The position numbers and the translations under genes are program-made. The notes under the pieces are model-generated. The model was not told where the DNA came from and ran no database searches. It worked only from the letters and a program-made list of their open reading frames with translations. This document shows, one piece after another, positions 1-51,123 of a DNA stretch of 51,123 nt. The DNA lies in assembly GCA_001816915.1 (NCBI GenBank), contig MHCL01000023.1, positions 1-51,123 on the forward strand. Reading direction: 5' to 3'. The stretch is from Candidatus Chisholmbacteria bacterium RIFCSPLOWO2_01_FULL_49_14. GTDB taxonomy: Bacteria > Patescibacteriota > Microgenomatia > UBA1400 > Chisholmbacteraceae. Each line of letters begins with the position of its first letter. Position 1 is the stretch's first letter.

Positions 1-102
1 ATCTTACCCGAATGAAGTGTCACCTATGTTTCTCAGCCTGCTCAATTATTTAGCGATGAGGTGTATAAGCTCGAGCATCTGCTGCTGATGAGCATACACA
101 AA

Positions 103-621
103 CTAGATGAGGTACACGGCGATTCCCGGCTGGACCAGGTAAGTTTCGACCCAGCTGTCGGTGGTTATCCGCAGAGCCTGAAGCGGAGGAAAGCCGATTT
201 CAAAGGGCAAGGGGAAGAAGAGCGGCAGCCCCTCTTTGGTGATGCCGTCGGCGAGCAAATGCGAGATATGGCCGATCATGACGGAAAAAAAGACGACCTG
301 CGGATCAACAACACCGGCGTTCACGATCTTGGGCAGGAGCCATTGCAAACCGTGATAGATGAGGAACAACCCGAGGAGGGAATGGGTAATCGTCCGGTGT
401 TTATAGAACATTCTCCTGAACACCCTGCCGAGCGCGTCGCCTCCAGGCAGGAGGTCCCATAAGCGGTTACCGGCCTGGTCCATGTCCGGAATGAGGGCGC
501 CGACGATGTTCCCAACAAGAGAAACAACGAACGTAAAAAGATTCAAAGCAGCGGGAGGGTAGAACGCGGCGACGGTTACCAGCGAGGCAAAGGCGAATTC
601 GTCGTGGGTGCGGGCGGTCAC
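103..621 (-). CDS. YdjM/DUF457-like membrane-bound metal-dependent hydrolase
   Basis: Hydrophobic ORF with an N-terminal T-A-R-T-H motif and internal HRTITHS and GHISHLLAD histidine motifs typical of DUF457. I prefer the GTG start at 621, just after the secA stop. The track start at 654 overlaps secA. Confidence 0.6.
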   Translation of the reverse strand: MTARTHDEFAFASLVTVAAFYPPAALNLFTFVVSLVGNIVGALIPDMDQAGNRLWDLLPGGDALGRVFRRMFYKHRTITHSLLGLFLIYHGLQWLLPKIVNAGVVDPQVVFFSVMIGHISHLLADGITKEGLPLFFPLPFEIGFPPLQALRITTDSWVETYLVQPGIAVYLI

Positions 622-623
622 TT

Positions 624-3554
624 CTAATTCGGAGGCATTTGCGGATAATGGCACTTCTTAAATTTCTTACCGGAGCCGCACCAGCATGGGTCGTTGCGGC
701 CGATTTTCCTTTTTTTCCCCACCGGCTGGGAGCCTGACGTCGGACGATTGGTCCTCATCGAGGAAGTTGACGGACCAAGACTGGCAAACGCCGAGGCGAA
801 ATCATCCGCGCCTTCTTTTACCGGTTTACCCTTTTGTGGAGGAGGAACTTGGGCTTGTTTCGCGTCTGCAACAGGCACCTCCGGCTCCTCGGCCTGCGGT
901 TTTTCGGCTTTGGCTTCGGGGGGAACCGCCTGCTGTGCGACCGGGCGCAATTGGATCCTGAAGACCGTGCGGGCCACCTCATAACCCGTTTGGGCGATCA
1001 AGCGTTCAAACATACCGAAGGCTTCTTTCTTGTATTCAACGAGCGCCGTCTGCTTGTCCCCCCGCAGTCCAATTCCTTCCCTCAGCTCATCGATGTTGTC
1101 CAAATGGTCCATCCACAGGCGGTCGCTTACCGAAAGGAGGGTGAAGCGTTCAACCTGGCGCATCATGGCGGGCGTCATCTGCGTTTCGCGGTTTTGGTAG
1201 GTTGATTGCACGAGCTCCAATAATTTGGCTTTCACAAGCTGCGGATCGGCTATCGAACGCAGGCTGTCTTTGAGTCGGTTTTGCGAGGCCGAGTCAAAGG
1301 GGACAATCCCTATGAAGTCCTTGAGAATCGCGTCAAGTTCGGTTTCCGTGATCCCCTCGGGAGCGCGCAGCGCAATACTGTTAGCGATTTCCTCATCGAG
1401 AATGCCGATGATGCGTTCCTTCTGCTGAGTAGCATGCTCTTCTTGGCTTTCCTGAAGAATCTTATTTCGGCGCTTGTAGAAGATTTCGCGCTGCTTGTTC
1501 ATGATGTCGTCGTATTCAACGAGCCGTTTGCGGGCATCGAAGTGGAAGCCCTCCACTTTGACTTGGGCTTGTTCGATGGCTTTGGAAACCATGCCCGCCT
1601 CAATCGGCTGGTCTTCGGGGATCTTCAAGGCGGTCATCAGCCGCTGCACCTGTTCACCCCCGAAGATGCGCATGATGTCATCGTCCAACGACACGAAGAA
1701 ACGGGATTGGCCGGGGTCGCCCTGCCTGCCCGAACGTCCGCGCAGCTGATTGTCGATTCTTCTTGACTCGTGGCGCTCGGTTCCCAGGACATAGAGGCCT
1801 CCGAGCCGGACGACTTTTTCATGCTCTGCCCTCCATTTATCCATCGCCTGCTTGTCGCTTTCATCCCCCAACTTCGCGCCTCCTTCGCCGAAGTGGCTAC
1901 GAAGGCGGAGTGAAGCTTCGGCGGGCAAGTCCGGAGGAGATCCTCCCAAGACAATATCAACTCCGCGACCGGCCATGTTGGTGGCGACCGTTACGGCCCC
2001 GACTTTACCCGCATCGGCGAGGATCTGGGCCTCTTTTTCATGCTGTTTGGCATTCAAAACCTGATGGGGAATCTTCTTGCGCTTCAGATACTCGGAAATG
2101 GCTTCGTTATTATCAATCGAGCGGGTGCCCAATAGCACCGGCTGTCCCCGCTCGTAGGCTTTGGTTACTTCGGCAACCACCGCGCCGTACTTGGCGCGCA
2201 TGGTTTTGTAAACGATATCCGGATTATCCTTCCTCACCATCGGCTGGTTCGTCGGGACCACAACCACATCGAGGTTGTAGATTTTTTTGAATTCCTCGGC
2301 TTCGGTGGCGGCGGTGCCCGTCATGCCTGCCAGCTTCTCGTACATCCTGAAGTAGTTCTGCAGTGTGACGGTGGCCAGGGTGCGGGATTCCTGCTGAATT
2401 TTGACGTTTTCCTTGGCTTCTATAGCCTGGTGCAGGCCGTCGGAATAGCGGCGTCCGTACATGAGCCGGCCGGTGTGCTCATCGACGATGATGATCTGTC
2501 CATCCTTGATGACATATTCCTTATCCCGATTAAAGAGGGTCTTGGCTTTGAGGGCTTGCTCGACGTGATGGATCGTCTGGAAGTCCTTTTCATAGAGATT
2601 GTCCACATGGAGGCGGCTTTCAATTTTTTTGATCCCCCGGTCGGTGAGATTGGCCGTCCGGTGCTTTTCATCCACCTCATAGTCGGCATCGGGTGAAAGT
2701 TGGGTGATGAGACCGGCAAATTCATAGTACTTGCTGGTGGGTTCGGTATCCGGAGCCGAAATGATGAGGGGCGTGCGCGCTTCATCCACGAGGATCGAGT
2801 CGACTTCATCGACGATGGCAAAGTGGTGTTCGCGCTGGACCTGCTGTTCAAGGTCTCCCGCCATGTTATCGCGCAGATAATCGAAGCCAAATTCGTTATT
2901 GGTGCCGTAAGTAATATCGGCGCTGTAGGCTTCTTTCCTCGAGACCGGACGCAGATGCCTGAGGCGTTCGTCCGTCTGGCCGGCTTCACTGAATTCGGGA
3001 TCAAAAAGGGCGGCCGGCAGTTGGCCTTCGCCCGCATAGATGACCGAGGTGGATATCCCCAAAGCCTGGTAGATCGGGCCCATCCAGCCGCAGTCCCGGC
3101 GGGCAAGATAGTCGTTGACGGTCACCAAATGGACGCCCCGCTGCGACAGGGCATTGAGGTAGAGGGCGCTGGTGGCGGAAAGGGTTTTTCCCTCTCCGGT
3201 TTTTTGTTCGGCGATTTTTCCCTGGTGAAAGACGATCCCCGCCATCAACTGGACGTCGAAATGGCGAAGTCCGGTGGCTCGGCGCGATGCTTCCCTTGCC
3301 GCAGCGAATGCCTCAGGGAGGAGGTCGTTGACCGTTTCTCCACGCTCGAGACGGAGACGAAACTCCACCGTTTTTGCCCTGAGATCTTCATCTGAGAATC
3401 TTTTATATTCCTCTTCGAAGCTGTTGATCGAATTGACGATGGGGGTGAATTTTTTTAATTCCCGTTCGTTGGAGTCCAACAGCTTCCCCAGGAAATTAAA
3501 CAAAGCCATACCGATGTATTGTAACGTACGAGCGTCGGAAAAACCAGGCGTCAA
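624..3554 (-). CDS. secA: Preprotein translocase ATPase SecA
   Basis: 976 aa. Contains MAGIVFHQGKIAEQKTGEGKT (Walker A), the DEVDSILVDEARTPLIIS DEAD motor motif, and a C-terminal zinc-binding tail CWCGSGKKFKKCH. Confidence 0.97.
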   Translation of the reverse strand: MTPGFSDARTLQYIGMALFNFLGKLLDSNERELKKFTPIVNSINSFEEEYKRFSDEDLRAKTVEFRLRLERGETVNDLLPEAFAAAREASRRATGLRHFDVQLMAGIVFHQGKIAEQKTGEGKTLSATSALYLNALSQRGVHLVTVNDYLARRDCGWMGPIYQALGISTSVIYAGEGQLPAALFDPEFSEAGQTDERLRHLRPVSRKEAYSADITYGTNNEFGFDYLRDNMAGDLEQQVQREHHFAIVDEVDSILVDEARTPLIISAPDTEPTSKYYEFAGLITQLSPDADYEVDEKHRTANLTDRGIKKIESRLHVDNLYEKDFQTIHHVEQALKAKTLFNRDKEYVIKDGQIIIVDEHTGRLMYGRRYSDGLHQAIEAKENVKIQQESRTLATVTLQNYFRMYEKLAGMTGTAATEAEEFKKIYNLDVVVVPTNQPMVRKDNPDIVYKTMRAKYGAVVAEVTKAYERGQPVLLGTRSIDNNEAISEYLKRKKIPHQVLNAKQHEKEAQILADAGKVGAVTVATNMAGRGVDIVLGGSPPDLPAEASLRLRSHFGEGGAKLGDESDKQAMDKWRAEHEKVVRLGGLYVLGTERHESRRIDNQLRGRSGRQGDPGQSRFFVSLDDDIMRIFGGEQVQRLMTALKIPEDQPIEAGMVSKAIEQAQVKVEGFHFDARKRLVEYDDIMNKQREIFYKRRNKILQESQEEHATQQKERIIGILDEEIANSIALRAPEGITETELDAILKDFIGIVPFDSASQNRLKDSLRSIADPQLVKAKLLELVQSTYQNRETQMTPAMMRQVERFTLLSVSDRLWMDHLDNIDELREGIGLRGDKQTALVEYKKEAFGMFERLIAQTGYEVARTVFRIQLRPVAQQAVPPEAKAEKPQAEEPEVPVADAKQAQVPPPQKGKPVKEGADDFASAFASLGPSTSSMRTNRPTSGSQPVGKKRKIGRNDPCWCGSGKKFKKCHYPQMPPN

Positions 3555-3558
3555 TCAA

Positions 3559-4218
3559 CTACTTGGATGCTCGTTTCCCTACTGAAAAGATCGCATTGGC
3601 CGGGGATGGCAGCCTCTCGACCTGTGCAAATGCTTCTTCCAGCGCCCTTTTCATGCCCGCAGGGCCGAGAGGATCGCCGGACCTGATCAGATAATTAAAC
3701 AGCGCCAAACCGTTCGTTTTGAGCAGGCGATTAATTGCCTTGAGAAAATCAGGCTCCCTCACCTGCGGCGCTGCCGTACCACCCAGATAAAGGTCCACCA
3801 GGATGAGATCAAAAAGCGGTTGCTTTTTCTCAATTGCTCTTTTCTTGAGCCAAGCAATGGCATCAGACTGAATAATCCTGAGGTTTGCAATCTGATCCAG
3901 ATGAAGATACGTTTTTCCCAGCTTGATCATCAGCGGATCAAGTTCGATTCCTGTTAGCTTTGCATCTTTCCATAAGGCAGCGCTGATTCCGGCAGACGAA
4001 CCGGCTCCGAGACCCAGAATGAGAATACGGGGTTTTACCAATCTTTCCGTCTTTTTTATCCCGACAAGCACCGACTTCCAAATACTTTCTACCAGACCTC
4101 CGCTCTGCGTATATCCACCGGCATTGATCGACCATTTGCCGAAAAGTTTGATCACCGAGATGGTTCCGTTGATCTTTGAGATTCGTGTTTCGACGGTTTT
4201 GGGGAAGAAGAACATCAT
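3559..4218 (-). CDS. Class I SAM-dependent methyltransferase, spermidine synthase-like fold
   Basis: ILILGLGAGSSAG glycine-rich SAM loop followed by GIELDP and DLILVDLY motifs. Confidence 0.6.
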   Translation of the reverse strand: MMFFFPKTVETRISKINGTISVIKLFGKWSINAGGYTQSGGLVESIWKSVLVGIKKTERLVKPRILILGLGAGSSAGISAALWKDAKLTGIELDPLMIKLGKTYLHLDQIANLRIIQSDAIAWLKKRAIEKKQPLFDLILVDLYLGGTAAPQVREPDFLKAINRLLKTNGLALFNYLIRSGDPLGPAGMKRALEEAFAQVERLPSPANAIFSVGKRASK

Positions 4219-4321
4219 ACAAATGAAAAGTTTAAAGTTAAAAATTTAAAATTGAAATTTCAAGTTAAAAATTTTATTCATTTTGAATTGCAATTTTACA
4301 TTCTTCATTTGACATCCTAAA

Positions 4322-5380
4322 TTACTCGATCTTGTTCTCCAGTTCCTTGAGAATTTTTTGGCGAAGGGCGTTCCATTCATCGATTCTCGGCTTGATCAAT
4401 GATTCGCTGACGTATACTCCGGGCTTTTGCTCCCGATCGAAACCCAAGTTTAAGAGCGTCGCCGCTGCCAGGTCCCGATCAATAATTGAGGGTGCGCCGA
4501 TGACAACCACAATCAATTGCGTTTCATCGCGGGTCGCGGTGACGATTGTGCTGTGCTTGGCTTCCTCTGTGTAGCCGATCTTCAAACCGTCAACCCCCGG
4601 GTAGGTTCCGAGGAGCGCATTCCAATTCGGAAGATGATAGAACCCATGACGCGGAGATTTGTCTATCGTTGCATAGATCGTTCCCGCTGATTTGCGGATC
4701 AACGGATAGTTCCCATAGGCGAAGTGCGCGAGTCGCGTTAAGTCGTAGGCGTTCGAATACTGGCCGGGATCATCGAAGCCCTGCGTATTGGTAAAATGCG
4801 TGTCACCCAGTCCCAAGGCATCGCTTTTTTTATTCATGAGAGCAACGAAGATTTGTTCGTTCCCGTTGTATCGGTGGAGCACTTCTTCTCCTATGATGGT
4901 CGCCGCGTCATTGGCGGAAGTGGCGATCATCGCCGGGATCAGTTCTGCAAGCGTGAATACCTCACCCACCTGGACACCCAAAACAGTGGGTTCTTGGGTG
5001 GCAGCCCGTCCGGACGCGATGAGTTGTGAAGACGGCGATGCGACGTCGAGTGAAACCATGGCAGTCATGAGTTTCGTGAGCGATGCAGGTGAGACGCGCC
5101 GGGTGGCGTTGAACGCCGAATAAACTTCTCCCGTCTTCGCATTGACCACCAGATATGCCGAGAGATCTGTGAGTTTCGGATCATCCACCGGCTGAAACGT
5201 ACCCTGCCGCAAGAGCGGGTGAAAGAGCGACGAATCGCTGACGAAGAGACTCGGGATCAAGATACGCAGAGACTCTTCCATCTGATCTTCGTCTGTCAAT
5301 TTCGGATGCAGGAGAAAGAGGGTAATGAGCAGGACAAAGATAAAGGCGAGCTTGCGCAAGATTGTTCTATTGAAAGCCAT
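4322..5380 (-). CDS. D-alanyl-D-alanine carboxypeptidase (serine peptidase S11, PBP5-like)
   Basis: N-terminal TM/signal segment, SxxK motif (SPASLTKLMT), SAND (SxN-like) and KIGYT (KTG-like) motifs. Confidence 0.8.
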   Translation of the reverse strand: MAFNRTILRKLAFIFVLLITLFLLHPKLTDEDQMEESLRILIPSLFVSDSSLFHPLLRQGTFQPVDDPKLTDLSAYLVVNAKTGEVYSAFNATRRVSPASLTKLMTAMVSLDVASPSSQLIASGRAATQEPTVLGVQVGEVFTLAELIPAMIATSANDAATIIGEEVLHRYNGNEQIFVALMNKKSDALGLGDTHFTNTQGFDDPGQYSNAYDLTRLAHFAYGNYPLIRKSAGTIYATIDKSPRHGFYHLPNWNALLGTYPGVDGLKIGYTEEAKHSTIVTATRDETQLIVVVIGAPSIIDRDLAAATLLNLGFDREQKPGVYVSESLIKPRIDEWNALRQKILKELENKIE

Positions 5381-5514
5381 TACCGACTGATTGTAGCAAA
5401 TGAAGGGAAAAAGGAAGAAATTATTCTAAGGGGATATTTTCGGAAAAACATCCTGATGATGCAGGTCAGTTACTGGGATTCCACAAATGAATCCTATAAA
5501 TCATGCTTTATTAG

Positions 5515-6780
5515 CTACTTGTTCTTGGGGGTGAGTTTGTCTTTTCCGACGTAGCCGCGAAGCAGGCTGGGAACGATGATTGAACCGTCCTTTTGCTGGT
5601 AGTTTTCCAGAATCGCGCCCAGCACGCGGGGAGTAGCGATGACCGTGTTATTCAAGGTATAGACGAATTTGGTTTCCCCCTGATGGGTGCGGTAGCGCAT
5701 GTTCAAACGCCGGGATTGGAAATCGTAAAAGAAGCTGTCCGAGTGGGTTTCGCGATATTTGTTCTGCGCAGGAAACCAAGTTTCGATGTCATACTTTTTC
5801 ACTTGTCCGGCTCCCATGTCGCCGGTACACATCAGCACCACCTGATACGGCAGTTCGAGTTCGCGCAGGATATCTTCGGAAAAAGAGAGCATTTTTTCAT
5901 GCCAGCTTTCGCTCTCCTGCCTGTCCGCGGCATGCAGGACAACCTGTTCGACTTTGTTGAATTGATGCAGGCGGAATATCCCCCTGGTGTCCTTCCCGTA
6001 CGAGCCGACTTCCCGCCTGAAACAGGGAGAGATGCCGACCAGCTTTACCGGCAGATCCTCCTCGTTGAAGGTTTCGTTCGCGTGATATGCAGTCAGTGAT
6101 ACCTCGGCCGTGCCGATAAGCTTCTTGCCGTCCTGGGTTGAGTAATGGTCCTCGATCCCCCAGGGAAAGTAGCCGGTTCCGTAGAGCGCTTCGTCATTGA
6201 CGAGCCAGGGGACCGTCATCGGCGTAAAGCCCTGCTTCACCATATATTTGAGCGAAAAGTCCAGAAGTCCCATCTCCATGAGCACCAGCTCGTTTTTGGT
6301 GAAGAAACTCCGGAAGCCGGCGATTTTTACGCCTCGATCAAGATCAATGAGATCATGCATTTCCCCCAACGTCACGTGGTCTTTGGGTTCAAAGTTCATG
6401 GATGGCGGCGTTCCCCAGCGTCGGATGACCTGGTTTCCTGACTCATCCAAACCGACCGGAACATCCGGCGCGGGGACGGAGGGAACCTGAAGCATTAATT
6501 CGGAGAAGCCTGCTTCGGTTTTTTTGAGCTGGGGTTCGATATCTTTTAATGTCTTTTTAATCTCTCCCGCCTGCTCTTGCAGTTCTTCTGATTTTTTTAC
6601 CGCCATTTCTTTGGAGATGGCATTTCTTTCCGCCCGCAGCTGTTCGACCTTTGCCCTTAATTCACGGCGTTTGGCATCAAATCGAAGCACCTCGTCGACA
6701 ACTTTGGGGTTGAGGTTCTTGTCGCGGGCGGCTTTTCTGACTGTATCCGCGTGGTCGCGGATAAATTGGATGTCGAGCAT
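5515..6780 (-). CDS. serS: Seryl-tRNA synthetase
   Basis: 421 aa. N-terminal coiled-coil arm (MLDIQFIRD...) and a class II core (FRREVGSYGKDTRGIFRLHQF, TLNNTVIATPR). Confidence 0.95.
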   Translation of the reverse strand: MLDIQFIRDHADTVRKAARDKNLNPKVVDEVLRFDAKRRELRAKVEQLRAERNAISKEMAVKKSEELQEQAGEIKKTLKDIEPQLKKTEAGFSELMLQVPSVPAPDVPVGLDESGNQVIRRWGTPPSMNFEPKDHVTLGEMHDLIDLDRGVKIAGFRSFFTKNELVLMEMGLLDFSLKYMVKQGFTPMTVPWLVNDEALYGTGYFPWGIEDHYSTQDGKKLIGTAEVSLTAYHANETFNEEDLPVKLVGISPCFRREVGSYGKDTRGIFRLHQFNKVEQVVLHAADRQESESWHEKMLSFSEDILRELELPYQVVLMCTGDMGAGQVKKYDIETWFPAQNKYRETHSDSFFYDFQSRRLNMRYRTHQGETKFVYTLNNTVIATPRVLGAILENYQQKDGSIIVPSLLRGYVGKDKLTPKNK

Positions 6781-6904
6781 AGGGATTAGGTTATTAGCTT
6801 ACTAGGTTATTAGCGTATTAGCTTTTTAGTTTATTCGCTTGTTTGGGTTTAGGGATTAGGGATCCTGTCACCTTGATTCTTCCGGATTCTGCCTTTTCTT
6901 TCCT

Positions 6905-7228
6905 TTACTCAGTCTGTTCGTCAGGTATTCGGGTCACGACTTCCCTTGTCCCTCCTCCTCTATCTTCCAGTTTTACTTCTGCTCCGGGCGGAGCTTCAAC
7001 CTGAGCCTTTTCTAATTCCGCTTGGGCTTGCGCATCGGCCTCTGCACCTGTCATTTCTTTCTTTGGTTCGCTGCCCGAGCTTACCATCACCGTTTTATTT
7101 CTTCTGAATATTGAACGTAACTTCTGTAAAATACTCGGTTTTGGCTCTTCTTTCAGGGTTTCTGCTCTCCAATCTGAGAGCGAGTCGGTACCTCCGACTT
7201 TTGGTACTTCATTACCTTGATCGTCCAT
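6905..7228 (-). CDS. Hypothetical charged, low-complexity protein
   Basis: 107-aa ORF preceded by a strong SD (AAGGAGGTGAGGAGAA then ATG on the minus strand). No recognisable domain. Confidence 0.5.
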   Translation of the reverse strand: MDDQGNEVPKVGGTDSLSDWRAETLKEEPKPSILQKLRSIFRRNKTVMVSSGSEPKKEMTGAEADAQAQAELEKAQVEAPPGAEVKLEDRGGGTREVVTRIPDEQTE

Positions 7229-7269
7229 TTCTCCTCACCTCCTTTTTTCTTGCTTCTCTCGTTCCTTGA

Positions 7270-7746
7270 CTATTGTAACAGCTTGTTCGATTTTATGATC
7301 TTGTCCGCCGCTTCGATGAATTCATCCGTAAGGGGTAAGACCTTGAGCTTCTTGACCTCCTGCGGATACCACCAATGAAAGGCGGAAGTTTCTTTTTCCG
7401 GGTCGTTGTCGAGCGAGATCTTTTGGTTCCCGATGTCTACGAGGTAACAGAGCAATGTCAGGTGAACGTCGACATTAAGATCGATATGTTTTCCTTTTTT
7501 ATAGACAATCGATCTGACAATCGGGTAGGGAAAGAGAATCTTTGCCGTGACGCCAAGTTCTTCGCGCATTTCCCGAGTGAGGGCCTGTTCCGGCGATTCT
7601 CCGAATTCGATTTCTCCACCGGCAAGCTGCCATTTCCCGTCCCAGAACTTCCTTCCCGGAGCACGCCTCTGCGTCAGAAGCAACTGGCCTTTGCGGTTGA
7701 TGGGAAGGGCCAACACGCCGGTGATCCTTGTTTGAGATCTGGACAT
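7270..7746 (-). CDS. NUDIX hydrolase
   Basis: Nudix box GGEIEFGESPEQALTREMREELGV. I chose the start at the MSRSQ Met (ATG at 7746) because the longer track ORF would overlap the upstream HD-domain gene. Confidence 0.8.
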   Translation of the reverse strand: MSRSQTRITGVLALPINRKGQLLLTQRRAPGRKFWDGKWQLAGGEIEFGESPEQALTREMREELGVTAKILFPYPIVRSIVYKKGKHIDLNVDVHLTLLCYLVDIGNQKISLDNDPEKETSAFHWWYPQEVKKLKVLPLTDEFIEAADKIIKSNKLLQ

Positions 7747-7774
7747 TATTTGATGGCTAAGGGCTAAGGGAGAA

Positions 7775-8326
7775 TTATAAGCCGAGGTCGGCGGCAATTC
7801 CCTGCATAGCCTGGAATACCGTTTCGATATGGTCCCAGAGATCAACCCCCAGTTTCTGCGCCGCTTTTTCGACCTCCGCTCTCCTGACCCCTTTGGCAAA
7901 TTCTTTGGTTTTCCATTTTTTCTGAAGCGACTGTATTGTCACCTCGGACAGTTTCTTATGTGGATGGACCAACGCCACGGCGACGATAAATCCCGTCACG
8001 TCATCACACGCGTGAAGCGCTTTTCTAATCTTTTTCTCTCTCGGAACGCCGGTATGGTCTGCGTGGGAAAGGATCGTTTGAATCATTTCCTCATCAACGC
8101 CTCTTTCGCGAAGGATCTTTGCTCCTTCCTGCGGGTGCTGTTCGAGCGTCGGGTGAATTTCCCAATCAAAATCATGGAGTAACCCGGCAACGCGCCAGCG
8201 TTCCTCATCCTCGGCGAACTTTCCGGCATAGACGGCCATAGCGGCTTCAACCGCCAACATGTGGCGAACAAGGTTCACGTTCTTCACATACTCACGAACT
8301 ATCGCCAACGCTTCAGCACGATTCAT
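7775..8326 (-). CDS. HD-domain phosphohydrolase
   Basis: HMLAVEA ... LLHDFDWE H..HD signature, plus a downstream SHADHTG histidine motif. Confidence 0.75.
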   Translation of the reverse strand: MNRAEALAIVREYVKNVNLVRHMLAVEAAMAVYAGKFAEDEERWRVAGLLHDFDWEIHPTLEQHPQEGAKILRERGVDEEMIQTILSHADHTGVPREKKIRKALHACDDVTGFIVAVALVHPHKKLSEVTIQSLQKKWKTKEFAKGVRRAEVEKAAQKLGVDLWDHIETVFQAMQGIAADLGL

Positions 8327-8436
8327 ATTTTCTGCATCAGGAATACAAGACTACAAGAATACAGGGAATAGGGTTATTTCTGAGTTTGTTTTTTATCCTA
8401 CTATTCTCTATAGTTTTGTAATCTTATACTCTTGAA

Positions 8437-9213
8437 TTAAATCGGGTTGGGAATGTCGAGAAATTCGACCTCGAGATTCTCTTTGAAGTGGGATTTTATG
8501 CGCTTGCCCAGCTCCTGGACCCCGAAGACTTCGGTCGCGTAGTGGCCGCAGACGAAGTAGTTAATCCCCGATTCCTTCATTTTATTGGGTACGGATTCGG
8601 TGGTTTCTCCACTGATGAAGAGTTCGACCCCCTTTTCTTCCATTTCGGCGATGTGTTCCGGGTAGGGCTTGCCCGCGCCGGAGACAACAGCGATGGTTTT
8701 CACTTGCCGGGGTCCGGAAAAGACCGCAAAGATATCATGTTCAAAAAGTTCACTGCAGCGGCGCGAGAGGCTGTGCACGTCCTGCGCTGTTGCAAAGTCG
8801 GCCGTATAGCCCACATCCTCAAAGAACGGATCCCGGCGCTGCGCCCCAAGATCACGGATAATCACCGCGTTGTTGCCGATTTCCGGGTGGACGTCCAGCG
8901 CAAAATGAAGACCCATGATCGTCAGGTTTTTCTGAAAGATGAGCTTTAACCTTTTCTGGGCATAGGTGGGAATCCTGGATTTGTAGGTGCGCACGTCAAA
9001 ACCATGATGAAAGATGCAAAAGTTTGAGCCATTGTTTACCGCCTCTTTGAGGAAATCTTCATTGAGGCTGACGCCCAACGTTACCCTGTCAACATCTTCC
9101 CCACCCAGAATCTGCACCCCGTTTGCCATCTCATCCCTGTAATGGGCGAACTCCAGCACTTCCTTGCCGATTGTTTCATTAATAAAACGGATGAGTTGGT
9201 CACGCTTGATCAT
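8437..9213 (-). CDS. NIF3-family dinuclear metal-centre protein (GTP cyclohydrolase 1 type 2 homologue)
   Basis: 258 aa. FCIFHHGFD and CGHYATE motifs and length typical of NIF3/YbgI. Confidence 0.8.
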   Translation of the reverse strand: MIKRDQLIRFINETIGKEVLEFAHYRDEMANGVQILGGEDVDRVTLGVSLNEDFLKEAVNNGSNFCIFHHGFDVRTYKSRIPTYAQKRLKLIFQKNLTIMGLHFALDVHPEIGNNAVIIRDLGAQRRDPFFEDVGYTADFATAQDVHSLSRRCSELFEHDIFAVFSGPRQVKTIAVVSGAGKPYPEHIAEMEEKGVELFISGETTESVPNKMKESGINYFVCGHYATEVFGVQELGKRIKSHFKENLEVEFLDIPNPI

Positions 9214-9251
9214 AGGATTAGGGTATAGGGTTTAGGGTATAGGGTTTAGGG

Positions 9252-10838
9252 TTATGTTTCGCGAGTAGTCTTTAAACTTTTCTTCGATACTTCTTTAAGA
9301 CGCTTTAGTACTAACTTCCTGTTTTCTAAAAGGAACCAGGCAGCGCGGGGACCGTGGGTTTTGCCGATCAGCGCGAGGTAGATCGCTTCGAAACATTCTG
9401 CCGTCGGGATCTTCATCTTCTTTGTCCGTTCGTAGAGTGCCTGCTGCAGATCCTCCGGTTTCTTCCATTCTTCGGAGAGAAGTTCTTCAACATATGCCAA
9501 GAATTCTTTTTGTTCCAGAGACAACCTGTCGGCGGCTTTCGAGATCGAAGTTGTCAGCGAAAAAACCTGTTCTTCGGGAGCATATTGAGCGAGCCAAATT
9601 TTCGCGTATTTAACTCTTTCTTCCAGAACGCGGCGCTCTTCCCCGGTGAATTTGGATCCTTTTAATTTGGAGAACCTCTCTTCCGCATCGATTCCCGGGT
9701 GCTGAATGATGGAGGCGATTTCACGGAAACGCGGCAGAAAATGATTTTTGGAGGGACTGCCTTTCACCTGTGAAATTTCATAGATTCTTGCCAGTCTTTT
9801 ATCCTTTTTCTGCCAGAATGCACGCGCCGCATGATCATATTCGTCGAACAGATCAGGTATCGTCATGCCTGCCGGATCAAAATTGATCGCCCGATTGTAT
9901 TTCACCCGAGCGATCATGAAACGGATGAGATACGGCGGCAGGATTTCCGAGACTTCTTTGGCGCTGGAACCCAAGCCTTTTGATGAGCTCATCTTTCTAC
10001 CACCCACTAGAAAGAACTCATGCGAGAAGGGAAAAGGAACCGGATAATGAATGACCCGCTCACAGATCAACCTTGCCACGTCGTGTGAACCGCCCGCAGT
10101 CATGTGATCTTTGCCCGCGCCTTCGACGGTGACACCGATGACTTTCCATTTACACGCCCACTCAATCTTCCAAGGCAGTTTGCCGCTGCCGTTAAACGGC
10201 GAAACCTGGCCGTGATGCCCGCAGCCTTCTGTCCAGACGACCGCATGTGGGTTGCACTCGTAACTTACCTGTTCACCGTCCCAGCCTGTAACGACGGTCG
10301 TCGATAGCTTGCCGCATTGTTCACACGCCACGCTGAACGGAAACCAATTCTCCGGTTTGCCTTTTTTATAGATCGTTTTATAGATTGTTCTGATGGCTTC
10401 TGCCTGATCCAAGCAGGTTTTAATCGAGTCGTTCATTTTTCCCGAACGATAGAGCTGTGATCCCCAGATGATTTCCGGATGAACGTCCAGGCTGTTGAAG
10501 ATTTCTATATATTCCTGCCCCCAGCGCTGGCCATATGAGTCGTAGCCTTTTTCCGGCGAAGGAATTTGATAGAGCGGCTTGCCGAGATGCTGTCTATATT
10601 CCTTCTCGTCCAAGTAAGTAGGAAGCGAGTCCATGGGGTCATGATCGTCGAGCACATAGCTGAAGGTAACATCCTTTTTGCGATCTTTGAGTGCACGGCA
10701 GATGAGTTCATGGGTGAGCACCGCTCGTACAGAACCGATATGCACGCGCCCCGACGGGGTCTTCATGTCATCGACCCAGTAGGGTTTGTATTTCCCTGAT
10801 GTGATGATTTGATTTGCTAACTCGTCCGCCCAGTACAT
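9252..10838 (-). CDS. lysK: Lysyl-tRNA synthetase, class I
   Basis: N-terminus MYWADELA..., PSGRVHIGSVR (HIGH-like) and KMSSSKG (KMSKS) motifs. Architecture is that of class I LysRS. The start is taken at Met18 of the track ORF. Confidence 0.9.
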   Translation of the reverse strand: MYWADELANQIITSGKYKPYWVDDMKTPSGRVHIGSVRAVLTHELICRALKDRKKDVTFSYVLDDHDPMDSLPTYLDEKEYRQHLGKPLYQIPSPEKGYDSYGQRWGQEYIEIFNSLDVHPEIIWGSQLYRSGKMNDSIKTCLDQAEAIRTIYKTIYKKGKPENWFPFSVACEQCGKLSTTVVTGWDGEQVSYECNPHAVVWTEGCGHHGQVSPFNGSGKLPWKIEWACKWKVIGVTVEGAGKDHMTAGGSHDVARLICERVIHYPVPFPFSHEFFLVGGRKMSSSKGLGSSAKEVSEILPPYLIRFMIARVKYNRAINFDPAGMTIPDLFDEYDHAARAFWQKKDKRLARIYEISQVKGSPSKNHFLPRFREIASIIQHPGIDAEERFSKLKGSKFTGEERRVLEERVKYAKIWLAQYAPEEQVFSLTTSISKAADRLSLEQKEFLAYVEELLSEEWKKPEDLQQALYERTKKMKIPTAECFEAIYLALIGKTHGPRAAWFLLENRKLVLKRLKEVSKKSLKTTRET

Positions 10839-10975
10839 TTTATTTATAGTATTCCTTCCGGTAAGTATAGCAAAGCCTGCCCCACACATTTTCTCGAAAG
10901 TCGGCTAACTGCTTATTCAGCCGTATCCTCCTTCGAAAAATGTTGAGGGGTTATGTATTATTAGATTGTCTAAAG

Positions 10976-11002
10976 TAAATAAAAACCCGCTCATGGCGGG
11001 GT
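10976..11002 (-). terminator. Rho-independent terminator downstream of greA
   Basis: On the minus strand: CCCGC-CATGA-GCGGG hairpin (10986-11000) followed by TTTTTATTTACTTT. Confidence 0.55.
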
Positions 11003-11028
11003 CTTCATTCGTCTCTGCTACTCTTTTT

Positions 11029-11529
11029 TTAGTGGATTTTCTTAATGGTATACACGATTTTCCCCGCCGGAGCTTCGATCTCCACGTCTTCTCCGACCTT
11101 CTTGCCAACCAAGGCTTTTCCGAGAGGAGACTGGTGAGAAATTTTTTGCTGTTTGGGATCGGCTTCCCATTCGCCGACGATCGTATAGGTAAACGCTTTC
11201 CCGTTCCCGTGCACCGTAACTTTGCAGCCGATGTCAACGGTTTTGCTTTTTTTCTTGCCGTCAATGATGGCGACTTTGGACATTAACTCCTCAAGTTCTT
11301 CGATCCTGCCGTCTATGAAGGCGAGCTCATCGCGCGCTTGGTGGTATTCGCTATTCTCGGTCAAATCCCCAAAATCCCGGGCACGCGCAACCCGCTCGAC
11401 AGCTTTGGGGCGTTTTACTTCCTTATGCTCTGTGAGCTCGAGCGCCAATTCACTGTACCCTTCCTGGGTCATATGAACTTTTTCCGGCGCATGCACGATA
11501 ATAGCTTTTTGATTTGCCATAGTTATCAT
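11029..11529 (-). CDS. greA: Transcription elongation factor GreA
   Basis: ARDFGDLTENSEYHQARDELAFIDGRIEELE coiled-coil motif with the conserved acidic tip, followed by a C-terminal FKBP-like domain. Confidence 0.9.
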   Translation of the reverse strand: MITMANQKAIIVHAPEKVHMTQEGYSELALELTEHKEVKRPKAVERVARARDFGDLTENSEYHQARDELAFIDGRIEELEELMSKVAIIDGKKKSKTVDIGCKVTVHGNGKAFTYTIVGEWEADPKQQKISHQSPLGKALVGKKVGEDVEIEAPAGKIVYTIKKIH

Positions 11530-11831
11530 TCAACTACATTTCTCATTGTCTCATATTGGAGAGACTCAACGAAGCCTTCGTAAAAATAAACTCCGCAGGA
11601 TACGAGGCGGAGATCTTGGGCAGGCTTCTTTTATTAATTCCGAGAGGTATCTTACCTCAAGATAATTGATCTGTCAAGATGTGTAGGAAATGAGTAGGAA
11701 ATCATGGGTAGGAAGTAATGAATAGGTAGTAATGAGCAATACATACTGAATGATGAATAATGAATTATGTATCAAGGAACAATACGTGATAGGTTTCAAA
11801 CCATTCTCTCGTCGGGTGCTACAATGCTTTC

Positions 11832-12740
11832 ATGATTCCGGGGATCAAAATCGGGCCGCGAAATTGGAAAGAGATTTTGGCTGCCTTCACTCCCAAGTGC
11901 TGTGAGGTGTGGTTTCGAGTCGATCAGATTACCCAATATGAGGAGATGTTTTCCACTCTTCAAGAGAATCGCATTCCGACGGGTTTGCATTTTTGGGGAA
12001 TACTTCCCGGCGGACTCATGCCAAACTTTGCCTATCCTGATGAGGATGTCCGCGGACCTTCCCTCAAGCTTGTGAAGCAATCGATTGACGTCGCGAGCGA
12101 GTACGGCTTTACCTATGTCAATATCCATCCCGGTTCCTATCGGCTATCCCGGGTGAATCTTGACAGGCTTTTCATGCGGCCCATTCAAGGCAGAGAAACT
12201 ACTGAGTCAGAAGGATATATGGTTCTTGCAGAAAACATCCAAGAACTCTCCAGCTATGCCCAGAGGCGTGGGGTTTTGTTCCTTGTCGAAACGGTTCCCG
12301 CGAGAGAGCCGCTCCATTTCCGCGATCTTATCTCCGGCAGGCGCAGGTCCCAAGATATGTGTAATGTTCCGGTTTCAGCGCTTGTGAATCTTGCGAGACC
12401 CGGTTTCTTTATCTGCAATGACCTCTGTCATACAACGATGGATATTATTTCCGACGACAGGGAATTCCTGTTCAAAGAACTGTTTCGTAAAACAAAGCGG
12501 TTGGCGCCGCAAACGAAACTCGTTCATCTCAATACCTTGCCTACCCCGTTCAATGGAACAGACGGGCATCTCGGAATTCGTCGTCGAGATTTTACCGATG
12601 ATGTTTTTCCGACCCGGGAGCAGATAAAACAGTTGCTCTCGCTGTTTGTCGATCGCGACGACGTCTGGGTTATTCCCGAGCCGTTTTCGGATCATGTCGA
12701 AAATACAAAGGCTCTAGAAGAGCTTCTTGAGGAAATCTAA
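11832..12740 (+). CDS. Sugar phosphate isomerase/epimerase (xylose isomerase-like TIM barrel)
   Basis: 302 aa. The pattern GLHFW ... YVNIHPGS ... FLVETVP ... CHT is typical of the AP-endonuclease-2/xylose-isomerase-like barrel. Confidence 0.6.
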   Translation: MIPGIKIGPRNWKEILAAFTPKCCEVWFRVDQITQYEEMFSTLQENRIPTGLHFWGILPGGLMPNFAYPDEDVRGPSLKLVKQSIDVASEYGFTYVNIHPGSYRLSRVNLDRLFMRPIQGRETTESEGYMVLAENIQELSSYAQRRGVLFLVETVPAREPLHFRDLISGRRRSQDMCNVPVSALVNLARPGFFICNDLCHTTMDIISDDREFLFKELFRKTKRLAPQTKLVHLNTLPTPFNGTDGHLGIRRRDFTDDVFPTREQIKQLLSLFVDRDDVWVIPEPFSDHVENTKALEELLEEI

Positions 12741-12745
12741 CGAGG

Positions 12746-12817
12746 TGACCCCACCGGGAGTCGAACCCGAATTACTACCTTGAGAGGGTAGCGTCCTAGC
12801 CATTAGACGATGGGGCC
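12746..12817 (-). tRNA. tRNA-Glu (anticodon CUC)
   Basis: Hand-folded 72-nt cloverleaf: GGCCCCA/TGGGGTC acceptor, GTCT/GGAC D stem, CTACC-CTCTCAA-GGTAG anticodon arm, TCGGG-TTCGACT-CCCGG T arm. CCA is only partly encoded. Confidence 0.9.
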
Positions 12818-12934
12818 AATCTCAATCAAAACCGGACCTATTGATTGACATGATTCCGATGGTCCTATTTTATCATTCATTAGTTCCAACGGGATCGTTG
12901 ACCTAACAGTGCTTCAATCAATTCTACAGCGTAT

Positions 12935-13213
12935 TCAATACCAATTAAGGTATTTTTGCCTCAGGATATCGATGCTCATCAGATCGCCAATTTCTTCCAG
13001 ATATTCCCAAGTGAGCAACATCTCATCAGAACTGGGAATGCCGGTTTTCAGCATGCTTGCGTACCGCTCGTACTTCCTCGATAAACTGCCCGTTGAGACG
13101 TCCGCAAAATCGTCTCTGCCGTTATCTACTTCATTTGTCATGATGGGTCTATTATCCATCTTCCAGTCAAGCTGAGGCTCATCGTCAATGCTTTTGATCA
13201 TTCCCCTTCTCAT
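12935..13213 (-). CDS. Hypothetical small protein
   Basis: 92-aa ORF next to tRNA-Glu. No SD and no recognisable motif. Confidence 0.3.
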   Translation of the reverse strand: MRRGMIKSIDDEPQLDWKMDNRPIMTNEVDNGRDDFADVSTGSLSRKYERYASMLKTGIPSSDEMLLTWEYLEEIGDLMSIDILRQKYLNWY

Positions 13214-13230
13214 GCTATGATGTTTGGACT

Positions 13231-13452
13231 ATGTGTTTTGCCCTTCCGCTTCGGGTCCGCTCCGCAACTGGAAAACAGGCGACGATGGAAGATGGCCGGA
13301 ACGTGACGTTGGCTATGGTCGGACCCGCACACCAAGGCGATTGGTTGCTTGTGCAATCGAATTTGGCTGTTGACACGCTTACTCAGTCAGAAGCGCGTGC
13401 GATGCGCTCGGCAATCAAGGAGGTTTCCCATGAACTACAATCGCGGAATTAA
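13231..13452 (+). CDS. hypC: Hydrogenase assembly chaperone HypC/HupF
   Basis: 73 aa. It starts with the hallmark M-C-x-A-x-P (MCFALPLRV) and has a GDWLLVQ core, close to the hydrogenase structural genes. Confidence 0.8.
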   Translation: MCFALPLRVRSATGKQATMEDGRNVTLAMVGPAHQGDWLLVQSNLAVDTLTQSEARAMRSAIKEVSHELQSRN

Positions 13453-14350
13453 ATACGCCCTCGTTACGGCTGTGTTTTCCGGATTTGCCATTTATTTTAA
13501 TGGGATCGCTGTACGAACCGTCGGCGATCCCCTGGCGTTCACAACCCTGAAAAACCTCGGTGTCGGAATGATTCTGGCCGTACTTGTGGGAATAAAAATT
13601 TTCCGCAATCGATCCCTTTTGATCACACTTGCTCCCCGTGATTGGTTGCGGTTGCTTCTGATTGGCGTCATCGGAGGCAGCCTGCCGTTTTACCTGTTTT
13701 TCAAAGGGCTCTCCATAACCCCGGCGGCATCCGGCGCTATCATCCACAAGACCCTGATTTTTTGGGTCGCTCTTTGGGCAATCCCGTTTTTACACGAGAA
13801 GCTGACAATTCGGCAAGTCCTGGCGTTAGGACTTGTTTTCGGGAGTAGTTTTATCGTCGGCGGCATCACTTCGTTATCCTTCGGAACGGGCGAGATGATG
13901 ATCCTTGCGGCAACTATCCTCTGGGCTGTTGAGAATATCATTGCCAAGGTTGCATTGCGAAAGGTGGATGCCGACGTCGTCGTCGGGGCAAGGATGATTT
14001 TCGGATCTCTCCTTTTATTCGCGGCGACCATCTTTACTGGAAAAATGTCACTTATCTCACAGCTTACTCCAAGCCAATGGGGATTGACCCTCACCAGCAT
14101 CGCATTTTTAACCGGCTATGTGATGAGCTGGTACCGAGCCCTCCGGGAAGCGCCGGCCACTTTGGTGGCGACAGTCCTGACGCTGGGAGCTGTTATCACC
14201 AACGTTCTTTCGGCGGTGTTCATCACTCGTGCTTTCAAGATTGAACTCGTCTTGCAGACTATACTTTTGGGCGCCGGTGTGTGGCTCTTTTGGACGGCAA
14301 GCAAGAAAATCCCCAACTACACATTAAATGTGAAGTCGGAACATATTTAA
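13430..14350 (+). CDS. EamA/DMT-family transporter (10 TM)
   Basis: Two repeated 5-TM halves with composition typical of EamA domains. The start is taken at MNYNRG (ATG 13430) and overlaps the hypC end by 23 nt. Confidence 0.8.
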   Translation: MNYNRGIKYALVTAVFSGFAIYFNGIAVRTVGDPLAFTTLKNLGVGMILAVLVGIKIFRNRSLLITLAPRDWLRLLLIGVIGGSLPFYLFFKGLSITPAASGAIIHKTLIFWVALWAIPFLHEKLTIRQVLALGLVFGSSFIVGGITSLSFGTGEMMILAATILWAVENIIAKVALRKVDADVVVGARMIFGSLLLFAATIFTGKMSLISQLTPSQWGLTLTSIAFLTGYVMSWYRALREAPATLVATVLTLGAVITNVLSAVFITRAFKIELVLQTILLGAGVWLFWTASKKIPNYTLNVKSEHI

Positions 14351-14398
14351 TGTGTACCTCGAGAAAAACGCAATTACACATTTAATGTGGGGAGATGA

Positions 14399-15142
14399 AT
14401 GGATGGAGTTTTGACTTGCGCGCGCTACGCCTTTGCCCCCAATTACTATAAGTACTGCGGTCCTGATGCAAACCGGACAATCGCTTCCTATCTCAAGGAA
14501 GAGGCTTCCGATCCGGGATTGTCGGCGTATCTCTCCGAGTTTGCCGTTCTTTTCCCTTATCTTCGGCTCATCGCTCATGAAAACGGGATTGCCGATCCAT
14601 TCGACCCGAGGGTTGTCGAAGCCTATTGGGTCGGCAACAGCCTCCTTGACCGGGTCGTGATGCGATCGTTTTCCGAACACCTTCAATACGAACAGAAGCT
14701 CCGGAAACGCTTGCCGGCAAAGAAAATGAAATGGATCGTCGAGAAAATACCGAGAGGAGCAAAGATCCACCACAGCTTCCACGTATTTTCGATTTTTACC
14801 CGAACCGGGCATCATGCCGTCGAGCATACGCTTGATACGATGGACAATTGTCGAATCTCCTGGGGACAAATAATTGCAAATGGCAAATGGCAAATGGCAA
14901 ATGGCAATATTAGAGTAAAGACTCAACAGCTTGTCAATGAAGAGGGGAAGTTGCGATTTAAAGACGGGGTAGTTCGAGAGGTGGCATTACCTGTCGATGG
15001 CGAGTTTGCGAAAAACCTAAAGCCTGGGGATTGGGTGACATTCCATTGGGGTTTTGTCTGTGAGAAAATCAATTCAGCGAAAGCCAAAAGACTTGAAGCA
15101 TTTACGCTGCATCATTTGAGGCTCGCGAATGAAACAATCTAG
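14399..15142 (+). CDS. Conserved hypothetical protein with a C-terminal HypC-like domain
   Basis: The C-terminal ~70 aa (GVVREVALPVDGEFAKNLKPGDWVTFHWGFVCEKI...) follow the HypC pattern G..R.V.L......GDWVLVH.GFA but lack the N-terminal Cys. I do not recognise the N-terminal ~170 aa. Confidence 0.6.
   Translation: MDGVLTCARYAFAPNYYKYCGPDANRTIASYLKEEASDPGLSAYLSEFAVLFPYLRLIAHENGIADPFDPRVVEAYWVGNSLLDRVVMRSFSEHLQYEQKLRKRLPAKKMKWIVEKIPRGAKIHHSFHVFSIFTRTGHHAVEHTLDTMDNCRISWGQIIANGKWQMANGNIRVKTQQLVNEEGKLRFKDGVVREVALPVDGEFAKNLKPGDWVTFHWGFVCEKINSAKAKRLEAFTLHHLRLANETI
14874..14908. repeat. Heptanucleotide microsatellite (TGGCAAA)n inside a CDS
   Basis: TTGCAAA TGGCAAA TGGCAAA TGGCAAA TGGCAAT: three perfect and two imperfect units, encoding IANGKWQMANGNI. 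Confidence 0.9.
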
Positions 15143-15184
15143 CGATGTTATAGCTAGTTAGCTTTTTAGGTTATTTGAATATTT

Positions 15185-15736
15185 ATGAATAAAGCGATAC
15201 GAATTCTGGTTTTCACAAACAGCTTTGTCCTTTTAGCCAGCGCGATGTTCGGTCCAATTTATGCCATCTTTGTTGAAGAAGTTGGCGGTGGAATTCTCGA
15301 GGCAAGCTGGTCAGTCGGGATTTACTCTCTCATGACCGCAATCGCGCTTTATGTATTCGGAAAATATGAAGATCGTATGAAACAGCAGGAGCTTGCCGTT
15401 GCCGCCGGGTATCTTATTCTTACAGTCGGGTACTTCGGCTACCTTTTCGTCCACTCGATTTGGGCTCTCTATCTCGTGCAGGTTATCTTGGGGGTCGGCA
15501 TGGCACTCTACTCACCAGCCTTTGATGCGCTTTATTCACAACATATCACTCCGACCCGAGCGGCCTCCCAGTGGGGAATCTGGGAGCTCATGGCCAATCT
15601 TATTTCTTCAGGAGGTGCGGTCTTGGGCGGGCTACTCGCGAACTTCTTCGGTTTTTCCATTCTTTTTGTCGCCATGGGCGTGTTGTGTTTTCTCAGCGCA
15701 GTTTTCATTTGGGTCCAACCCAGAAGAGTGCTTTGA
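15185..15736 (+). CDS. Half-size (6 TM) MFS-like membrane protein
   Basis: 183 aa with six hydrophobic segments and composition like one MFS half. No paired second half is present. Confidence 0.5.
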   Translation: MNKAIRILVFTNSFVLLASAMFGPIYAIFVEEVGGGILEASWSVGIYSLMTAIALYVFGKYEDRMKQQELAVAAGYLILTVGYFGYLFVHSIWALYLVQVILGVGMALYSPAFDALYSQHITPTRAASQWGIWELMANLISSGGAVLGGLLANFFGFSILFVAMGVLCFLSAVFIWVQPRRVL

Positions 15737-15738
15737 GC

Positions 15739-16116
15739 GTGAAAGTCTTTGTTTTCGGAAATCCTTTAATAGAAAAAGATTCGTTGCCGCTGCGGATTCT
15801 TCCGAGACTGCGAAAACGATTTCCGCAGATTGAGTTCGTGACAGCTGATCCGACTGAGTTACTTCATTATGATCAAGACGCGTTGATCCTGGATACCGCG
15901 GAAGGGATTGAGAAAGTCGTGGTCCTTAATGATATTTCAAAGCTTGATTTGCCCAAGCGCCTGAGCGTGCATGATTATGATTTGAATGTGGATCTCCACC
16001 TGCTTCAGAAATTGGGAAAGCTTCAGAACGTGAAGATTATTGCTGTGCCTTTGGAAATGGAAGAAAAAGAAGCTTTAGAGAGAGTAAGTGAAATACTCCT
16101 TTCGCACAAAGACTGA
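15739..16116 (+). CDS. Hydrogenase maturation endopeptidase (HycI/HyaD-like)
   Basis: A GTG start 2 nt after the previous stop gives VKVFVFGNPLIEKDSLPLRI ... SVHDYDL, matching the GNxLxxDD ... H pattern of [NiFe] large-subunit C-terminal proteases. The longer track ORF overlaps the MFS-like gene. Confidence 0.7.
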   Translation: MKVFVFGNPLIEKDSLPLRILPRLRKRFPQIEFVTADPTELLHYDQDALILDTAEGIEKVVVLNDISKLDLPKRLSVHDYDLNVDLHLLQKLGKLQNVKIIAVPLEMEEKEALERVSEILLSHKD

Positions 16117-16164
16117 TTTCATATGTTTTTATTCATCTTTTTTTGCCTGTAGCAGGCTCAATTT

Positions 16165-16194
16165 GTTACTTCTTTGCTCACCCAAAGAAGTAAC
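16165..16194. terminator. 12-bp perfect hairpin between convergent genes
   Basis: GTTACTTCTTTG-ctcacc-CAAAGAAGTAAC lies between the protease gene (+) and the hydrogenase large subunit gene (-). The flanks are only weakly T-rich. Confidence 0.45.
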
Positions 16195-16364
16195 TAAGAA
16201 AGGGAGCCCCATGCTTCGTCTGTGGCTGTACCTACTCTTTTTGCTTCGGGAAGTCCTTCCGAAATTCCCCATTCGACTGGCTCAGGGTCAGTTTCGGCTT
16301 TCCTCTCGCAAAAAGCGGGTTCAGCTGCACCGACTTCGCCAAGGGATTTCTATTGGACTGTTTA

Positions 16365-17654
16365 TTAAGTCCATTTAATCTTGAGGAAGTGGGTGGCACA
16401 TGAGATGCAGGGGTCGTAGGCGCGGACGAACTTCTCGATCTCAAAGGAAATCTGCTCTTTCTCTTTATCAAGGTTTCCTTCAACGACGCCGACTAAATTC
16501 TTCTCCATGCTGATTTGGTTTTGGCCGGTGGGGACGACGATATCAGCCGAGACGACTTTGAGGTCTTTCACTTCCAACCGATGATAAAGAAGGCCTCTCG
16601 GCGCTTCGATGACTCCGACGCCGATGCCGTCTGACTGCGCTGCGGCAACCGGAACTTCGGGCGGAAATTCTTTGCGGTTTTCAAGCAATTCCAGGCTTTC
16701 GTCGATGCAGTGGAGGATCTCAATCGCTTGGGCCAGGTTGTTATGGAAGACATTTTTGGAAGGGAACTTCTCCAACGCCTGCCCGGCATCCCGCCTTGTG
16801 TTCGGATGCAGAAGGTGTTTTGACAGGTTGATACGAGCCAGCGCGCCGACCATGTAGGCATCTCCTTTGAATTTATAACCGGAGGCTTGCGAATAGGGAA
16901 TCACCGTGTGCTCCAGGTGCTCTCTTAACTGCGATTCGGGCATCACCTCTCCCGACGAGGTTGCGACGTCGCCATCAAGGAAGTTGTAATCCCGAGCTTT
17001 GAGCGCGACGAAGGTCGTTTCATCCAGAAATTCAAACGGGCAATCCGAAAAAACCTTCACCAGCCTTACGGCTGCCGGCCGGGCTTCCCTGAGAAGCTTT
17101 AGGGATTTTTCGATTTCTTCCCTTTGCGGAAACTGCGTAAATCCCCCGATCGTCGGATAGGGGGCGTGCACGCTTCTGCCGCCGAAGGCAATGCTCAATT
17201 GATTTCCCGAAGCTTTGACCGTGAAGGTGTCGTGAAGGAGCTGATGCTCAACCTCGTTACTCTCATCAAACTCGAGTATCGAGTCCTTTCCCAAAACATC
17301 CGGCAGTGAAAAGACATAGAGATGAAGGCCGTGATCGCGAATCATCAGGCCGTTGGTGACGAGCCTGCGCATGAGTTTTGTTTGCTCGGATGGTGTGATG
17401 CCGATCGCTTTCTCGACGGACTGTATGGAACAAAGAAGATGGGCATTGGAGCAGGTGCCGCAGATACGCGCCAAGAGCTGGGGTACGCCGGCAATCGGTT
17501 TTCCCCTGATTGCTTGGGTGTAGAAGCGTTTATAGTCGGAGAGCGAAAGTTTGAGATCCTCAACTTTTCCATCCCGGACTTTAACCTGCATGCCGGCCGT
17601 ACCCTCAATTTTGGAGATCTCTTCAACGGTAAGATCGAAACTGCCTTGATGCAT
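16365..17654 (-). CDS. [NiFe] hydrogenase large subunit (group 3-like)
   Basis: N-terminal RICGTCSNAH (RxCGxCxxxH) and C-terminal DPCISCATH (DPCxxCxxH) nickel-binding motifs, with a short extension after the His as a protease substrate. 429 aa. Confidence 0.9.
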   Translation of the reverse strand: MHQGSFDLTVEEISKIEGTAGMQVKVRDGKVEDLKLSLSDYKRFYTQAIRGKPIAGVPQLLARICGTCSNAHLLCSIQSVEKAIGITPSEQTKLMRRLVTNGLMIRDHGLHLYVFSLPDVLGKDSILEFDESNEVEHQLLHDTFTVKASGNQLSIAFGGRSVHAPYPTIGGFTQFPQREEIEKSLKLLREARPAAVRLVKVFSDCPFEFLDETTFVALKARDYNFLDGDVATSSGEVMPESQLREHLEHTVIPYSQASGYKFKGDAYMVGALARINLSKHLLHPNTRRDAGQALEKFPSKNVFHNNLAQAIEILHCIDESLELLENRKEFPPEVPVAAAQSDGIGVGVIEAPRGLLYHRLEVKDLKVVSADIVVPTGQNQISMEKNLVGVVEGNLDKEKEQISFEIEKFVRAYDPCISCATHFLKIKWT

Positions 17655-17727
17655 AGTTCAGTGGTAAAGATTAAGTGGTAAGTCAAGGAAATATGCTTCA
17701 ATCATATTTAGACTCTCCACTTATTCT

Positions 17728-18237
17728 TTATTCCTTACTCCTTCTTTCGATTCCGAATTCTTTGAGCATTTGGTCCAACACTTCCAGGAATTTTTCGGTA
17801 TCCATCGGGCAGCCGGGAACGATGGCATCAACCGGGACGACTTCATCAAGCTTTAAAACTTTGTCTGCATAGCGGAAGCGGTCAAGGATCGGTTGAATTT
17901 CCTCCTTGGTAGCTTGGTCAAAAAGGTTTCGTTGTGCGGAGGGAAATCCGGTGACGGCGCAGGAACCGATGGCGACCAACTTTTTGGAGACGGAGCGGAT
18001 TTTTTTGAGCTTCTCTGCCTGTAGGACACTGGAGATCGCCCCTTCCACGAAGGCCACATCGAGGGAATCGAGGCTGTTTTTTGTCTTGAGCACTTTGGCG
18101 TGCCGAATGTCCAGAAGTTCCTTCCACTCAAAGAAGTGATCATTCATAAGCTCCGTCATCATGATTGTCGAGTCTTCGCAACAGGTGAAAGAGAACCAGC
18201 CGATTCGAAGCTTTTTTTTCGCTTGCGCTTTTGCCAT
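17728..18237 (-). CDS. [NiFe] hydrogenase small subunit, short form (proximal cluster domain only)
   Basis: RIGWFSFTCCEDS, VAFVEGAISS, AIGSCAVTG and VPGCP align by eye with the N-terminal half of group 3 small (delta) subunits. The start is taken at MAKAQAKKK (ATG 18237). Confidence 0.85.
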   Translation of the reverse strand: MAKAQAKKKLRIGWFSFTCCEDSTIMMTELMNDHFFEWKELLDIRHAKVLKTKNSLDSLDVAFVEGAISSVLQAEKLKKIRSVSKKLVAIGSCAVTGFPSAQRNLFDQATKEEIQPILDRFRYADKVLKLDEVVPVDAIVPGCPMDTEKFLEVLDQMLKEFGIERRSKE

Positions 18238-18244
18238 GTCGGAA

Positions 18245-18475
18245 TTACGAGCTCTTACGGGATTTGAGAAACCCGAATTTGTGTTTGGCAATGAGGAAGA
18301 TGTAAATGATGTCTAAGATGCCGATGGTCTGGACGAGCAGAAGCAGAACAAACCAAATTTTTTCTTCCCTTCTGGCTGCGGTCCACAGCGCCAATCCTTT
18401 CCAGGGAATGCTCCAGAGTTGAAGCAGTAAAAACAGCCAGGGGTACTGGGTAAAGAATTGCTCAAGGCTATCCAT
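18245..18475 (-). CDS. Small two-TM membrane protein
   Basis: 76 aa with two hydrophobic helices. Its ATG shares one base with the TAA of the upstream gene (TAATG). Confidence 0.5.
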   Translation of the reverse strand: MDSLEQFFTQYPWLFLLLQLWSIPWKGLALWTAARREEKIWFVLLLLVQTIGILDIIYIFLIAKHKFGFLKSRKSS

Positions 18476-19419
18476 TATGACATTCCCTCTTTACCGCGGT
18501 GAGACTTGGATATGCGGCGTTTCAGATAGATGATGAGGCCGAGCGCCGGGGCCCAGATTACGGAGTACACGGCCAGCCAAATCACGGCTTTGGCGATCCC
18601 CCGAAGATTCGTGACGAGTGAGCGCCAGGCGAGTTTGGCAATCACTGCAGGCCGGAAGGTCTCCGACGGCGTATACGGAAGGGCAATTTCGTCGGTTGAC
18701 ATATTAATCGTCACCCTTGAAAGTTTTGCCGTCCCTTCGAGATACTGCTGTCGGCCTTTGAGCGCATCTATTTGACTTTGCAGATTAATGATCTCTCGCT
18801 GTACCCTGAGGATGTCGTCAATTTCGACTGCCCTAGCCATAATCTCTTCAAATCTTGTCTTGGTGGTTTGCAGAGTTTTCAGACTGGCTTCGAGGTCCAC
18901 GTATTCGTCCGTGACGTCGGTTCCAGAAACATATTCCGACGAAACTTTGATCGCCAGCGAGCGGAAATAGTCCAAGGTCTGCGAGAGTTTCTCGGACGGG
19001 ATGCGGACAATAATGGTAGCGTAGGGCGCCTCCTCCGGCTGGGTGATGAACGAACTGACCATGTATCCGCCTTGATCTTTCGTAAAGCCCGTGATCTTAT
19101 CGCTCGTATCCCGCACGTTTCCCACGAGCAGTGAAAGATTGGTTTCCGTAACCACCAAGCGCTCATCGCCGGTCGTGGGCGGAGATTCCCTGGTGATCGG
19201 TGGAACGATCCCAATGTCGGGGGCCATCATCATTTCCGCAGACGCTCCATCGTAGGCAGGATTGGACACGGAACCCATTCCCGTGTATTGAAGTGATGAT
19301 GATTTCAATTGAGACAGCGGAGTGATACCCGCGAGGTTTTTCCACAACAGGTAGAAGACGACGAGCGTCATGAACGCGGCGAGTTTGTTGTTTTTGATCC
19401 AGGTAATCAGTCTTCCCAT
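18475..19419 (-). CDS. DUF4349-like membrane-anchored protein
   Basis: N-terminal TM, a central coiled-coil (LEASLKTLQTTKTRFEEIMARA...LQSQIDALKGRQQYLE) and a C-terminal TM, which is the layout of DUF4349. The start is taken at MGRLITW (19419). Confidence 0.65.
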   Translation of the reverse strand: MGRLITWIKNNKLAAFMTLVVFYLLWKNLAGITPLSQLKSSSLQYTGMGSVSNPAYDGASAEMMMAPDIGIVPPITRESPPTTGDERLVVTETNLSLLVGNVRDTSDKITGFTKDQGGYMVSSFITQPEEAPYATIIVRIPSEKLSQTLDYFRSLAIKVSSEYVSGTDVTDEYVDLEASLKTLQTTKTRFEEIMARAVEIDDILRVQREIINLQSQIDALKGRQQYLEGTAKLSRVTINMSTDEIALPYTPSETFRPAVIAKLAWRSLVTNLRGIAKAVIWLAVYSVIWAPALGLIIYLKRRISKSHRGKEGMS

Positions 19420-19423
19420 TATT

Positions 19424-20044
19424 TTACCTTCCCCTTCCGTATTTGCCGATAAGCTGGGTTTGGGCAATGATATGGCCTTCCATGGCTTTCTCAAGTAGCG
19501 GTTGGTTGGCGCCTTTTCTTAATTCCAAGAGCGCGTCCAAGGCATACAATTTGAAAAAATATCGGTGTTCGACACCCGGAGGAGGACACGGACCTCCCCA
19601 GGATTCATTGCCGAAATCGTTGGTTCCAACCTGAGAGCTGGGCGGAACCGAGTTTTCCGGCAATTCGTCAAATTGCGGAGGAATATTATAGAGCAGCCAG
19701 TGCACCCAGTTCCCCGACGGCGCATCCGGATCTTCCACGATTAATGCCAAACTCTGCGTCCCTTCCGGTATGTCTTGGATGGAAAGCGGCGGATTCAGGT
19801 TTTCTCCGTCGCAGGTATAGCGCTTCGGAACCCATTCACCCTCCCCGAAGGCGTTGCTTCTCAACGTCATGGTTGTCATCGTGTTCTCCCCGCTTTTTCC
19901 TGTGGAAACTTCTCTTTGCTCTACTGCGGTAGGTAGAATTCCCTTACGGGAACATGCAGAAAAAAGCATAGCAGAAAGCATAAGGAGTGTTAAGCGGGAT
20001 AGGTTTTTATTATTTGACATTGTAATTGCTCGAAATTGACTCAT
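19424..20044 (-). CDS. YbhB/YbcL (PEBP / Raf-kinase-inhibitor-like) family protein, probable lipoprotein
   Basis: CDGENLNPPL, IVEDPDAP, HWLLYNIP and GPCPPPGVEHRYFFKLYALD motifs, plus a signal peptide ending LFSAC. The start is ambiguous: 20044 (ATGA overlap) or 20020. Confidence 0.8.
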   Translation of the reverse strand: MSQFRAITMSNNKNLSRLTLLMLSAMLFSACSRKGILPTAVEQREVSTGKSGENTMTTMTLRSNAFGEGEWVPKRYTCDGENLNPPLSIQDIPEGTQSLALIVEDPDAPSGNWVHWLLYNIPPQFDELPENSVPPSSQVGTNDFGNESWGGPCPPPGVEHRYFFKLYALDALLELRKGANQPLLEKAMEGHIIAQTQLIGKYGRGR

Positions 20045-20694
20045 GAAGCGGACCGGTACAAACAATAGGCACAGCTTGAGTGCGCCTGCGGCTCCGGCCC
20101 TTCAAGAAGGCTTTTGACCTCCTGCAAGATGTTCATTCCTTGTCTCCAATCACTGTTCATTTTCACGATCTGCGGGTGAAATGTGGCCTTACAAACTGCA
20201 TATTCCGTCGGGTGGATAAAAAACAGATAGCCGTAGTCGGCGGGAGGCAGATTATTTTTTTCCAATAGAAGCGCATAGAGATTCACTTGGTCCTGATAGT
20301 GTTCGTGGGTATCCGCTTTAACCGGATAACCGCGGGTTTTGAAATCAAAGACTACATGCTGACCCTGTTTATTGACAAGCAACTCGTCGATTGCACCTTT
20401 GAGCCTCATATCAAGTTCGGGAAATTCGGCAACCAAGCCGTGAAAGATTTGCCTCATCTTCTTGAGCTTCGTAAAATCCGGGTAGAGCGCATCGGTTATT
20501 TTTCCTTTCAATTCAGGAGGGAGCTCTCCGCGCAGACGATAGGCATCGAAGTATTTCTTGAGCACCTCATCCATGCCACTCGGCAGACTGGGAAAAATGC
20601 CTTTCGGCCGCGAGACTCCTTCCCGATAGTACAGCCAAAGACAGCGGGGACATTCTCGCAGGTAGCTTATTCCGGAAGGTGAGACCTTATACAT
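20041..20694 (-). CDS. PD-(D/E)XK nuclease family protein (Cas4/RecB-like, Cys-containing)
   Basis: ECPRC near the N-terminus, the AIDELLV ... VVFDFKT nuclease core and a C-terminal CAYC. Confidence 0.6.
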   Translation of the reverse strand: MYKVSPSGISYLRECPRCLWLYYREGVSRPKGIFPSLPSGMDEVLKKYFDAYRLRGELPPELKGKITDALYPDFTKLKKMRQIFHGLVAEFPELDMRLKGAIDELLVNKQGQHVVFDFKTRGYPVKADTHEHYQDQVNLYALLLEKNNLPPADYGYLFFIHPTEYAVCKATFHPQIVKMNSDWRQGMNILQEVKSLLEGPEPQAHSSCAYCLYRSAS

Positions 20695-20740
20695 GTTTAC
20701 GGCTATTGTAGCATCGGCCGATCATGTTGGAGCCGAGATT

Positions 20741-21349
20741 CTATTTCATCGCGTCTGCAAACCGTTTTTCCACTTCCAGCCAATTGACGACATTCCACCA
20801 AGCGGTAACGTAATCGGCCCGGCGATTCTGATATTTCAGGTAGTAGGCGTGTTCCCACACGTCAAGTCCCAGGATCGGCGTTTTTCCTTCGCTGACGGGT
20901 GAATCCTGATTCGGCGTGTCACCGATAACCAACTTTGCGTCGTCAACGACGAGCCATGCCCAACCGCTTCCGAATCTTCCCAAAGCCGACTGGGTGAACT
21001 TTTCCTTGAATGTCTCAACGCTGCCGAAAGCGCCGATCAGCGCCTTCAATAACTTGCCTTCCGGCTGGCTCCCCTGGCTTGGACCTAGAACCATCCAAAA
21101 CAACGAATGGTTGGCGTGACCGCCTCCGTTATTGCGTACTTTGGTACGAATATCTTCGGGAATTGTATCGAGATCTTTCAGGAGTTTATTGATATCCGTA
21201 CGCAACAGATCTTCATGGCCTTCGAGAATAGCATTGAGATTTGAGACATATCCCGCATGATGTTTGTCATGATGGATATGCATGGTCTGTTCATCGATAT
21301 GCGGCTCAAGCGCCGAATAATCATAGGGTAAATCTGGAAGAGTAAACAT
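20741..21349 (-). CDS. Fe/Mn superoxide dismutase
   Basis: [31 protein letters not shown] and DVWEHAYYL signatures. Confidence 0.95.
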
Positions 21350-21434
21350 ATTCTCACCTCCCCTCCCAGTTAGATAACGCGAAGCGAATCTAACGGGATC
21401 CCGTGAGATGCCCTCGGGCTATCTCACTGGGACC
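21350..21434 (-). promoter_or_regulatory. Structured 5' leader, copy A (two hairpins plus SD)
   Basis: The minus-strand RNA reads GUGAGAU-A-GCCC-GA-GGGC-AUCUCAC (21403-27), then GUUAGAU...AUCUAAC (21365-97), then UGGGAGGGGAGGUGAGAAUAUG. It has the same architecture as 25536-25656. Confidence 0.5.
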
Positions 21435-21539
21435 TTTCTCTTATTTTCTTTTTCCATCGCGTCTGCATTGTAGTGCAGACTTCTCAACTCCACAAGAGCG
21501 CATTTATACTTTAGAGTACGATGAGTTTATAATTCCGGT

Positions 21540-21971
21540 ATGGGTGTTGTTTTATTGGTGCTGCAAGTCATCCTGTTTTTCGTTCTGTTTCTGATGAGCA
21601 ATCTCTATTTGCTCCTGAGCGTTCCAATCCTCCTTCTTGTGCTTTTTCTGGGTCTTGCAATCGGAGGAATGGGAATCATGCATATCGGCAAGGCATCCTA
21701 TTCCCCATTTCCAAATCCGACAAAGAAAAATTCACTCTCGCGGAGGGGCATTTACAAGTACATCCGCCATCCGATGTACGCGGGATTGATGCTGGTCGGA
21801 CTGGCACTTCTACTATCGAGGTTCTCTCCTTTAGCTCTGGTGTTTTTTCTTCTCTTCGCTTCAGCAACCTTCGTGAAGGCAAAACTCGAGGAGACACTGA
21901 TGGAACGAATGCATCCGAAATACCGAGACTATAAACGGCAGGTGAAGATGTTCATCCCTTATCTCTTCTGA
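21540..21971 (+). CDS. Isoprenylcysteine carboxyl / phospholipid methyltransferase family membrane protein
   Basis: Multi-TM protein with the GIYKYIRHPMYAGLML motif. Confidence 0.7.
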   Translation: MGVVLLVLQVILFFVLFLMSNLYLLLSVPILLLVLFLGLAIGGMGIMHIGKASYSPFPNPTKKNSLSRRGIYKYIRHPMYAGLMLVGLALLLSRFSPLALVFFLLFASATFVKAKLEETLMERMHPKYRDYKRQVKMFIPYLF

Positions 21972-22003
21972 TCCGGAATATTTCTTCTGTACAGTTCCTG
22001 AGT

Positions 22004-22711
22004 TCAGTAAACTTCCAGTGCATCTCCGGATGAGAGGCGGGTTTTCGCATTTGCAAGTTTGAGGATTTCCTGAGCGATGTTTTCGGGGGGTAAACCGATC
22101 TTCCTTCCCGAATACTTTTCCTGCATGTCGGTCGCAACGTTGCCGGGACAAAGGGCGAAGACAGCAATATTCGTCTTATTGAGTTCTTGCGCCAGACTTT
22201 CCGTGAAACCCACGACCGCGAATTTGGTGGCGCTATACGTGGCTATTCCGGAACTTCCGTGCTTTCCGGCCCCGGAGGAAATATTGATGATCACTCCCTT
22301 TTTTTGGCGCAGCATTTCGGGGAGAACGGCGCGCGTCGTGAAGAGCATGCCTTTGAGATTGACGTCAACTTCCTCGTTGATGCTGCGCACATCCTGGCGC
22401 TGAAAATCCCCGAACCAAAGTACACCCGCATTGTTCACCAGGACATCGATCCGAGAAAATCGTTTAAGCGTCTCCGCGACAAACTTCTTGAGTTGCCCAT
22501 ATTCCCTGACATCGGCGGCCATCGTAAACAGGTCACCGAATATTTTTAATTCCTCCTCCGCTTGTTTGACGTTGGTTTGGCTTCTGCCGCAAAAAGCGAC
22601 TTTAAAACCGGCTATGAGAAATGCCTTTGCCGTCTCAAATCCGATTCCCCGTGATCCGCCGGTGATCATCACGACTCGATGTGTTTGCGATGTCTCGTCT
22701 TTAGAAACCAT
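22004..22711 (-). CDS. SDR-family oxidoreductase
   Basis: TGGSRGIG cofactor loop, NNAG, and the catalytic YSATKFAV (YxxxK). Confidence 0.85.
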   Translation of the reverse strand: MVSKDETSQTHRVVMITGGSRGIGFETAKAFLIAGFKVAFCGRSQTNVKQAEEELKIFGDLFTMAADVREYGQLKKFVAETLKRFSRIDVLVNNAGVLWFGDFQRQDVRSINEEVDVNLKGMLFTTRAVLPEMLRQKKGVIINISSGAGKHGSSGIATYSATKFAVVGFTESLAQELNKTNIAVFALCPGNVATDMQEKYSGRKIGLPPENIAQEILKLANAKTRLSSGDALEVY

Positions 22712-22772
22712 TTTTATTCTTGTTTAAGAGAACAAACGATCTCACTATATCACATCCAAAATATTCCCTTTT

Positions 22773-23183
22773 TTAATCCTCTTTGAGATGAGAGACCAAC
22801 ACGGCTCGCTCACGCGGGCCGCTCAACTCGACAAGCACAACCCGTTGCCAAGTTCCCAAGATGAAAGAACCGTCTTGAATGGGAATCGTCAGCGAAGAAC
22901 CGATGATCGAACTCATGATATGTTCACCGACGTGGGAGGGATCATGCGGGTGACGGTACTTGAGCTTGGGGATCATTTCCTCAAACGCATCGAGCATATC
23001 CAAATCGGTGCCGGGATCAAGATCTGCCGTGGTCAGCGCACAGGTGGTGTGAAGAACATGAAGGGCACACAATCCGTCACGCCAACCTTGTTTTCGGATC
23101 AAGCCGTTCACTGTTCCTGTGATGTCAATAACCTGTTTGTTGCGTGAACTCTTTATGAAGATTTTGGGCATTATTTTTACCAT
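22773..23183 (-). CDS. YjbQ/UPF0047 family protein (secondary thiamine-phosphate synthase)
   Basis: HTTCALT, HPHDPSH..EHI and GTWQRVVLVE motifs. Confidence 0.8.
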   Translation of the reverse strand: MVKIMPKIFIKSSRNKQVIDITGTVNGLIRKQGWRDGLCALHVLHTTCALTTADLDPGTDLDMLDAFEEMIPKLKYRHPHDPSHVGEHIMSSIIGSSLTIPIQDGSFILGTWQRVVLVELSGPRERAVLVSHLKED

Positions 23184-23626
23184 TACTCCTGAAGTTTTTT
23201 CAAATCTTTCAAAATAATCCGGGCATGGGATACGGGATCAACGCTTCGGTAGATTTTGGCGATCTTTCCATGAGGATCAATAAGAAAGGTGAAGCGCCGA
23301 GTGAGAATTATCGCTTGCGCGCCGTAACTTCTGCTGATTATTTTCTCCTCGTCTGCGAGCAAGGTGAACGGAAGAATCAATTTTGCCGCAAATTTGGCGT
23401 GACTTTCCTGGGAATCGGCACTTACACCCACAACCGCTGCGAGTCTCTTGAGCACCTCGTATTTGTCGCGAAACCCGCAGGCTTCCTTGGTGCAGCCCGA
23501 GGTAAAATCTTTCGGGTAGAAATAGAGCACCAGCCACTTTCCCTTGAATTGGGAGAGCGAAGTGATCGTTCCATTCTGGTCGGCAGCGGAAAATGGAGGC
23601 GCCGCGTCGCCTTCACCAAGCGTCAT
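23183..23626 (-). CDS. bcp: Thiol peroxidase Bcp (peroxiredoxin)
   Basis: FYPKDFTSGCTKEAC active-site motif. 147 aa. Confidence 0.9.
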   Translation of the reverse strand: MTLGEGDAAPPFSAADQNGTITSLSQFKGKWLVLYFYPKDFTSGCTKEACGFRDKYEVLKRLAAVVGVSADSQESHAKFAAKLILPFTLLADEEKIISRSYGAQAIILTRRFTFLIDPHGKIAKIYRSVDPVSHARIILKDLKKLQE

Positions 23627-23752
23627 AGCAATAGGGTTATTATAACGGGATGGTTGTCCACCTCAACAGCGGAGTTTTATGTCAAATAGCCCAGGGCAAA
23701 GCGAAGCTTTAACCTGGGCTTTATGTACCGATAAATACCATGGGAATGAAGA

Positions 23753-24283
23753 TTATGATCCCGCTGCGTTGGTAAGAAAGTTTTCAACAATAACTTTGAG
23801 TTCCGGAGAAATTTTTAAGGTGTTGAGCGTTGTTTGAAAAAACCGCCGATTGAGGGTGAACCATCTTCCTTCCTCGATTTCCTCTTTATTTAGGCTCACC
23901 TGACCAGCATAGACGGCTTTAAAGAATGTTTCGAATTCGGTTTCATTGGGGTAGCGGATGAGTTTTTTCCCGAGGAGTTTGAGTGGCGGAACTTTTTTTA
24001 TTCCCAGCTCTTCTGTAAGTTCCATCGCGGCGGCCTGGCGATAGGTTTTGCCGCTTGGAACATGACCGCTTGCCGAGATCGTCCAATATCCGGGGTAGGT
24101 ATCTTTAGTCCTGCTTCTTTTCTGCAAAAAAAGCTGCCTCTTCGGGTTATAAACGAGAATGGCCACCGCGCGATGGATGAGCTTCGGGTTCCGGTTGGCC
24201 TCCCGCCTTTTTACCGTGCCGATGACTCGGTCTTGGTCATCGACCAGGTCAAACAATTCATTTCTGGGATCCGTTGTGTGCAT
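23753..24283 (-). CDS. NUDIX hydrolase
   Basis: SASGHVPSGKTYRQAAAMELTEELGI Nudix box. Confidence 0.75.
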   Translation of the reverse strand: MHTTDPRNELFDLVDDQDRVIGTVKRREANRNPKLIHRAVAILVYNPKRQLFLQKRSRTKDTYPGYWTISASGHVPSGKTYRQAAAMELTEELGIKKVPPLKLLGKKLIRYPNETEFETFFKAVYAGQVSLNKEEIEEGRWFTLNRRFFQTTLNTLKISPELKVIVENFLTNAAGS

Positions 24284-24321
24284 GAATCAATGTTTGATGA
24301 TTCATGACTGATTACTAATAG

Positions 24322-24954
24322 TTAATGGGTTGTGTGATATGGGAGTTCGGCGGCGACAGTGGTTTCCAGGCCATGACCGCAGTAAAGGATTGTTTTCTCG
24401 GGAAGCCGCAGTATTCTTTCTATAGAGATATCGAGTTCCCTCTGGTTGCTGTAGGAGAAATCTGTTCGACCGACGCCTCCGCCGGCGAAGAGGAGATCGC
24501 CGACCCAAACAAACCCTGCTTTTTTGTCATAGAGGCTGATGCTGCCTGGTGTGTGGCCCGGGGTTTCGATGATCTCTATTCGAGATTTACCGACATTTAG
24601 CTTGCTGCCTTTTTCGAGATTTGCGCTGATCCTGGGTGACGGACCCGCCTTTACCCCGATAAAGTGCTCGGCTGTTTCATTCATGCGTTTAATGAGAAAT
24701 TCGTCTTTTTGGTGAATGAGAAAGGGGATGTTGTAGGCCAGCTGAAGTTCGGCTGCGGCCATGATGTGGTCGAAGTGGCCGTGGGTGGCGATGATCTGTG
24801 TCGGGGTAACTTTCTCGTCGGCGATAACCCTTGTAATATAGTCTGCGTCGTCGCCGGGATCGATGATGGACGCTTCTTTCTTTTCTGAATCAAAGATCAG
24901 ATAGCAGTTGGCCTGCAGCTGACCGACGACAATGGTTTTAACTCTTAGGCTCAT
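24322..24954 (-). CDS. MBL-fold metallo-hydrolase (glyoxalase II-like)
   Basis: ATHGHFDH zinc motif, followed by TPGHTPG and GDLLF. Confidence 0.85.
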   Translation of the reverse strand: MSLRVKTIVVGQLQANCYLIFDSEKKEASIIDPGDDADYITRVIADEKVTPTQIIATHGHFDHIMAAAELQLAYNIPFLIHQKDEFLIKRMNETAEHFIGVKAGPSPRISANLEKGSKLNVGKSRIEIIETPGHTPGSISLYDKKAGFVWVGDLLFAGGGVGRTDFSYSNQRELDISIERILRLPEKTILYCGHGLETTVAAELPYHTTH

Positions 24955-25535
24955 TCCTCCGCACCCAAATCGATACTGATGGTCATGGACGAACCGTCTT
25001 CCGTTTCGGTGATGGCAATCACGCCGCTTTGCTCACCATTTTCGAAACTCAGGACTGCGGCGTTTGATAAACTTGATTCTTCCGTAATTTTCCAACCCGC
25101 TTCAATCAGATTCTTTTTATAATAGTCGGCGATCGCGGTAAAAGAATCTTGGCTGGTGAGCGACAGCGATATGACTTGCGCGCTTGAGGCGCTGGTTTCG
25201 ATTTCGGATCCGGGATATAAAGGGATATTATCGGGAAAATTTTCCGGAACTTCCTGCTTCCCGGCGGTAAAGGTGCCTTCCTCCGTCTTCACTGTGACTT
25301 CCTCTCCCTCACCGGAAATGTCGACATCCGCACCTGTTGACTGCTCAATGGCCTTCTCCGCGACTTGCTGGGCTACTTTGGAACCAGCAAGCCCGATCAG
25401 TTTGGTCGCGGCAAAAGACAAGAGGAGAATACCAATTACCACCGAAACCAGGATGATTAAGGTGTTCCCACTCTTTTTCCGGCCGGCTTCAATTTTTACT
25501 TCCTCTTTGATCTGCTCTTTTTCTTCTTCCGGCAT
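24951..25535 (-). CDS. Hypothetical N-terminally anchored protein
   Basis: The start is taken at MPEEEKEQ (ATG 25535), which is preceded by GGAGGUGAGAAUA. There is one TM followed by an acidic Ser/Thr-rich domain. Confidence 0.55.
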   Translation of the reverse strand: MPEEEKEQIKEEVKIEAGRKKSGNTLIILVSVVIGILLLSFAATKLIGLAGSKVAQQVAEKAIEQSTGADVDISGEGEEVTVKTEEGTFTAGKQEVPENFPDNIPLYPGSEIETSASSAQVISLSLTSQDSFTAIADYYKKNLIEAGWKITEESSLSNAAVLSFENGEQSGVIAITETEDGSSMTISIDLGAEE

Positions 25536-25656
25536 TATTCTCACCTCCTCCCAGTGAAGTAACGCTTCGCGTACTTCACGGGATCCCGTGAGATACATAG
25601 TTATCTCACCGTGACCCAATCCCCGTGAGATGCCCGACGGGCTAACTCACCGGGAC
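25536..25656 (-). promoter_or_regulatory. Structured 5' leader, copy B (three hairpins plus SD)
   Basis: Hairpins at 25621-54, 25586-611 and 25550-82, then UGGGAGGAGGUGAGAAUAAUG. It is related to 21350-21434 and shows compensatory stem changes. Confidence 0.5.
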
Positions 25657-25770
25657 ATATTGTCAAACCTTGAGGCATTCTAACACAATTTTCACACCTG
25701 ATGCGTTCATCAAAATACGATAAGTTCAGCGGGATTTGTTCTCAAGTTTGCGCTACACTACTCTTGCCGT

Positions 25771-26595
25771 ATGAATATCGTCATCGATGTCGGTGGAACA
25801 ACTACGCGGATGGCTTCTTCAAAGGATGGAAGGACGTTCTTGCACAAGGAGCGCTTCCCTTCAGAGAAGAACTTTGAGAAGGGAATTACCCTACTCACCG
25901 CATCGATCAAAAAAATCTTGGCAGGAGAGCAACCTTCTCAAATCGTCATCGGAATCCCGGGAACCATCGATCACAAGACACAGCTTCCACTCGTTATTCC
26001 TCATCTGCCTGGGTGGAATAAACGGGATGTAATTAAGGCTCTCTCACAAGAGTTTCACTGTGCGATTTCTTTAGCCCATGATGCGGAATTAGGAGCTTTA
26101 GGCGAAGCTTATTTCGGTGCCGGGAAAGGATACCGGATTGTCGGATATCTCGCCGTTGGTACCGGAATCGGAGGGGCGTTGGTGATTGACTGCGAGCTTC
26201 TTCCATCCGTGTACGGACGCGAACCCGGGCATATGAATTTTGATCTCACGGGTAAGCCGCATCCCGGATCGGGACAACGCGGGGATTGGGAGCTTTACGC
26301 TTCCGGATCGACTTTTCAGGAGTTGTATGGCGCGGATCCGAAGACGTGTACGGACCCGAAGATTTGGGAGCGTTTTGCCCAGCGTTTCGGGCAGGGCGTC
26401 GTCAACACGATCCTGCTCTGGTCTCCGGAAATCATGATTATCGGAGGGGGTATGGCTAACGCCGGAGAACTACTCTTTACCCCGCTCGTGCGGTTCGTTT
26501 CCAAACGCTTGAAGGTGTTTCCGCCCCCGCCGATTCGTCAAGCCATGCTCGGAGATGACGCGGGACTGTACGGGGGGTTGGCTCTCCTCAAGTAA
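25771..26595 (+). CDS. ROK-family sugar kinase
   Basis: N-terminal VIDVGGTTTR ATP-binding motif, with GIGGAL and GHM in the sugar-kinase core. Confidence 0.8.
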   Translation: MNIVIDVGGTTTRMASSKDGRTFLHKERFPSEKNFEKGITLLTASIKKILAGEQPSQIVIGIPGTIDHKTQLPLVIPHLPGWNKRDVIKALSQEFHCAISLAHDAELGALGEAYFGAGKGYRIVGYLAVGTGIGGALVIDCELLPSVYGREPGHMNFDLTGKPHPGSGQRGDWELYASGSTFQELYGADPKTCTDPKIWERFAQRFGQGVVNTILLWSPEIMIIGGGMANAGELLFTPLVRFVSKRLKVFPPPPIRQAMLGDDAGLYGGLALLK

Positions 26596-26675
26596 TTGCA
26601 GGTCGGACCTGCAAGCGGTTGGATATATCAGGGAATTCGGAGTTGCTTGAGGGGATTGCAGGTCGGACCTGTAAT
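26595..26675. repeat. Twin copies of a 21-nt palindromic element, 60 bp apart
   Basis: ATTGCAGGTCGGACCTGCAAG (26595-26615) and ATTGCAGGTCGGACCTGTAAT (26655-26675). Each is a 9-10 bp stem around a single central G. Confidence 0.85.
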
Positions 26676-26688
26676 TGATGTTCTTCGA

Positions 26689-27018
26689 TCAGCTGAAGTC
26701 AGCACCAGATTCGTCGTGTCTTCCGTCACTGGCTATGCTCGTGTCTTCTCCAACAATTCGAGAACCACGTCGTTTACCTTTATAATTACGTCTGGTCTTG
26801 TCTGGATAAAGATCTTCTATGGAAATACCAAAGGCTCGTTCTATTGCTTCTTCATCCGGCAATCCGGCTTCAGGAATAGGAATGCCTCTTTGCTCAGCTA
26901 ATCTTTGCTCAATTTCCTCAGCGGTGATACCGGACGCATCAGCCAGTGTCGGGATAAACCTCCTCTTTGAGGTATACATGCGCCATCTGGTTTCGCCTTC
27001 CAGTGTTTGTCCTGACAT
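26689..27018 (-). CDS. Hypothetical protein
   Basis: 109-aa ORF ending 4 nt upstream of lon on the same strand. No motif recognised. Confidence 0.4.
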   Translation of the reverse strand: MSGQTLEGETRWRMYTSKRRFIPTLADASGITAEEIEQRLAEQRGIPIPEAGLPDEEAIERAFGISIEDLYPDKTRRNYKGKRRGSRIVGEDTSIASDGRHDESGADFS

Positions 27019-27022
27019 ATGA

Positions 27023-29419
27023 CTATTTTAACGCAATCTTTAGAACTTCATCCATGTGGGAGACGAAGTGAAAGGTTAAATCCTTTTTAACGGGGTCGGG
27101 AACTTCAACCAAATCTTTCTTGTTGTCTTTCGGAAGGATCAATTCCTTCAAACCCGCGCGGTGCGCGGCGATGACTTTCTCTTTGACGCCGCCGATTTCC
27201 AAGACCCTTCCCCGCAAGGTGACTTCGCCGGTCATCCCGACTTCCCTCCTCGTCGGCCGTTTGGTGAGCGCCGAAACCAGAGCGGTGGTGATGGTGACGC
27301 CCGCAGAGGGCCCGTCTTTCGGTACCGCCCCTTCGGGTACGTGAATGTGCACGTCGATTGATTTATGGAAATTCTGCTTCAACTTGAGATGCTGCCAACG
27401 GGAACGGACATAGGAAACCGCCGCCTGTCCGGATTCCTTCATCACTTCGCCCAATTGACCGGTCAAGATGAGCTTTCCTCTCCCCGGCATAAGCGCCACC
27501 TCAACAAAGAGGATGTCGCCTCCGGCCTGAGTCCAAGCAAGTCCGGTCGCCAAACCCACCTCATCACGTTTTTCCGCCAAGGTTTCGCTGAATTTCTCCG
27601 GACCGAGATATTCATTGACGCTCGTCTTGGTGACCGTAACTTTTCCTCGTTTGCCTTCCGCAATCCTGCGGGCAATTTTACGGCTCACTTTTGCCAATTC
27701 CCGCTCCAAGTTGCGGACCCCAGCCTCTCTCGTGTAGCGCTTGATGATGTGTCTCAGGGTAACAGCCTGAATCTCAACTTGCTTCTCCGTCAAGCCATTG
27801 GCGGTGAGGACCTTGCGGATCAGATGACTTTTGGCGATGTGGTATTTTTCATCTTCCGTATACCCGGCGAAACGGATGACTTCGAGCCTGTCCCGCAGGG
27901 CCGGCGGGATGGTGTCCAAGACGTTGGCCGTGGTGATGAACATCACCTCAGAGAGATCAAAGGAGACCTCCAAATAGTGGTCGGAGAAGTCTTTGTTCTG
28001 TTCGGGATCGAGGGCTTCCAGAAGAGCAGCCGACGGATCTCCGCGAAAATCGGCTCCCACCTTATCGATTTCGTCGAGCATGAAGACCGGGTTCTTACTT
28101 CCCGTGGTGCGAATCCCTTGGATGATCCTGCCCGGCAAGGCTCCGACGTAGGTTCTTCGATGTCCCCTGATCTCCGCCTCATCGCGGATTCCTCCCAGAG
28201 AGATCTTAATGAATTTGCGACCCAGCGATTTTGCGATGGAACGGCCGATTGACGTCTTGCCGACTCCCGGAGGACCGACAAAACAAAGGATTGTCGGAAT
28301 GGAACGATCAGTTTTCAGTTCACCGTCTTCCGTTTCCTTTCCGGCCGTCTTTTTGGCTGCGGGTTTCATCGCCTTGATTTTTAAGACCGCGAGATATTCG
28401 AGTATCCGTTCTTTGACTTCCTTCAAACCGTAGTGATCGGCCTCCAGAACCTTTTGCGCGCTTTTCATCAAGACATTGTTTTCACTGCGTATGCTCCACG
28501 GCATGTCCACGATGGTTTCGAGCCAGGTTCGAATGTATCCAGACTCCGGGTTGTGCGCCGACATTTGAGAGAGGCGGGCGAGCTCCTTTTCCGCTTTTTC
28601 CCTGGCTATTTTCGGCATTTTGGCTTCGATGATCTTTTTCTTTAATTCTTTGACCTCCTCATCCTCTTCCGTTTCCTCCCCCAATTCCTTTTGGATGGTT
28701 TTCATCCGTTCCCGCAGAACCGCTTCCCGCATGCTTTTATCGAATTTCTTTTGTGTTTTTGTGGCTATCTTGCGTTCGATCTCCAGGACTTTTATTTCGT
28801 GCGTCAGATAATCGAGGGTTTTTTCGAGACGCTCACGAACGTTGAGCATTTCCAAGAGACCTTGTTTTTCGTGAGTTTTGATATCAAGAGAGGAGGCAAT
28901 CTGATCGGCCAGTTCGGAGGCTTTGACATCTCCCATGAGCTTCATGAAGCTTAAGAATTCCACCGATTTTCCCAGATTGACGGCTTTTTTGAACTCATTT
29001 GCCAGATGTTTGCAGATGGCCTCCACCTCTCTGGAATCTTCCGAAATCTCCGGAAGCGAAGAGACTTCCGCCTGAAAGTAATCGCCGCCGGTCTCGACGT
29101 TGACAATTCTTACACGGCTCACGCCTTTGACGATGGCGTTGATCTCGCCGTCGGATTTGAGCGTTCGTTCGATCAGGCTTAAGGTGCCGATTTTATAGAG
29201 GTGTTCCGGCAGAGGATCGGAGATCGTGGAATTTTTCTGGGTGACGAAGACGACTTGACGGTTCGTTTCAAAGGCGACCGTGACGCCGGCGACTGATTTT
29301 TTCCTGCCGAAGACCAACACCTGCTCCGTGTGGGGAAAGACGACTCCCTCGCGAATAGCTACCAGCGGAAGCCGATTGGTTGAATCGCTTCCCGTTTGTC
29401 TGTTCAGTAGTACAGCCAT
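27023..29419 (-). CDS. lon: ATP-dependent Lon protease
   Basis: 798 aa. GPPGVGKTS Walker A, MLDEIDK Walker B, and PKDGPSAGV catalytic-serine motif. Confidence 0.97.
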   Translation of the reverse strand: MAVLLNRQTGSDSTNRLPLVAIREGVVFPHTEQVLVFGRKKSVAGVTVAFETNRQVVFVTQKNSTISDPLPEHLYKIGTLSLIERTLKSDGEINAIVKGVSRVRIVNVETGGDYFQAEVSSLPEISEDSREVEAICKHLANEFKKAVNLGKSVEFLSFMKLMGDVKASELADQIASSLDIKTHEKQGLLEMLNVRERLEKTLDYLTHEIKVLEIERKIATKTQKKFDKSMREAVLRERMKTIQKELGEETEEDEEVKELKKKIIEAKMPKIAREKAEKELARLSQMSAHNPESGYIRTWLETIVDMPWSIRSENNVLMKSAQKVLEADHYGLKEVKERILEYLAVLKIKAMKPAAKKTAGKETEDGELKTDRSIPTILCFVGPPGVGKTSIGRSIAKSLGRKFIKISLGGIRDEAEIRGHRRTYVGALPGRIIQGIRTTGSKNPVFMLDEIDKVGADFRGDPSAALLEALDPEQNKDFSDHYLEVSFDLSEVMFITTANVLDTIPPALRDRLEVIRFAGYTEDEKYHIAKSHLIRKVLTANGLTEKQVEIQAVTLRHIIKRYTREAGVRNLERELAKVSRKIARRIAEGKRGKVTVTKTSVNEYLGPEKFSETLAEKRDEVGLATGLAWTQAGGDILFVEVALMPGRGKLILTGQLGEVMKESGQAAVSYVRSRWQHLKLKQNFHKSIDVHIHVPEGAVPKDGPSAGVTITTALVSALTKRPTRREVGMTGEVTLRGRVLEIGGVKEKVIAAHRAGLKELILPKDNKKDLVEVPDPVKKDLTFHFVSHMDEVLKIALK

Positions 29420-29427
29420 AGAATATT

Positions 29428-29461
29428 TAGCAGTATAAATTATGGAGTGCTAATTGTCAAC
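29428..29461 (-). promoter_or_regulatory. CIRCE-like operator overlapping a sigma70-type promoter of lon
   Basis: TTAGCAGTA-N9-GAGTGCTAA (29428-29454), compared with the CIRCE consensus TTAGCACTC-N9-GAGTGCTAA. On the minus strand TTGACA (29461-29456), a 17-nt spacer and TATACT (29438-29433) sit about 14 nt before the ATG. Confidence 0.7.
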
Positions 29462-29572
29462 GGCTGAATTCCCTCTCTGATGTATTTCATTAAGACTCAT
29501 TAATCTTTCCAGGAAACTCTTGAGGAAGATCCTCTCCCATCGTAGCATACTCTGAATTTCTGAGGCAACCGC

Positions 29573-30025
29573 TTACTCCCCTTCTTTTTCCCGCGAGTCG
29601 AGGATGATGGTCACCGGACCGTCGTTTACAAGAGAAAGGCGCATGTACGCTCCGAAGTCTCCGGTTTGGATGGGTATGGCCGTTTCCCGCAGCCTCCGTA
29701 CTAACTCATCATAGAGCATGCGGGCAAGATCTGGCGGCGCCGCATCGATGAAGCTAGGACGATTGCCTTTTCTGGTACGGGCATAGAGCGTGAATTGCGA
29801 GACGACGAGAAGCTCACCGGCTACCTCTTTCAGCGATTTGTTCATCTTTCCGTCTTCATCGCTCATGACCCGCAAGTTGATTATCTTTTGGGATAGGTAG
29901 CGGGCGTCATCAAGCGTATCGGCGTGGGTTGCCGCGACCAGAACCAGGTATCCCTTGCCGATCGACCGCTGTTTGCCGCCGCTTGTGACACTCGCATGAT
30001 CAACACGCTGAATGACGGCTCGCAT
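29573..30025 (-). CDS. dtd: D-aminoacyl-tRNA deacylase
   Basis: MRAVIQRV N-terminus, SQFTLYA and NDGPVT motifs. 150 aa. Confidence 0.92.
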   Translation of the reverse strand: MRAVIQRVDHASVTSGGKQRSIGKGYLVLVAATHADTLDDARYLSQKIINLRVMSDEDGKMNKSLKEVAGELLVVSQFTLYARTRKGNRPSFIDAAPPDLARMLYDELVRRLRETAIPIQTGDFGAYMRLSLVNDGPVTIILDSREKEGE

Positions 30026-30027
30026 AG

Positions 30028-30594
30028 CTACATGGTCCTCATATTCGGGAAGATTACTGATGCCATTTTTCCGATGACAAAGCCGAGGACGGCAGCGGAG
30101 AGGGAGACTGTGACCATTTCGAAACCGCTTTGCAGGGGATTGGTTTGCGTGAGTTTGGCTTTTCCGACACCGACGAGAAACAAGGTGGTGATGGTCGCAA
30201 TAATCGAGACAAACAGCGCAGATTGAATCGGAAGGATGAGATACGGCACGATCGGTACTGCGCCGCCCATGATGTAGGCGACGCCCATGGCAAGCGCGTC
30301 TTTGGTCGGACCGCCTTTTTGATCATGGTTCAAACGGATGAACTTGTGGAGCGCATGTTTGGCTTTGCGGGCAAGATTTGCCTCTGCCTCGGATTTGTTG
30401 GAGAGGTACGTACCGGCAGCCATGGACAACGACTCGACAGCGACAAGTACAATACCCGACAAAATGATCACGAAGCGATCCTGTGTGCCTACAGCGATAC
30501 CGGTGATCACACCCAGCGTCGAAACCAGTCCGTCCTCGAGTCCGAAGATCACTTCGCGTATACGGGAGAGAATCATGCGTGTCAGGTTATCCAT
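30028..30594 (-). CDS. VIT1/CCC1-family iron/manganese transporter
   Basis: FGLEDGLVSTLGVITG motif and five TM segments. Confidence 0.8.
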   Translation of the reverse strand: MDNLTRMILSRIREVIFGLEDGLVSTLGVITGIAVGTQDRFVIILSGIVLVAVESLSMAAGTYLSNKSEAEANLARKAKHALHKFIRLNHDQKGGPTKDALAMGVAYIMGGAVPIVPYLILPIQSALFVSIIATITTLFLVGVGKAKLTQTNPLQSGFEMVTVSLSAAVLGFVIGKMASVIFPNMRTM

Positions 30595-30697
30595 TTTTAC
30601 ATCATTATACTTTTACCGTTCGTGTTGTTCCACAAGCAGAGGAACGTAGATTCCGGTTCATTTGCATGCGCGACCGATTTGCATTACTATAAAAGCA

Positions 30698-31297
30698 ATG
30701 GCGCAAACTATCGTCGGAAGGTTAGAGGAACATAATCAGCAAATACAGGCGCTGTCGCCCACCGAAGAGTCTCTTTCGCAAGTCCCCGATGATTCGGCCC
30801 TACCGGTCACGACCTTTCTTTCATTGAGCATCTTTATTTTCTTTTTTGTGGTGGTTTTCTTGGGTTTCTTGCCTTTGGTCATTGAACGCTTCCGCGATTT
30901 CAAACGCTTCCAAATGGCGCTTCTGGTCGCCTTTGTGGCCGGAGCCATACCGTTGACGATGGGCATGGTTTTGCAGCGGAGCGGAGTATTAACCAAGGCG
31001 TCAGTATTGGAAACCCCGCAAGATGTCCAAGTTTCGGGTATCAGCACGGAGTCCTTCCGCGTGACTTGGGAAACAACCGATACGCAATACGGGGCGCTGC
31101 GATACGGCAATGAACCCTTCAGCGAAGCACTGGAACAGACGGCTCTGGAGGTCGGGGGGCTGCAGCGCACCAATGAACATTCGGTGGTCGTTAAGAACCT
31201 TGAGCCGGATACCGATTACTACTTTGAACTTCTTTCCGGAGCCCATTGGTTTGATCAGGGCGGGGTTCTCCTCTCCGTCCATACGCTTGCCGATTAG
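30698..31297 (+). CDS. Membrane-anchored fibronectin type III domain protein
   Basis: A TM segment followed by VQVSGISTESFRVTWETTDTQYGALRYG...LEPDTDYYFEL (FN3 / PAP-N-like). An alternative start is at 30662. Confidence 0.55.
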   Translation: MAQTIVGRLEEHNQQIQALSPTEESLSQVPDDSALPVTTFLSLSIFIFFFVVVFLGFLPLVIERFRDFKRFQMALLVAFVAGAIPLTMGMVLQRSGVLTKASVLETPQDVQVSGISTESFRVTWETTDTQYGALRYGNEPFSEALEQTALEVGGLQRTNEHSVVVKNLEPDTDYYFELLSGAHWFDQGGVLLSVHTLAD

Positions 31298-31390
31298 CGT
31301 ACGTTTTCACGCAAAGATACCCCGCATTAGGGACTCGCTTCATGCGTTCGTAGTCCGTTATAGATTTCAGAGAGAGATGCGATTTAAAGT

Positions 31391-31756
31391 TTACTTCAGA
31401 GCGGCAAGGGCTTCAGCGGCCACTTTTTGCGGGGTATATTGCTGTTTGCTCATGAAGGCAAGGGCGCCGAGCTTGATCGCCTTCTTGGGATTGTCTCCTT
31501 GGTCAAAGTTGCTGACGATGATGACCGGAATCGACTTGGTCTCCGCATCAGATTTTAAATCCTTGAGAACGGAGAGGCCGATTTTTTCCGGCAAGATGAC
31601 ATCCATGAGAATCATATCCGGCTTTTCCAGTTTGGCCATTTCAAATCCCATTTTTCCGTCGGTCGCGACGACGACCTGCGCGCCGAGGAGTTCGAGTTCC
31701 GTTTTATAGAGCTTTAGGAGGTTGCGGTCGTCTTCTACCAAGAGTAATTTGGCCAT
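31391..31756 (-). CDS. Response regulator, receiver domain only
   Basis: 121 aa. It has LLVEDD, the phospho-acceptor motif ILMDVILP and a conserved K near the C-terminus. There is no output domain. Confidence 0.85.
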   Translation of the reverse strand: MAKLLLVEDDRNLLKLYKTELELLGAQVVVATDGKMGFEMAKLEKPDMILMDVILPEKIGLSVLKDLKSDAETKSIPVIIVSNFDQGDNPKKAIKLGALAFMSKQQYTPQKVAAEALAALK

Positions 31757-31825
31757 ATTTTTCCTTTCAGCATCGATATGAATTCGGGTTCTCCTATTCA
31801 GCGTAGCATACCTTCTTGCCGGCTT

Positions 31826-33502
31826 TCAACTCTTTGGGGCCGGCAGGGTAAAAGAGAAGGTTGAGCCTTTGCCCAACGCCGACTCACCCCAAATCTTTCC
31901 GCCATGGGCTTCGACGATACCCTTGGCGATCACCAATCCCAAACCGGTGCCTTCCGCGGTTCTTGTCTTATTTGACTCAAGCTGGCCGAATTTTGAGAAT
32001 AGGCGACCCAAATCTTTCTCCTCAATTCCGGGACCGGTATCGCTAACCGTGATTTTCAAACCTTTATCCTCCTGGACCAACGCGATCTCCACCTTCCCAT
32101 TTTGGGTAAACTTTATAGCGTTTGATACCAGATTGGTAATGACCTGGCCGATGCGGACCGGATCAAAAGTCGCCAAGACCACCTTATCAGGTACTTTGGT
32201 CTCCAGCGACAACCCTTTTTCGACTGCCAGAGCTTGGAATTCTTTTGCCTTGTGAAGAATGAGGTCCGCCATGTTCGTTTCTCTGGGGGAGATTTGGAAT
32301 TTCCCGGCTTCGATTTTTGCGACATCCAAGAGGTCGGTGACAATGGCCAGCATATCCTTGGCGCTGTCTTCGATCATATGGAGGTAATCCGTCTGCTTCT
32401 CTTTGGGAAAATCCTTTTCATGTTCCCGGAGCGCCGAACTGGCGCCGCGCACCGCGGTCAACGGCGAGCGAAGTTCGTGAACCATCATAGCCGTGAAATC
32501 TTCCCGCAGCCGTTCGAGCTCTTTTTCCTTGGAAATATCATGCAGGGCGACGACCGCGCCGATCAACTGTCCGCGCCGGTCCTTGACGGGAGAAACAAAG
32601 GCTTTGAGCACACGGTCATCCATGACGATTTCATCGGTAACCACCAATCCGTCTTTCTTCCTGGCTTCGTCGATTTTGGCTTTGAGGTCAAACTTCTGCT
32701 TCCAGGCATCAAGTACGGAAAAAATCGATGGCTCCGGTTCGCCGAGGTGTAAAAATTCCTTGGCGGCAGGATTGATGATTGATAGCTTGGTTTCATTATC
32801 AACCATGATGACGCCTTCGGACATCGATTCCACCATCGCCGACAGTTTTCCCTTCTCTGTTTCCAAGACGTGTTTCAATTTGGAGACCGCGGTTGAGGCT
32901 TGGGTGACGATTTTGTAAAGAATCGTCATCTCGTCTTCCTTGTAGAGGCCTTGGCCGGTCGAAGCGATGTTTAAGAGGCCCGCCAGCTTTTCGTTGATAA
33001 CGATCGGGATGTTAAAGAAGGACCCGACTAGACGCGGATTCTGGTCGTCGATGACGGTTCCGGTGTTTTCTTGGGTGAACGGACGCTCCCTGATCGTGGG
33101 TCCTCCGAGGGCTTCCAGAGACGCCAACATGTTGTCTTTGACCTGATTGATGAAGGTGCCGCCGACGGATTCTTCCAGGTGAATTTTGAAGATCAACTTT
33201 TCCTGGCTGACGAGCATCGAAGAGACAGCAGAGTAGGAAAAGAGTTTACCGATTGAATTGGCGATGATATCGACGATTTTGGCTTCATTCAACTCGTAGC
33301 CGAAGCGCTCCCCGAGCTCGCGCAGGATTTCGGATTCGTAGGCTTCCCGCTTGAGCTGCCCTTCCCGCTCACTGAGCTTCTCTTTGGAGCGCTTTTCGGA
33401 CCTCATTGAGGACGCCACCAGATATGCCGCTCCGGCCAAGAGACAGACGAAGAGAATTACCGCGATGAGGACAGGCAGTTCCATACCTCTACCTTGCGCC
33501 AA
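31826..33502 (-). CDS. Sensor histidine kinase (TM, GAF-like, PAS, HisKA, HATPase_c)
   Basis: H box HELRSPLTAV, N box NLVSNAIKFT, G boxes DTGPGI and GTGLGL. Confidence 0.9.
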   Translation of the reverse strand: MAQGRGMELPVLIAVILFVCLLAGAAYLVASSMRSEKRSKEKLSEREGQLKREAYESEILRELGERFGYELNEAKIVDIIANSIGKLFSYSAVSSMLVSQEKLIFKIHLEESVGGTFINQVKDNMLASLEALGGPTIRERPFTQENTGTVIDDQNPRLVGSFFNIPIVINEKLAGLLNIASTGQGLYKEDEMTILYKIVTQASTAVSKLKHVLETEKGKLSAMVESMSEGVIMVDNETKLSIINPAAKEFLHLGEPEPSIFSVLDAWKQKFDLKAKIDEARKKDGLVVTDEIVMDDRVLKAFVSPVKDRRGQLIGAVVALHDISKEKELERLREDFTAMMVHELRSPLTAVRGASSALREHEKDFPKEKQTDYLHMIEDSAKDMLAIVTDLLDVAKIEAGKFQISPRETNMADLILHKAKEFQALAVEKGLSLETKVPDKVVLATFDPVRIGQVITNLVSNAIKFTQNGKVEIALVQEDKGLKITVSDTGPGIEEKDLGRLFSKFGQLESNKTRTAEGTGLGLVIAKGIVEAHGGKIWGESALGKGSTFSFTLPAPKS

Positions 33503-33517
33503 CCGGGACAGTACGAC

Positions 33518-33820
33518 TCAAGAAACACCCGGGACTTTGATCCAGGGACATTGCCGCAGCAGCGGTTGGAGCGTTTTGACGACAACTTTATTGGACAGAC
33601 CGACGAATTGATCGACGACCCCCTGAACAACTGCCTGCGGATCTCCTTCGATGGCCTCGACCTGACCTGTGTCCGCGACAGTCAATCCCGGCACGCCGCG
33701 CGCGATTTTGACCACCACGTGATCGTCAAGCACCTGATTGAGCTCCTGGAGCATGTCGGTGATAATTTGGCGGTACTGCTCGTTTGCTTTTTGCGCTGGT
33801 GTTGCGGAATTGCCGTTCAT
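33518..33820 (-). CDS. Hypothetical protein
   Basis: 100-aa ORF whose start overlaps the upstream gene stop (ATGA). It sits immediately upstream of the kinase. Confidence 0.45.
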   Translation of the reverse strand: MNGNSATPAQKANEQYRQIITDMLQELNQVLDDHVVVKIARGVPGLTVADTGQVEAIEGDPQAVVQGVVDQFVGLSNKVVVKTLQPLLRQCPWIKVPGVS

Positions 33821-34107
33821 ATTTGTTCCAAGCGTTTTTGAATTTCGCGATGAAAGTGCGGAAAGTAGCGGTCAATCATCGTGTAATCAAACTGCGCAAG
33901 GATCTCTTCTTTCGGTTCATTCTCCAGGAGGAATTCGAAGGCTTTTTCGATTAAGAGTTCCGGCTTCACATCTCCGTCGGTCGTGCGCTGATAATCGGCC
34001 CGATTGAGCGTCACCAAATGCTCGGTCTGCGATTTCTCCTCACTGACGACCACCTTGAATTTCATCAACTGGTTTTCCAGGACTTTAATCACCGTGATAT
34101 CGGCCAT
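33817..34107 (-). CDS. Hypothetical protein
   Basis: The start is taken at MADITVIK (34107). The longer track ORF would overlap the divergent era gene. Confidence 0.45.
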   Translation of the reverse strand: MADITVIKVLENQLMKFKVVVSEEKSQTEHLVTLNRADYQRTTDGDVKPELLIEKAFEFLLENEPKEEILAQFDYTMIDRYFPHFHREIQKRLEQI

Positions 34108-34179
34108 ACCTTTCCTCCAGTATGGCATATTTCCGCCCGACTTGGCAAACCCCCCTCTATAGTATGATAGGTGTACTTT

Positions 34180-35046
34180 ATGAACGCGCACTCATCCTAC
34201 AAGGTCGGAAAAGCCGCCATCGTCGGGCGTCCGAATGTGGGCAAGTCCACGCTCCTCAATGCCTTAGTCCAGCACAAGGTGGCGATTGTCTCCGCCAAGC
34301 CGCAGACGACCCGATCCCAGATCGTGGCCTTCCTTGAAGACGAGCGGGGGCAAATCTTTTTTATCGATACGCCGGGTTTTTACGCGGCAAAGGCTGGAAC
34401 CAGCCAATATAACTCGCTGATCTCCCAGTCCATCGAAGAGGCAGACATTATCGTGTATCTGGTTGACCGCACACGGGATTGGGGGCAGGAGGAGGAGCGG
34501 ATCTGGAATCAGATTGAGGCGAGTGAAAAACCGGTGCTGTTGACGCTGAATAAAATTGACGTTTCACAGCCGGATTACTCCAGGAATTATTTGGCTCTTC
34601 TGGAAAAACGGGTCAAAGGCGTGGTCGCGCTTTCCGCACTGCAGGAGAAGAATTTAAAACCCCTTGTCGATGGGATTTTTTCTCTGCTTCCCAAAGGGAA
34701 GCGCGACAAGACCGTTGATTATTTCCCCTCTCCTTTAATTTCTCAATCGAGCCGGGATTGGCTGGCGGAGATCATCCGGGAAAAGGTGTACCGGTTAACC
34801 GGCCAGGAAGTTCCCTATCAGACAAGCGTTCGCGTTACCTCGATTGAAGAGCATGAAGAGACGAATACCATGGTGATCGAAGGCCAGATCATCGTTTCCA
34901 GTGAGCATTACAAACCGATGCTTATCGGACAGAAGGGGCAAAAAATAGAGCAGATCCGCAAAGCTGTACGCAGCGAGCTTGAGCTTGCAACCGACAAGAC
35001 AGTGCATGTACACCTCAAAGTCGTCACTCCCCGCGAAGTCGCATAG
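34180..35046 (+). CDS. era: GTPase Era
   Basis: GRPNVGKST (G1), DTPG (G3), NKID (G4) and a C-terminal KH domain. An alternative start is at 34171. Confidence 0.92.
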   Translation: MNAHSSYKVGKAAIVGRPNVGKSTLLNALVQHKVAIVSAKPQTTRSQIVAFLEDERGQIFFIDTPGFYAAKAGTSQYNSLISQSIEEADIIVYLVDRTRDWGQEEERIWNQIEASEKPVLLTLNKIDVSQPDYSRNYLALLEKRVKGVVALSALQEKNLKPLVDGIFSLLPKGKRDKTVDYFPSPLISQSSRDWLAEIIREKVYRLTGQEVPYQTSVRVTSIEEHEETNTMVIEGQIIVSSEHYKPMLIGQKGQKIEQIRKAVRSELELATDKTVHVHLKVVTPREVA

Positions 35047-35083
35047 GTTTTTTCTTCGAGTCTTCTGGTAAAATAGAACCACA

Positions 35084-35099
35084 TTGCGGGGTCGTCTTC
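35084..35099 (+). repeat. 16-nt duplicate of the tRNA-Gln 5' end
   Basis: CATTGCGGGGTCGTCT at 35084-35099 is identical to 35144-35159, which spans the first 13 nt of the tRNA plus 3 upstream nt. The offset is 60 bp. Confidence 0.8.
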
Positions 35100-35146
35100 C
35101 GATCCACTCGACTTTAGGTCGGTGATCGTGAATACTCGACAAGCAT

Positions 35147-35220
35147 TGCGGGGTCGTCTAATGGTAGGACACATCCCTCTGGAGGATGGTATCGGGGTTC
35201 GAATCCCTGCCCCGCAGCCA
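35147..35220 (+). tRNA. tRNA-Gln (anticodon CUG), CCA encoded
   Basis: Hand-folded 74-nt cloverleaf: U1-A72 acceptor pair, discriminator G73, CATCC-CTCTGGA-GGATG anticodon arm, CGGGG-TTCGAAT-CCCTG T arm. Confidence 0.9.
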
Positions 35221-36780
35221 AGCAGGACGGGAAGCGTTTGAAACTCCTGTTTTACCCTGTACACCCATCCATTTTGTAGGTTCGAAAATCCTTTCTTCTT
35301 TTTCGGCAGCTTTCAGCTGTTTCGAACGGTTCGTCAGGTTTACTGCCTCGTACAACAGTTTAAATGCCGGTGTGTACTGGTAGTCCAGAATACCTGCACG
35401 GATCTTGAGGTTATTGAATACAAAGCGTATGAACTGCCGCTTCTGGGCAAGCTCGGCTTTCCGATAAAGTTCTTTGGCTCGCTGTGAGAGGTCGTAGATA
35501 TTCAGACCGAGCCGGTAATACTTGGTATTCGCCGTTTCGTGGCGTTTGATGGTTGTAAGTAGCGTCTCTTTCTCTTCGGTATATTGCTCGAATTTCCTCT
35601 CGTAGAACTCCTTGGGAATTCGTTCATCAAGTTTATCGTCGTAGAGCTTGTCCAACCGGTTCTGAACACGCTCAAGCTGCTCCTGCAATTGCTTCAGAGA
35701 AGATGAATGATGTGCTATCTCGTCTTTATGGCTTTCTTTCAAAGCTTTCCTTATCCATTCGACAAGCCTCGGGCTTCGCAACTGGAGATTCTGGAAGCCT
35801 TCAACCAGCTGCTCTTCGACTTTCGGTTCTTTAACCCAAGTCTTGTCGGAACAGGCCCTGTATCCGTTGCAGTGTCCGTAGACATGTCTCTTCTGCACTT
35901 CCCAGGTGATCAGTCCTCCGCACTCTCCGCAGCGGATCAGGCTCTTAAACAGGAACATATGCTTCCGGTATTTCGGGGTCGTCTTGCTGACGAGAAGCTG
36001 TTGAACCCTGTCAAACAGTTCGTCGCTCACCAGTGGCTCGTGAGATCCGGGATACAGTTTTCCGTTCCAGAAGATCTTTCCTTTATAGAACGGGTTGGTT
36101 AAAATCCTGTGCGTGTTGCTCCTGACAATATTACCTCCGACGCTGTTCGTCAGACCCATTTCCAGAACCTTCTTTGTCACTTCCGTCAATGAATATTCAC
36201 CGGAAGCGTAGAGTTCGAAGAGTTTTTTGATTAGCGGTGCTTTCTCTTCGTCAACAACGTGGACTTTGTGCCCCGCTTCCCCTACCGTTTTGTATCCGGG
36301 CGGCGGTTTGGTCGGCAGCCAACCCTGGGCTATCTTCTCAACCTGCCCTTTCTTCACCTCTTCGCTTAAGTTGTCGATGTAGTTCTTGGCGAAGATGATC
36401 CGGATACCCCAGTTGAACTTTTCCTGTGAGCGGGAGTTTTGGTGAAGCACAAGCGAGTCCTTTACGAGATGCACCTGACGTTCTGCATCTTCCTCCAGCC
36501 ATTCATCAATCAGGACAGCATCTTTGAAGTTCCGCGTCAGCCTATCTACTTTTTCACAGACGATGATCTTGAGATTGCGTTTTTGCAGGTATTTCAACAT
36601 CTCTGAAAACACAGCTCGTTGTCTCCTTCCGCTCGCGGATTCGGAAATGGAGAAGGTTTTCGCTACGGTGAAGTTGTTCTTCTCCGCATAAGATCTCAAA
36701 AGCTTTTCCTGTGCCGGAAGGGAATATCCCGTTTCTTCCTGTTCTCTTGATGATACTCTTGCAAAAAGTACTGCTTTCAT
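35158..36780 (-). CDS. Large serine recombinase (integrase)
   Basis: N-terminal resolvase domain (AVLFARVSSREQ catalytic Ser, VCEKVDRLTRN), a recombinase domain, the zinc ribbon CGECGG...HCNGYRAC and a coiled-coil. The last 21 codons are antisense to tRNA-Gln. Confidence 0.9.
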   Translation of the reverse strand: MKAVLFARVSSREQEETGYSLPAQEKLLRSYAEKNNFTVAKTFSISESASGRRQRAVFSEMLKYLQKRNLKIIVCEKVDRLTRNFKDAVLIDEWLEEDAERQVHLVKDSLVLHQNSRSQEKFNWGIRIIFAKNYIDNLSEEVKKGQVEKIAQGWLPTKPPPGYKTVGEAGHKVHVVDEEKAPLIKKLFELYASGEYSLTEVTKKVLEMGLTNSVGGNIVRSNTHRILTNPFYKGKIFWNGKLYPGSHEPLVSDELFDRVQQLLVSKTTPKYRKHMFLFKSLIRCGECGGLITWEVQKRHVYGHCNGYRACSDKTWVKEPKVEEQLVEGFQNLQLRSPRLVEWIRKALKESHKDEIAHHSSSLKQLQEQLERVQNRLDKLYDDKLDERIPKEFYERKFEQYTEEKETLLTTIKRHETANTKYYRLGLNIYDLSQRAKELYRKAELAQKRQFIRFVFNNLKIRAGILDYQYTPAFKLLYEAVNLTNRSKQLKAAEKEERIFEPTKWMGVQGKTGVSNASRPAWLRGRDSNPDTILQRDVSYH

Positions 36781-37018
36781 AACTTCAATGCCCTCACTGG
36801 TGTGCTCAGACCTGTTAGAGTCTGTCCAATGAGGGCATTAAAAACTCCAACAGGTTTTCTGAGCACGATCTTATTATCAACTCTTCTCTGGATTATTTCA
36901 ACTCTAAACGTAATAGTTACAATTCTTTACTGCATAACAACATTACGGTATTTCTCTTTAACTTCAATATTCCATACCAGATCATTACTAGTAATGTTAC
37001 TGTATTACTACATAGTGA

Positions 37019-37306
37019 CTATATTTGATTTGTATATTCTCTAGCTTTATCTACTATCATTTTCTGTAAACGAAGCCAAAGGTTGGGATCTCGAAAGCGC
37101 ACCACCCAAAAATATTTTCCGTTCCTTCCTTTCACACTTGGAGGGCCGACCACCCATACCGGATTATGAGGAGAGCCTTTTGTCGTGGTGTATCTAGCCA
37201 TGAATCCTCGGATTTCAATTACCCCAGACACCACAGCGTTTGCGATAACAACGTTGCTCTTGGGGTCGTATTTCTTAATATGAATTTCAATATCTTCTAT
37301 ATTCAT
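37019..37306 (-). CDS. Hypothetical protein (possibly a SpoVG-like fold)
   Basis: 95 aa. There is loose resemblance to SpoVG (alternating beta pattern, GFMAR...VWVVGPPS...RFRDP...IVDKAREY). No search was done. Confidence 0.45.
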   Translation of the reverse strand: MNIEDIEIHIKKYDPKSNVVIANAVVSGVIEIRGFMARYTTTKGSPHNPVWVVGPPSVKGRNGKYFWVVRFRDPNLWLRLQKMIVDKAREYTNQI

Positions 37307-37307
37307 G

Positions 37308-37556
37308 TCAATTATCAGTGAAAATTAAATGTTTCAACGTTCGAATCGCGTCCGCGTATTCCTTGGCATTGACATCAACCGTCTTTGAGAAGAACTGTTG
37401 CTGAAGCGATTCACAAAGATGGCGATCGCTGAATACGAACCAACAGATTTTGTATTCGCGATTTACTCTTTCCAGCCGCACCCCTTTGGCATAAAGAAGT
37501 GCTGAGAGACTGAGATCTTTGGAGAAGAAGAAGTCGTTGTTACTATCCATAATCAA
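37308..37556 (-). CDS. Hypothetical protein, DUF5659-like
   Basis: 82 aa. LSALLYAKGVRLERV...WFVFSD...DAIRTLKHLIF matches my recollection of DUF5659. It is a paralogue of 39377-39628. Confidence 0.5.
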   Translation of the reverse strand: MIMDSNNDFFFSKDLSLSALLYAKGVRLERVNREYKICWFVFSDRHLCESLQQQFFSKTVDVNAKEYADAIRTLKHLIFTDN

Positions 37557-37590
37557 TCATTCTCTTTCTATCTCATCTGAGAAAAAAACT

Positions 37591-37815
37591 TCACGATTCT
37601 GCCTGGTAATATCCAGGATTTTTCTTTTTCAGTTCTCTTATGATGGTGTATAGCCCTTTTAGCCTTTTTGGTCGTAGATTCCAGAGAGGACATCCAGTGA
37701 TTTGGCATCGCAAGACTTCTTTTGCCTGACAACAGACGCAGTCGAGGCATTTCATGGCTATCGCCTTATTCAGGTTTTTGATTTCTCTCCGGAGATTGAG
37801 TTTGTTAGTTCTCAT
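37591..37815 (-). CDS. Small Cys-rich protein
   Basis: 74 aa. KCLDCVCCQ...LRCQITGCPLW contains six Cys and suggests a Zn-binding module. Confidence 0.5.
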   Translation of the reverse strand: MRTNKLNLRREIKNLNKAIAMKCLDCVCCQAKEVLRCQITGCPLWNLRPKRLKGLYTIIRELKKKNPGYYQAES

Positions 37816-37836
37816 CGTTGATTTGCCTCTGAAAAT

Positions 37837-38007
37837 TCAAGATCGTCTCATTTTGTCCTTGTGGCTACTTGAATCAATTTCCTCCAGGAGCCCGAAAAAG
37901 CCGATCAGATTATTAGCCACTTCCAATATAATTCTCGGCTTAAGCTTCAGCCCATATTCTTCTTCTAAAATTATCTTGAGCTCTGCTTTAATCTGTTCAC
38001 TGATCAT
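37837..38007 (-). CDS. Possible 56-aa ORF, below the track cutoff
   Basis: Hand-translated as MISEQIKAELKIILEEEYGLKLKPRIILEVANNLIGFFGLLEEIDSSSHKDKMRRS. It lies on the same strand as the surrounding operon. Confidence 0.3.
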   Translation of the reverse strand: MISEQIKAELKIILEEEYGLKLKPRIILEVANNLIGFFGLLEEIDSSSHKDKMRRS

Positions 38008-38087
38008 GAGATTTCGTGAGGCTCTTTGTTTTCGGTGATACCGATGTCCTTCGAGGCTGCTTGGATCTATCTCTGTGAGCTAGGATC

Positions 38088-38424
38088 TCACCCAATACAA
38101 AAACCACCCTCATCACAGAACTTGCTAAAATCTTCAATGTATTTGCACCACTCTTCATCTTTCTCCTTTTTGACTTCAGGTAGTGCTTTTTTTTAAAGCT
38201 TTTGAGAGATTTCTTGTGTCTTGATCTGTAACAACTTGCCAGTGGTTAGAAAAATAATCACCTTCCCACCTTTTTTCTGAAACTCAAAGTTTTTTGAAAA
38301 TTTCTCTGTATGGCTTTGTCCCTTCCGGTTCCCAGCCATGTTCGTATGCTAGATTGAGTACATAACTCCATCCAAACCTGTTAAATCTGAAAGCTCCCCC
38401 TTTTCCTCTCAAATCCATTCCCAT
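38088..38424 (-). pseudogene. Fragmented gene (one frameshift plus one in-frame TAA)
   Basis: An AAGGAG SD precedes the ATG at 38424, giving MGMDLRGKGGAFRFNRFGWSYVLNLAYEHGWEPEGTKPYREIFKKL, which stops at 38284. The reading continues in another frame (FEFQKKGGKVIIFLTTGKLLQIKTQEISQKL), passes a TAA at 38193-95, and continues KKALPEVKKEKDEEWCKYIEDFSKFCDEGGFCIG to 38088. Confidence 0.45.
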
Positions 38425-38456
38425 ATGTCTTAACTCCTTTCTGAGTACATTCTTAT

Positions 38457-38843
38457 TTATTCATTATCTGTGTATGGATACTTGAATTTTTCGAAATTCT
38501 CCTTTTCTAGTGAATGTAGTTTTTTTATTGGTATCGTCAGATAAATCGTTTTGTCTTCAACAACAACGCCTGACTCGTTGATAAGTTCATCAAATAAGAT
38601 CCATCCAACCAGCTGAAGTCGTCTCTCAGCCAGAGAGTAAATTGAAAAGATGTATACGTCTATGCCGAAATCATGTTATGCCAAATCCAATGCGACTAAA
38701 TTTTCTGGATTACTGTTCCATAGGTTGCAACTGCCTGTCCTAGATCGAAGATTCAGCTTATGCTTGGGGGATACCAGAACATTTGGACCATTTACCATAT
38801 TTTTAAACTCTGTGTAATCGTTTCTGATATCAAATTTAGTCAT
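38457..38843 (-). pseudogene. 128-codon gene interrupted by an in-frame TAA
   Basis: The ATG at 38843 overlaps the TGA of the upstream gene (ATGA). After 55 codons there is a TAA (38676-78), followed by 72 further in-frame sense codons with no Met (HDFGIDVYIFSIYSLAERRLQLVGWILFDEL...). Confidence 0.5.
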
Positions 38844-39343
38844 TTATCCTTTCTACTAATGATTGCACCTACGTCCGATTGCTCAACTCCTTTTTCGTAA
38901 TGAAGTTCAACCTTTTCTTTTTTTGAACCTTTTTTAATGGGTTTAGTAGAGCGTAATCTATCTACTATTCTTCCAAGCGCATGAAGCCTCTCCTGGTCAT
39001 TTTTAAAGCACGCATCCATGATTTCCGCTCTCTCTACGGCGATACGTGTTGTTTTAGCCAACCCAAAATTCATGTCTAAAATACGAAGATCAAGGCATAA
39101 TGGGATTTCATCTCTATCAATGAAAAGGACTTCCATCCATGCGTGTCTGAAGGTAACGCATCCCTCCTTCTTTTGCCCTATGTATTTGACCCGCAACTTT
39201 AGGCTGGCCAAATCTCTAGAGAAGTTACTGCGATATATTCTCTCTGTAATCTTCCAACCTCTTTCTTTAATTTCTTCTTCAAATGTTTTGAGCAATACTG
39301 ATTGATAAAATCTGTATAGTTCTTTAAATTGATGGTTGTTCAT
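38840..39343 (-). CDS. Hypothetical protein
   Basis: 167-aa ORF in the island operon. No motif recognised. Confidence 0.55.
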   Translation of the reverse strand: MNNHQFKELYRFYQSVLLKTFEEEIKERGWKITERIYRSNFSRDLASLKLRVKYIGQKKEGCVTFRHAWMEVLFIDRDEIPLCLDLRILDMNFGLAKTTRIAVERAEIMDACFKNDQERLHALGRIVDRLRSTKPIKKGSKKEKVELHYEKGVEQSDVGAIISRKDK

Positions 39344-39376
39344 ACTTGCGAAGAGTTATTAAGATGGTTACGCTTC

Positions 39377-39628
39377 TTACCCTCTGCTTGTAACCTCGTA
39401 GACTTTATGTCTGAAAGTATCTACTGCGTCCAAGAGATCTTTGGGCTGAACAAGGGGAGCTTGCCTACTCAGAAACGAGTTAACTAATTGCAGGCATTTC
39501 TCGAGTGGAGAGAATTGGAAGTAGATGATTGAGTTCTCTACTCTTGTCCCTAGGAACTTTATGTTGGGTTGAATCAGAAGAAACGGGCAAATTTGCCTAT
39601 CTTTACTCTCATATCTTGTTTGGTCCAT
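39377..39628 (-). CDS. Hypothetical protein, DUF5659-like paralogue
   Basis: It shares the pattern F-x-F-S-(D/P)...C..L...F.S....V..K...DA..T.(K/R)H.(I/V)(F/Y) with 37308-37556. Confidence 0.45.
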   Translation of the reverse strand: MDQTRYESKDRQICPFLLIQPNIKFLGTRVENSIIYFQFSPLEKCLQLVNSFLSRQAPLVQPKDLLDAVDTFRHKVYEVTSRG

Positions 39629-39713
39629 AGAGCTTCTCCATTACTTCATCTTTCCTTAGTCTATAGACGGAAATCAGATTTGAAAAAACCCAATAGAACA
39701 GCGGTTTGATGGG

Positions 39714-40574
39714 TTAGTTAGAGGTGTCCGTGAAAAGTTGCATGAAGCGTTTTATTTCTCTGCTCGATTTGTTTTGTTCAAAACCCCAAAGACCTTTGTC
39801 TTTCATCCACTTTATTGTGTCTTTATGTGTTAATCCCATATGCTTTTTTAGAACGAAGTAAAAATATCTATTCAAAAACGTCTCCTCGTCTTGTCTGTTA
39901 GCATCAAAATAGTTTGGAAACTTCTTCTGAATCTGCTTTAACATATTTGGCCAGCCTCTCTTTCCAGTGTTGGCTAAACTTGTGTGAGAATAGATCTTTA
40001 TCTCTAAGTAGGGTTCTAATGTATTAGGTTCTACTTGTATACTCATCCTCGGTGGTTGTTTTCTAAAAAGAACAAATCCAGGTGTAATTTCCTCGTATAA
40101 CACATAGTTCTTAATCGCTTTGTGCCAGATCGCGTTTAACTTTTTTAATTTGATCAATCGCAGCCTTCCAATTTCTCGCAAAATTGTCTTAAGTTTCTTG
40201 CTCTCCCAAGAGTTAATCTTTTTCTCAATCGCGTGTAGTTTGTCTGAAGCATTCAAATCGGGAAATAACTTCCCTCTCGCGAATTCCCGGGATACAGTAA
40301 AGTATCTATTGCATGCATTCTTACCTATCGCCTTCATTAAGTCCCTTTTCATTTGTTCCGGTTTGATCTGATACTTCAACCTAATGCCCTCGACCTCTCT
40401 ATTAAACTCTGGGATAAATCGCAATATATCTGCTATTGGCAACCAATAAGGCTTTTCGTGACCACCTTGCTTTTTAGGATTATTCTTTCGATCATCCAAG
40501 TAATCCAGTAGAAAACCTAAGTCGTACTCTCTCCGAAGAATAGCATCAATTTTTTCTTCATCTTCATCTTTCAT
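39714..40574 (-). CDS. Hypothetical protein (286 aa, basic)
   Basis: Long ORF at the head of the minus-strand island operon. No motif recognised. Confidence 0.55.
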   Translation of the reverse strand: MKDEDEEKIDAILRREYDLGFLLDYLDDRKNNPKKQGGHEKPYWLPIADILRFIPEFNREVEGIRLKYQIKPEQMKRDLMKAIGKNACNRYFTVSREFARGKLFPDLNASDKLHAIEKKINSWESKKLKTILREIGRLRLIKLKKLNAIWHKAIKNYVLYEEITPGFVLFRKQPPRMSIQVEPNTLEPYLEIKIYSHTSLANTGKRGWPNMLKQIQKKFPNYFDANRQDEETFLNRYFYFVLKKHMGLTHKDTIKWMKDKGLWGFEQNKSSREIKRFMQLFTDTSN

Positions 40575-40786
40575 ATTTTGATCTGTATTTTAACTGATTT
40601 GGTAAAATATAGATGAAAAGTGAATAATGCCTAAACCTTCCGGTATTTAACCGTCTGGCATGGCACAAAAACCTTGTGAGGAATAAGCTCCTCGTCAGAG
40701 CACCTCACAAGGTCATATCTCAAAAGGGGTATGGGTGGCGCAAGCCATCGCTGGCGGGGAGCTTCGTGTTCTCCAGCCTAATCGCA

Positions 40787-41491
40787 ATGACTATGAAGTG
40801 CCAACATTGCAAAGGAGAAATAAGTTCAAAATCTGAATATTGTTCTCACTGTGGTCAGAAATTGAAAGGCAAATATGATTCCCAAAATCCTAAAATAAAC
40901 CTTCTGGTGTTTACCGTCTTATCTTTTCTAAGTGGAGGGATTTATTTCCCTATCTGGTTTTGGCGAAGGCACTCTTTCTTTGGATACGACACTGATCAAC
41001 ACCGATTACCAATACTCAATAAATGGTTTTTGGTTGCAGCAATGTTGATTCTAATGGCTACTACTGTAATTGGGGGATGGTATAGTGCTAATTTAAGGAT
41101 TTTTGAACATGAGTTTAAAGAGCAAGCTCTTGAACATATTAGGGCAGGGGAAGATATTTTATCGGTATATAAAGACGACTCTGAACTACTAAATAAGCGA
41201 ATCTCCTTAGAAGGCAATATTCTCCTCACGGGAATAGTTAAGGGAATAATTGGTATGTTTTTGATTTATCAAGCTTTCATTGCTAGGAATGTTATTAATG
41301 TATATCTAAAGGAGGCATATCAAAAACAGATTTCTAGATGGGTGTGGATAACATCTGGCTTTTGCTTTTATATTATTTTTACGCTCGTAGGAAGCTCCAC
41401 TGATGGACTTCTGTGGTCTAATTTTCCTTTAATATTCTGGATGCAATACAAAATAAACCGCCTTTCTGAGAAAAATAATCGGAGAAGATAG
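40787..41491 (+). CDS. Zinc-ribbon plus DUF4234-like membrane protein
   Basis: MTMKCQHCKGEISSKSEYCSHCGQKL zinc ribbon, followed by TM segments with GGIYFPIWFWRR (the DUF4234-type GIY..W motif). The upstream part of the track ORF lies within a hairpin. Confidence 0.55.
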   Translation: MTMKCQHCKGEISSKSEYCSHCGQKLKGKYDSQNPKINLLVFTVLSFLSGGIYFPIWFWRRHSFFGYDTDQHRLPILNKWFLVAAMLILMATTVIGGWYSANLRIFEHEFKEQALEHIRAGEDILSVYKDDSELLNKRISLEGNILLTGIVKGIIGMFLIYQAFIARNVINVYLKEAYQKQISRWVWITSGFCFYIIFTLVGSSTDGLLWSNFPLIFWMQYKINRLSEKNNRRR

Positions 41492-41520
41492 GTCAGATTA
41501 CTAACAAGAATAGTAATAAA

Positions 41521-41709
41521 ATGAAGAAACAGAAACCAATTATATTTCTAGGAGAGAAATTAGACCCAGAGTATTACCCTATCCTGTACGAGAAGGCGAA
41601 GAAACATCCCGAAGAGTTGAAGCGCCAGCTCCTCAGCCTCGCGAAACTCCCCGGCGGGAGCATCCGGTCAGCGAAACAGGCGCTGGAAAGCGACCTCCAG
41701 CATGGATAG
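41521..41709 (+). CDS. Hypothetical small protein
   Basis: 62-aa ORF. Its 3' half is conspicuously more GC-rich than its neighbours. Confidence 0.35.
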   Translation: MKKQKPIIFLGEKLDPEYYPILYEKAKKHPEELKRQLLSLAKLPGGSIRSAKQALESDLQHG

Positions 41710-41736
41710 CTGAGTACCCATATTCTCCTGGGCTGC

Positions 41737-41994
41737 CTATTGGGCTGAAGAGCCGGCGGTTCTGGCTTGAGGTTCAGAGAACTGCGTCAGGTAAATAACC
41801 ATACCGCCGTTCTTACTTACTTCTTCGTTCTCCTTCTCAATCTGACTCGCTTCAGCTTCACTAAGGAAGTAGCCTTCCCCATCAATAAGCCTGCCATCCT
41901 GGGTTATGTGACGAACAACCTCAACATACTTATCTTTATTCCGCGCCTTGTCGAATTTGCTCTCCAGTTGTCTCAGTCTGACTTTGGTTGTCAT
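41737..41994 (-). CDS. Hypothetical protein
   Basis: 85 aa. Its ATG overlaps the TGA of the upstream gene (ATGA at 41991-94). Confidence 0.45.
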   Translation of the reverse strand: MTTKVRLRQLESKFDKARNKDKYVEVVRHITQDGRLIDGEGYFLSEAEASQIEKENEEVSKNGGMVIYLTQFSEPQARTAGSSAQ

Positions 41995-42356
41995 ACTTTT
42001 GCCTGATCCAGTCGTTTCTCTAGTTCCTCAACTCGTGTCTCCAACTCGCTCTTGTCATAAGCATCCAAGAAAGTCTTTGCCAGGTAGCCCAGTGATCCGG
42101 CGGGATTGTTGGCAGGCATCTTGCCGGTCCAGAGGCTGTTGAGTGCTTTCTCCATCAGTCTTTTTATATCTTCCGGTGTGTCCAGCTTCATTCTTCTGCC
42201 GAGCTGGTGATACTGCCTTTTGGCTTTTCCGCCATCAGAGGAGGCACTGAGAGCCTGCTCACGGGTCTCCTGATCATGTCGGAAGCAATACACACCTCCG
42301 TGCATAGCGTTAGCCTGGCATTGTGCGCCGTTTGATTTTATTGCCTTACATTTCAT
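41991..42356 (-). CDS. Hypothetical protein with an N-terminal Cys/His motif
   Basis: The N-terminus MKCKAIKSNGAQCQANAMHGGVYCFRH has a C..K..G.QC...A..G..YC..H pattern common in phage and plasmid small proteins. Confidence 0.5.
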   Translation of the reverse strand: MKCKAIKSNGAQCQANAMHGGVYCFRHDQETREQALSASSDGGKAKRQYHQLGRRMKLDTPEDIKRLMEKALNSLWTGKMPANNPAGSLGYLAKTFLDAYDKSELETRVEELEKRLDQAKV

Positions 42357-42591
42357 AACTAAGTTACCCCCATACAGAGAAGCATCTTCTGACTCGATTA
42401 TCTCACACTTTATACCTCGAGATAAATATTTATTGGTGTCTTGTAGCCTTCCTCTCGATTATCAATCAGTCCTGAGGTAAAATATGGGGAGAATGTATAC
42501 GCAGAATAAATCAATCATTGATAACGACAAGATTAAACTCTTTTCCGAACTAAAAAGCTATGAAGAACGATGATTTAATGAGATAAATACT

Positions 42592-45582
42592 ATGAAGTCC
42601 CCAATCTTAAACTCTCCATACTTCGAACCCAATCTCCATTTCAATGCAGATGAGAGTGGTTTAACTGAAGAAATCTTGGAATTTCGCAGACCAAGCAGTT
42701 TTTATATTCCTGTCCCGCGCGCTAGAACAAAACAAAAGCAACTTGAACTGAATATTGCCGAAGGTGCTTTTGGGAACGAGTTACAGAAAGAAAACGAGTT
42801 CATCAATAAAATACGAGAAAAAATAAAGCATTGGAGGGAGAGCGGTGATGCTGGAATTACCAAAACCTCACGGGATCTCTTATCTTACTGGAGGGACGAG
42901 ACAAGGGAAAACAAACTATTTTTCTGCCAAATAGAAGCATTAGAGACCTTTATTTACATAAACGAGGTGGCAGAAAAATCAGGAGAGAGCTGGATTATCA
43001 ACGAATTAAAAAAAGCCAACAAAGAAGCTAACCCAGGACTCCATCGTTTAGCTTTTAAAATGGCAACCGGTTCGGGAAAGACAGTTGTCATGGCCATGAT
43101 CATTGCTTACCACACTCTCAATAAAATTCGCTATCCGCAAGATACCCGCTTTACGGACGCCTTTGTGATCATCACACCAGGAATCACTATCCGCGATCGT
43201 TTGAATGTTCTGCAACCAAACAATCCCGGTAACTATTACTTAAAGCACGGCGTAGTCTCCTACCAAGACTTTGCGTTGTTGAATCAGGCAATTATTTTTA
43301 TAACCAATTTCCATCAGCTAGAGCTTCGGCAAAATCCACGATTCCAAGTTGGTGCGGTTATGAAGGCTGCTGGCATTTTGAAAGACGAGGCGATCAAAGA
43401 AACACCAGATGCAATGGTAAACAGAACTTTTAAAAGCGTTTTGAACAAACCGCGCGTACTGGTGATCAATGACGAGGCCCACCACTGTTATCGGGAAAAT
43501 CCGGATCATGGAAAGCTCACCGGCGAAGAAAGGAAAGAAGCTGACGAAAACAACAAGGCGGCTCGGGTCTGGATTAATGGTCTGGAAGCACTATCTAAAA
43601 AGGTAAATATAAACGCGCTTATTGACCTTTCGGCAACACCTTATTTTTTGCGTGGTTCCGGCTATCAAGAGGGGACAATGTTCCCTTGGACTGTTTACGA
43701 TTTCTCTCTTCTAGACGCGGTGGAGTGCGGTGTTGTTAAAATACCGCGCCTTCCTATCGAATCAGATACTATTTCCAAGGACGATATACCGGAGTTCCGC
43801 AATCTTTGGCTTTATGTACGGGACGATCTACCCAAAAAGGGGTTGAAGACCGGAGGAAAAGATTACCTGTCGGTGAGTGTTCTACCGACTAAACTTCAGG
43901 AGGCTCTCGAATCTCTTTACGGTAGTTACGAAAAATACTATATAGAATACAAGGAGCAGAAAAAGGAAAATTCTGCAGTTATGCCACCAGTAATGATAGT
44001 CGTATGCAACAACACCTCAGTTTCCGAACTGGTATACCGTTGGATTGCTGGTTATAAAAGGGAAACAGCGAGTAAACAAACAAAGGTTGAAAGAGGCAAT
44101 CTTGAAATATTCCGAAATGAAGACGGAGTCCAATTTTACGATCGGCCAAACACGCTGCTTATCGACAGCGCGCAACTGGAAAGCGGCGAAAAGATTAGCG
44201 CCGAATTTAAAAATATATTTTCTCAAGAAATAGAAGACTTTCATAAAGATTATCGTAGGCGCTTCACTAATGGGACCGAGCCTACCGACGAAGAGCTCTT
44301 GCGTGAAGTTATGAACACCGTTGGTAAACCCGGCAAACTCGGTGAAAATATCAAATGTGTGGTATCCGTCTCAATGCTTACTGAAGGATGGGATGTTAAT
44401 ACCGTTACCCATATTCTTGGTGTCCGCGCTTTTTCTACTCAGCTTCTCTGCGAGCAGGTTGTTGGTCGGGCACTTCGCCGCATTGATTACACGGCTGACG
44501 AATCAACCGGGATGATGTCGGCAGAATACGCCGAAGTTTATGGTGTGCCGTTCAGCTTCTTAAAAGTCACTGGCGTAACTCCGCCCCAGCCTCCAAAAGT
44601 TATTCATCGCGTCCACGCGTTGCCAGAGCGAGAACAATACGAAATTACCTTCCCACGAGTTGAGGGTTACCGCTACGAGCTTGATGAAGCCAAACTGGCG
44701 GCTCGATTTACCGAGGAATCAAAAACAATCATTGAGAACGAACCAACTGAAGTAACTTCAGCGGGAGTAATTGGCGAAAAAGTGAAAGAGATGATGGAGA
44801 AAATCAGAGAACGCCGCGAGGGAGAAGTAATCATCCGGCTCACACAAGCGCTTCTAAAACGCTACTACACCGATGCCGACGGTACGGAGAAGTACTGGCT
44901 AACACCGCAGCTAAGAAAAATTGTTGAGGAATACGTTAAAAATCATATCATTTTAAAAGATCGCATGGTGGTCGGTTATCTTTCGGTTGGCGAATACTTT
45001 TCTGGTGCGCTTACCAAAATCCAGCAGGCCATCATTATTGAAAATCTGGAGCACCAAAAAGACAAACGATTGTTGCCAATACTCGCGCCATATGACACGC
45101 TTGGCTCCACTCGTTATGTGGATTTCCTTACCACAAAACCTGTTGCACTAACAACCAAGAGCCATGTCAATTATGTAGTAGCCGATACCGAAGAGTGGGA
45201 GCAGGGTGTGGCAAAGAAACTTGAACAAATGCCGGAAGTACTTGCCTATGTTAAAAATCAAAATCTCGGCTTCACCATTCCTTATGAGCATCAAGGTGTA
45301 GCGCACCAATATGTACCGGACTTTATTGTAGTTTTGAAAATGGCTGATAAGTCAAAACTTAATCTGTTGATAGAAGTTACTGGCAAGAAAGATGACAAAA
45401 AAGCGATGAAAGTTAAAACTTCGCACGATCTTTGGGTACCAGCCGTCAACAATATCGGTAAGTATGGGAGATGGATTATGTTGGAGGTACAGGATATCCA
45501 CGAAACACAAAATCTTATCCGTGCCGGCATAGACAGGGGTTTTGATAATTTAACATCTGATAATTTATTTAACAAGAAATAA
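42592..45582 (+). CDS. res: Type III restriction enzyme Res subunit (SF2 helicase plus PD-(D/E)xK nuclease)
   Basis: ATGSGKT (motif I), NDEAHHC (DEAH), SATP, LTEGWDVNTVTHILG, QVVGRALRR (motif VI) and a C-terminal YVPDFIVV...LLIEVTGKKD nuclease motif. Confidence 0.9.
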   Translation: MKSPILNSPYFEPNLHFNADESGLTEEILEFRRPSSFYIPVPRARTKQKQLELNIAEGAFGNELQKENEFINKIREKIKHWRESGDAGITKTSRDLLSYWRDETRENKLFFCQIEALETFIYINEVAEKSGESWIINELKKANKEANPGLHRLAFKMATGSGKTVVMAMIIAYHTLNKIRYPQDTRFTDAFVIITPGITIRDRLNVLQPNNPGNYYLKHGVVSYQDFALLNQAIIFITNFHQLELRQNPRFQVGAVMKAAGILKDEAIKETPDAMVNRTFKSVLNKPRVLVINDEAHHCYRENPDHGKLTGEERKEADENNKAARVWINGLEALSKKVNINALIDLSATPYFLRGSGYQEGTMFPWTVYDFSLLDAVECGVVKIPRLPIESDTISKDDIPEFRNLWLYVRDDLPKKGLKTGGKDYLSVSVLPTKLQEALESLYGSYEKYYIEYKEQKKENSAVMPPVMIVVCNNTSVSELVYRWIAGYKRETASKQTKVERGNLEIFRNEDGVQFYDRPNTLLIDSAQLESGEKISAEFKNIFSQEIEDFHKDYRRRFTNGTEPTDEELLREVMNTVGKPGKLGENIKCVVSVSMLTEGWDVNTVTHILGVRAFSTQLLCEQVVGRALRRIDYTADESTGMMSAEYAEVYGVPFSFLKVTGVTPPQPPKVIHRVHALPEREQYEITFPRVEGYRYELDEAKLAARFTEESKTIIENEPTEVTSAGVIGEKVKEMMEKIRERREGEVIIRLTQALLKRYYTDADGTEKYWLTPQLRKIVEEYVKNHIILKDRMVVGYLSVGEYFSGALTKIQQAIIIENLEHQKDKRLLPILAPYDTLGSTRYVDFLTTKPVALTTKSHVNYVVADTEEWEQGVAKKLEQMPEVLAYVKNQNLGFTIPYEHQGVAHQYVPDFIVVLKMADKSKLNLLIEVTGKKDDKKAMKVKTSHDLWVPAVNNIGKYGRWIMLEVQDIHETQNLIRAGIDRGFDNLTSDNLFNKK

Positions 45583-45584
45583 AT

Positions 45585-48053
45585 ATGAGAAAGAAAAAAA
45601 TATTAAAGCCAACCACCGCTGCACCGGTAGAATCCTACAAACACGATGCAAAACGTACTCACATCCCCACACAAGAAGAGTCAATTAAGCTTTCTGCTCG
45701 AGAAAAGCAACCAGTCAAGAAAAAATATGATTATGATCCATCCCTTGATCCCCAACTAGTTTGGGCAGGCAAGAAAGAGCAGGGTGCTGAGTTTGCTGTA
45801 TCCACAGTGCCGATCTACGTGCAGGAGAAGATCGCGCCCGAAGCACTCATTGCTCGTCTCAAGCTTGGCGCGGAAGAAAACGCGCAAATGATGCTCTTTG
45901 GTGAGACGGCAGAAACACAGGTATCCAAAGCTGTTGAATTCTACAAGCACGAGGATAACTGGCAAAACCGAATGATTTTAGGTGATTCGCTACTGGTAAT
46001 GAATAGCTTGCTGGAAAAAGAAGGCATGCGCGGACGGGTGCAGACCATCTATATTGACCCGCCATATGGAATTAAGTTCGGCTCCAACTGGCAAGTTTCC
46101 ACGCGCAAGCGTGATGTTAAAGATAATAAACTGGAAGATTTCATCCGCCAGCCGGAGCAAGTCAAAGCCTTTCGCGATACCTGGGAACTGGGCATTCACT
46201 CTTATCTTTCTTATCTGCGCGACCGACTTCTCATCGCCCGCGAATTGCTAACCGAAAGCGGGAGTTGTTTTTTGCAGATAAATGATGAGAATGTACACCT
46301 GATTCGAAGTCTAATGGATGAAGTTTTCGGCACACAAAACTCTATATGTGGAATTGTTTATAAAAAGAAAGGTATGATGTTAGGTTCAAAATATCTCGAA
46401 ACAATGAATGATTATGTAATTTGGTATGCGAAGGATAAAAGTAATTGTAAATATAGAGGTCTTTTCGAAAAAACTGAATTCGAACTTGATTCCCGATGGA
46501 ATATGGTCGATCTTGTAAATCAGGTGAGAAGATCCCTATCAAAAGAGGAAAGGGAAAGTAATAAAATTCCGACTGGAGCAAAAGTTTTCGATTTGTTTCC
46601 ACTGCGTGCTCCTTCTTTTAGTGAAAAATCGGTATTTGATTTTGAGTTCGAAGGTAAAATATATAGCCCTGCGAGAGGCTCATGTTGGGTCACAACAAAG
46701 GAGAAAATGGAATATTTGAAGAACATGAATAGAATCTATGCACAAGGCAATGATCTATTTTTTGTCCAGTATTTAGACGATTTTCCCTTTAGAAAATTGT
46801 CAAATCTATGGTTAGATTCAAGACAGACTGAAAAAATATATGTAGTGCAGACTTCTATAAAGATTCTTCAACGCTGCATTTTAATGACGAGCGATCCGGG
46901 GGATATCGTACTTGACCCGACTTGTGGTTCGGGCACGACTGCTTTTGTTGCCGAGCAGTGGGGTAGGCGCTGGATTACGATTGATACTTCGCGCGTGGCT
47001 TTGGCACTGGCGCGTACGCGTTTGATGACCGCTAAGTTCCCGTACTATAAGCTCAAGGAAAATGGTGACCATCCCAATGTTGCGGCAGGTTTTATTTACA
47101 AAACCGTCCCGCATGTGACACTCAAATCTCTTGCTAATGATGAACCGGCGGAGCAAGAAGTTTTATATGATCAGCCAGCGGAAAATAAAAATATTGTCCG
47201 TGTAACTGGCCCATTTACTGTTGAATCACTTTCACCGCACCGCGTATCGGACGCACAGGAAATGCTCTCAAGTGAGCGTTTTGCAGAAACAGTTATATCT
47301 AACCTTTTGAAATCCGGAGTGCAGACCGGCGAGAAAAGAGCGCGGGTGGAGTTTGTGCATTTGGATATTTTACCCAGCGGCCCCGAAGTGCAAGCGATCG
47401 GGGAATACAAATCTGCCGGTGGTCTAAAAAAGGTTGCGGTTTCCATTGGTCCTGAATTCGGCAGTGTGGATGATGACTTCATCCGCGATGCCGCAAAAGC
47501 TGCCAAAAAGTTTGCTGATTTGCTTGTAGTCGCCGCCACATCATTTGAAGCATCCGCGTTTTCTGAACCGTCGCAGACAAACGGCTTACAGATTATGAAA
47601 GTCAAAATCAATCCCGATTTGTCTATGGGCGACTTGCTCAAAAAAACTGGATCAGGCAACTTGTTTCTCGCTTTTGGTGAGCCTGATATAAGGGTTAAAG
47701 GAACTACAGACGGTGTTGTAGTGGAAGTGCTCGGTGTGGACATCTATGATCCGGTCAAAAGCGCAATCCGCAGTAGCGGCTCCGGCGATCCGGAGCACGA
47801 AATCGCCGCATGGTTTATAGATACAAATTACAACGGCGAAGCTTTTTTCATCACGCATGCATATTTCCTCGGCGCAGATAAACCATACGAGAAACTCAAG
47901 AAGGCACTCAAGGCAGATATCAACGAAGACGCGTGGGAGGAACTCTATTCCACTATTTCTCGCCCATTTCCCAAACCAAAAACCGGCAAAATTGCCATCA
48001 AAGTCATAAACCATTACGGCGACGAAGTAATGAAAATTGTTGATGTTAAATAA
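45585..48053 (+). CDS. mod: Type III-like DNA methyltransferase Mod (beta-class, DPPY)
   Basis: IYIDPPYG (motif IV) precedes VLDPTCGSGTTAFVA (motif I). The gene starts 2 nt after the res stop. Confidence 0.9.
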   Translation: MRKKKILKPTTAAPVESYKHDAKRTHIPTQEESIKLSAREKQPVKKKYDYDPSLDPQLVWAGKKEQGAEFAVSTVPIYVQEKIAPEALIARLKLGAEENAQMMLFGETAETQVSKAVEFYKHEDNWQNRMILGDSLLVMNSLLEKEGMRGRVQTIYIDPPYGIKFGSNWQVSTRKRDVKDNKLEDFIRQPEQVKAFRDTWELGIHSYLSYLRDRLLIARELLTESGSCFLQINDENVHLIRSLMDEVFGTQNSICGIVYKKKGMMLGSKYLETMNDYVIWYAKDKSNCKYRGLFEKTEFELDSRWNMVDLVNQVRRSLSKEERESNKIPTGAKVFDLFPLRAPSFSEKSVFDFEFEGKIYSPARGSCWVTTKEKMEYLKNMNRIYAQGNDLFFVQYLDDFPFRKLSNLWLDSRQTEKIYVVQTSIKILQRCILMTSDPGDIVLDPTCGSGTTAFVAEQWGRRWITIDTSRVALALARTRLMTAKFPYYKLKENGDHPNVAAGFIYKTVPHVTLKSLANDEPAEQEVLYDQPAENKNIVRVTGPFTVESLSPHRVSDAQEMLSSERFAETVISNLLKSGVQTGEKRARVEFVHLDILPSGPEVQAIGEYKSAGGLKKVAVSIGPEFGSVDDDFIRDAAKAAKKFADLLVVAATSFEASAFSEPSQTNGLQIMKVKINPDLSMGDLLKKTGSGNLFLAFGEPDIRVKGTTDGVVVEVLGVDIYDPVKSAIRSSGSGDPEHEIAAWFIDTNYNGEAFFITHAYFLGADKPYEKLKKALKADINEDAWEELYSTISRPFPKPKTGKIAIKVINHYGDEVMKIVDVK

Positions 48054-48209
48054 GGTTACTTTGGTGGTATTAAATACTCAAGTGTTAAGGGTTCGAAAGC
48101 TATTAAAAATAAAGAATACGAAAGACAAATTAACCAATTAGTTTATAAACTCTACGGCCTCACGCCGGAGGAGATAGCAGTTGTCGAAGGGAAAAATGAA
48201 AATAATTGA
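48054..48209 (+). pseudogene. In-frame post-stop extension of mod carrying a methyltransferase C-terminal tail motif
   Basis: Reading on in the mod frame past its TAA gives GYFGGIKYSSVKGSKAIKNKEYERQINQLVYKLYGLTPEEIAVVEGKNENN then a stop. The (V)Y.LYGLT.EEI..VE tail is a recurrent C-terminus of large R-M and BREX-type methyltransferases. Confidence 0.5.
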
Positions 48210-48699
48210 ATCAGTAACTCAAGGTGAAGTTTTTAGCCATTGGGAAAAAATAGAAAAAAGAAGCATTTGGCAAAGAGCTGATATCGTTTTTCCTCTTGTG
48301 GCCTACGCTGATTTGACTTGGAGTTTGACTGAAATTGAAAGTGCGGATATTGAAAAACTCTATATTTGCTCATCAGACGATTGGCAAGCAGAAGGTCTTT
48401 GTTTCCCTGATTTCAAACTCGTTACGGCAATAGATAACTATAAAAAATCTAACTTTAGCTATGGGAAGTATGCCGATATTAAAGGCAAAGAAAACGTATA
48501 TGTAAAGAGTGTCAACGATCTTGATAATAAATTTATTCTAGTTGCAGATTCTATTACAGGTCCCTTCGCAATAATAGAGGGGTGTAAAAGAGCTGTTGCC
48601 TTAGGCAAGCTAGATAAGTTAACCGGTAACGAAGTATATCTGGGCACCTCGCCCAGTATAAGAAGTTTCGTCTGGACTAGGCACATGTATCAAAGTTAA
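48196..48699 (+). CDS. Hypothetical protein (cassette gene 1)
   Basis: 167 aa from the ATG at 48196, with a GAAGGG purine tract upstream. The track uses the TTG at 48181. No motif recognised. FAIIEGCKRAVAL is only vaguely ParB/DGQHR-like. Confidence 0.5.
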   Translation: MKIIESVTQGEVFSHWEKIEKRSIWQRADIVFPLVAYADLTWSLTEIESADIEKLYICSSDDWQAEGLCFPDFKLVTAIDNYKKSNFSYGKYADIKGKENVYVKSVNDLDNKFILVADSITGPFAIIEGCKRAVALGKLDKLTGNEVYLGTSPSIRSFVWTRHMYQS

Positions 48700-48715
48700 A
48701 AAAGCTCAAAACAGA

Positions 48716-49678
48716 ATGAAAAAAGATAATAGTACAGAAATAAATCAAAAAGGATATAAAACCCTTTTTCTCCAGATATTTCAACTTAAAAACTTTCTCA
48801 TTTTTGTAGGAAGCGGTGCTTTACTCTTTATTCCTATTTTTGCTGAAAACGATAAATGGTTGAGAGTTCAACCGTTCTTTATTGCATGGTTAATGCTTGT
48901 TGGTATCTGGTTTTTGTTGATTCTTTCAATATACAGAGGCGAACTTGAAAATAGAATAATTTCATTTGTTGGCGATGTTATAAGGCGCATTATACCCATT
49001 CTTCTAGTTCTTTTAGCTTTATATTTTATATTATTACCCTTTGAATTAAGAAAAAGTTTAGGAATCATAGTTCTTACCTTTGCAGTTTCGTTGCTTTGGA
49101 GAAGAAGTAAAACTTTATCAGTAGTATCGGATAGTTTAGTAGAGAAAAAAAGGATAAAGACATTGATAAAGAAAAAAGGGAAAGTGATAGGGTTGACAGG
49201 TTGGATGGCTACGGAAACAAATAATGAGCAAGGGACAAACTACAGAGAAATAAATTTAGAAGGAAAGCCTCTCGAGACCTTGGAGTTTAGAGTGAAACCC
49301 TCCACAGTTTTTTGGCGGGCGGGGTTTAAATTTACTGATCCGAACGGAACAATTTTGCCGCTTAGAACTACAAATAGTTTGTTGTTCCACATAGGGGCAA
49401 GTGAATCTCGTAGCAAATTCGGTGTTACTGCCTACAGAAATAGTGATTGGGACCCTTCCCTTAACAAAACCTTGGACTACGATAATACCAGCTTTATTAG
49501 TATTAGGTTTGAAGTTAACCAAAAGAATTTTATCAAATGTTTTATAAATAATAAGCTTGAGTATAAACCCAAAGAACGAGTTGATCCGCGCATATTAGAA
49601 AAGGTGTTTTTGGCCGCCTGGGGAGATGGTAACCCCTATAGAGTTGAATTCGATAACATTCAATTTACTACAAGATAA
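48716..49678 (+). CDS. Membrane protein: four N-terminal TM helices plus a beta-rich C-terminal domain (cassette gene 2)
   Basis: Four hydrophobic helices lie in aa 27-127. The ~170-aa C-terminal domain has alternating beta patterns (FWRAGFKF, LLFHIG, FGVTAY, ISIRFEV, VFLAAWGDG, YRVEFDNIQF) suggesting a jelly-roll or lectin-like fold. Confidence 0.55.
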   Translation: MKKDNSTEINQKGYKTLFLQIFQLKNFLIFVGSGALLFIPIFAENDKWLRVQPFFIAWLMLVGIWFLLILSIYRGELENRIISFVGDVIRRIIPILLVLLALYFILLPFELRKSLGIIVLTFAVSLLWRRSKTLSVVSDSLVEKKRIKTLIKKKGKVIGLTGWMATETNNEQGTNYREINLEGKPLETLEFRVKPSTVFWRAGFKFTDPNGTILPLRTTNSLLFHIGASESRSKFGVTAYRNSDWDPSLNKTLDYDNTSFISIRFEVNQKNFIKCFINNKLEYKPKERVDPRILEKVFLAAWGDGNPYRVEFDNIQFTTR

Positions 49679-49679
49679 T

Positions 49680-50291
49680 ATGACTGAATCCCTAGCCCTA
49701 GAATTAGTAGAAAGATATCTCAAAAATCATAAGTACGATCCTAAAAGGATAGATACTAAAAAGTTACAGTCTAGCAGAAAAGCACCAGATTTCGAGGTAA
49801 ATGAAAATGATGTACTAAAATTTTACTGCGAGATAAAAACTCCAGCTTTAAAACCAAGCGCACAAACACGAATATTTCATTGGACAACTATAATCTCCAA
49901 GCTTAGAGATTTAATACACAAGGCAGTAAAACAGTTTAAGAATCAAGACCCTAATCATCTAAAACCCTGGGTGCTTATTTTTACTTCAGATCATTTTCAA
50001 TTGAACTGGTCTAATTTCGTTCACTGCCTTCAGGGTGCTGTTGCTTATAATTCTCAAATTATTAAGGACTTAAGCAATCAAAGATTTATAGTAGATACGC
50101 AAGACGATATAAAGACCATTGATCTATTTGTTTGGTGTCAAGTTAATGCGCAGGCGAAAAGGATTTACCAAATGGTGCATTTTGTAAATGGTAATTCAGA
50201 TTTATTAGAAAAAACAAAAGCAATCAGTGGTAAGTTAATCCCTTATGCTAGTGAAAGCATAATGAACAAGAGTTCAAGAAAATATACTTAG
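49680..50291 (+). CDS. PD-(D/E)xK nuclease-like protein (cassette gene 3)
   Basis: The start is 1 nt after the previous stop. KAPDFEVNENDVLKFYCEIKT fits D-x(13)-E-x-K after an N-terminal helix. Confidence 0.45.
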   Translation: MTESLALELVERYLKNHKYDPKRIDTKKLQSSRKAPDFEVNENDVLKFYCEIKTPALKPSAQTRIFHWTTIISKLRDLIHKAVKQFKNQDPNHLKPWVLIFTSDHFQLNWSNFVHCLQGAVAYNSQIIKDLSNQRFIVDTQDDIKTIDLFVWCQVNAQAKRIYQMVHFVNGNSDLLEKTKAISGKLIPYASESIMNKSSRKYT

Positions 50292-50292
50292 T

Positions 50293-51072
50293 ATGAAGAA
50301 GAAACAAAAATTTATAGCTCCAATATACGGCTTGAAAAAGACACCAAAGCAAAGCATTAAATTAGACAAAAGCATTCTAATAAGAGCTGTTGATCTTCTC
50401 ACAGAGGAGCATAAATACTTAGAAAAATTTGGCTTAAAAGGAAGTTATGATGCGGTGTTGGAAGTTAATTATGAGTATGATTCAGACAATCCTAGTGAAC
50501 CCTTCCCTGGTCTTTTTATAAATTTAATCAATAAGATAGATGCGTCTTTAGTTGTCTATGGAGATGGCGTTGTAGGAGTTGCGGGCGTTGCCCCAGCGCC
50601 TAAAGAAGAATTTTCGGGGGGAGGCATTCTTTCGTCGTCAGCGAGACCGCGATATGAAGAAAAATTAGATAAAGAGATTGATGAAAACTTTGCAAGTTAC
50701 TATAAAAAATTCGTAATAGCCTATGATATGCGACCAGTAGCCTTTGATGTGTACAGACGAAGTTGTGATAGGTTCTCTAACAATGACAGGACTATTGATA
50801 GCTGTACTGTTCTAGAGAGTCTTTTTGTCCCTCTGGGTGAAAGGTCTAAAAAATCCTTTATTTTAAACGGGCTAAATATATTAATGTTTAGCACCGATGA
50901 AATTAAGACCATCGACGACTTAGTTGAATACCGCAATGCTATTATTCATGCGGACAGAAAAAGGCAACTTAAGTTGTTGACAGGATCAAAATACACATAT
51001 AAATGGTTTGAAGATGTTTTTAAGTTAATACGCAGAATTCTTTACAAATACGTTGATAATCCTTGGAGTTAA
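50293..51072 (+). CDS. HEPN-like protein with an Rx4H motif (cassette gene 4)
   Basis: The start is 1 nt after the previous stop. The C-terminal helical region contains LVEYRNAIIHAD (R-x4-H), the minimal HEPN RNase signature, with an Apea-like layout. Confidence 0.45.
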   Translation: MKKKQKFIAPIYGLKKTPKQSIKLDKSILIRAVDLLTEEHKYLEKFGLKGSYDAVLEVNYEYDSDNPSEPFPGLFINLINKIDASLVVYGDGVVGVAGVAPAPKEEFSGGGILSSSARPRYEEKLDKEIDENFASYYKKFVIAYDMRPVAFDVYRRSCDRFSNNDRTIDSCTVLESLFVPLGERSKKSFILNGLNILMFSTDEIKTIDDLVEYRNAIIHADRKRQLKLLTGSKYTYKWFEDVFKLIRRILYKYVDNPWS

Positions 51073-51123
51073 AGTGGATCACAGAGATTATCTGATAAAT
51101 AAGAATGATAAATATACTTGAAA

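Follow-up and report, generated by a model that had tools for sequence, protein, structure and literature searches.

A twin-hairpin leader of a superoxide dismutase gene as a probable copy of a portable cassette in Microgenomates-group CPR bacteria

The 5' leader of a superoxide dismutase (SOD) gene in Candidatus Chisholmbacteria bacterium RIFCSPLOWO2_01_FULL_49_14 contains two hairpins directly upstream of a strong Shine-Dalgarno (SD) sequence, which raises the question whether it is a regulatory switch of this gene or an element of wider distribution. The stretch of DNA that was analyzed, 51,123 nucleotides of contig MHCL01000023.1, is referred to here as the window. To our knowledge, almost nothing is known about the control of gene expression in CPR bacteria. 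Sequence comparisons point to the leader being a copy of a portable twin-hairpin cassette with a strong SD immediately on its 3' side, which appears to be common in Microgenomates-group CPR bacteria. The twin most likely serves as a structural leader that acts constitutively rather than as a switch that senses stress; this reading is favored because the twin fronts the ribosome binding sites of many unrelated genes.

Two structured leaders in the window

The SOD locus comprises the following elements.

20741..21349, minus strand: coding sequence of an Fe/Mn superoxide dismutase (Pfam Sod_Fe_N E=9e-31, Sod_Fe_C E=1e-41)
21347..21364, minus strand: purine run, SD GGAGGTGA (21361..21354) and SOD start codon ATG (21349..21347)
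21397..21365, minus strand: hairpin B, SD-proximal unit, CCC-GTTAGAT-t-CGC-ttc-GCG-tt-ATCTAAC-t-GGG
21431..21400, minus strand: hairpin A, distal unit, CCC-a-GTGAGAT-a-GCCC-ga-GGGC-ATCTCAC-GGG
21350..21453, minus strand: SOD 5' UTR segment with purine-rich run, twin hairpin and SD, up to the start codon
21464..21505, minus strand: putative SOD promoter block, 42 nt

Hairpin A, with the apical stem GCCC-ga-GGGC, is predicted to fold with -19.0 kcal/mol when taken alone, and hairpin B with -13.4 kcal/mol. An AT dinucleotide separates the two, and the terminal GGG of hairpin B abuts the SD region, where the sequence reads AGGGGAGGTGAGAATATG. The SD begins 3-4 nt past the last pair of hairpin B and thus lies outside both hairpins. 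From the terminal GGG to the start codon the distance is 15 nt, the same as the median of the family described below. By eye, the reverse complement of hairpin B, CCCAGTTAGATAACGCGAAGCGAATCTAACGGG, aligns with CCCAGTGAGATAGCCCGAGGGCATCTCACGGG of hairpin A, with the bulged base on the same side; hairpin B is an inverted copy of an A-type unit. The two palindromic units stand head-to-head, joined by GGGATCCC, and the whole twin is an architectural palindrome. The SOD leader was compared in 10 assemblies that represent population variants, and the hairpins were without any difference. An identical SOD gene is present in Rifle aquifer assemblies.

The promoter block reads AAATGCGCTCTTGTGGAGTTGAGAAGTCTGCACTACAATGCA. 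A -35 element TTGTGG at 21495..21490 and, after a 17-nt spacer, a -10 element TACAAT at 21472..21467 were proposed by eye; a simple promoter scanner did not flag these hexamers. Transcription would be expected to start near 21460. In one variant (L004, 1270-1280, corresponding to about 21473-21478 of the window) a 5-nt deletion, CTGCA, lies between the proposed elements and would cut the spacer from 17 to 12 nt.

The first-pass annotation had reported that the leader is shared with an unrelated gene 4 kb away, and the same order of elements, plus one extra hairpin, was indeed found there.

24951..25535, minus strand: gene of a 194-aa membrane protein (precomputed family PF27226), which comes first behind the second leader
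25533..25549, minus strand: start codon ATG and SD GGAGGTGA (25548..25541) of the membrane-protein gene
25582..25550, minus strand: hairpin B', SD-proximal, arms GTGAAGT/ACTTCAC, apical CGC-gaa-GCG, separated by AT from A''
25613..25585, minus strand: hairpin A'', distal unit of the second twin, GTGAGAT-aactatgt-ATCTCAC
25654..25622, minus strand: extra single hairpin A', CCCgGTGAG..CTCACGGGG, with an apex of the GCCC/GGGC type (25.2 bits as a lone unit)
25536-25654, minus strand: second leader as a whole
25677..25685, minus strand: proposed extended -10 element TGtTAGAAT, which aligns with the SOD -10 and is conserved in the relative L186

The sequence 3' of hairpin B' is AGGAGGTGAGAATAATG. 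The hairpins were confirmed in both leaders as they had been described, by sequence and by folding: the SOD leader was predicted to fold with -42.4 kcal/mol (z = -3.6 against shuffles) and the second leader with -67.6 kcal/mol (z = -4.9). In both, transcription is inferred to start about 15-30 nt upstream of the first hairpin. The two leaders form repeat family D4 (79% over 48 nt). Pairing is preserved between B and B' with different bases (U-A to G-C, G-C to A-U, A-U to G-C), also as annotated. These are recurrent repeat subtypes and not private compensatory mutations; GTGAAGT arms were found in L047, in L101 and in 25 metagenome copies.

Within the window, ATCTCACGGG occurred 8 times with at most one mismatch, compared with 2.8 expected, and two of the three occurrences of the strong SD GGAGGTGA in 51 kb belong to these leaders. 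A covariance model (R1) was built from alignment A3, which holds 36 start-adjacent twins of relatives. It recovered the SOD leader and the second leader on the sense strand with 90.7 and 80.5 bits, and its third match was the lone hairpin A'; no other window site was detected at E<0.01. Scores on the sense strand were 33-41 bits above antisense at the window sites, and the whole window holds five hairpin units. Opening of the SD was calculated to cost 4-5 kcal/mol with the twin, compared with 7.4 kcal/mol in the hairpin-less leader of the relative L044. Rfam 15 returned no family at the hairpins of the window or at 18 related loci, and for both leaders this held at gathering score and at E<=10, in agreement with the earlier statement that the leader matches no named riboswitch.

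Downstream of the membrane-protein gene, the same strand encodes an MBL hydrolase, a Nudix hydrolase, a peroxiredoxin, a UPF0047 protein and an SDR. The peroxiredoxin gene has a promoter-like site directly upstream (23639-23666, minus strand; TTGAGG, 16 nt, TATAAT; 10/12 matches), so the genes behind the second leader may belong to more than one operon.

Several other features of the window were recorded. The SecA protein showed 62% identity to Candidatus Chisholmbacteria, 61% to Beckwithbacteria and 64% to the 'Microgenomates group'. At 9252-10889 and 16365-18291 the window encodes a lysyl-tRNA synthetase of class I and both subunits, large and small, of a NiFe hydrogenase; genomes of Microgenomates-type CPR typically have these. 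The 8-nt unit TAGNTTAT is repeated head-to-tail about seven times at 6787-6844, just upstream of the seryl-tRNA synthetase gene (5515-6780, minus strand), with a related copy at 15151-15184; Rfam gave no family at the array. The block 35147-51123 is probably an integrated mobile element. It starts from a tRNA-Gln gene (35147-35220, plus strand) and a large serine recombinase (35158-36780, minus strand) and holds a LOOT RNA (40628-40749, plus strand, 85.8 bits), a type III restriction-modification pair (42592-45582 and 45585-48053) and several ORFs without a family.

Relatives of the leaders and distribution of the hairpins

The history of the SOD leader was approached through its relatives. 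In the closest one found, L044, the SOD is 90% identical, the gene order is the same and the 42-nt promoter block is identical. Past this block the L044 leader is unrelated, lacks the hairpins and has a different SD. In the relative L186 (DNA 88-94% identical), the twin precedes the gene of the membrane protein, which is 96% identical. This leader of L186 matches the SOD leader of the window with 87% over 108 nt, and the match takes in the purine-rich 5' flank and GGGAGGGGAGGTGAGAATA. The comparisons with L044 and L186 show that the SOD 5' UTR, between about 21453 and the ATG, was transplanted as a copy of an ancestral form of the neighboring gene's leader. The transplantation is recent and replaced an older 5' UTR without hairpins. 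The second leader was later remodeled in the window by gain of A', which is not present in L186, and by a swap of B for a unit of the GTGAAGT type. The B' region of the second leader recurs elsewhere, with 55 identical nt upstream of a different gene in L223 and 98% identity over 55 nt in L207. Orthologs of the membrane protein in L042 and L043 (49% and 40% identity) have the SD GGGAGGAGGTGAGAA or GGGGGGTGAGAAT and no hairpins. The twin is dispensable, since it is absent from these orthologs and from the SOD gene of a close relative.

A metagenome scan with the junction AYYTMACGGGNTCCCGTKARRT yielded 75 stretches at 65 unique sites, 56 of which were true twins, mostly from Rifle and Hainich groundwater. 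In these groundwater CPR bacteria, two unlike units stand head-to-head across the junction GGGAYCCC, giving a twin of about 70 nt. A start codon was present on exactly one side of 43 of the 56 twins (77%); about 13 had no adjacent start, a few of them truncated at the end of a contig. The gap between the terminal GGG and the start codon was narrowly distributed (median 15 nt, sd 3.1, range 9-23), compared with the gap to the upstream gene (median 58, sd 247). The 3' flank has the form (U)GGG(G)GAGGUGAUA...AUG, and the purine-rich 5' flank has an invariant G at its end. Where a twin lies in an operon, the upstream reading frame frequently terminates within the first hairpin, on the UGA in GUGAGAU or on the UAG in GAUAG.

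The genes behind the twins are of many kinds. They encode EF-Ts (five genomes), the ribosomal proteins S11, L7/L12, S21, L14, S3, L2 and S14, an RRM protein, TatA, SOD, a short-chain dehydrogenase, several membrane proteins and an 84-aa protein (three genomes), with confirmation from Pfam; genes at related loci are crude longest-ORF calls, and taxon labels are those of the records. The twin was kept at orthologous sites upstream of EF-Ts (58-87% protein identity), the 84-aa protein (65-71%) and S21 (43%), and orthologous twins often differ in arm types. The orientation of the twins relative to the gene was not random. Pairs of same-type units were found in 0 of 56, compared with about 12 expected under random pairing, as estimated from arm frequencies. 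Units with xxAAGT arms were SD-proximal in 20 cases and distal in 2 (p = 1e-4), and the order GAGAT distal with TAGAT proximal occurred in 13 twins, compared with 4 for the reverse.

Among species-representative genomes, strong twins were found in the Patescibacteria L047, L096 and L107 and also in L101, whose Gammaproteobacteria label is possibly a binning error. In L096 the best -10 element abuts the first hairpin, so part of this hairpin may not be transcribed. In L208 (2837-2938; also L212 and L232) a twin lies about 25 nt downstream of the 3' end of a 16S rRNA gene; use of the motif thus extends to the neighborhood of rRNA, where it may have a part in processing or termination. A Chisholmbacteria-like genome in one 253-kb contig carries at least three near-identical twins with GCTCT-rich flanks and no adjacent starts (L165:12667-12762, L165:13611-13706 and L217:890-952; also L047:864-959), which look like recently multiplied copies.

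The single hairpin has a much wider distribution. A scan for CCCGTKAGATN{6,16}ATCTMACNGGG with one genome per species gave at least 119 stretches, compared with about 48 for random sequence by our own arithmetic. Each hairpin is a unit of a large family of palindromic intergenic repeats of about 35-45 nt in at least 12 phyla. The hosts include Patescibacteria, Omnitrophota, Planctomycetota, WOR-3, Elusimicrobia, Cloacimonadota, Nitrospirota, Ignavibacteria, an Aenigmatarchaeote and others. Among the matches listed, several units occurred within the same genome, and 108 of 128 units had a fourth C-G pair or more beyond the pattern. Covariation extends to a further outer stem (TTCAC/GTGAA, TTTAC/GTAAA, CTTGC/GCAAG). 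Small apical stems, GCGAAGC among them, are frequent, and the arm-to-arm distance is 6 to 16 nt.

The single units listed were mostly intergenic (52 between co-directional, 13 between convergent and 13 between divergent genes), and their orientation relative to genes was unbiased (15 compared with 18). No recurrent neighboring gene, such as a transposase, was present at the 128 sites listed. Flanking direct repeats of at least 6 nt, as signs of target duplication, were seen at 5 of 121 sites listed, compared with 2 of 118 in an offset control. Of the 128 units listed, 22 had a T-run resembling a terminator, and 8 (6%) were start-adjacent. The first-pass annotation had named a match to a REP- or MITE-like element unrelated to gene starts as grounds against its own reading; this description holds for the single unit and fails for the start-anchored twin.

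In an Omnitrophota genome (L075:4303-4330), a single unit lies between two ATP synthase genes, delta and alpha by eye, which shows that the unit has an intercistronic use in bacteria other than CPR. In L075 and L145, the genes that lie between paired hairpins encode ATP-synthase subunits and unrelated proteins, one of which was read by eye as HNH/AP2-type. A scan of viral contigs gave 31 matches, about the number expected by chance by rough arithmetic, except for one contig with three copies. This contig of viral class, UViG_3300044799_000709 (IMG/VR), carries three single hairpins ACCCCGTGAGATA...TATCTCACGGGGT (L019:317-352, L037:5167-5199 and L037:8375-8410), one next to a tRNA gene. No match to the leader was obtained by BLAST in phage and plasmid collections, and searches of the literature, both by sequence string and by topic, turned up no description of the element.

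Covariation and the selected form of the twin

The annotation had proposed a covariance model and a scan of relatives; these gave many further copies and strong covariation for both hairpins. In alignment A3, 97.8% of the cells were paired in the two-hairpin structure, compared with 30-41% in slid controls. Thirteen pairs change on both sides, in 128 cells, and 0 of 500 shuffles reached this value. Both hairpins are conserved structures, strongly supported by covariation. All conserved positions of the twin in A3 sit in helices, and a conserved unpaired core is absent. The partner arms and the apical stems were free of the search pattern, and copies were retained if the arms paired with at most one mismatch. 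Both scans searched for exact patterns taken from the window, so that sequence conservation is overestimated and divergent members are underrepresented. In divergent twins found by the model, even the basal CCC/GGG stem covaries, for example as CAC/GTG or CCAC/GTGG.

The pairing data were also examined for the nature of the selected molecule. An RNA helix under selection on the sense strand normally tolerates G-U far better than A-C. Of 997 scored cells in A3, with one outer pair excluded, 969 were Watson-Crick, 5 were G-U and 9 were A-C. As G-U was no commoner than A-C, the counts carry no RNA signature and do not distinguish RNA from DNA as the selected form; they are compatible with a DNA palindrome that is kept perfect by copying. 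In contrast, the fixed start spacing and the orientation bias link the twin to the strand that is expressed. Descent could also account for both if copying takes in the whole cassette with its SD, for which the transplanted SOD leader is a precedent.

A proposed constitutive leader and the competing explanations

The twin, fused to a strong ribosome binding site, recurs before highly expressed genes and can move as a cassette. We hold with about even confidence that it is transcribed and acts constitutively, holding back RNA decay and insulating the SD so that it stays free. It would be co-transcribed within the 5' UTR or intercistronic RNA. Two very stable helices near the ribosome binding site (-13 to -19 kcal/mol each) would block exonucleases and decay that depends on the 5' end, and they would stop the SD from pairing with upstream RNA. 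The outcome would be steady high expression with no signal sensed. Copies probably spread when leaders recombine, the SD serving as the homology anchor on the 3' side. The aprE leader and the cryIIIA Stab-SD of B. subtilis and the ompA 5' UTR of E. coli combine a stable hairpin with a strong SD on highly expressed genes and are constitutive. The twin resembles them in its stable hairpins upstream of a very strong SD, and in the proposed role it would also resemble REPs that stabilize mRNA. In contrast to these single-gene features, it is a repeated cassette with conserved sequence, and its 5'-terminal position is putative. Because the twin is a perfect architectural palindrome, selection on DNA or unselected copying fits equally well.

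It is possible, though not probable, that the twin is a selfish or neutral DNA palindrome of the REP/REPIN type with no use for expression, and that its position at the ribosome binding site is a target or homology preference. Such palindromes would spread by a dedicated single-strand transposase or by gene conversion, with a preference for G- or purine-rich SD regions. REPs of Proteobacteria and other phyla are short imperfect palindromes with stems of 5-13 bp and loops of 2-20 nt that occur in many intergenic copies, often head-to-head and preferably as heterodimers, and are co-transcribed with neighboring genes (PMC3733652). They are defined by a conserved unpaired tetranucleotide GTAG (or CGTC) at one end (PMC3733652). 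The units of the twin are likewise intergenic multi-copy palindromes as in REP, REPIN and BIME elements, in the head-to-head layout of REP dimers (PMC3733652), and all 56 twins are heterodimers. Also in favor of this explanation, single units occur in 12 phyla or more and in every intergenic context, show no bias of orientation and have no recurrent neighbor. Pairing is almost purely Watson-Crick with no G-U excess, the presence of the twin differs between close relatives, and one genome holds near-identical copies. The 3-nt loops of B and B' (TTC and GAA) resemble a hairpin-loop inversion.

Against the selfish palindrome, no gene of the Y1 (RAYT) transposase that REPs flank was present among the approximately 40 window ORFs scanned with Pfam. 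The unpaired GTAG/CGTC tag is absent; unlike in REPs, the flanks are CCC/GGG and GT[GT]AG is paired inside the stem. There was no consistent target duplication, and the twins are retained at orthologous sites at 43-87% protein identity. The orientation bias (20 compared with 2) and the very tight start spacing also argue against it. Two further traits separate the family from REPs: the same stem sequence recurs across many phyla, and the twins lie directly 5' of an SD at fixed start distance and in preferred orientation, whereas REPs lie mostly 3' of genes. Newbury et al. reportedly found in 1987 that REPs stabilize upstream mRNA. Correia elements of Neisseria, ERIC/IRU of Yersinia and BOX/RUP of Streptococcus are hairpin repeats carried on mRNA that alter processing or stability of the adjacent transcript. 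The twin is like them a repeated palindromic element in 5' UTRs. However, those elements are 100-150 bp long and species-specific, with terminal inverted repeats and target-site duplications, whereas the twin is about 70 nt long and fused to the SD. Terminal repeats of the MITE type with target-site duplication were not found at the hairpin units.

A rather unlikely explanation is that the twin is an undescribed, lineage-wide cis-acting RNA module of the CPR (Microgenomates) that is read by the ribosome or a dedicated factor in translation initiation on highly expressed genes. The module would be a structured enhancer of the ribosome binding site or a processing signal, a movable cassette recruited from the cross-phylum hairpin repeats.

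We consider it clearly improbable that the twin is bound by a trans-acting factor with sequence specificity that co-ordinates genes of the translation apparatus and a few others; such a factor could be a protein that binds RNA, a nuclease or a protein that binds DNA. The basal stem CCC-a-GUKARRU / AYYUMAC-GGG is conserved far beyond the needs of stability while the apical stems vary freely, just three stem positions covary to give a few fixed arm types in preferred order, and one twin precedes the gene of an RRM protein, all of which would suit such a factor. However, no candidate protein was found, and the arm distance of 6-16 nt speaks against a classical dimeric DNA operator. The arm conservation comes in part from the search patterns, and divergent copies change the basal stem.

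The translational switch proposed in the first-pass annotation, in which AUCUCAC leaves its hairpin and pairs with GUGAGA of the SD region under oxidative or metal stress, is very unlikely and is contradicted by the family alignment. A 6-bp pairing UCUCAC:GUGAGA is formally possible in both window leaders, and antioxidant genes follow both, the SOD gene directly and the peroxiredoxin gene 2 kb downstream of the second. But the forced alternative fold costs +13.7 kcal/mol in the SOD leader and +5.5 kcal/mol in the second leader. Nor does the family conserve GUGAGA downstream of the SD. In most copies this part reads GGAGGUGAUA, the complement of the 16S tail as at the 16S gene end in L208, and some have a weak A-rich SD; GUGAGA is no more than the last part of an extended SD. 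Conserved unpaired nucleotides that could form a ligand pocket are absent. Because the twin precedes EF-Ts, ribosomal-protein (S3, S11, S14, S21, L2, L14, L7/L12) and RRM-protein genes, a link to oxidative or metal stress is not supported, and the peroxiredoxin gene has its own promoter-like site. The twin shares with riboswitches, thermometers and ribosomal-protein leaders the 5' UTR position near the ribosome binding site and the covarying helices. In contrast to all of these, it has no conserved unpaired core, an SD that is not sequestered, no alternative fold and no tie to one gene family or pathway. RNA thermometers (ROSE, fourU) pair the SD or start in a hairpin, whereas the twin leaves the SD unpaired by its hairpins, and unlike intrinsic terminators, which have a G+C-rich hairpin and a U tract, the window copies are followed by GGGAGG.

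Further candidates were rejected. An operator of an oxidative-stress regulon was rejected because of the ribosomal-protein and EF-Ts genes and the variable arm distance. For an integron attC site, GTTAGAT/ATCTAAC fit GTTRRRY/RYYYAAC, but the arm order is inverted and the commoner GTGAGAT does not fit. A K-turn or L7Ae site would have tandem G-A pairs, and these are absent. For an extended SD that is split and brought together by folding, the match to the 16S tail averaged 8.9 nt, compared with 8.4 nt for shuffled 5' flanks, so the idea is unsupported beyond purine richness.

A conserved module of 70 nt fused to the ribosome binding sites of EF-Ts, ribosomal-protein and stress genes would offer a handle on mRNA stability and translation initiation in CPR bacteria, which are uncultured and have reduced genomes. 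The SOD case shows that a 5' UTR moved as a unit between neighboring genes. One hairpin sequence in many phyla is unusual for REP-like elements and raises the question of its recognizer. For genome annotation, the motif should be masked or modeled, as it will otherwise be reported repeatedly as a gene-specific riboswitch candidate.

Follow-up and report, generated by a model that had tools for sequence, protein, structure and literature searches.

A large serine recombinase (LSR) gene that runs into the opposite strand of a tRNA-Gln(CTG) gene would, in our estimate with a probability of about 0.8, encode the integrase of a mobile defense island inserted at the end of that tRNA. The window, i.e., the whole 51,123-nt stretch of DNA that was analyzed, is the entire contig C23 of a 1.21-Mb, 29-contig assembly, and the contig ends inside a low-GC island. 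It is likely that this phage-defense island, at least 15.9 kb long in the window, entered the last bases of tRNA-Gln(CTG) by serine recombination, and we consider the window, with good confidence, an integrated member of the same LSR element family as the relatives described below.

In this explanation the 3' end of the LSR gene contains the attachment site attP, and therefore integration cuts the gene. After integration the gene body would adjoin the tRNA and read through its antisense strand to a chance stop, and the last ∼30 codons, which encode a three-helix tail in relatives, would have moved to the far end of the island. The full-length enzyme would then be encoded only by the excised circle or with the help of a tandem neighbor. 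The tRNA would stay intact because only about 4 nt (positions 71 to 74) are shared between element and host. The enzyme probably reads TTCGAA of the tRNA T loop as the motif of its zinc-ribbon domain, and the arm carried by the element would mimic that motif 5 bp further out. The relevant features of the window are the following.

34171 to 35046, + strand: era GTPase gene, host flank (era before tRNA-Gln also in the three other genomes of the family)
35147 to 35220, + strand: tRNA-Gln(CTG), intact, CCA encoded (ARAGORN)
35158 to 36780, − strand: LSR gene, 540 amino acids (aa), stop in the tRNA D arm (ORF and Pfam)
35161 to 35214, − strand: 18 codons, R523 to H540, from the tRNA antisense strand (ORF reading)
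35198 to 35203, unstranded: T-loop TTCGAA, candidate zinc-ribbon-domain motif of an attB-type half-site, 11 nt from the core
35215 to 35218, unstranded: predicted recombination core, sense CAGC (C71, A72, G73, and C74 of the tRNA), deduced from relatives
35237 to 35242, unstranded: TTTGAA, candidate attP-type half-site motif in the LSR coding end (sequence reading)
35281 to 35286, unstranded: TTCGAA encoding the conserved F-E of the xFEx motif (codon usage)
36781 to 51123, unstranded: low-GC cargo, cut by the contig end (GC content and domain searches)
37308 to 37556, − strand: DUF5659 gene among small uncharacterized cargo genes on this strand
42592 to 45582: res of a type III restriction-modification pair
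45585 to 48053: mod of the same pair
48181 to 51072: four-gene module with a HEPN-like gene

The LSR open reading frame (ORF) is the longest on the strand opposite the tRNA. It runs from 36780 down to 35158 and has the C-terminus ...AWLRGRDSNPDTILQRDVSYH; its stop codon (35158 to 35160) corresponds to tRNA nt 12 to 14, in the D arm. ARAGORN and the ORF reading thus agree with an earlier sequence-only reading, which had placed the end of the ORF at 35158, inside the tRNA at 35147 to 35220. The 63-nt run of coding sequence into tRNA-Gln that it reported is also correct if the stop is included (60 coding nt plus the stop). However, it had counted 21 tRNA-derived residues, and there are 20: W521 to H540 are the antisense of tRNA nt 15 to 74, and A520 lies outside the tRNA. 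According to ARAGORN this tRNA is the sole CTG isoacceptor in the assembly; at the junction it forms the host arm, which is of the B type. The residues from R523 to H540 are a host-encoded replacement tail that is probably not under selection, a reading based on the fact that in relatives both the length and the sequence of the tail change with the host tRNA. The length of the read-through is by itself not improbable, as 20 stop-free codons have a chance probability of ∼0.4; at this tRNA in the closest relatives, the frame closes after 4 to 11 codons. It is the repeated joining of LSR genes to tRNA 3' ends across the family, not how far the frame stays open, that goes beyond chance.

The protein matches the Pfam families Resolvase (PF00239; residues 3 to 153, E value of 1e-19), Recombinase (PF07508), and Zn_ribbon_recom (PF13408), as well as the PHROG 95 integrase over residues 1 to 461 and, distantly, the A118 integrase structure 4KIS. 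The features of serine integrases are present: a resolvase-type catalytic domain with the serine nucleophile, and a recombinase domain with a zinc ribbon. Long helices at 337 to 441 in the AlphaFold model of a homologue correspond to an inserted coiled coil. In the alignment, catalytic residues R8 and S10 fall in invariant or near-invariant columns and the zinc cysteines C284, C287, C304, and C310 are invariant; the ORF is intact, with every invariant catalytic and zinc residue in place. Scores against the NCBIfam CcrB, CcrA, and XisF models were far under their cutoffs, and the ORFs neighboring the LSR in the window gave no resolvase-domain match. Five near-identical variants of the protein occur in other assemblies, and proteins identical to it (P0121 and P0124) are encoded on 85.6-kb contigs.

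Relatives of this LSR number in the thousands and are found mostly in Patescibacteria. Among homologues with 55 to 65% identity, the C termini are alike as far as a motif whose last two residues are W-L or L-L, beyond which there are three classes: the antisense of a tRNA T arm, typically x-D-S-N-x-x-P; a stop two or three residues on, right after ..LRG; or a conserved tail of ∼30 residues starting with W-D-D-F-R-T. The LSR gene ends in the 3' end of an opposite-strand tRNA at no fewer than 63 of 80 genome loci. At 41 of the 80, ARAGORN identified a tRNA on the opposite strand that overlaps the end of the ORF by 13 to 61 nt; 31 of these tRNAs are Asn (GTT), 5 are Gln, 4 are Asp, and 1 is Ser. 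The T-arm motif is present at the junction in 22 further loci, many of which are tRNAs with a group I intron. Such an intron (Rfam RF00028) lies directly behind the junction in L023, L024, L026, L034, L046, L054, L056, and L061; the target tRNAs of these eight were missed by ARAGORN, and the LSR ORF continues into the antisense strand of the intron. Finally, in one 90% cluster, LSRs that are more than 90% identical become wholly different after the W-L codons, which locates the break point there.

Both ends could be assigned in 10 relatives, elements of 3.5 to 18.6 kb, two of which (L101 and L102) are at tRNA-Gln(CTG). When the tail HMM was run in six frames, an orphan tail was found on the LSR strand, 3.5 to 7 kb upstream of the gene, at eight loci with a tRNA-ended LSR. 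In L101 and L102, the two closest tRNA-Gln(CTG) relatives (58% identity to the window protein and the same six-base junction), the tail fragments, with E values of 5e-10 and 4e-9, are separated from the tRNA by 15.5 and 18.6 kb. The two junctions of each element share 4 to 9 nt only, at the acceptor end (tRNA positions ∼71 to 74), in 10 of 10 cases. The codon phase of the core does not differ between the two junctions, again in all 10, and the tail frame at the far end is open, with a stop ∼30 codons on; thus, the gene body plus the far-end fragment make up an uninterrupted full-length gene. By homology, then, these relatives support two suggestions made from the sequence, that the crossover lies within or at the 3' edge of the tRNA (the shared acceptor-end bases) and that the C terminus of the integrase is swapped (the in-phase, open tail fragment). 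The DNA of L101 and L102 is 93% identical across the tRNA and the LSR gene and 97% identical in the 63 nt of the far end, and their cargo differs; on sequence comparison, this pattern is the signature of one mobile element family with an exchangeable load.

In tRNA terms, the core consists of the last acceptor bases, the discriminator G73, and C74, and each of 47 tRNA junctions has a GC dinucleotide at a distance of 13 nt from the T-loop motif. The core predicted for the window, at 35215 to 35218, is based on the junctions of L101 and L102, which share only these bases. It is therefore at the W-L codons (35215 to 35220 in the window) that attP would, quite probably, lie inside the 3' end of the LSR gene, and we infer that the island in the window has the same far end as its relatives.

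The geometry of the half-sites resembles that of known serine integrases. Counted from the core, the T-loop motif (N-TCGAA) starts at +12 in the window, as it does in the tRNA arms of all 10 two-ended relatives. In 8 of the 10 far-end arms, the best TTCGAA-like match begins at +17, where the codons for D-D-F-R-T form the motif. The motif is 5 bp nearer the core in the tRNA arm than in the far-end arm. With A118-type integrases, the distal motif is 5 bp nearer the center in attB than in attP (Rutherford et al., PMC3783163), and by that rule the tRNA is the B-type arm and the far end is the P-type arm. This combination of a short shared core and a 5-bp attB/attP shift is present in the 10 two-ended relatives; the window is readable on the tRNA arm only. 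In the LSR coding end of the window, TTTGAA is 18 nt to the element side of G73-C74 versus 13 nt for the T loop, so spaced that in this one sequence the 3' end of the LSR gene may be the second P-type arm. The conserved F-E of the xFEx motif is encoded ∼22 codons before the core, in a region that corresponds to a disordered linker, and has the same position in L015 to L094. The F is specified by TTC in 42 of 46 cases, versus 36% gene-wide, and the E by GAA in 58 of 60, versus 66% gene-wide. Such codon usage reflects a constraint at the DNA level, and the resulting TTCGAA is a third T-loop-like hexamer.

The far junction of the window's own island was not found in the assembly when the other 28 contigs were searched for a tail fragment and a matching junction. 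The sequence-only reading had proposed looking for a partial copy of the tRNA-Gln 3' end; this search was run over the assembly and gave no copy of 12 nt or more, the 12-mers matching only the T arms of other tRNAs. Such a check would probably fail in any case because only ∼4 nt are duplicated. The tail HMM, run on six frames of the whole assembly, gave nothing below an E value of 10; core-plus-arm pattern searches of the assembly gave two matches, both unrelated; and there is no second or inverted copy of the junction in the window. We also sought the right host flank by synteny, but the genes that follow tRNA-Gln in G001 to G003 are absent here or are in the middle of contigs. An exact 20-nt scan of JGI metagenomes returned four matches, all of them unrelated, high-GC chance matches. 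Because the far junction is missing from the assembly, the swap mechanism for this island rests on its relatives.

The GC content is 0.502 to the left of the tRNA, 0.479 in the LSR gene, and 0.403 from 36781 to the end of the contig. Thus, the abrupt change in composition described from the sequence is real, but it is not at the tRNA: the sharp drop is at ∼36.8 kb, the 5' end of the LSR gene, 1.6 kb to the right of the tRNA. Since the GC content of the LSR gene is near that of the host and that of the cargo is 0.403, the gene and the cargo may differ in history. The composition of the cargo is foreign, and its content is that of a typical mobile defense load; the contig ends inside it, which bears out the statement that the right end of the island is missing from the window. 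We also made the proposed comparison with related genomes that lack the island. In the three other genomes of the host family (G001 to G003), era is followed by tRNA-Gln(CTG) without an LSR. In G002 and G003 this tRNA ends with ..GCAG, followed by CTA or CAG, versus CCA and then the end of the LSR gene in the window, and these sequences fit a junction at G73/C74.

A different arrangement is the rule for islands of tyrosine integrases: a long stretch of the tRNA 3' part is copied in the element and the crossover is well inside the tRNA, in the T or anticodon loop. Applied to the window, the present 3' part of the tRNA would be element DNA, and a partial copy of tRNA-Gln would be at the other end of the island. 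A serine recombinase, DsiB, does insert at the T loop of ssrA with a 20-bp repeat (PMC3146451), and in L089 an exact 15-nt copy of the tRNA-Asn 3' end (624 to 638) occurs near the far end. However, that copy is 170 nt outside the tail-bearing junction and may be the trace of an older event. Moreover, neither the 4 to 9 nt to which sharing is limited in the 10 two-ended relatives, nor the immediate divergence of near-identical LSRs after the W-L codons, nor the lack of a tRNA-Gln copy of ≥12 nt elsewhere in the assembly agrees with a long repeat, and we regard this arrangement as distinctly unlikely.

It is also unlikely that the LSR is an immobile relic or a domesticated gene, in which case the overlap would simply mean that the gene lost its own stop when it became fixed beside the tRNA, and no swap would occur today. 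Three observations speak for such a gene: the far end was not found in the assembly, the GC content of the gene is close to that of the host, and the window has only a weak form of the hairpin with a T run that many relatives have behind the tRNA. But a relic would hardly have kept an intact ORF with all the invariant catalytic and zinc residues, be absent from the same tRNA in three other genomes of the family, adjoin foreign cargo of a kind typical of mobile defense islands, and have five near-identical protein variants in other assemblies. Very improbable is the idea that the overlap was selected for antisense control, with convergent transcription as the regulator and the tRNA-encoded residues functional in the enzyme. 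The convergent overlap is indeed family-wide (≥63 of the 80 loci), but the tRNA-encoded tails vary from 0 to more than 40 residues, with a sequence set by the host tRNA and extending even into group I introns; therefore, the tRNA-encoded peptide is not conserved.

Returning to integration through the 3' end of the LSR gene itself, the fate of the detached tail can be considered. For a tail-bearing homologue, AlphaFold gives a well-folded structure up to residue 484, then a disordered linker (487 to 514) and three short helices (516 to 549; pLDDT of ∼72 to 80). The tail is most likely translated and useful because conservation extends 40 to 90 bp past the core, far beyond any attP arm, and because the orphan frames are open. 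In G049, a second LSR gene, directly next to tRNA-Asn, lies 7 kb downstream of a tail-bearing LSR gene, a tandem array whose inner gene takes its tail from the element that arrived later. The same tandem arrangement was found in L033, L052, and L059, and in L102 a decayed LSR end lies beside the far junction. For three of four tail-bearing LSRs in large chromosomal contigs, there was no tRNA or second LSR within 11 to 20 kb downstream, and thus it is not a general rule that a tail-bearing gene is either free or in tandem. In two clusters of tail-bearing LSRs, a tRNA-type end was never seen.

A tentative proposal, to which we give a rather low probability, is that the tail swap is a built-in directionality switch and that, for this family, the universal T-loop DNA is the motif recognized by the zinc ribbon. 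If so, the full-length enzyme with its three-helix tail would come only from a circle or a tandem array and would favor integration, and the tail-less chromosomal form would be inactive or would excise only with help. Small elements could then control the direction of recombination without a separate directionality factor, and reading of the T loop would account for the ability of close relatives to move to many different tRNAs. A role of the swap in regulation is something that we infer. Whether removal of the tail controls direction is a question that is simply testable, and these proteins are a natural set of serine integrases with a common T-loop DNA motif and different tRNA choices, useful for the study of target choice.

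The layout has published precedents. In the Dehalococcoides islands at ssrA, which encodes tmRNA, the 3' end of the dsiB gene always extends over attL, its stop codon being found only within ssrA or an adjoining island, and it was suggested that DsiB may be complete only on the circle or beside a neighboring island (McMurdie et al. 2011, PMC3146451). DsiB and the window LSR are both ∼540 aa and next to attL, the 3' end of each gene overlaps the attachment site, and the stop is outside the element; tandem islands occur in both families. In contrast, the target of DsiB is tmRNA, whereas that of the window LSR is tRNA-Gln and those of its family are many tRNAs; DsiB has a 20-bp direct repeat and T-loop insertion, whereas the LSR relatives have a core of 4 to 9 nt at the acceptor end. 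The DsiB islands also have a second, small serine recombinase, DsiA, and a fixed six-gene module, neither of which was seen in the window. Compared with DsiB as described in the publication, the LSR family is set apart by its conserved helical tail and by its T-loop mimic with the 5-bp shift.

The integrases of A118/LI, phiC31, Bxb1, and SPbeta share with the window LSR the order of catalytic domain, recombinase domain, and zinc ribbon/coiled coil, a minimal core, and the 5-bp shift. However, the attP sites of those phages are outside the integrase gene and their targets are mostly protein-coding genes, whereas the attP of the LSR would be in the 3' end of its own gene and its target is the acceptor/T-arm DNA of tRNA genes. 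In myxophage Mx8, attP is inside int, and integration makes a recombinant gene with a different C terminus (reviewed in PMC6070905). Mx8 Int is a tyrosine recombinase with long core homology, whereas the window LSR is a serine recombinase with a short core; for integrases of the Mx8 and SSV types, which have attP in their own gene, the likeness is in gene layout only, and the tyrosine chemistry is absent from the LSR. Thus, the layout as such is known (DsiB at ssrA, Mx8) but is undescribed for this large tRNA-targeting family of Patescibacteria; our search of the literature on serine recombinases or integrases and tRNAs in Patescibacteria or the Candidate Phyla Radiation found no paper on it. 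The family provides a sequence-level rule for the limits of such islands in Patescibacteria genomes: the near end is the junction at the tRNA discriminator and CCA, and the far end is an orphan tail of ∼30 codons, not a tRNA repeat. Such a rule helps to delimit mobile defense islands in fragmented assemblies.

Several minor observations concern the surroundings of these genes. In many of L015 to L092, a strong hairpin with a T run occurs, in the tRNA sense, within 50 nt after the tRNA 3' end. Its stems vary in sequence but stay complementary (mean z of −2.9 over 47 loci), and in antisense it lies inside the coding end of the LSR; it looks like a terminator that the element supplies to the tRNA. 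In the window this hairpin is not significant (z of −0.67, no scan match). A small DUF5659 gene, a candidate accessory factor, recurs just upstream of LSRs of the family (in the window at 37308 to 37556 on the − strand, in L033 at 5132 to 5374, in L045 at 4754 to 5008, and in L049 at 3401 to 3619). LOOT RNA (RF03000) occurs on the opposite strand 2.3 to 3.1 kb upstream of the LSR start in L019 (3640 to 3750), L024 (4226 to 4336), and L034 (2896 to 3006). More distant relatives on predicted viral contigs (31 to 48% identity; L111, L117, L121, L125 to L127, and others) end at tRNA-Gln, tRNA-Leu, or tmRNA; in others on such contigs the tail is unrelated, with -AA, -VA, or -CA as a frequent ending.

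At L100 (G001, contig C1, 3025 to 3070), where there is no LSR, tRNA-Gln(CTG) is followed by the same six-base junction and by an inverted TTCGAA 17 nt on, which looks like either the trace of an element since lost or a naturally symmetric site. Just upstream of the tRNA in the window there is an exact 16-nt direct repeat (35082 to 35097 and 35144 to 35159), the copies of which are 62 nt apart and consist of 3 nt of leader and the first 13 nt of tRNA-Gln. The upstream copy is where the tRNA would be expected to start relative to a −10-like box, as in the relative G003, and therefore the functional tRNA-Gln seems to have a 62-nt insertion or duplication in its leader.
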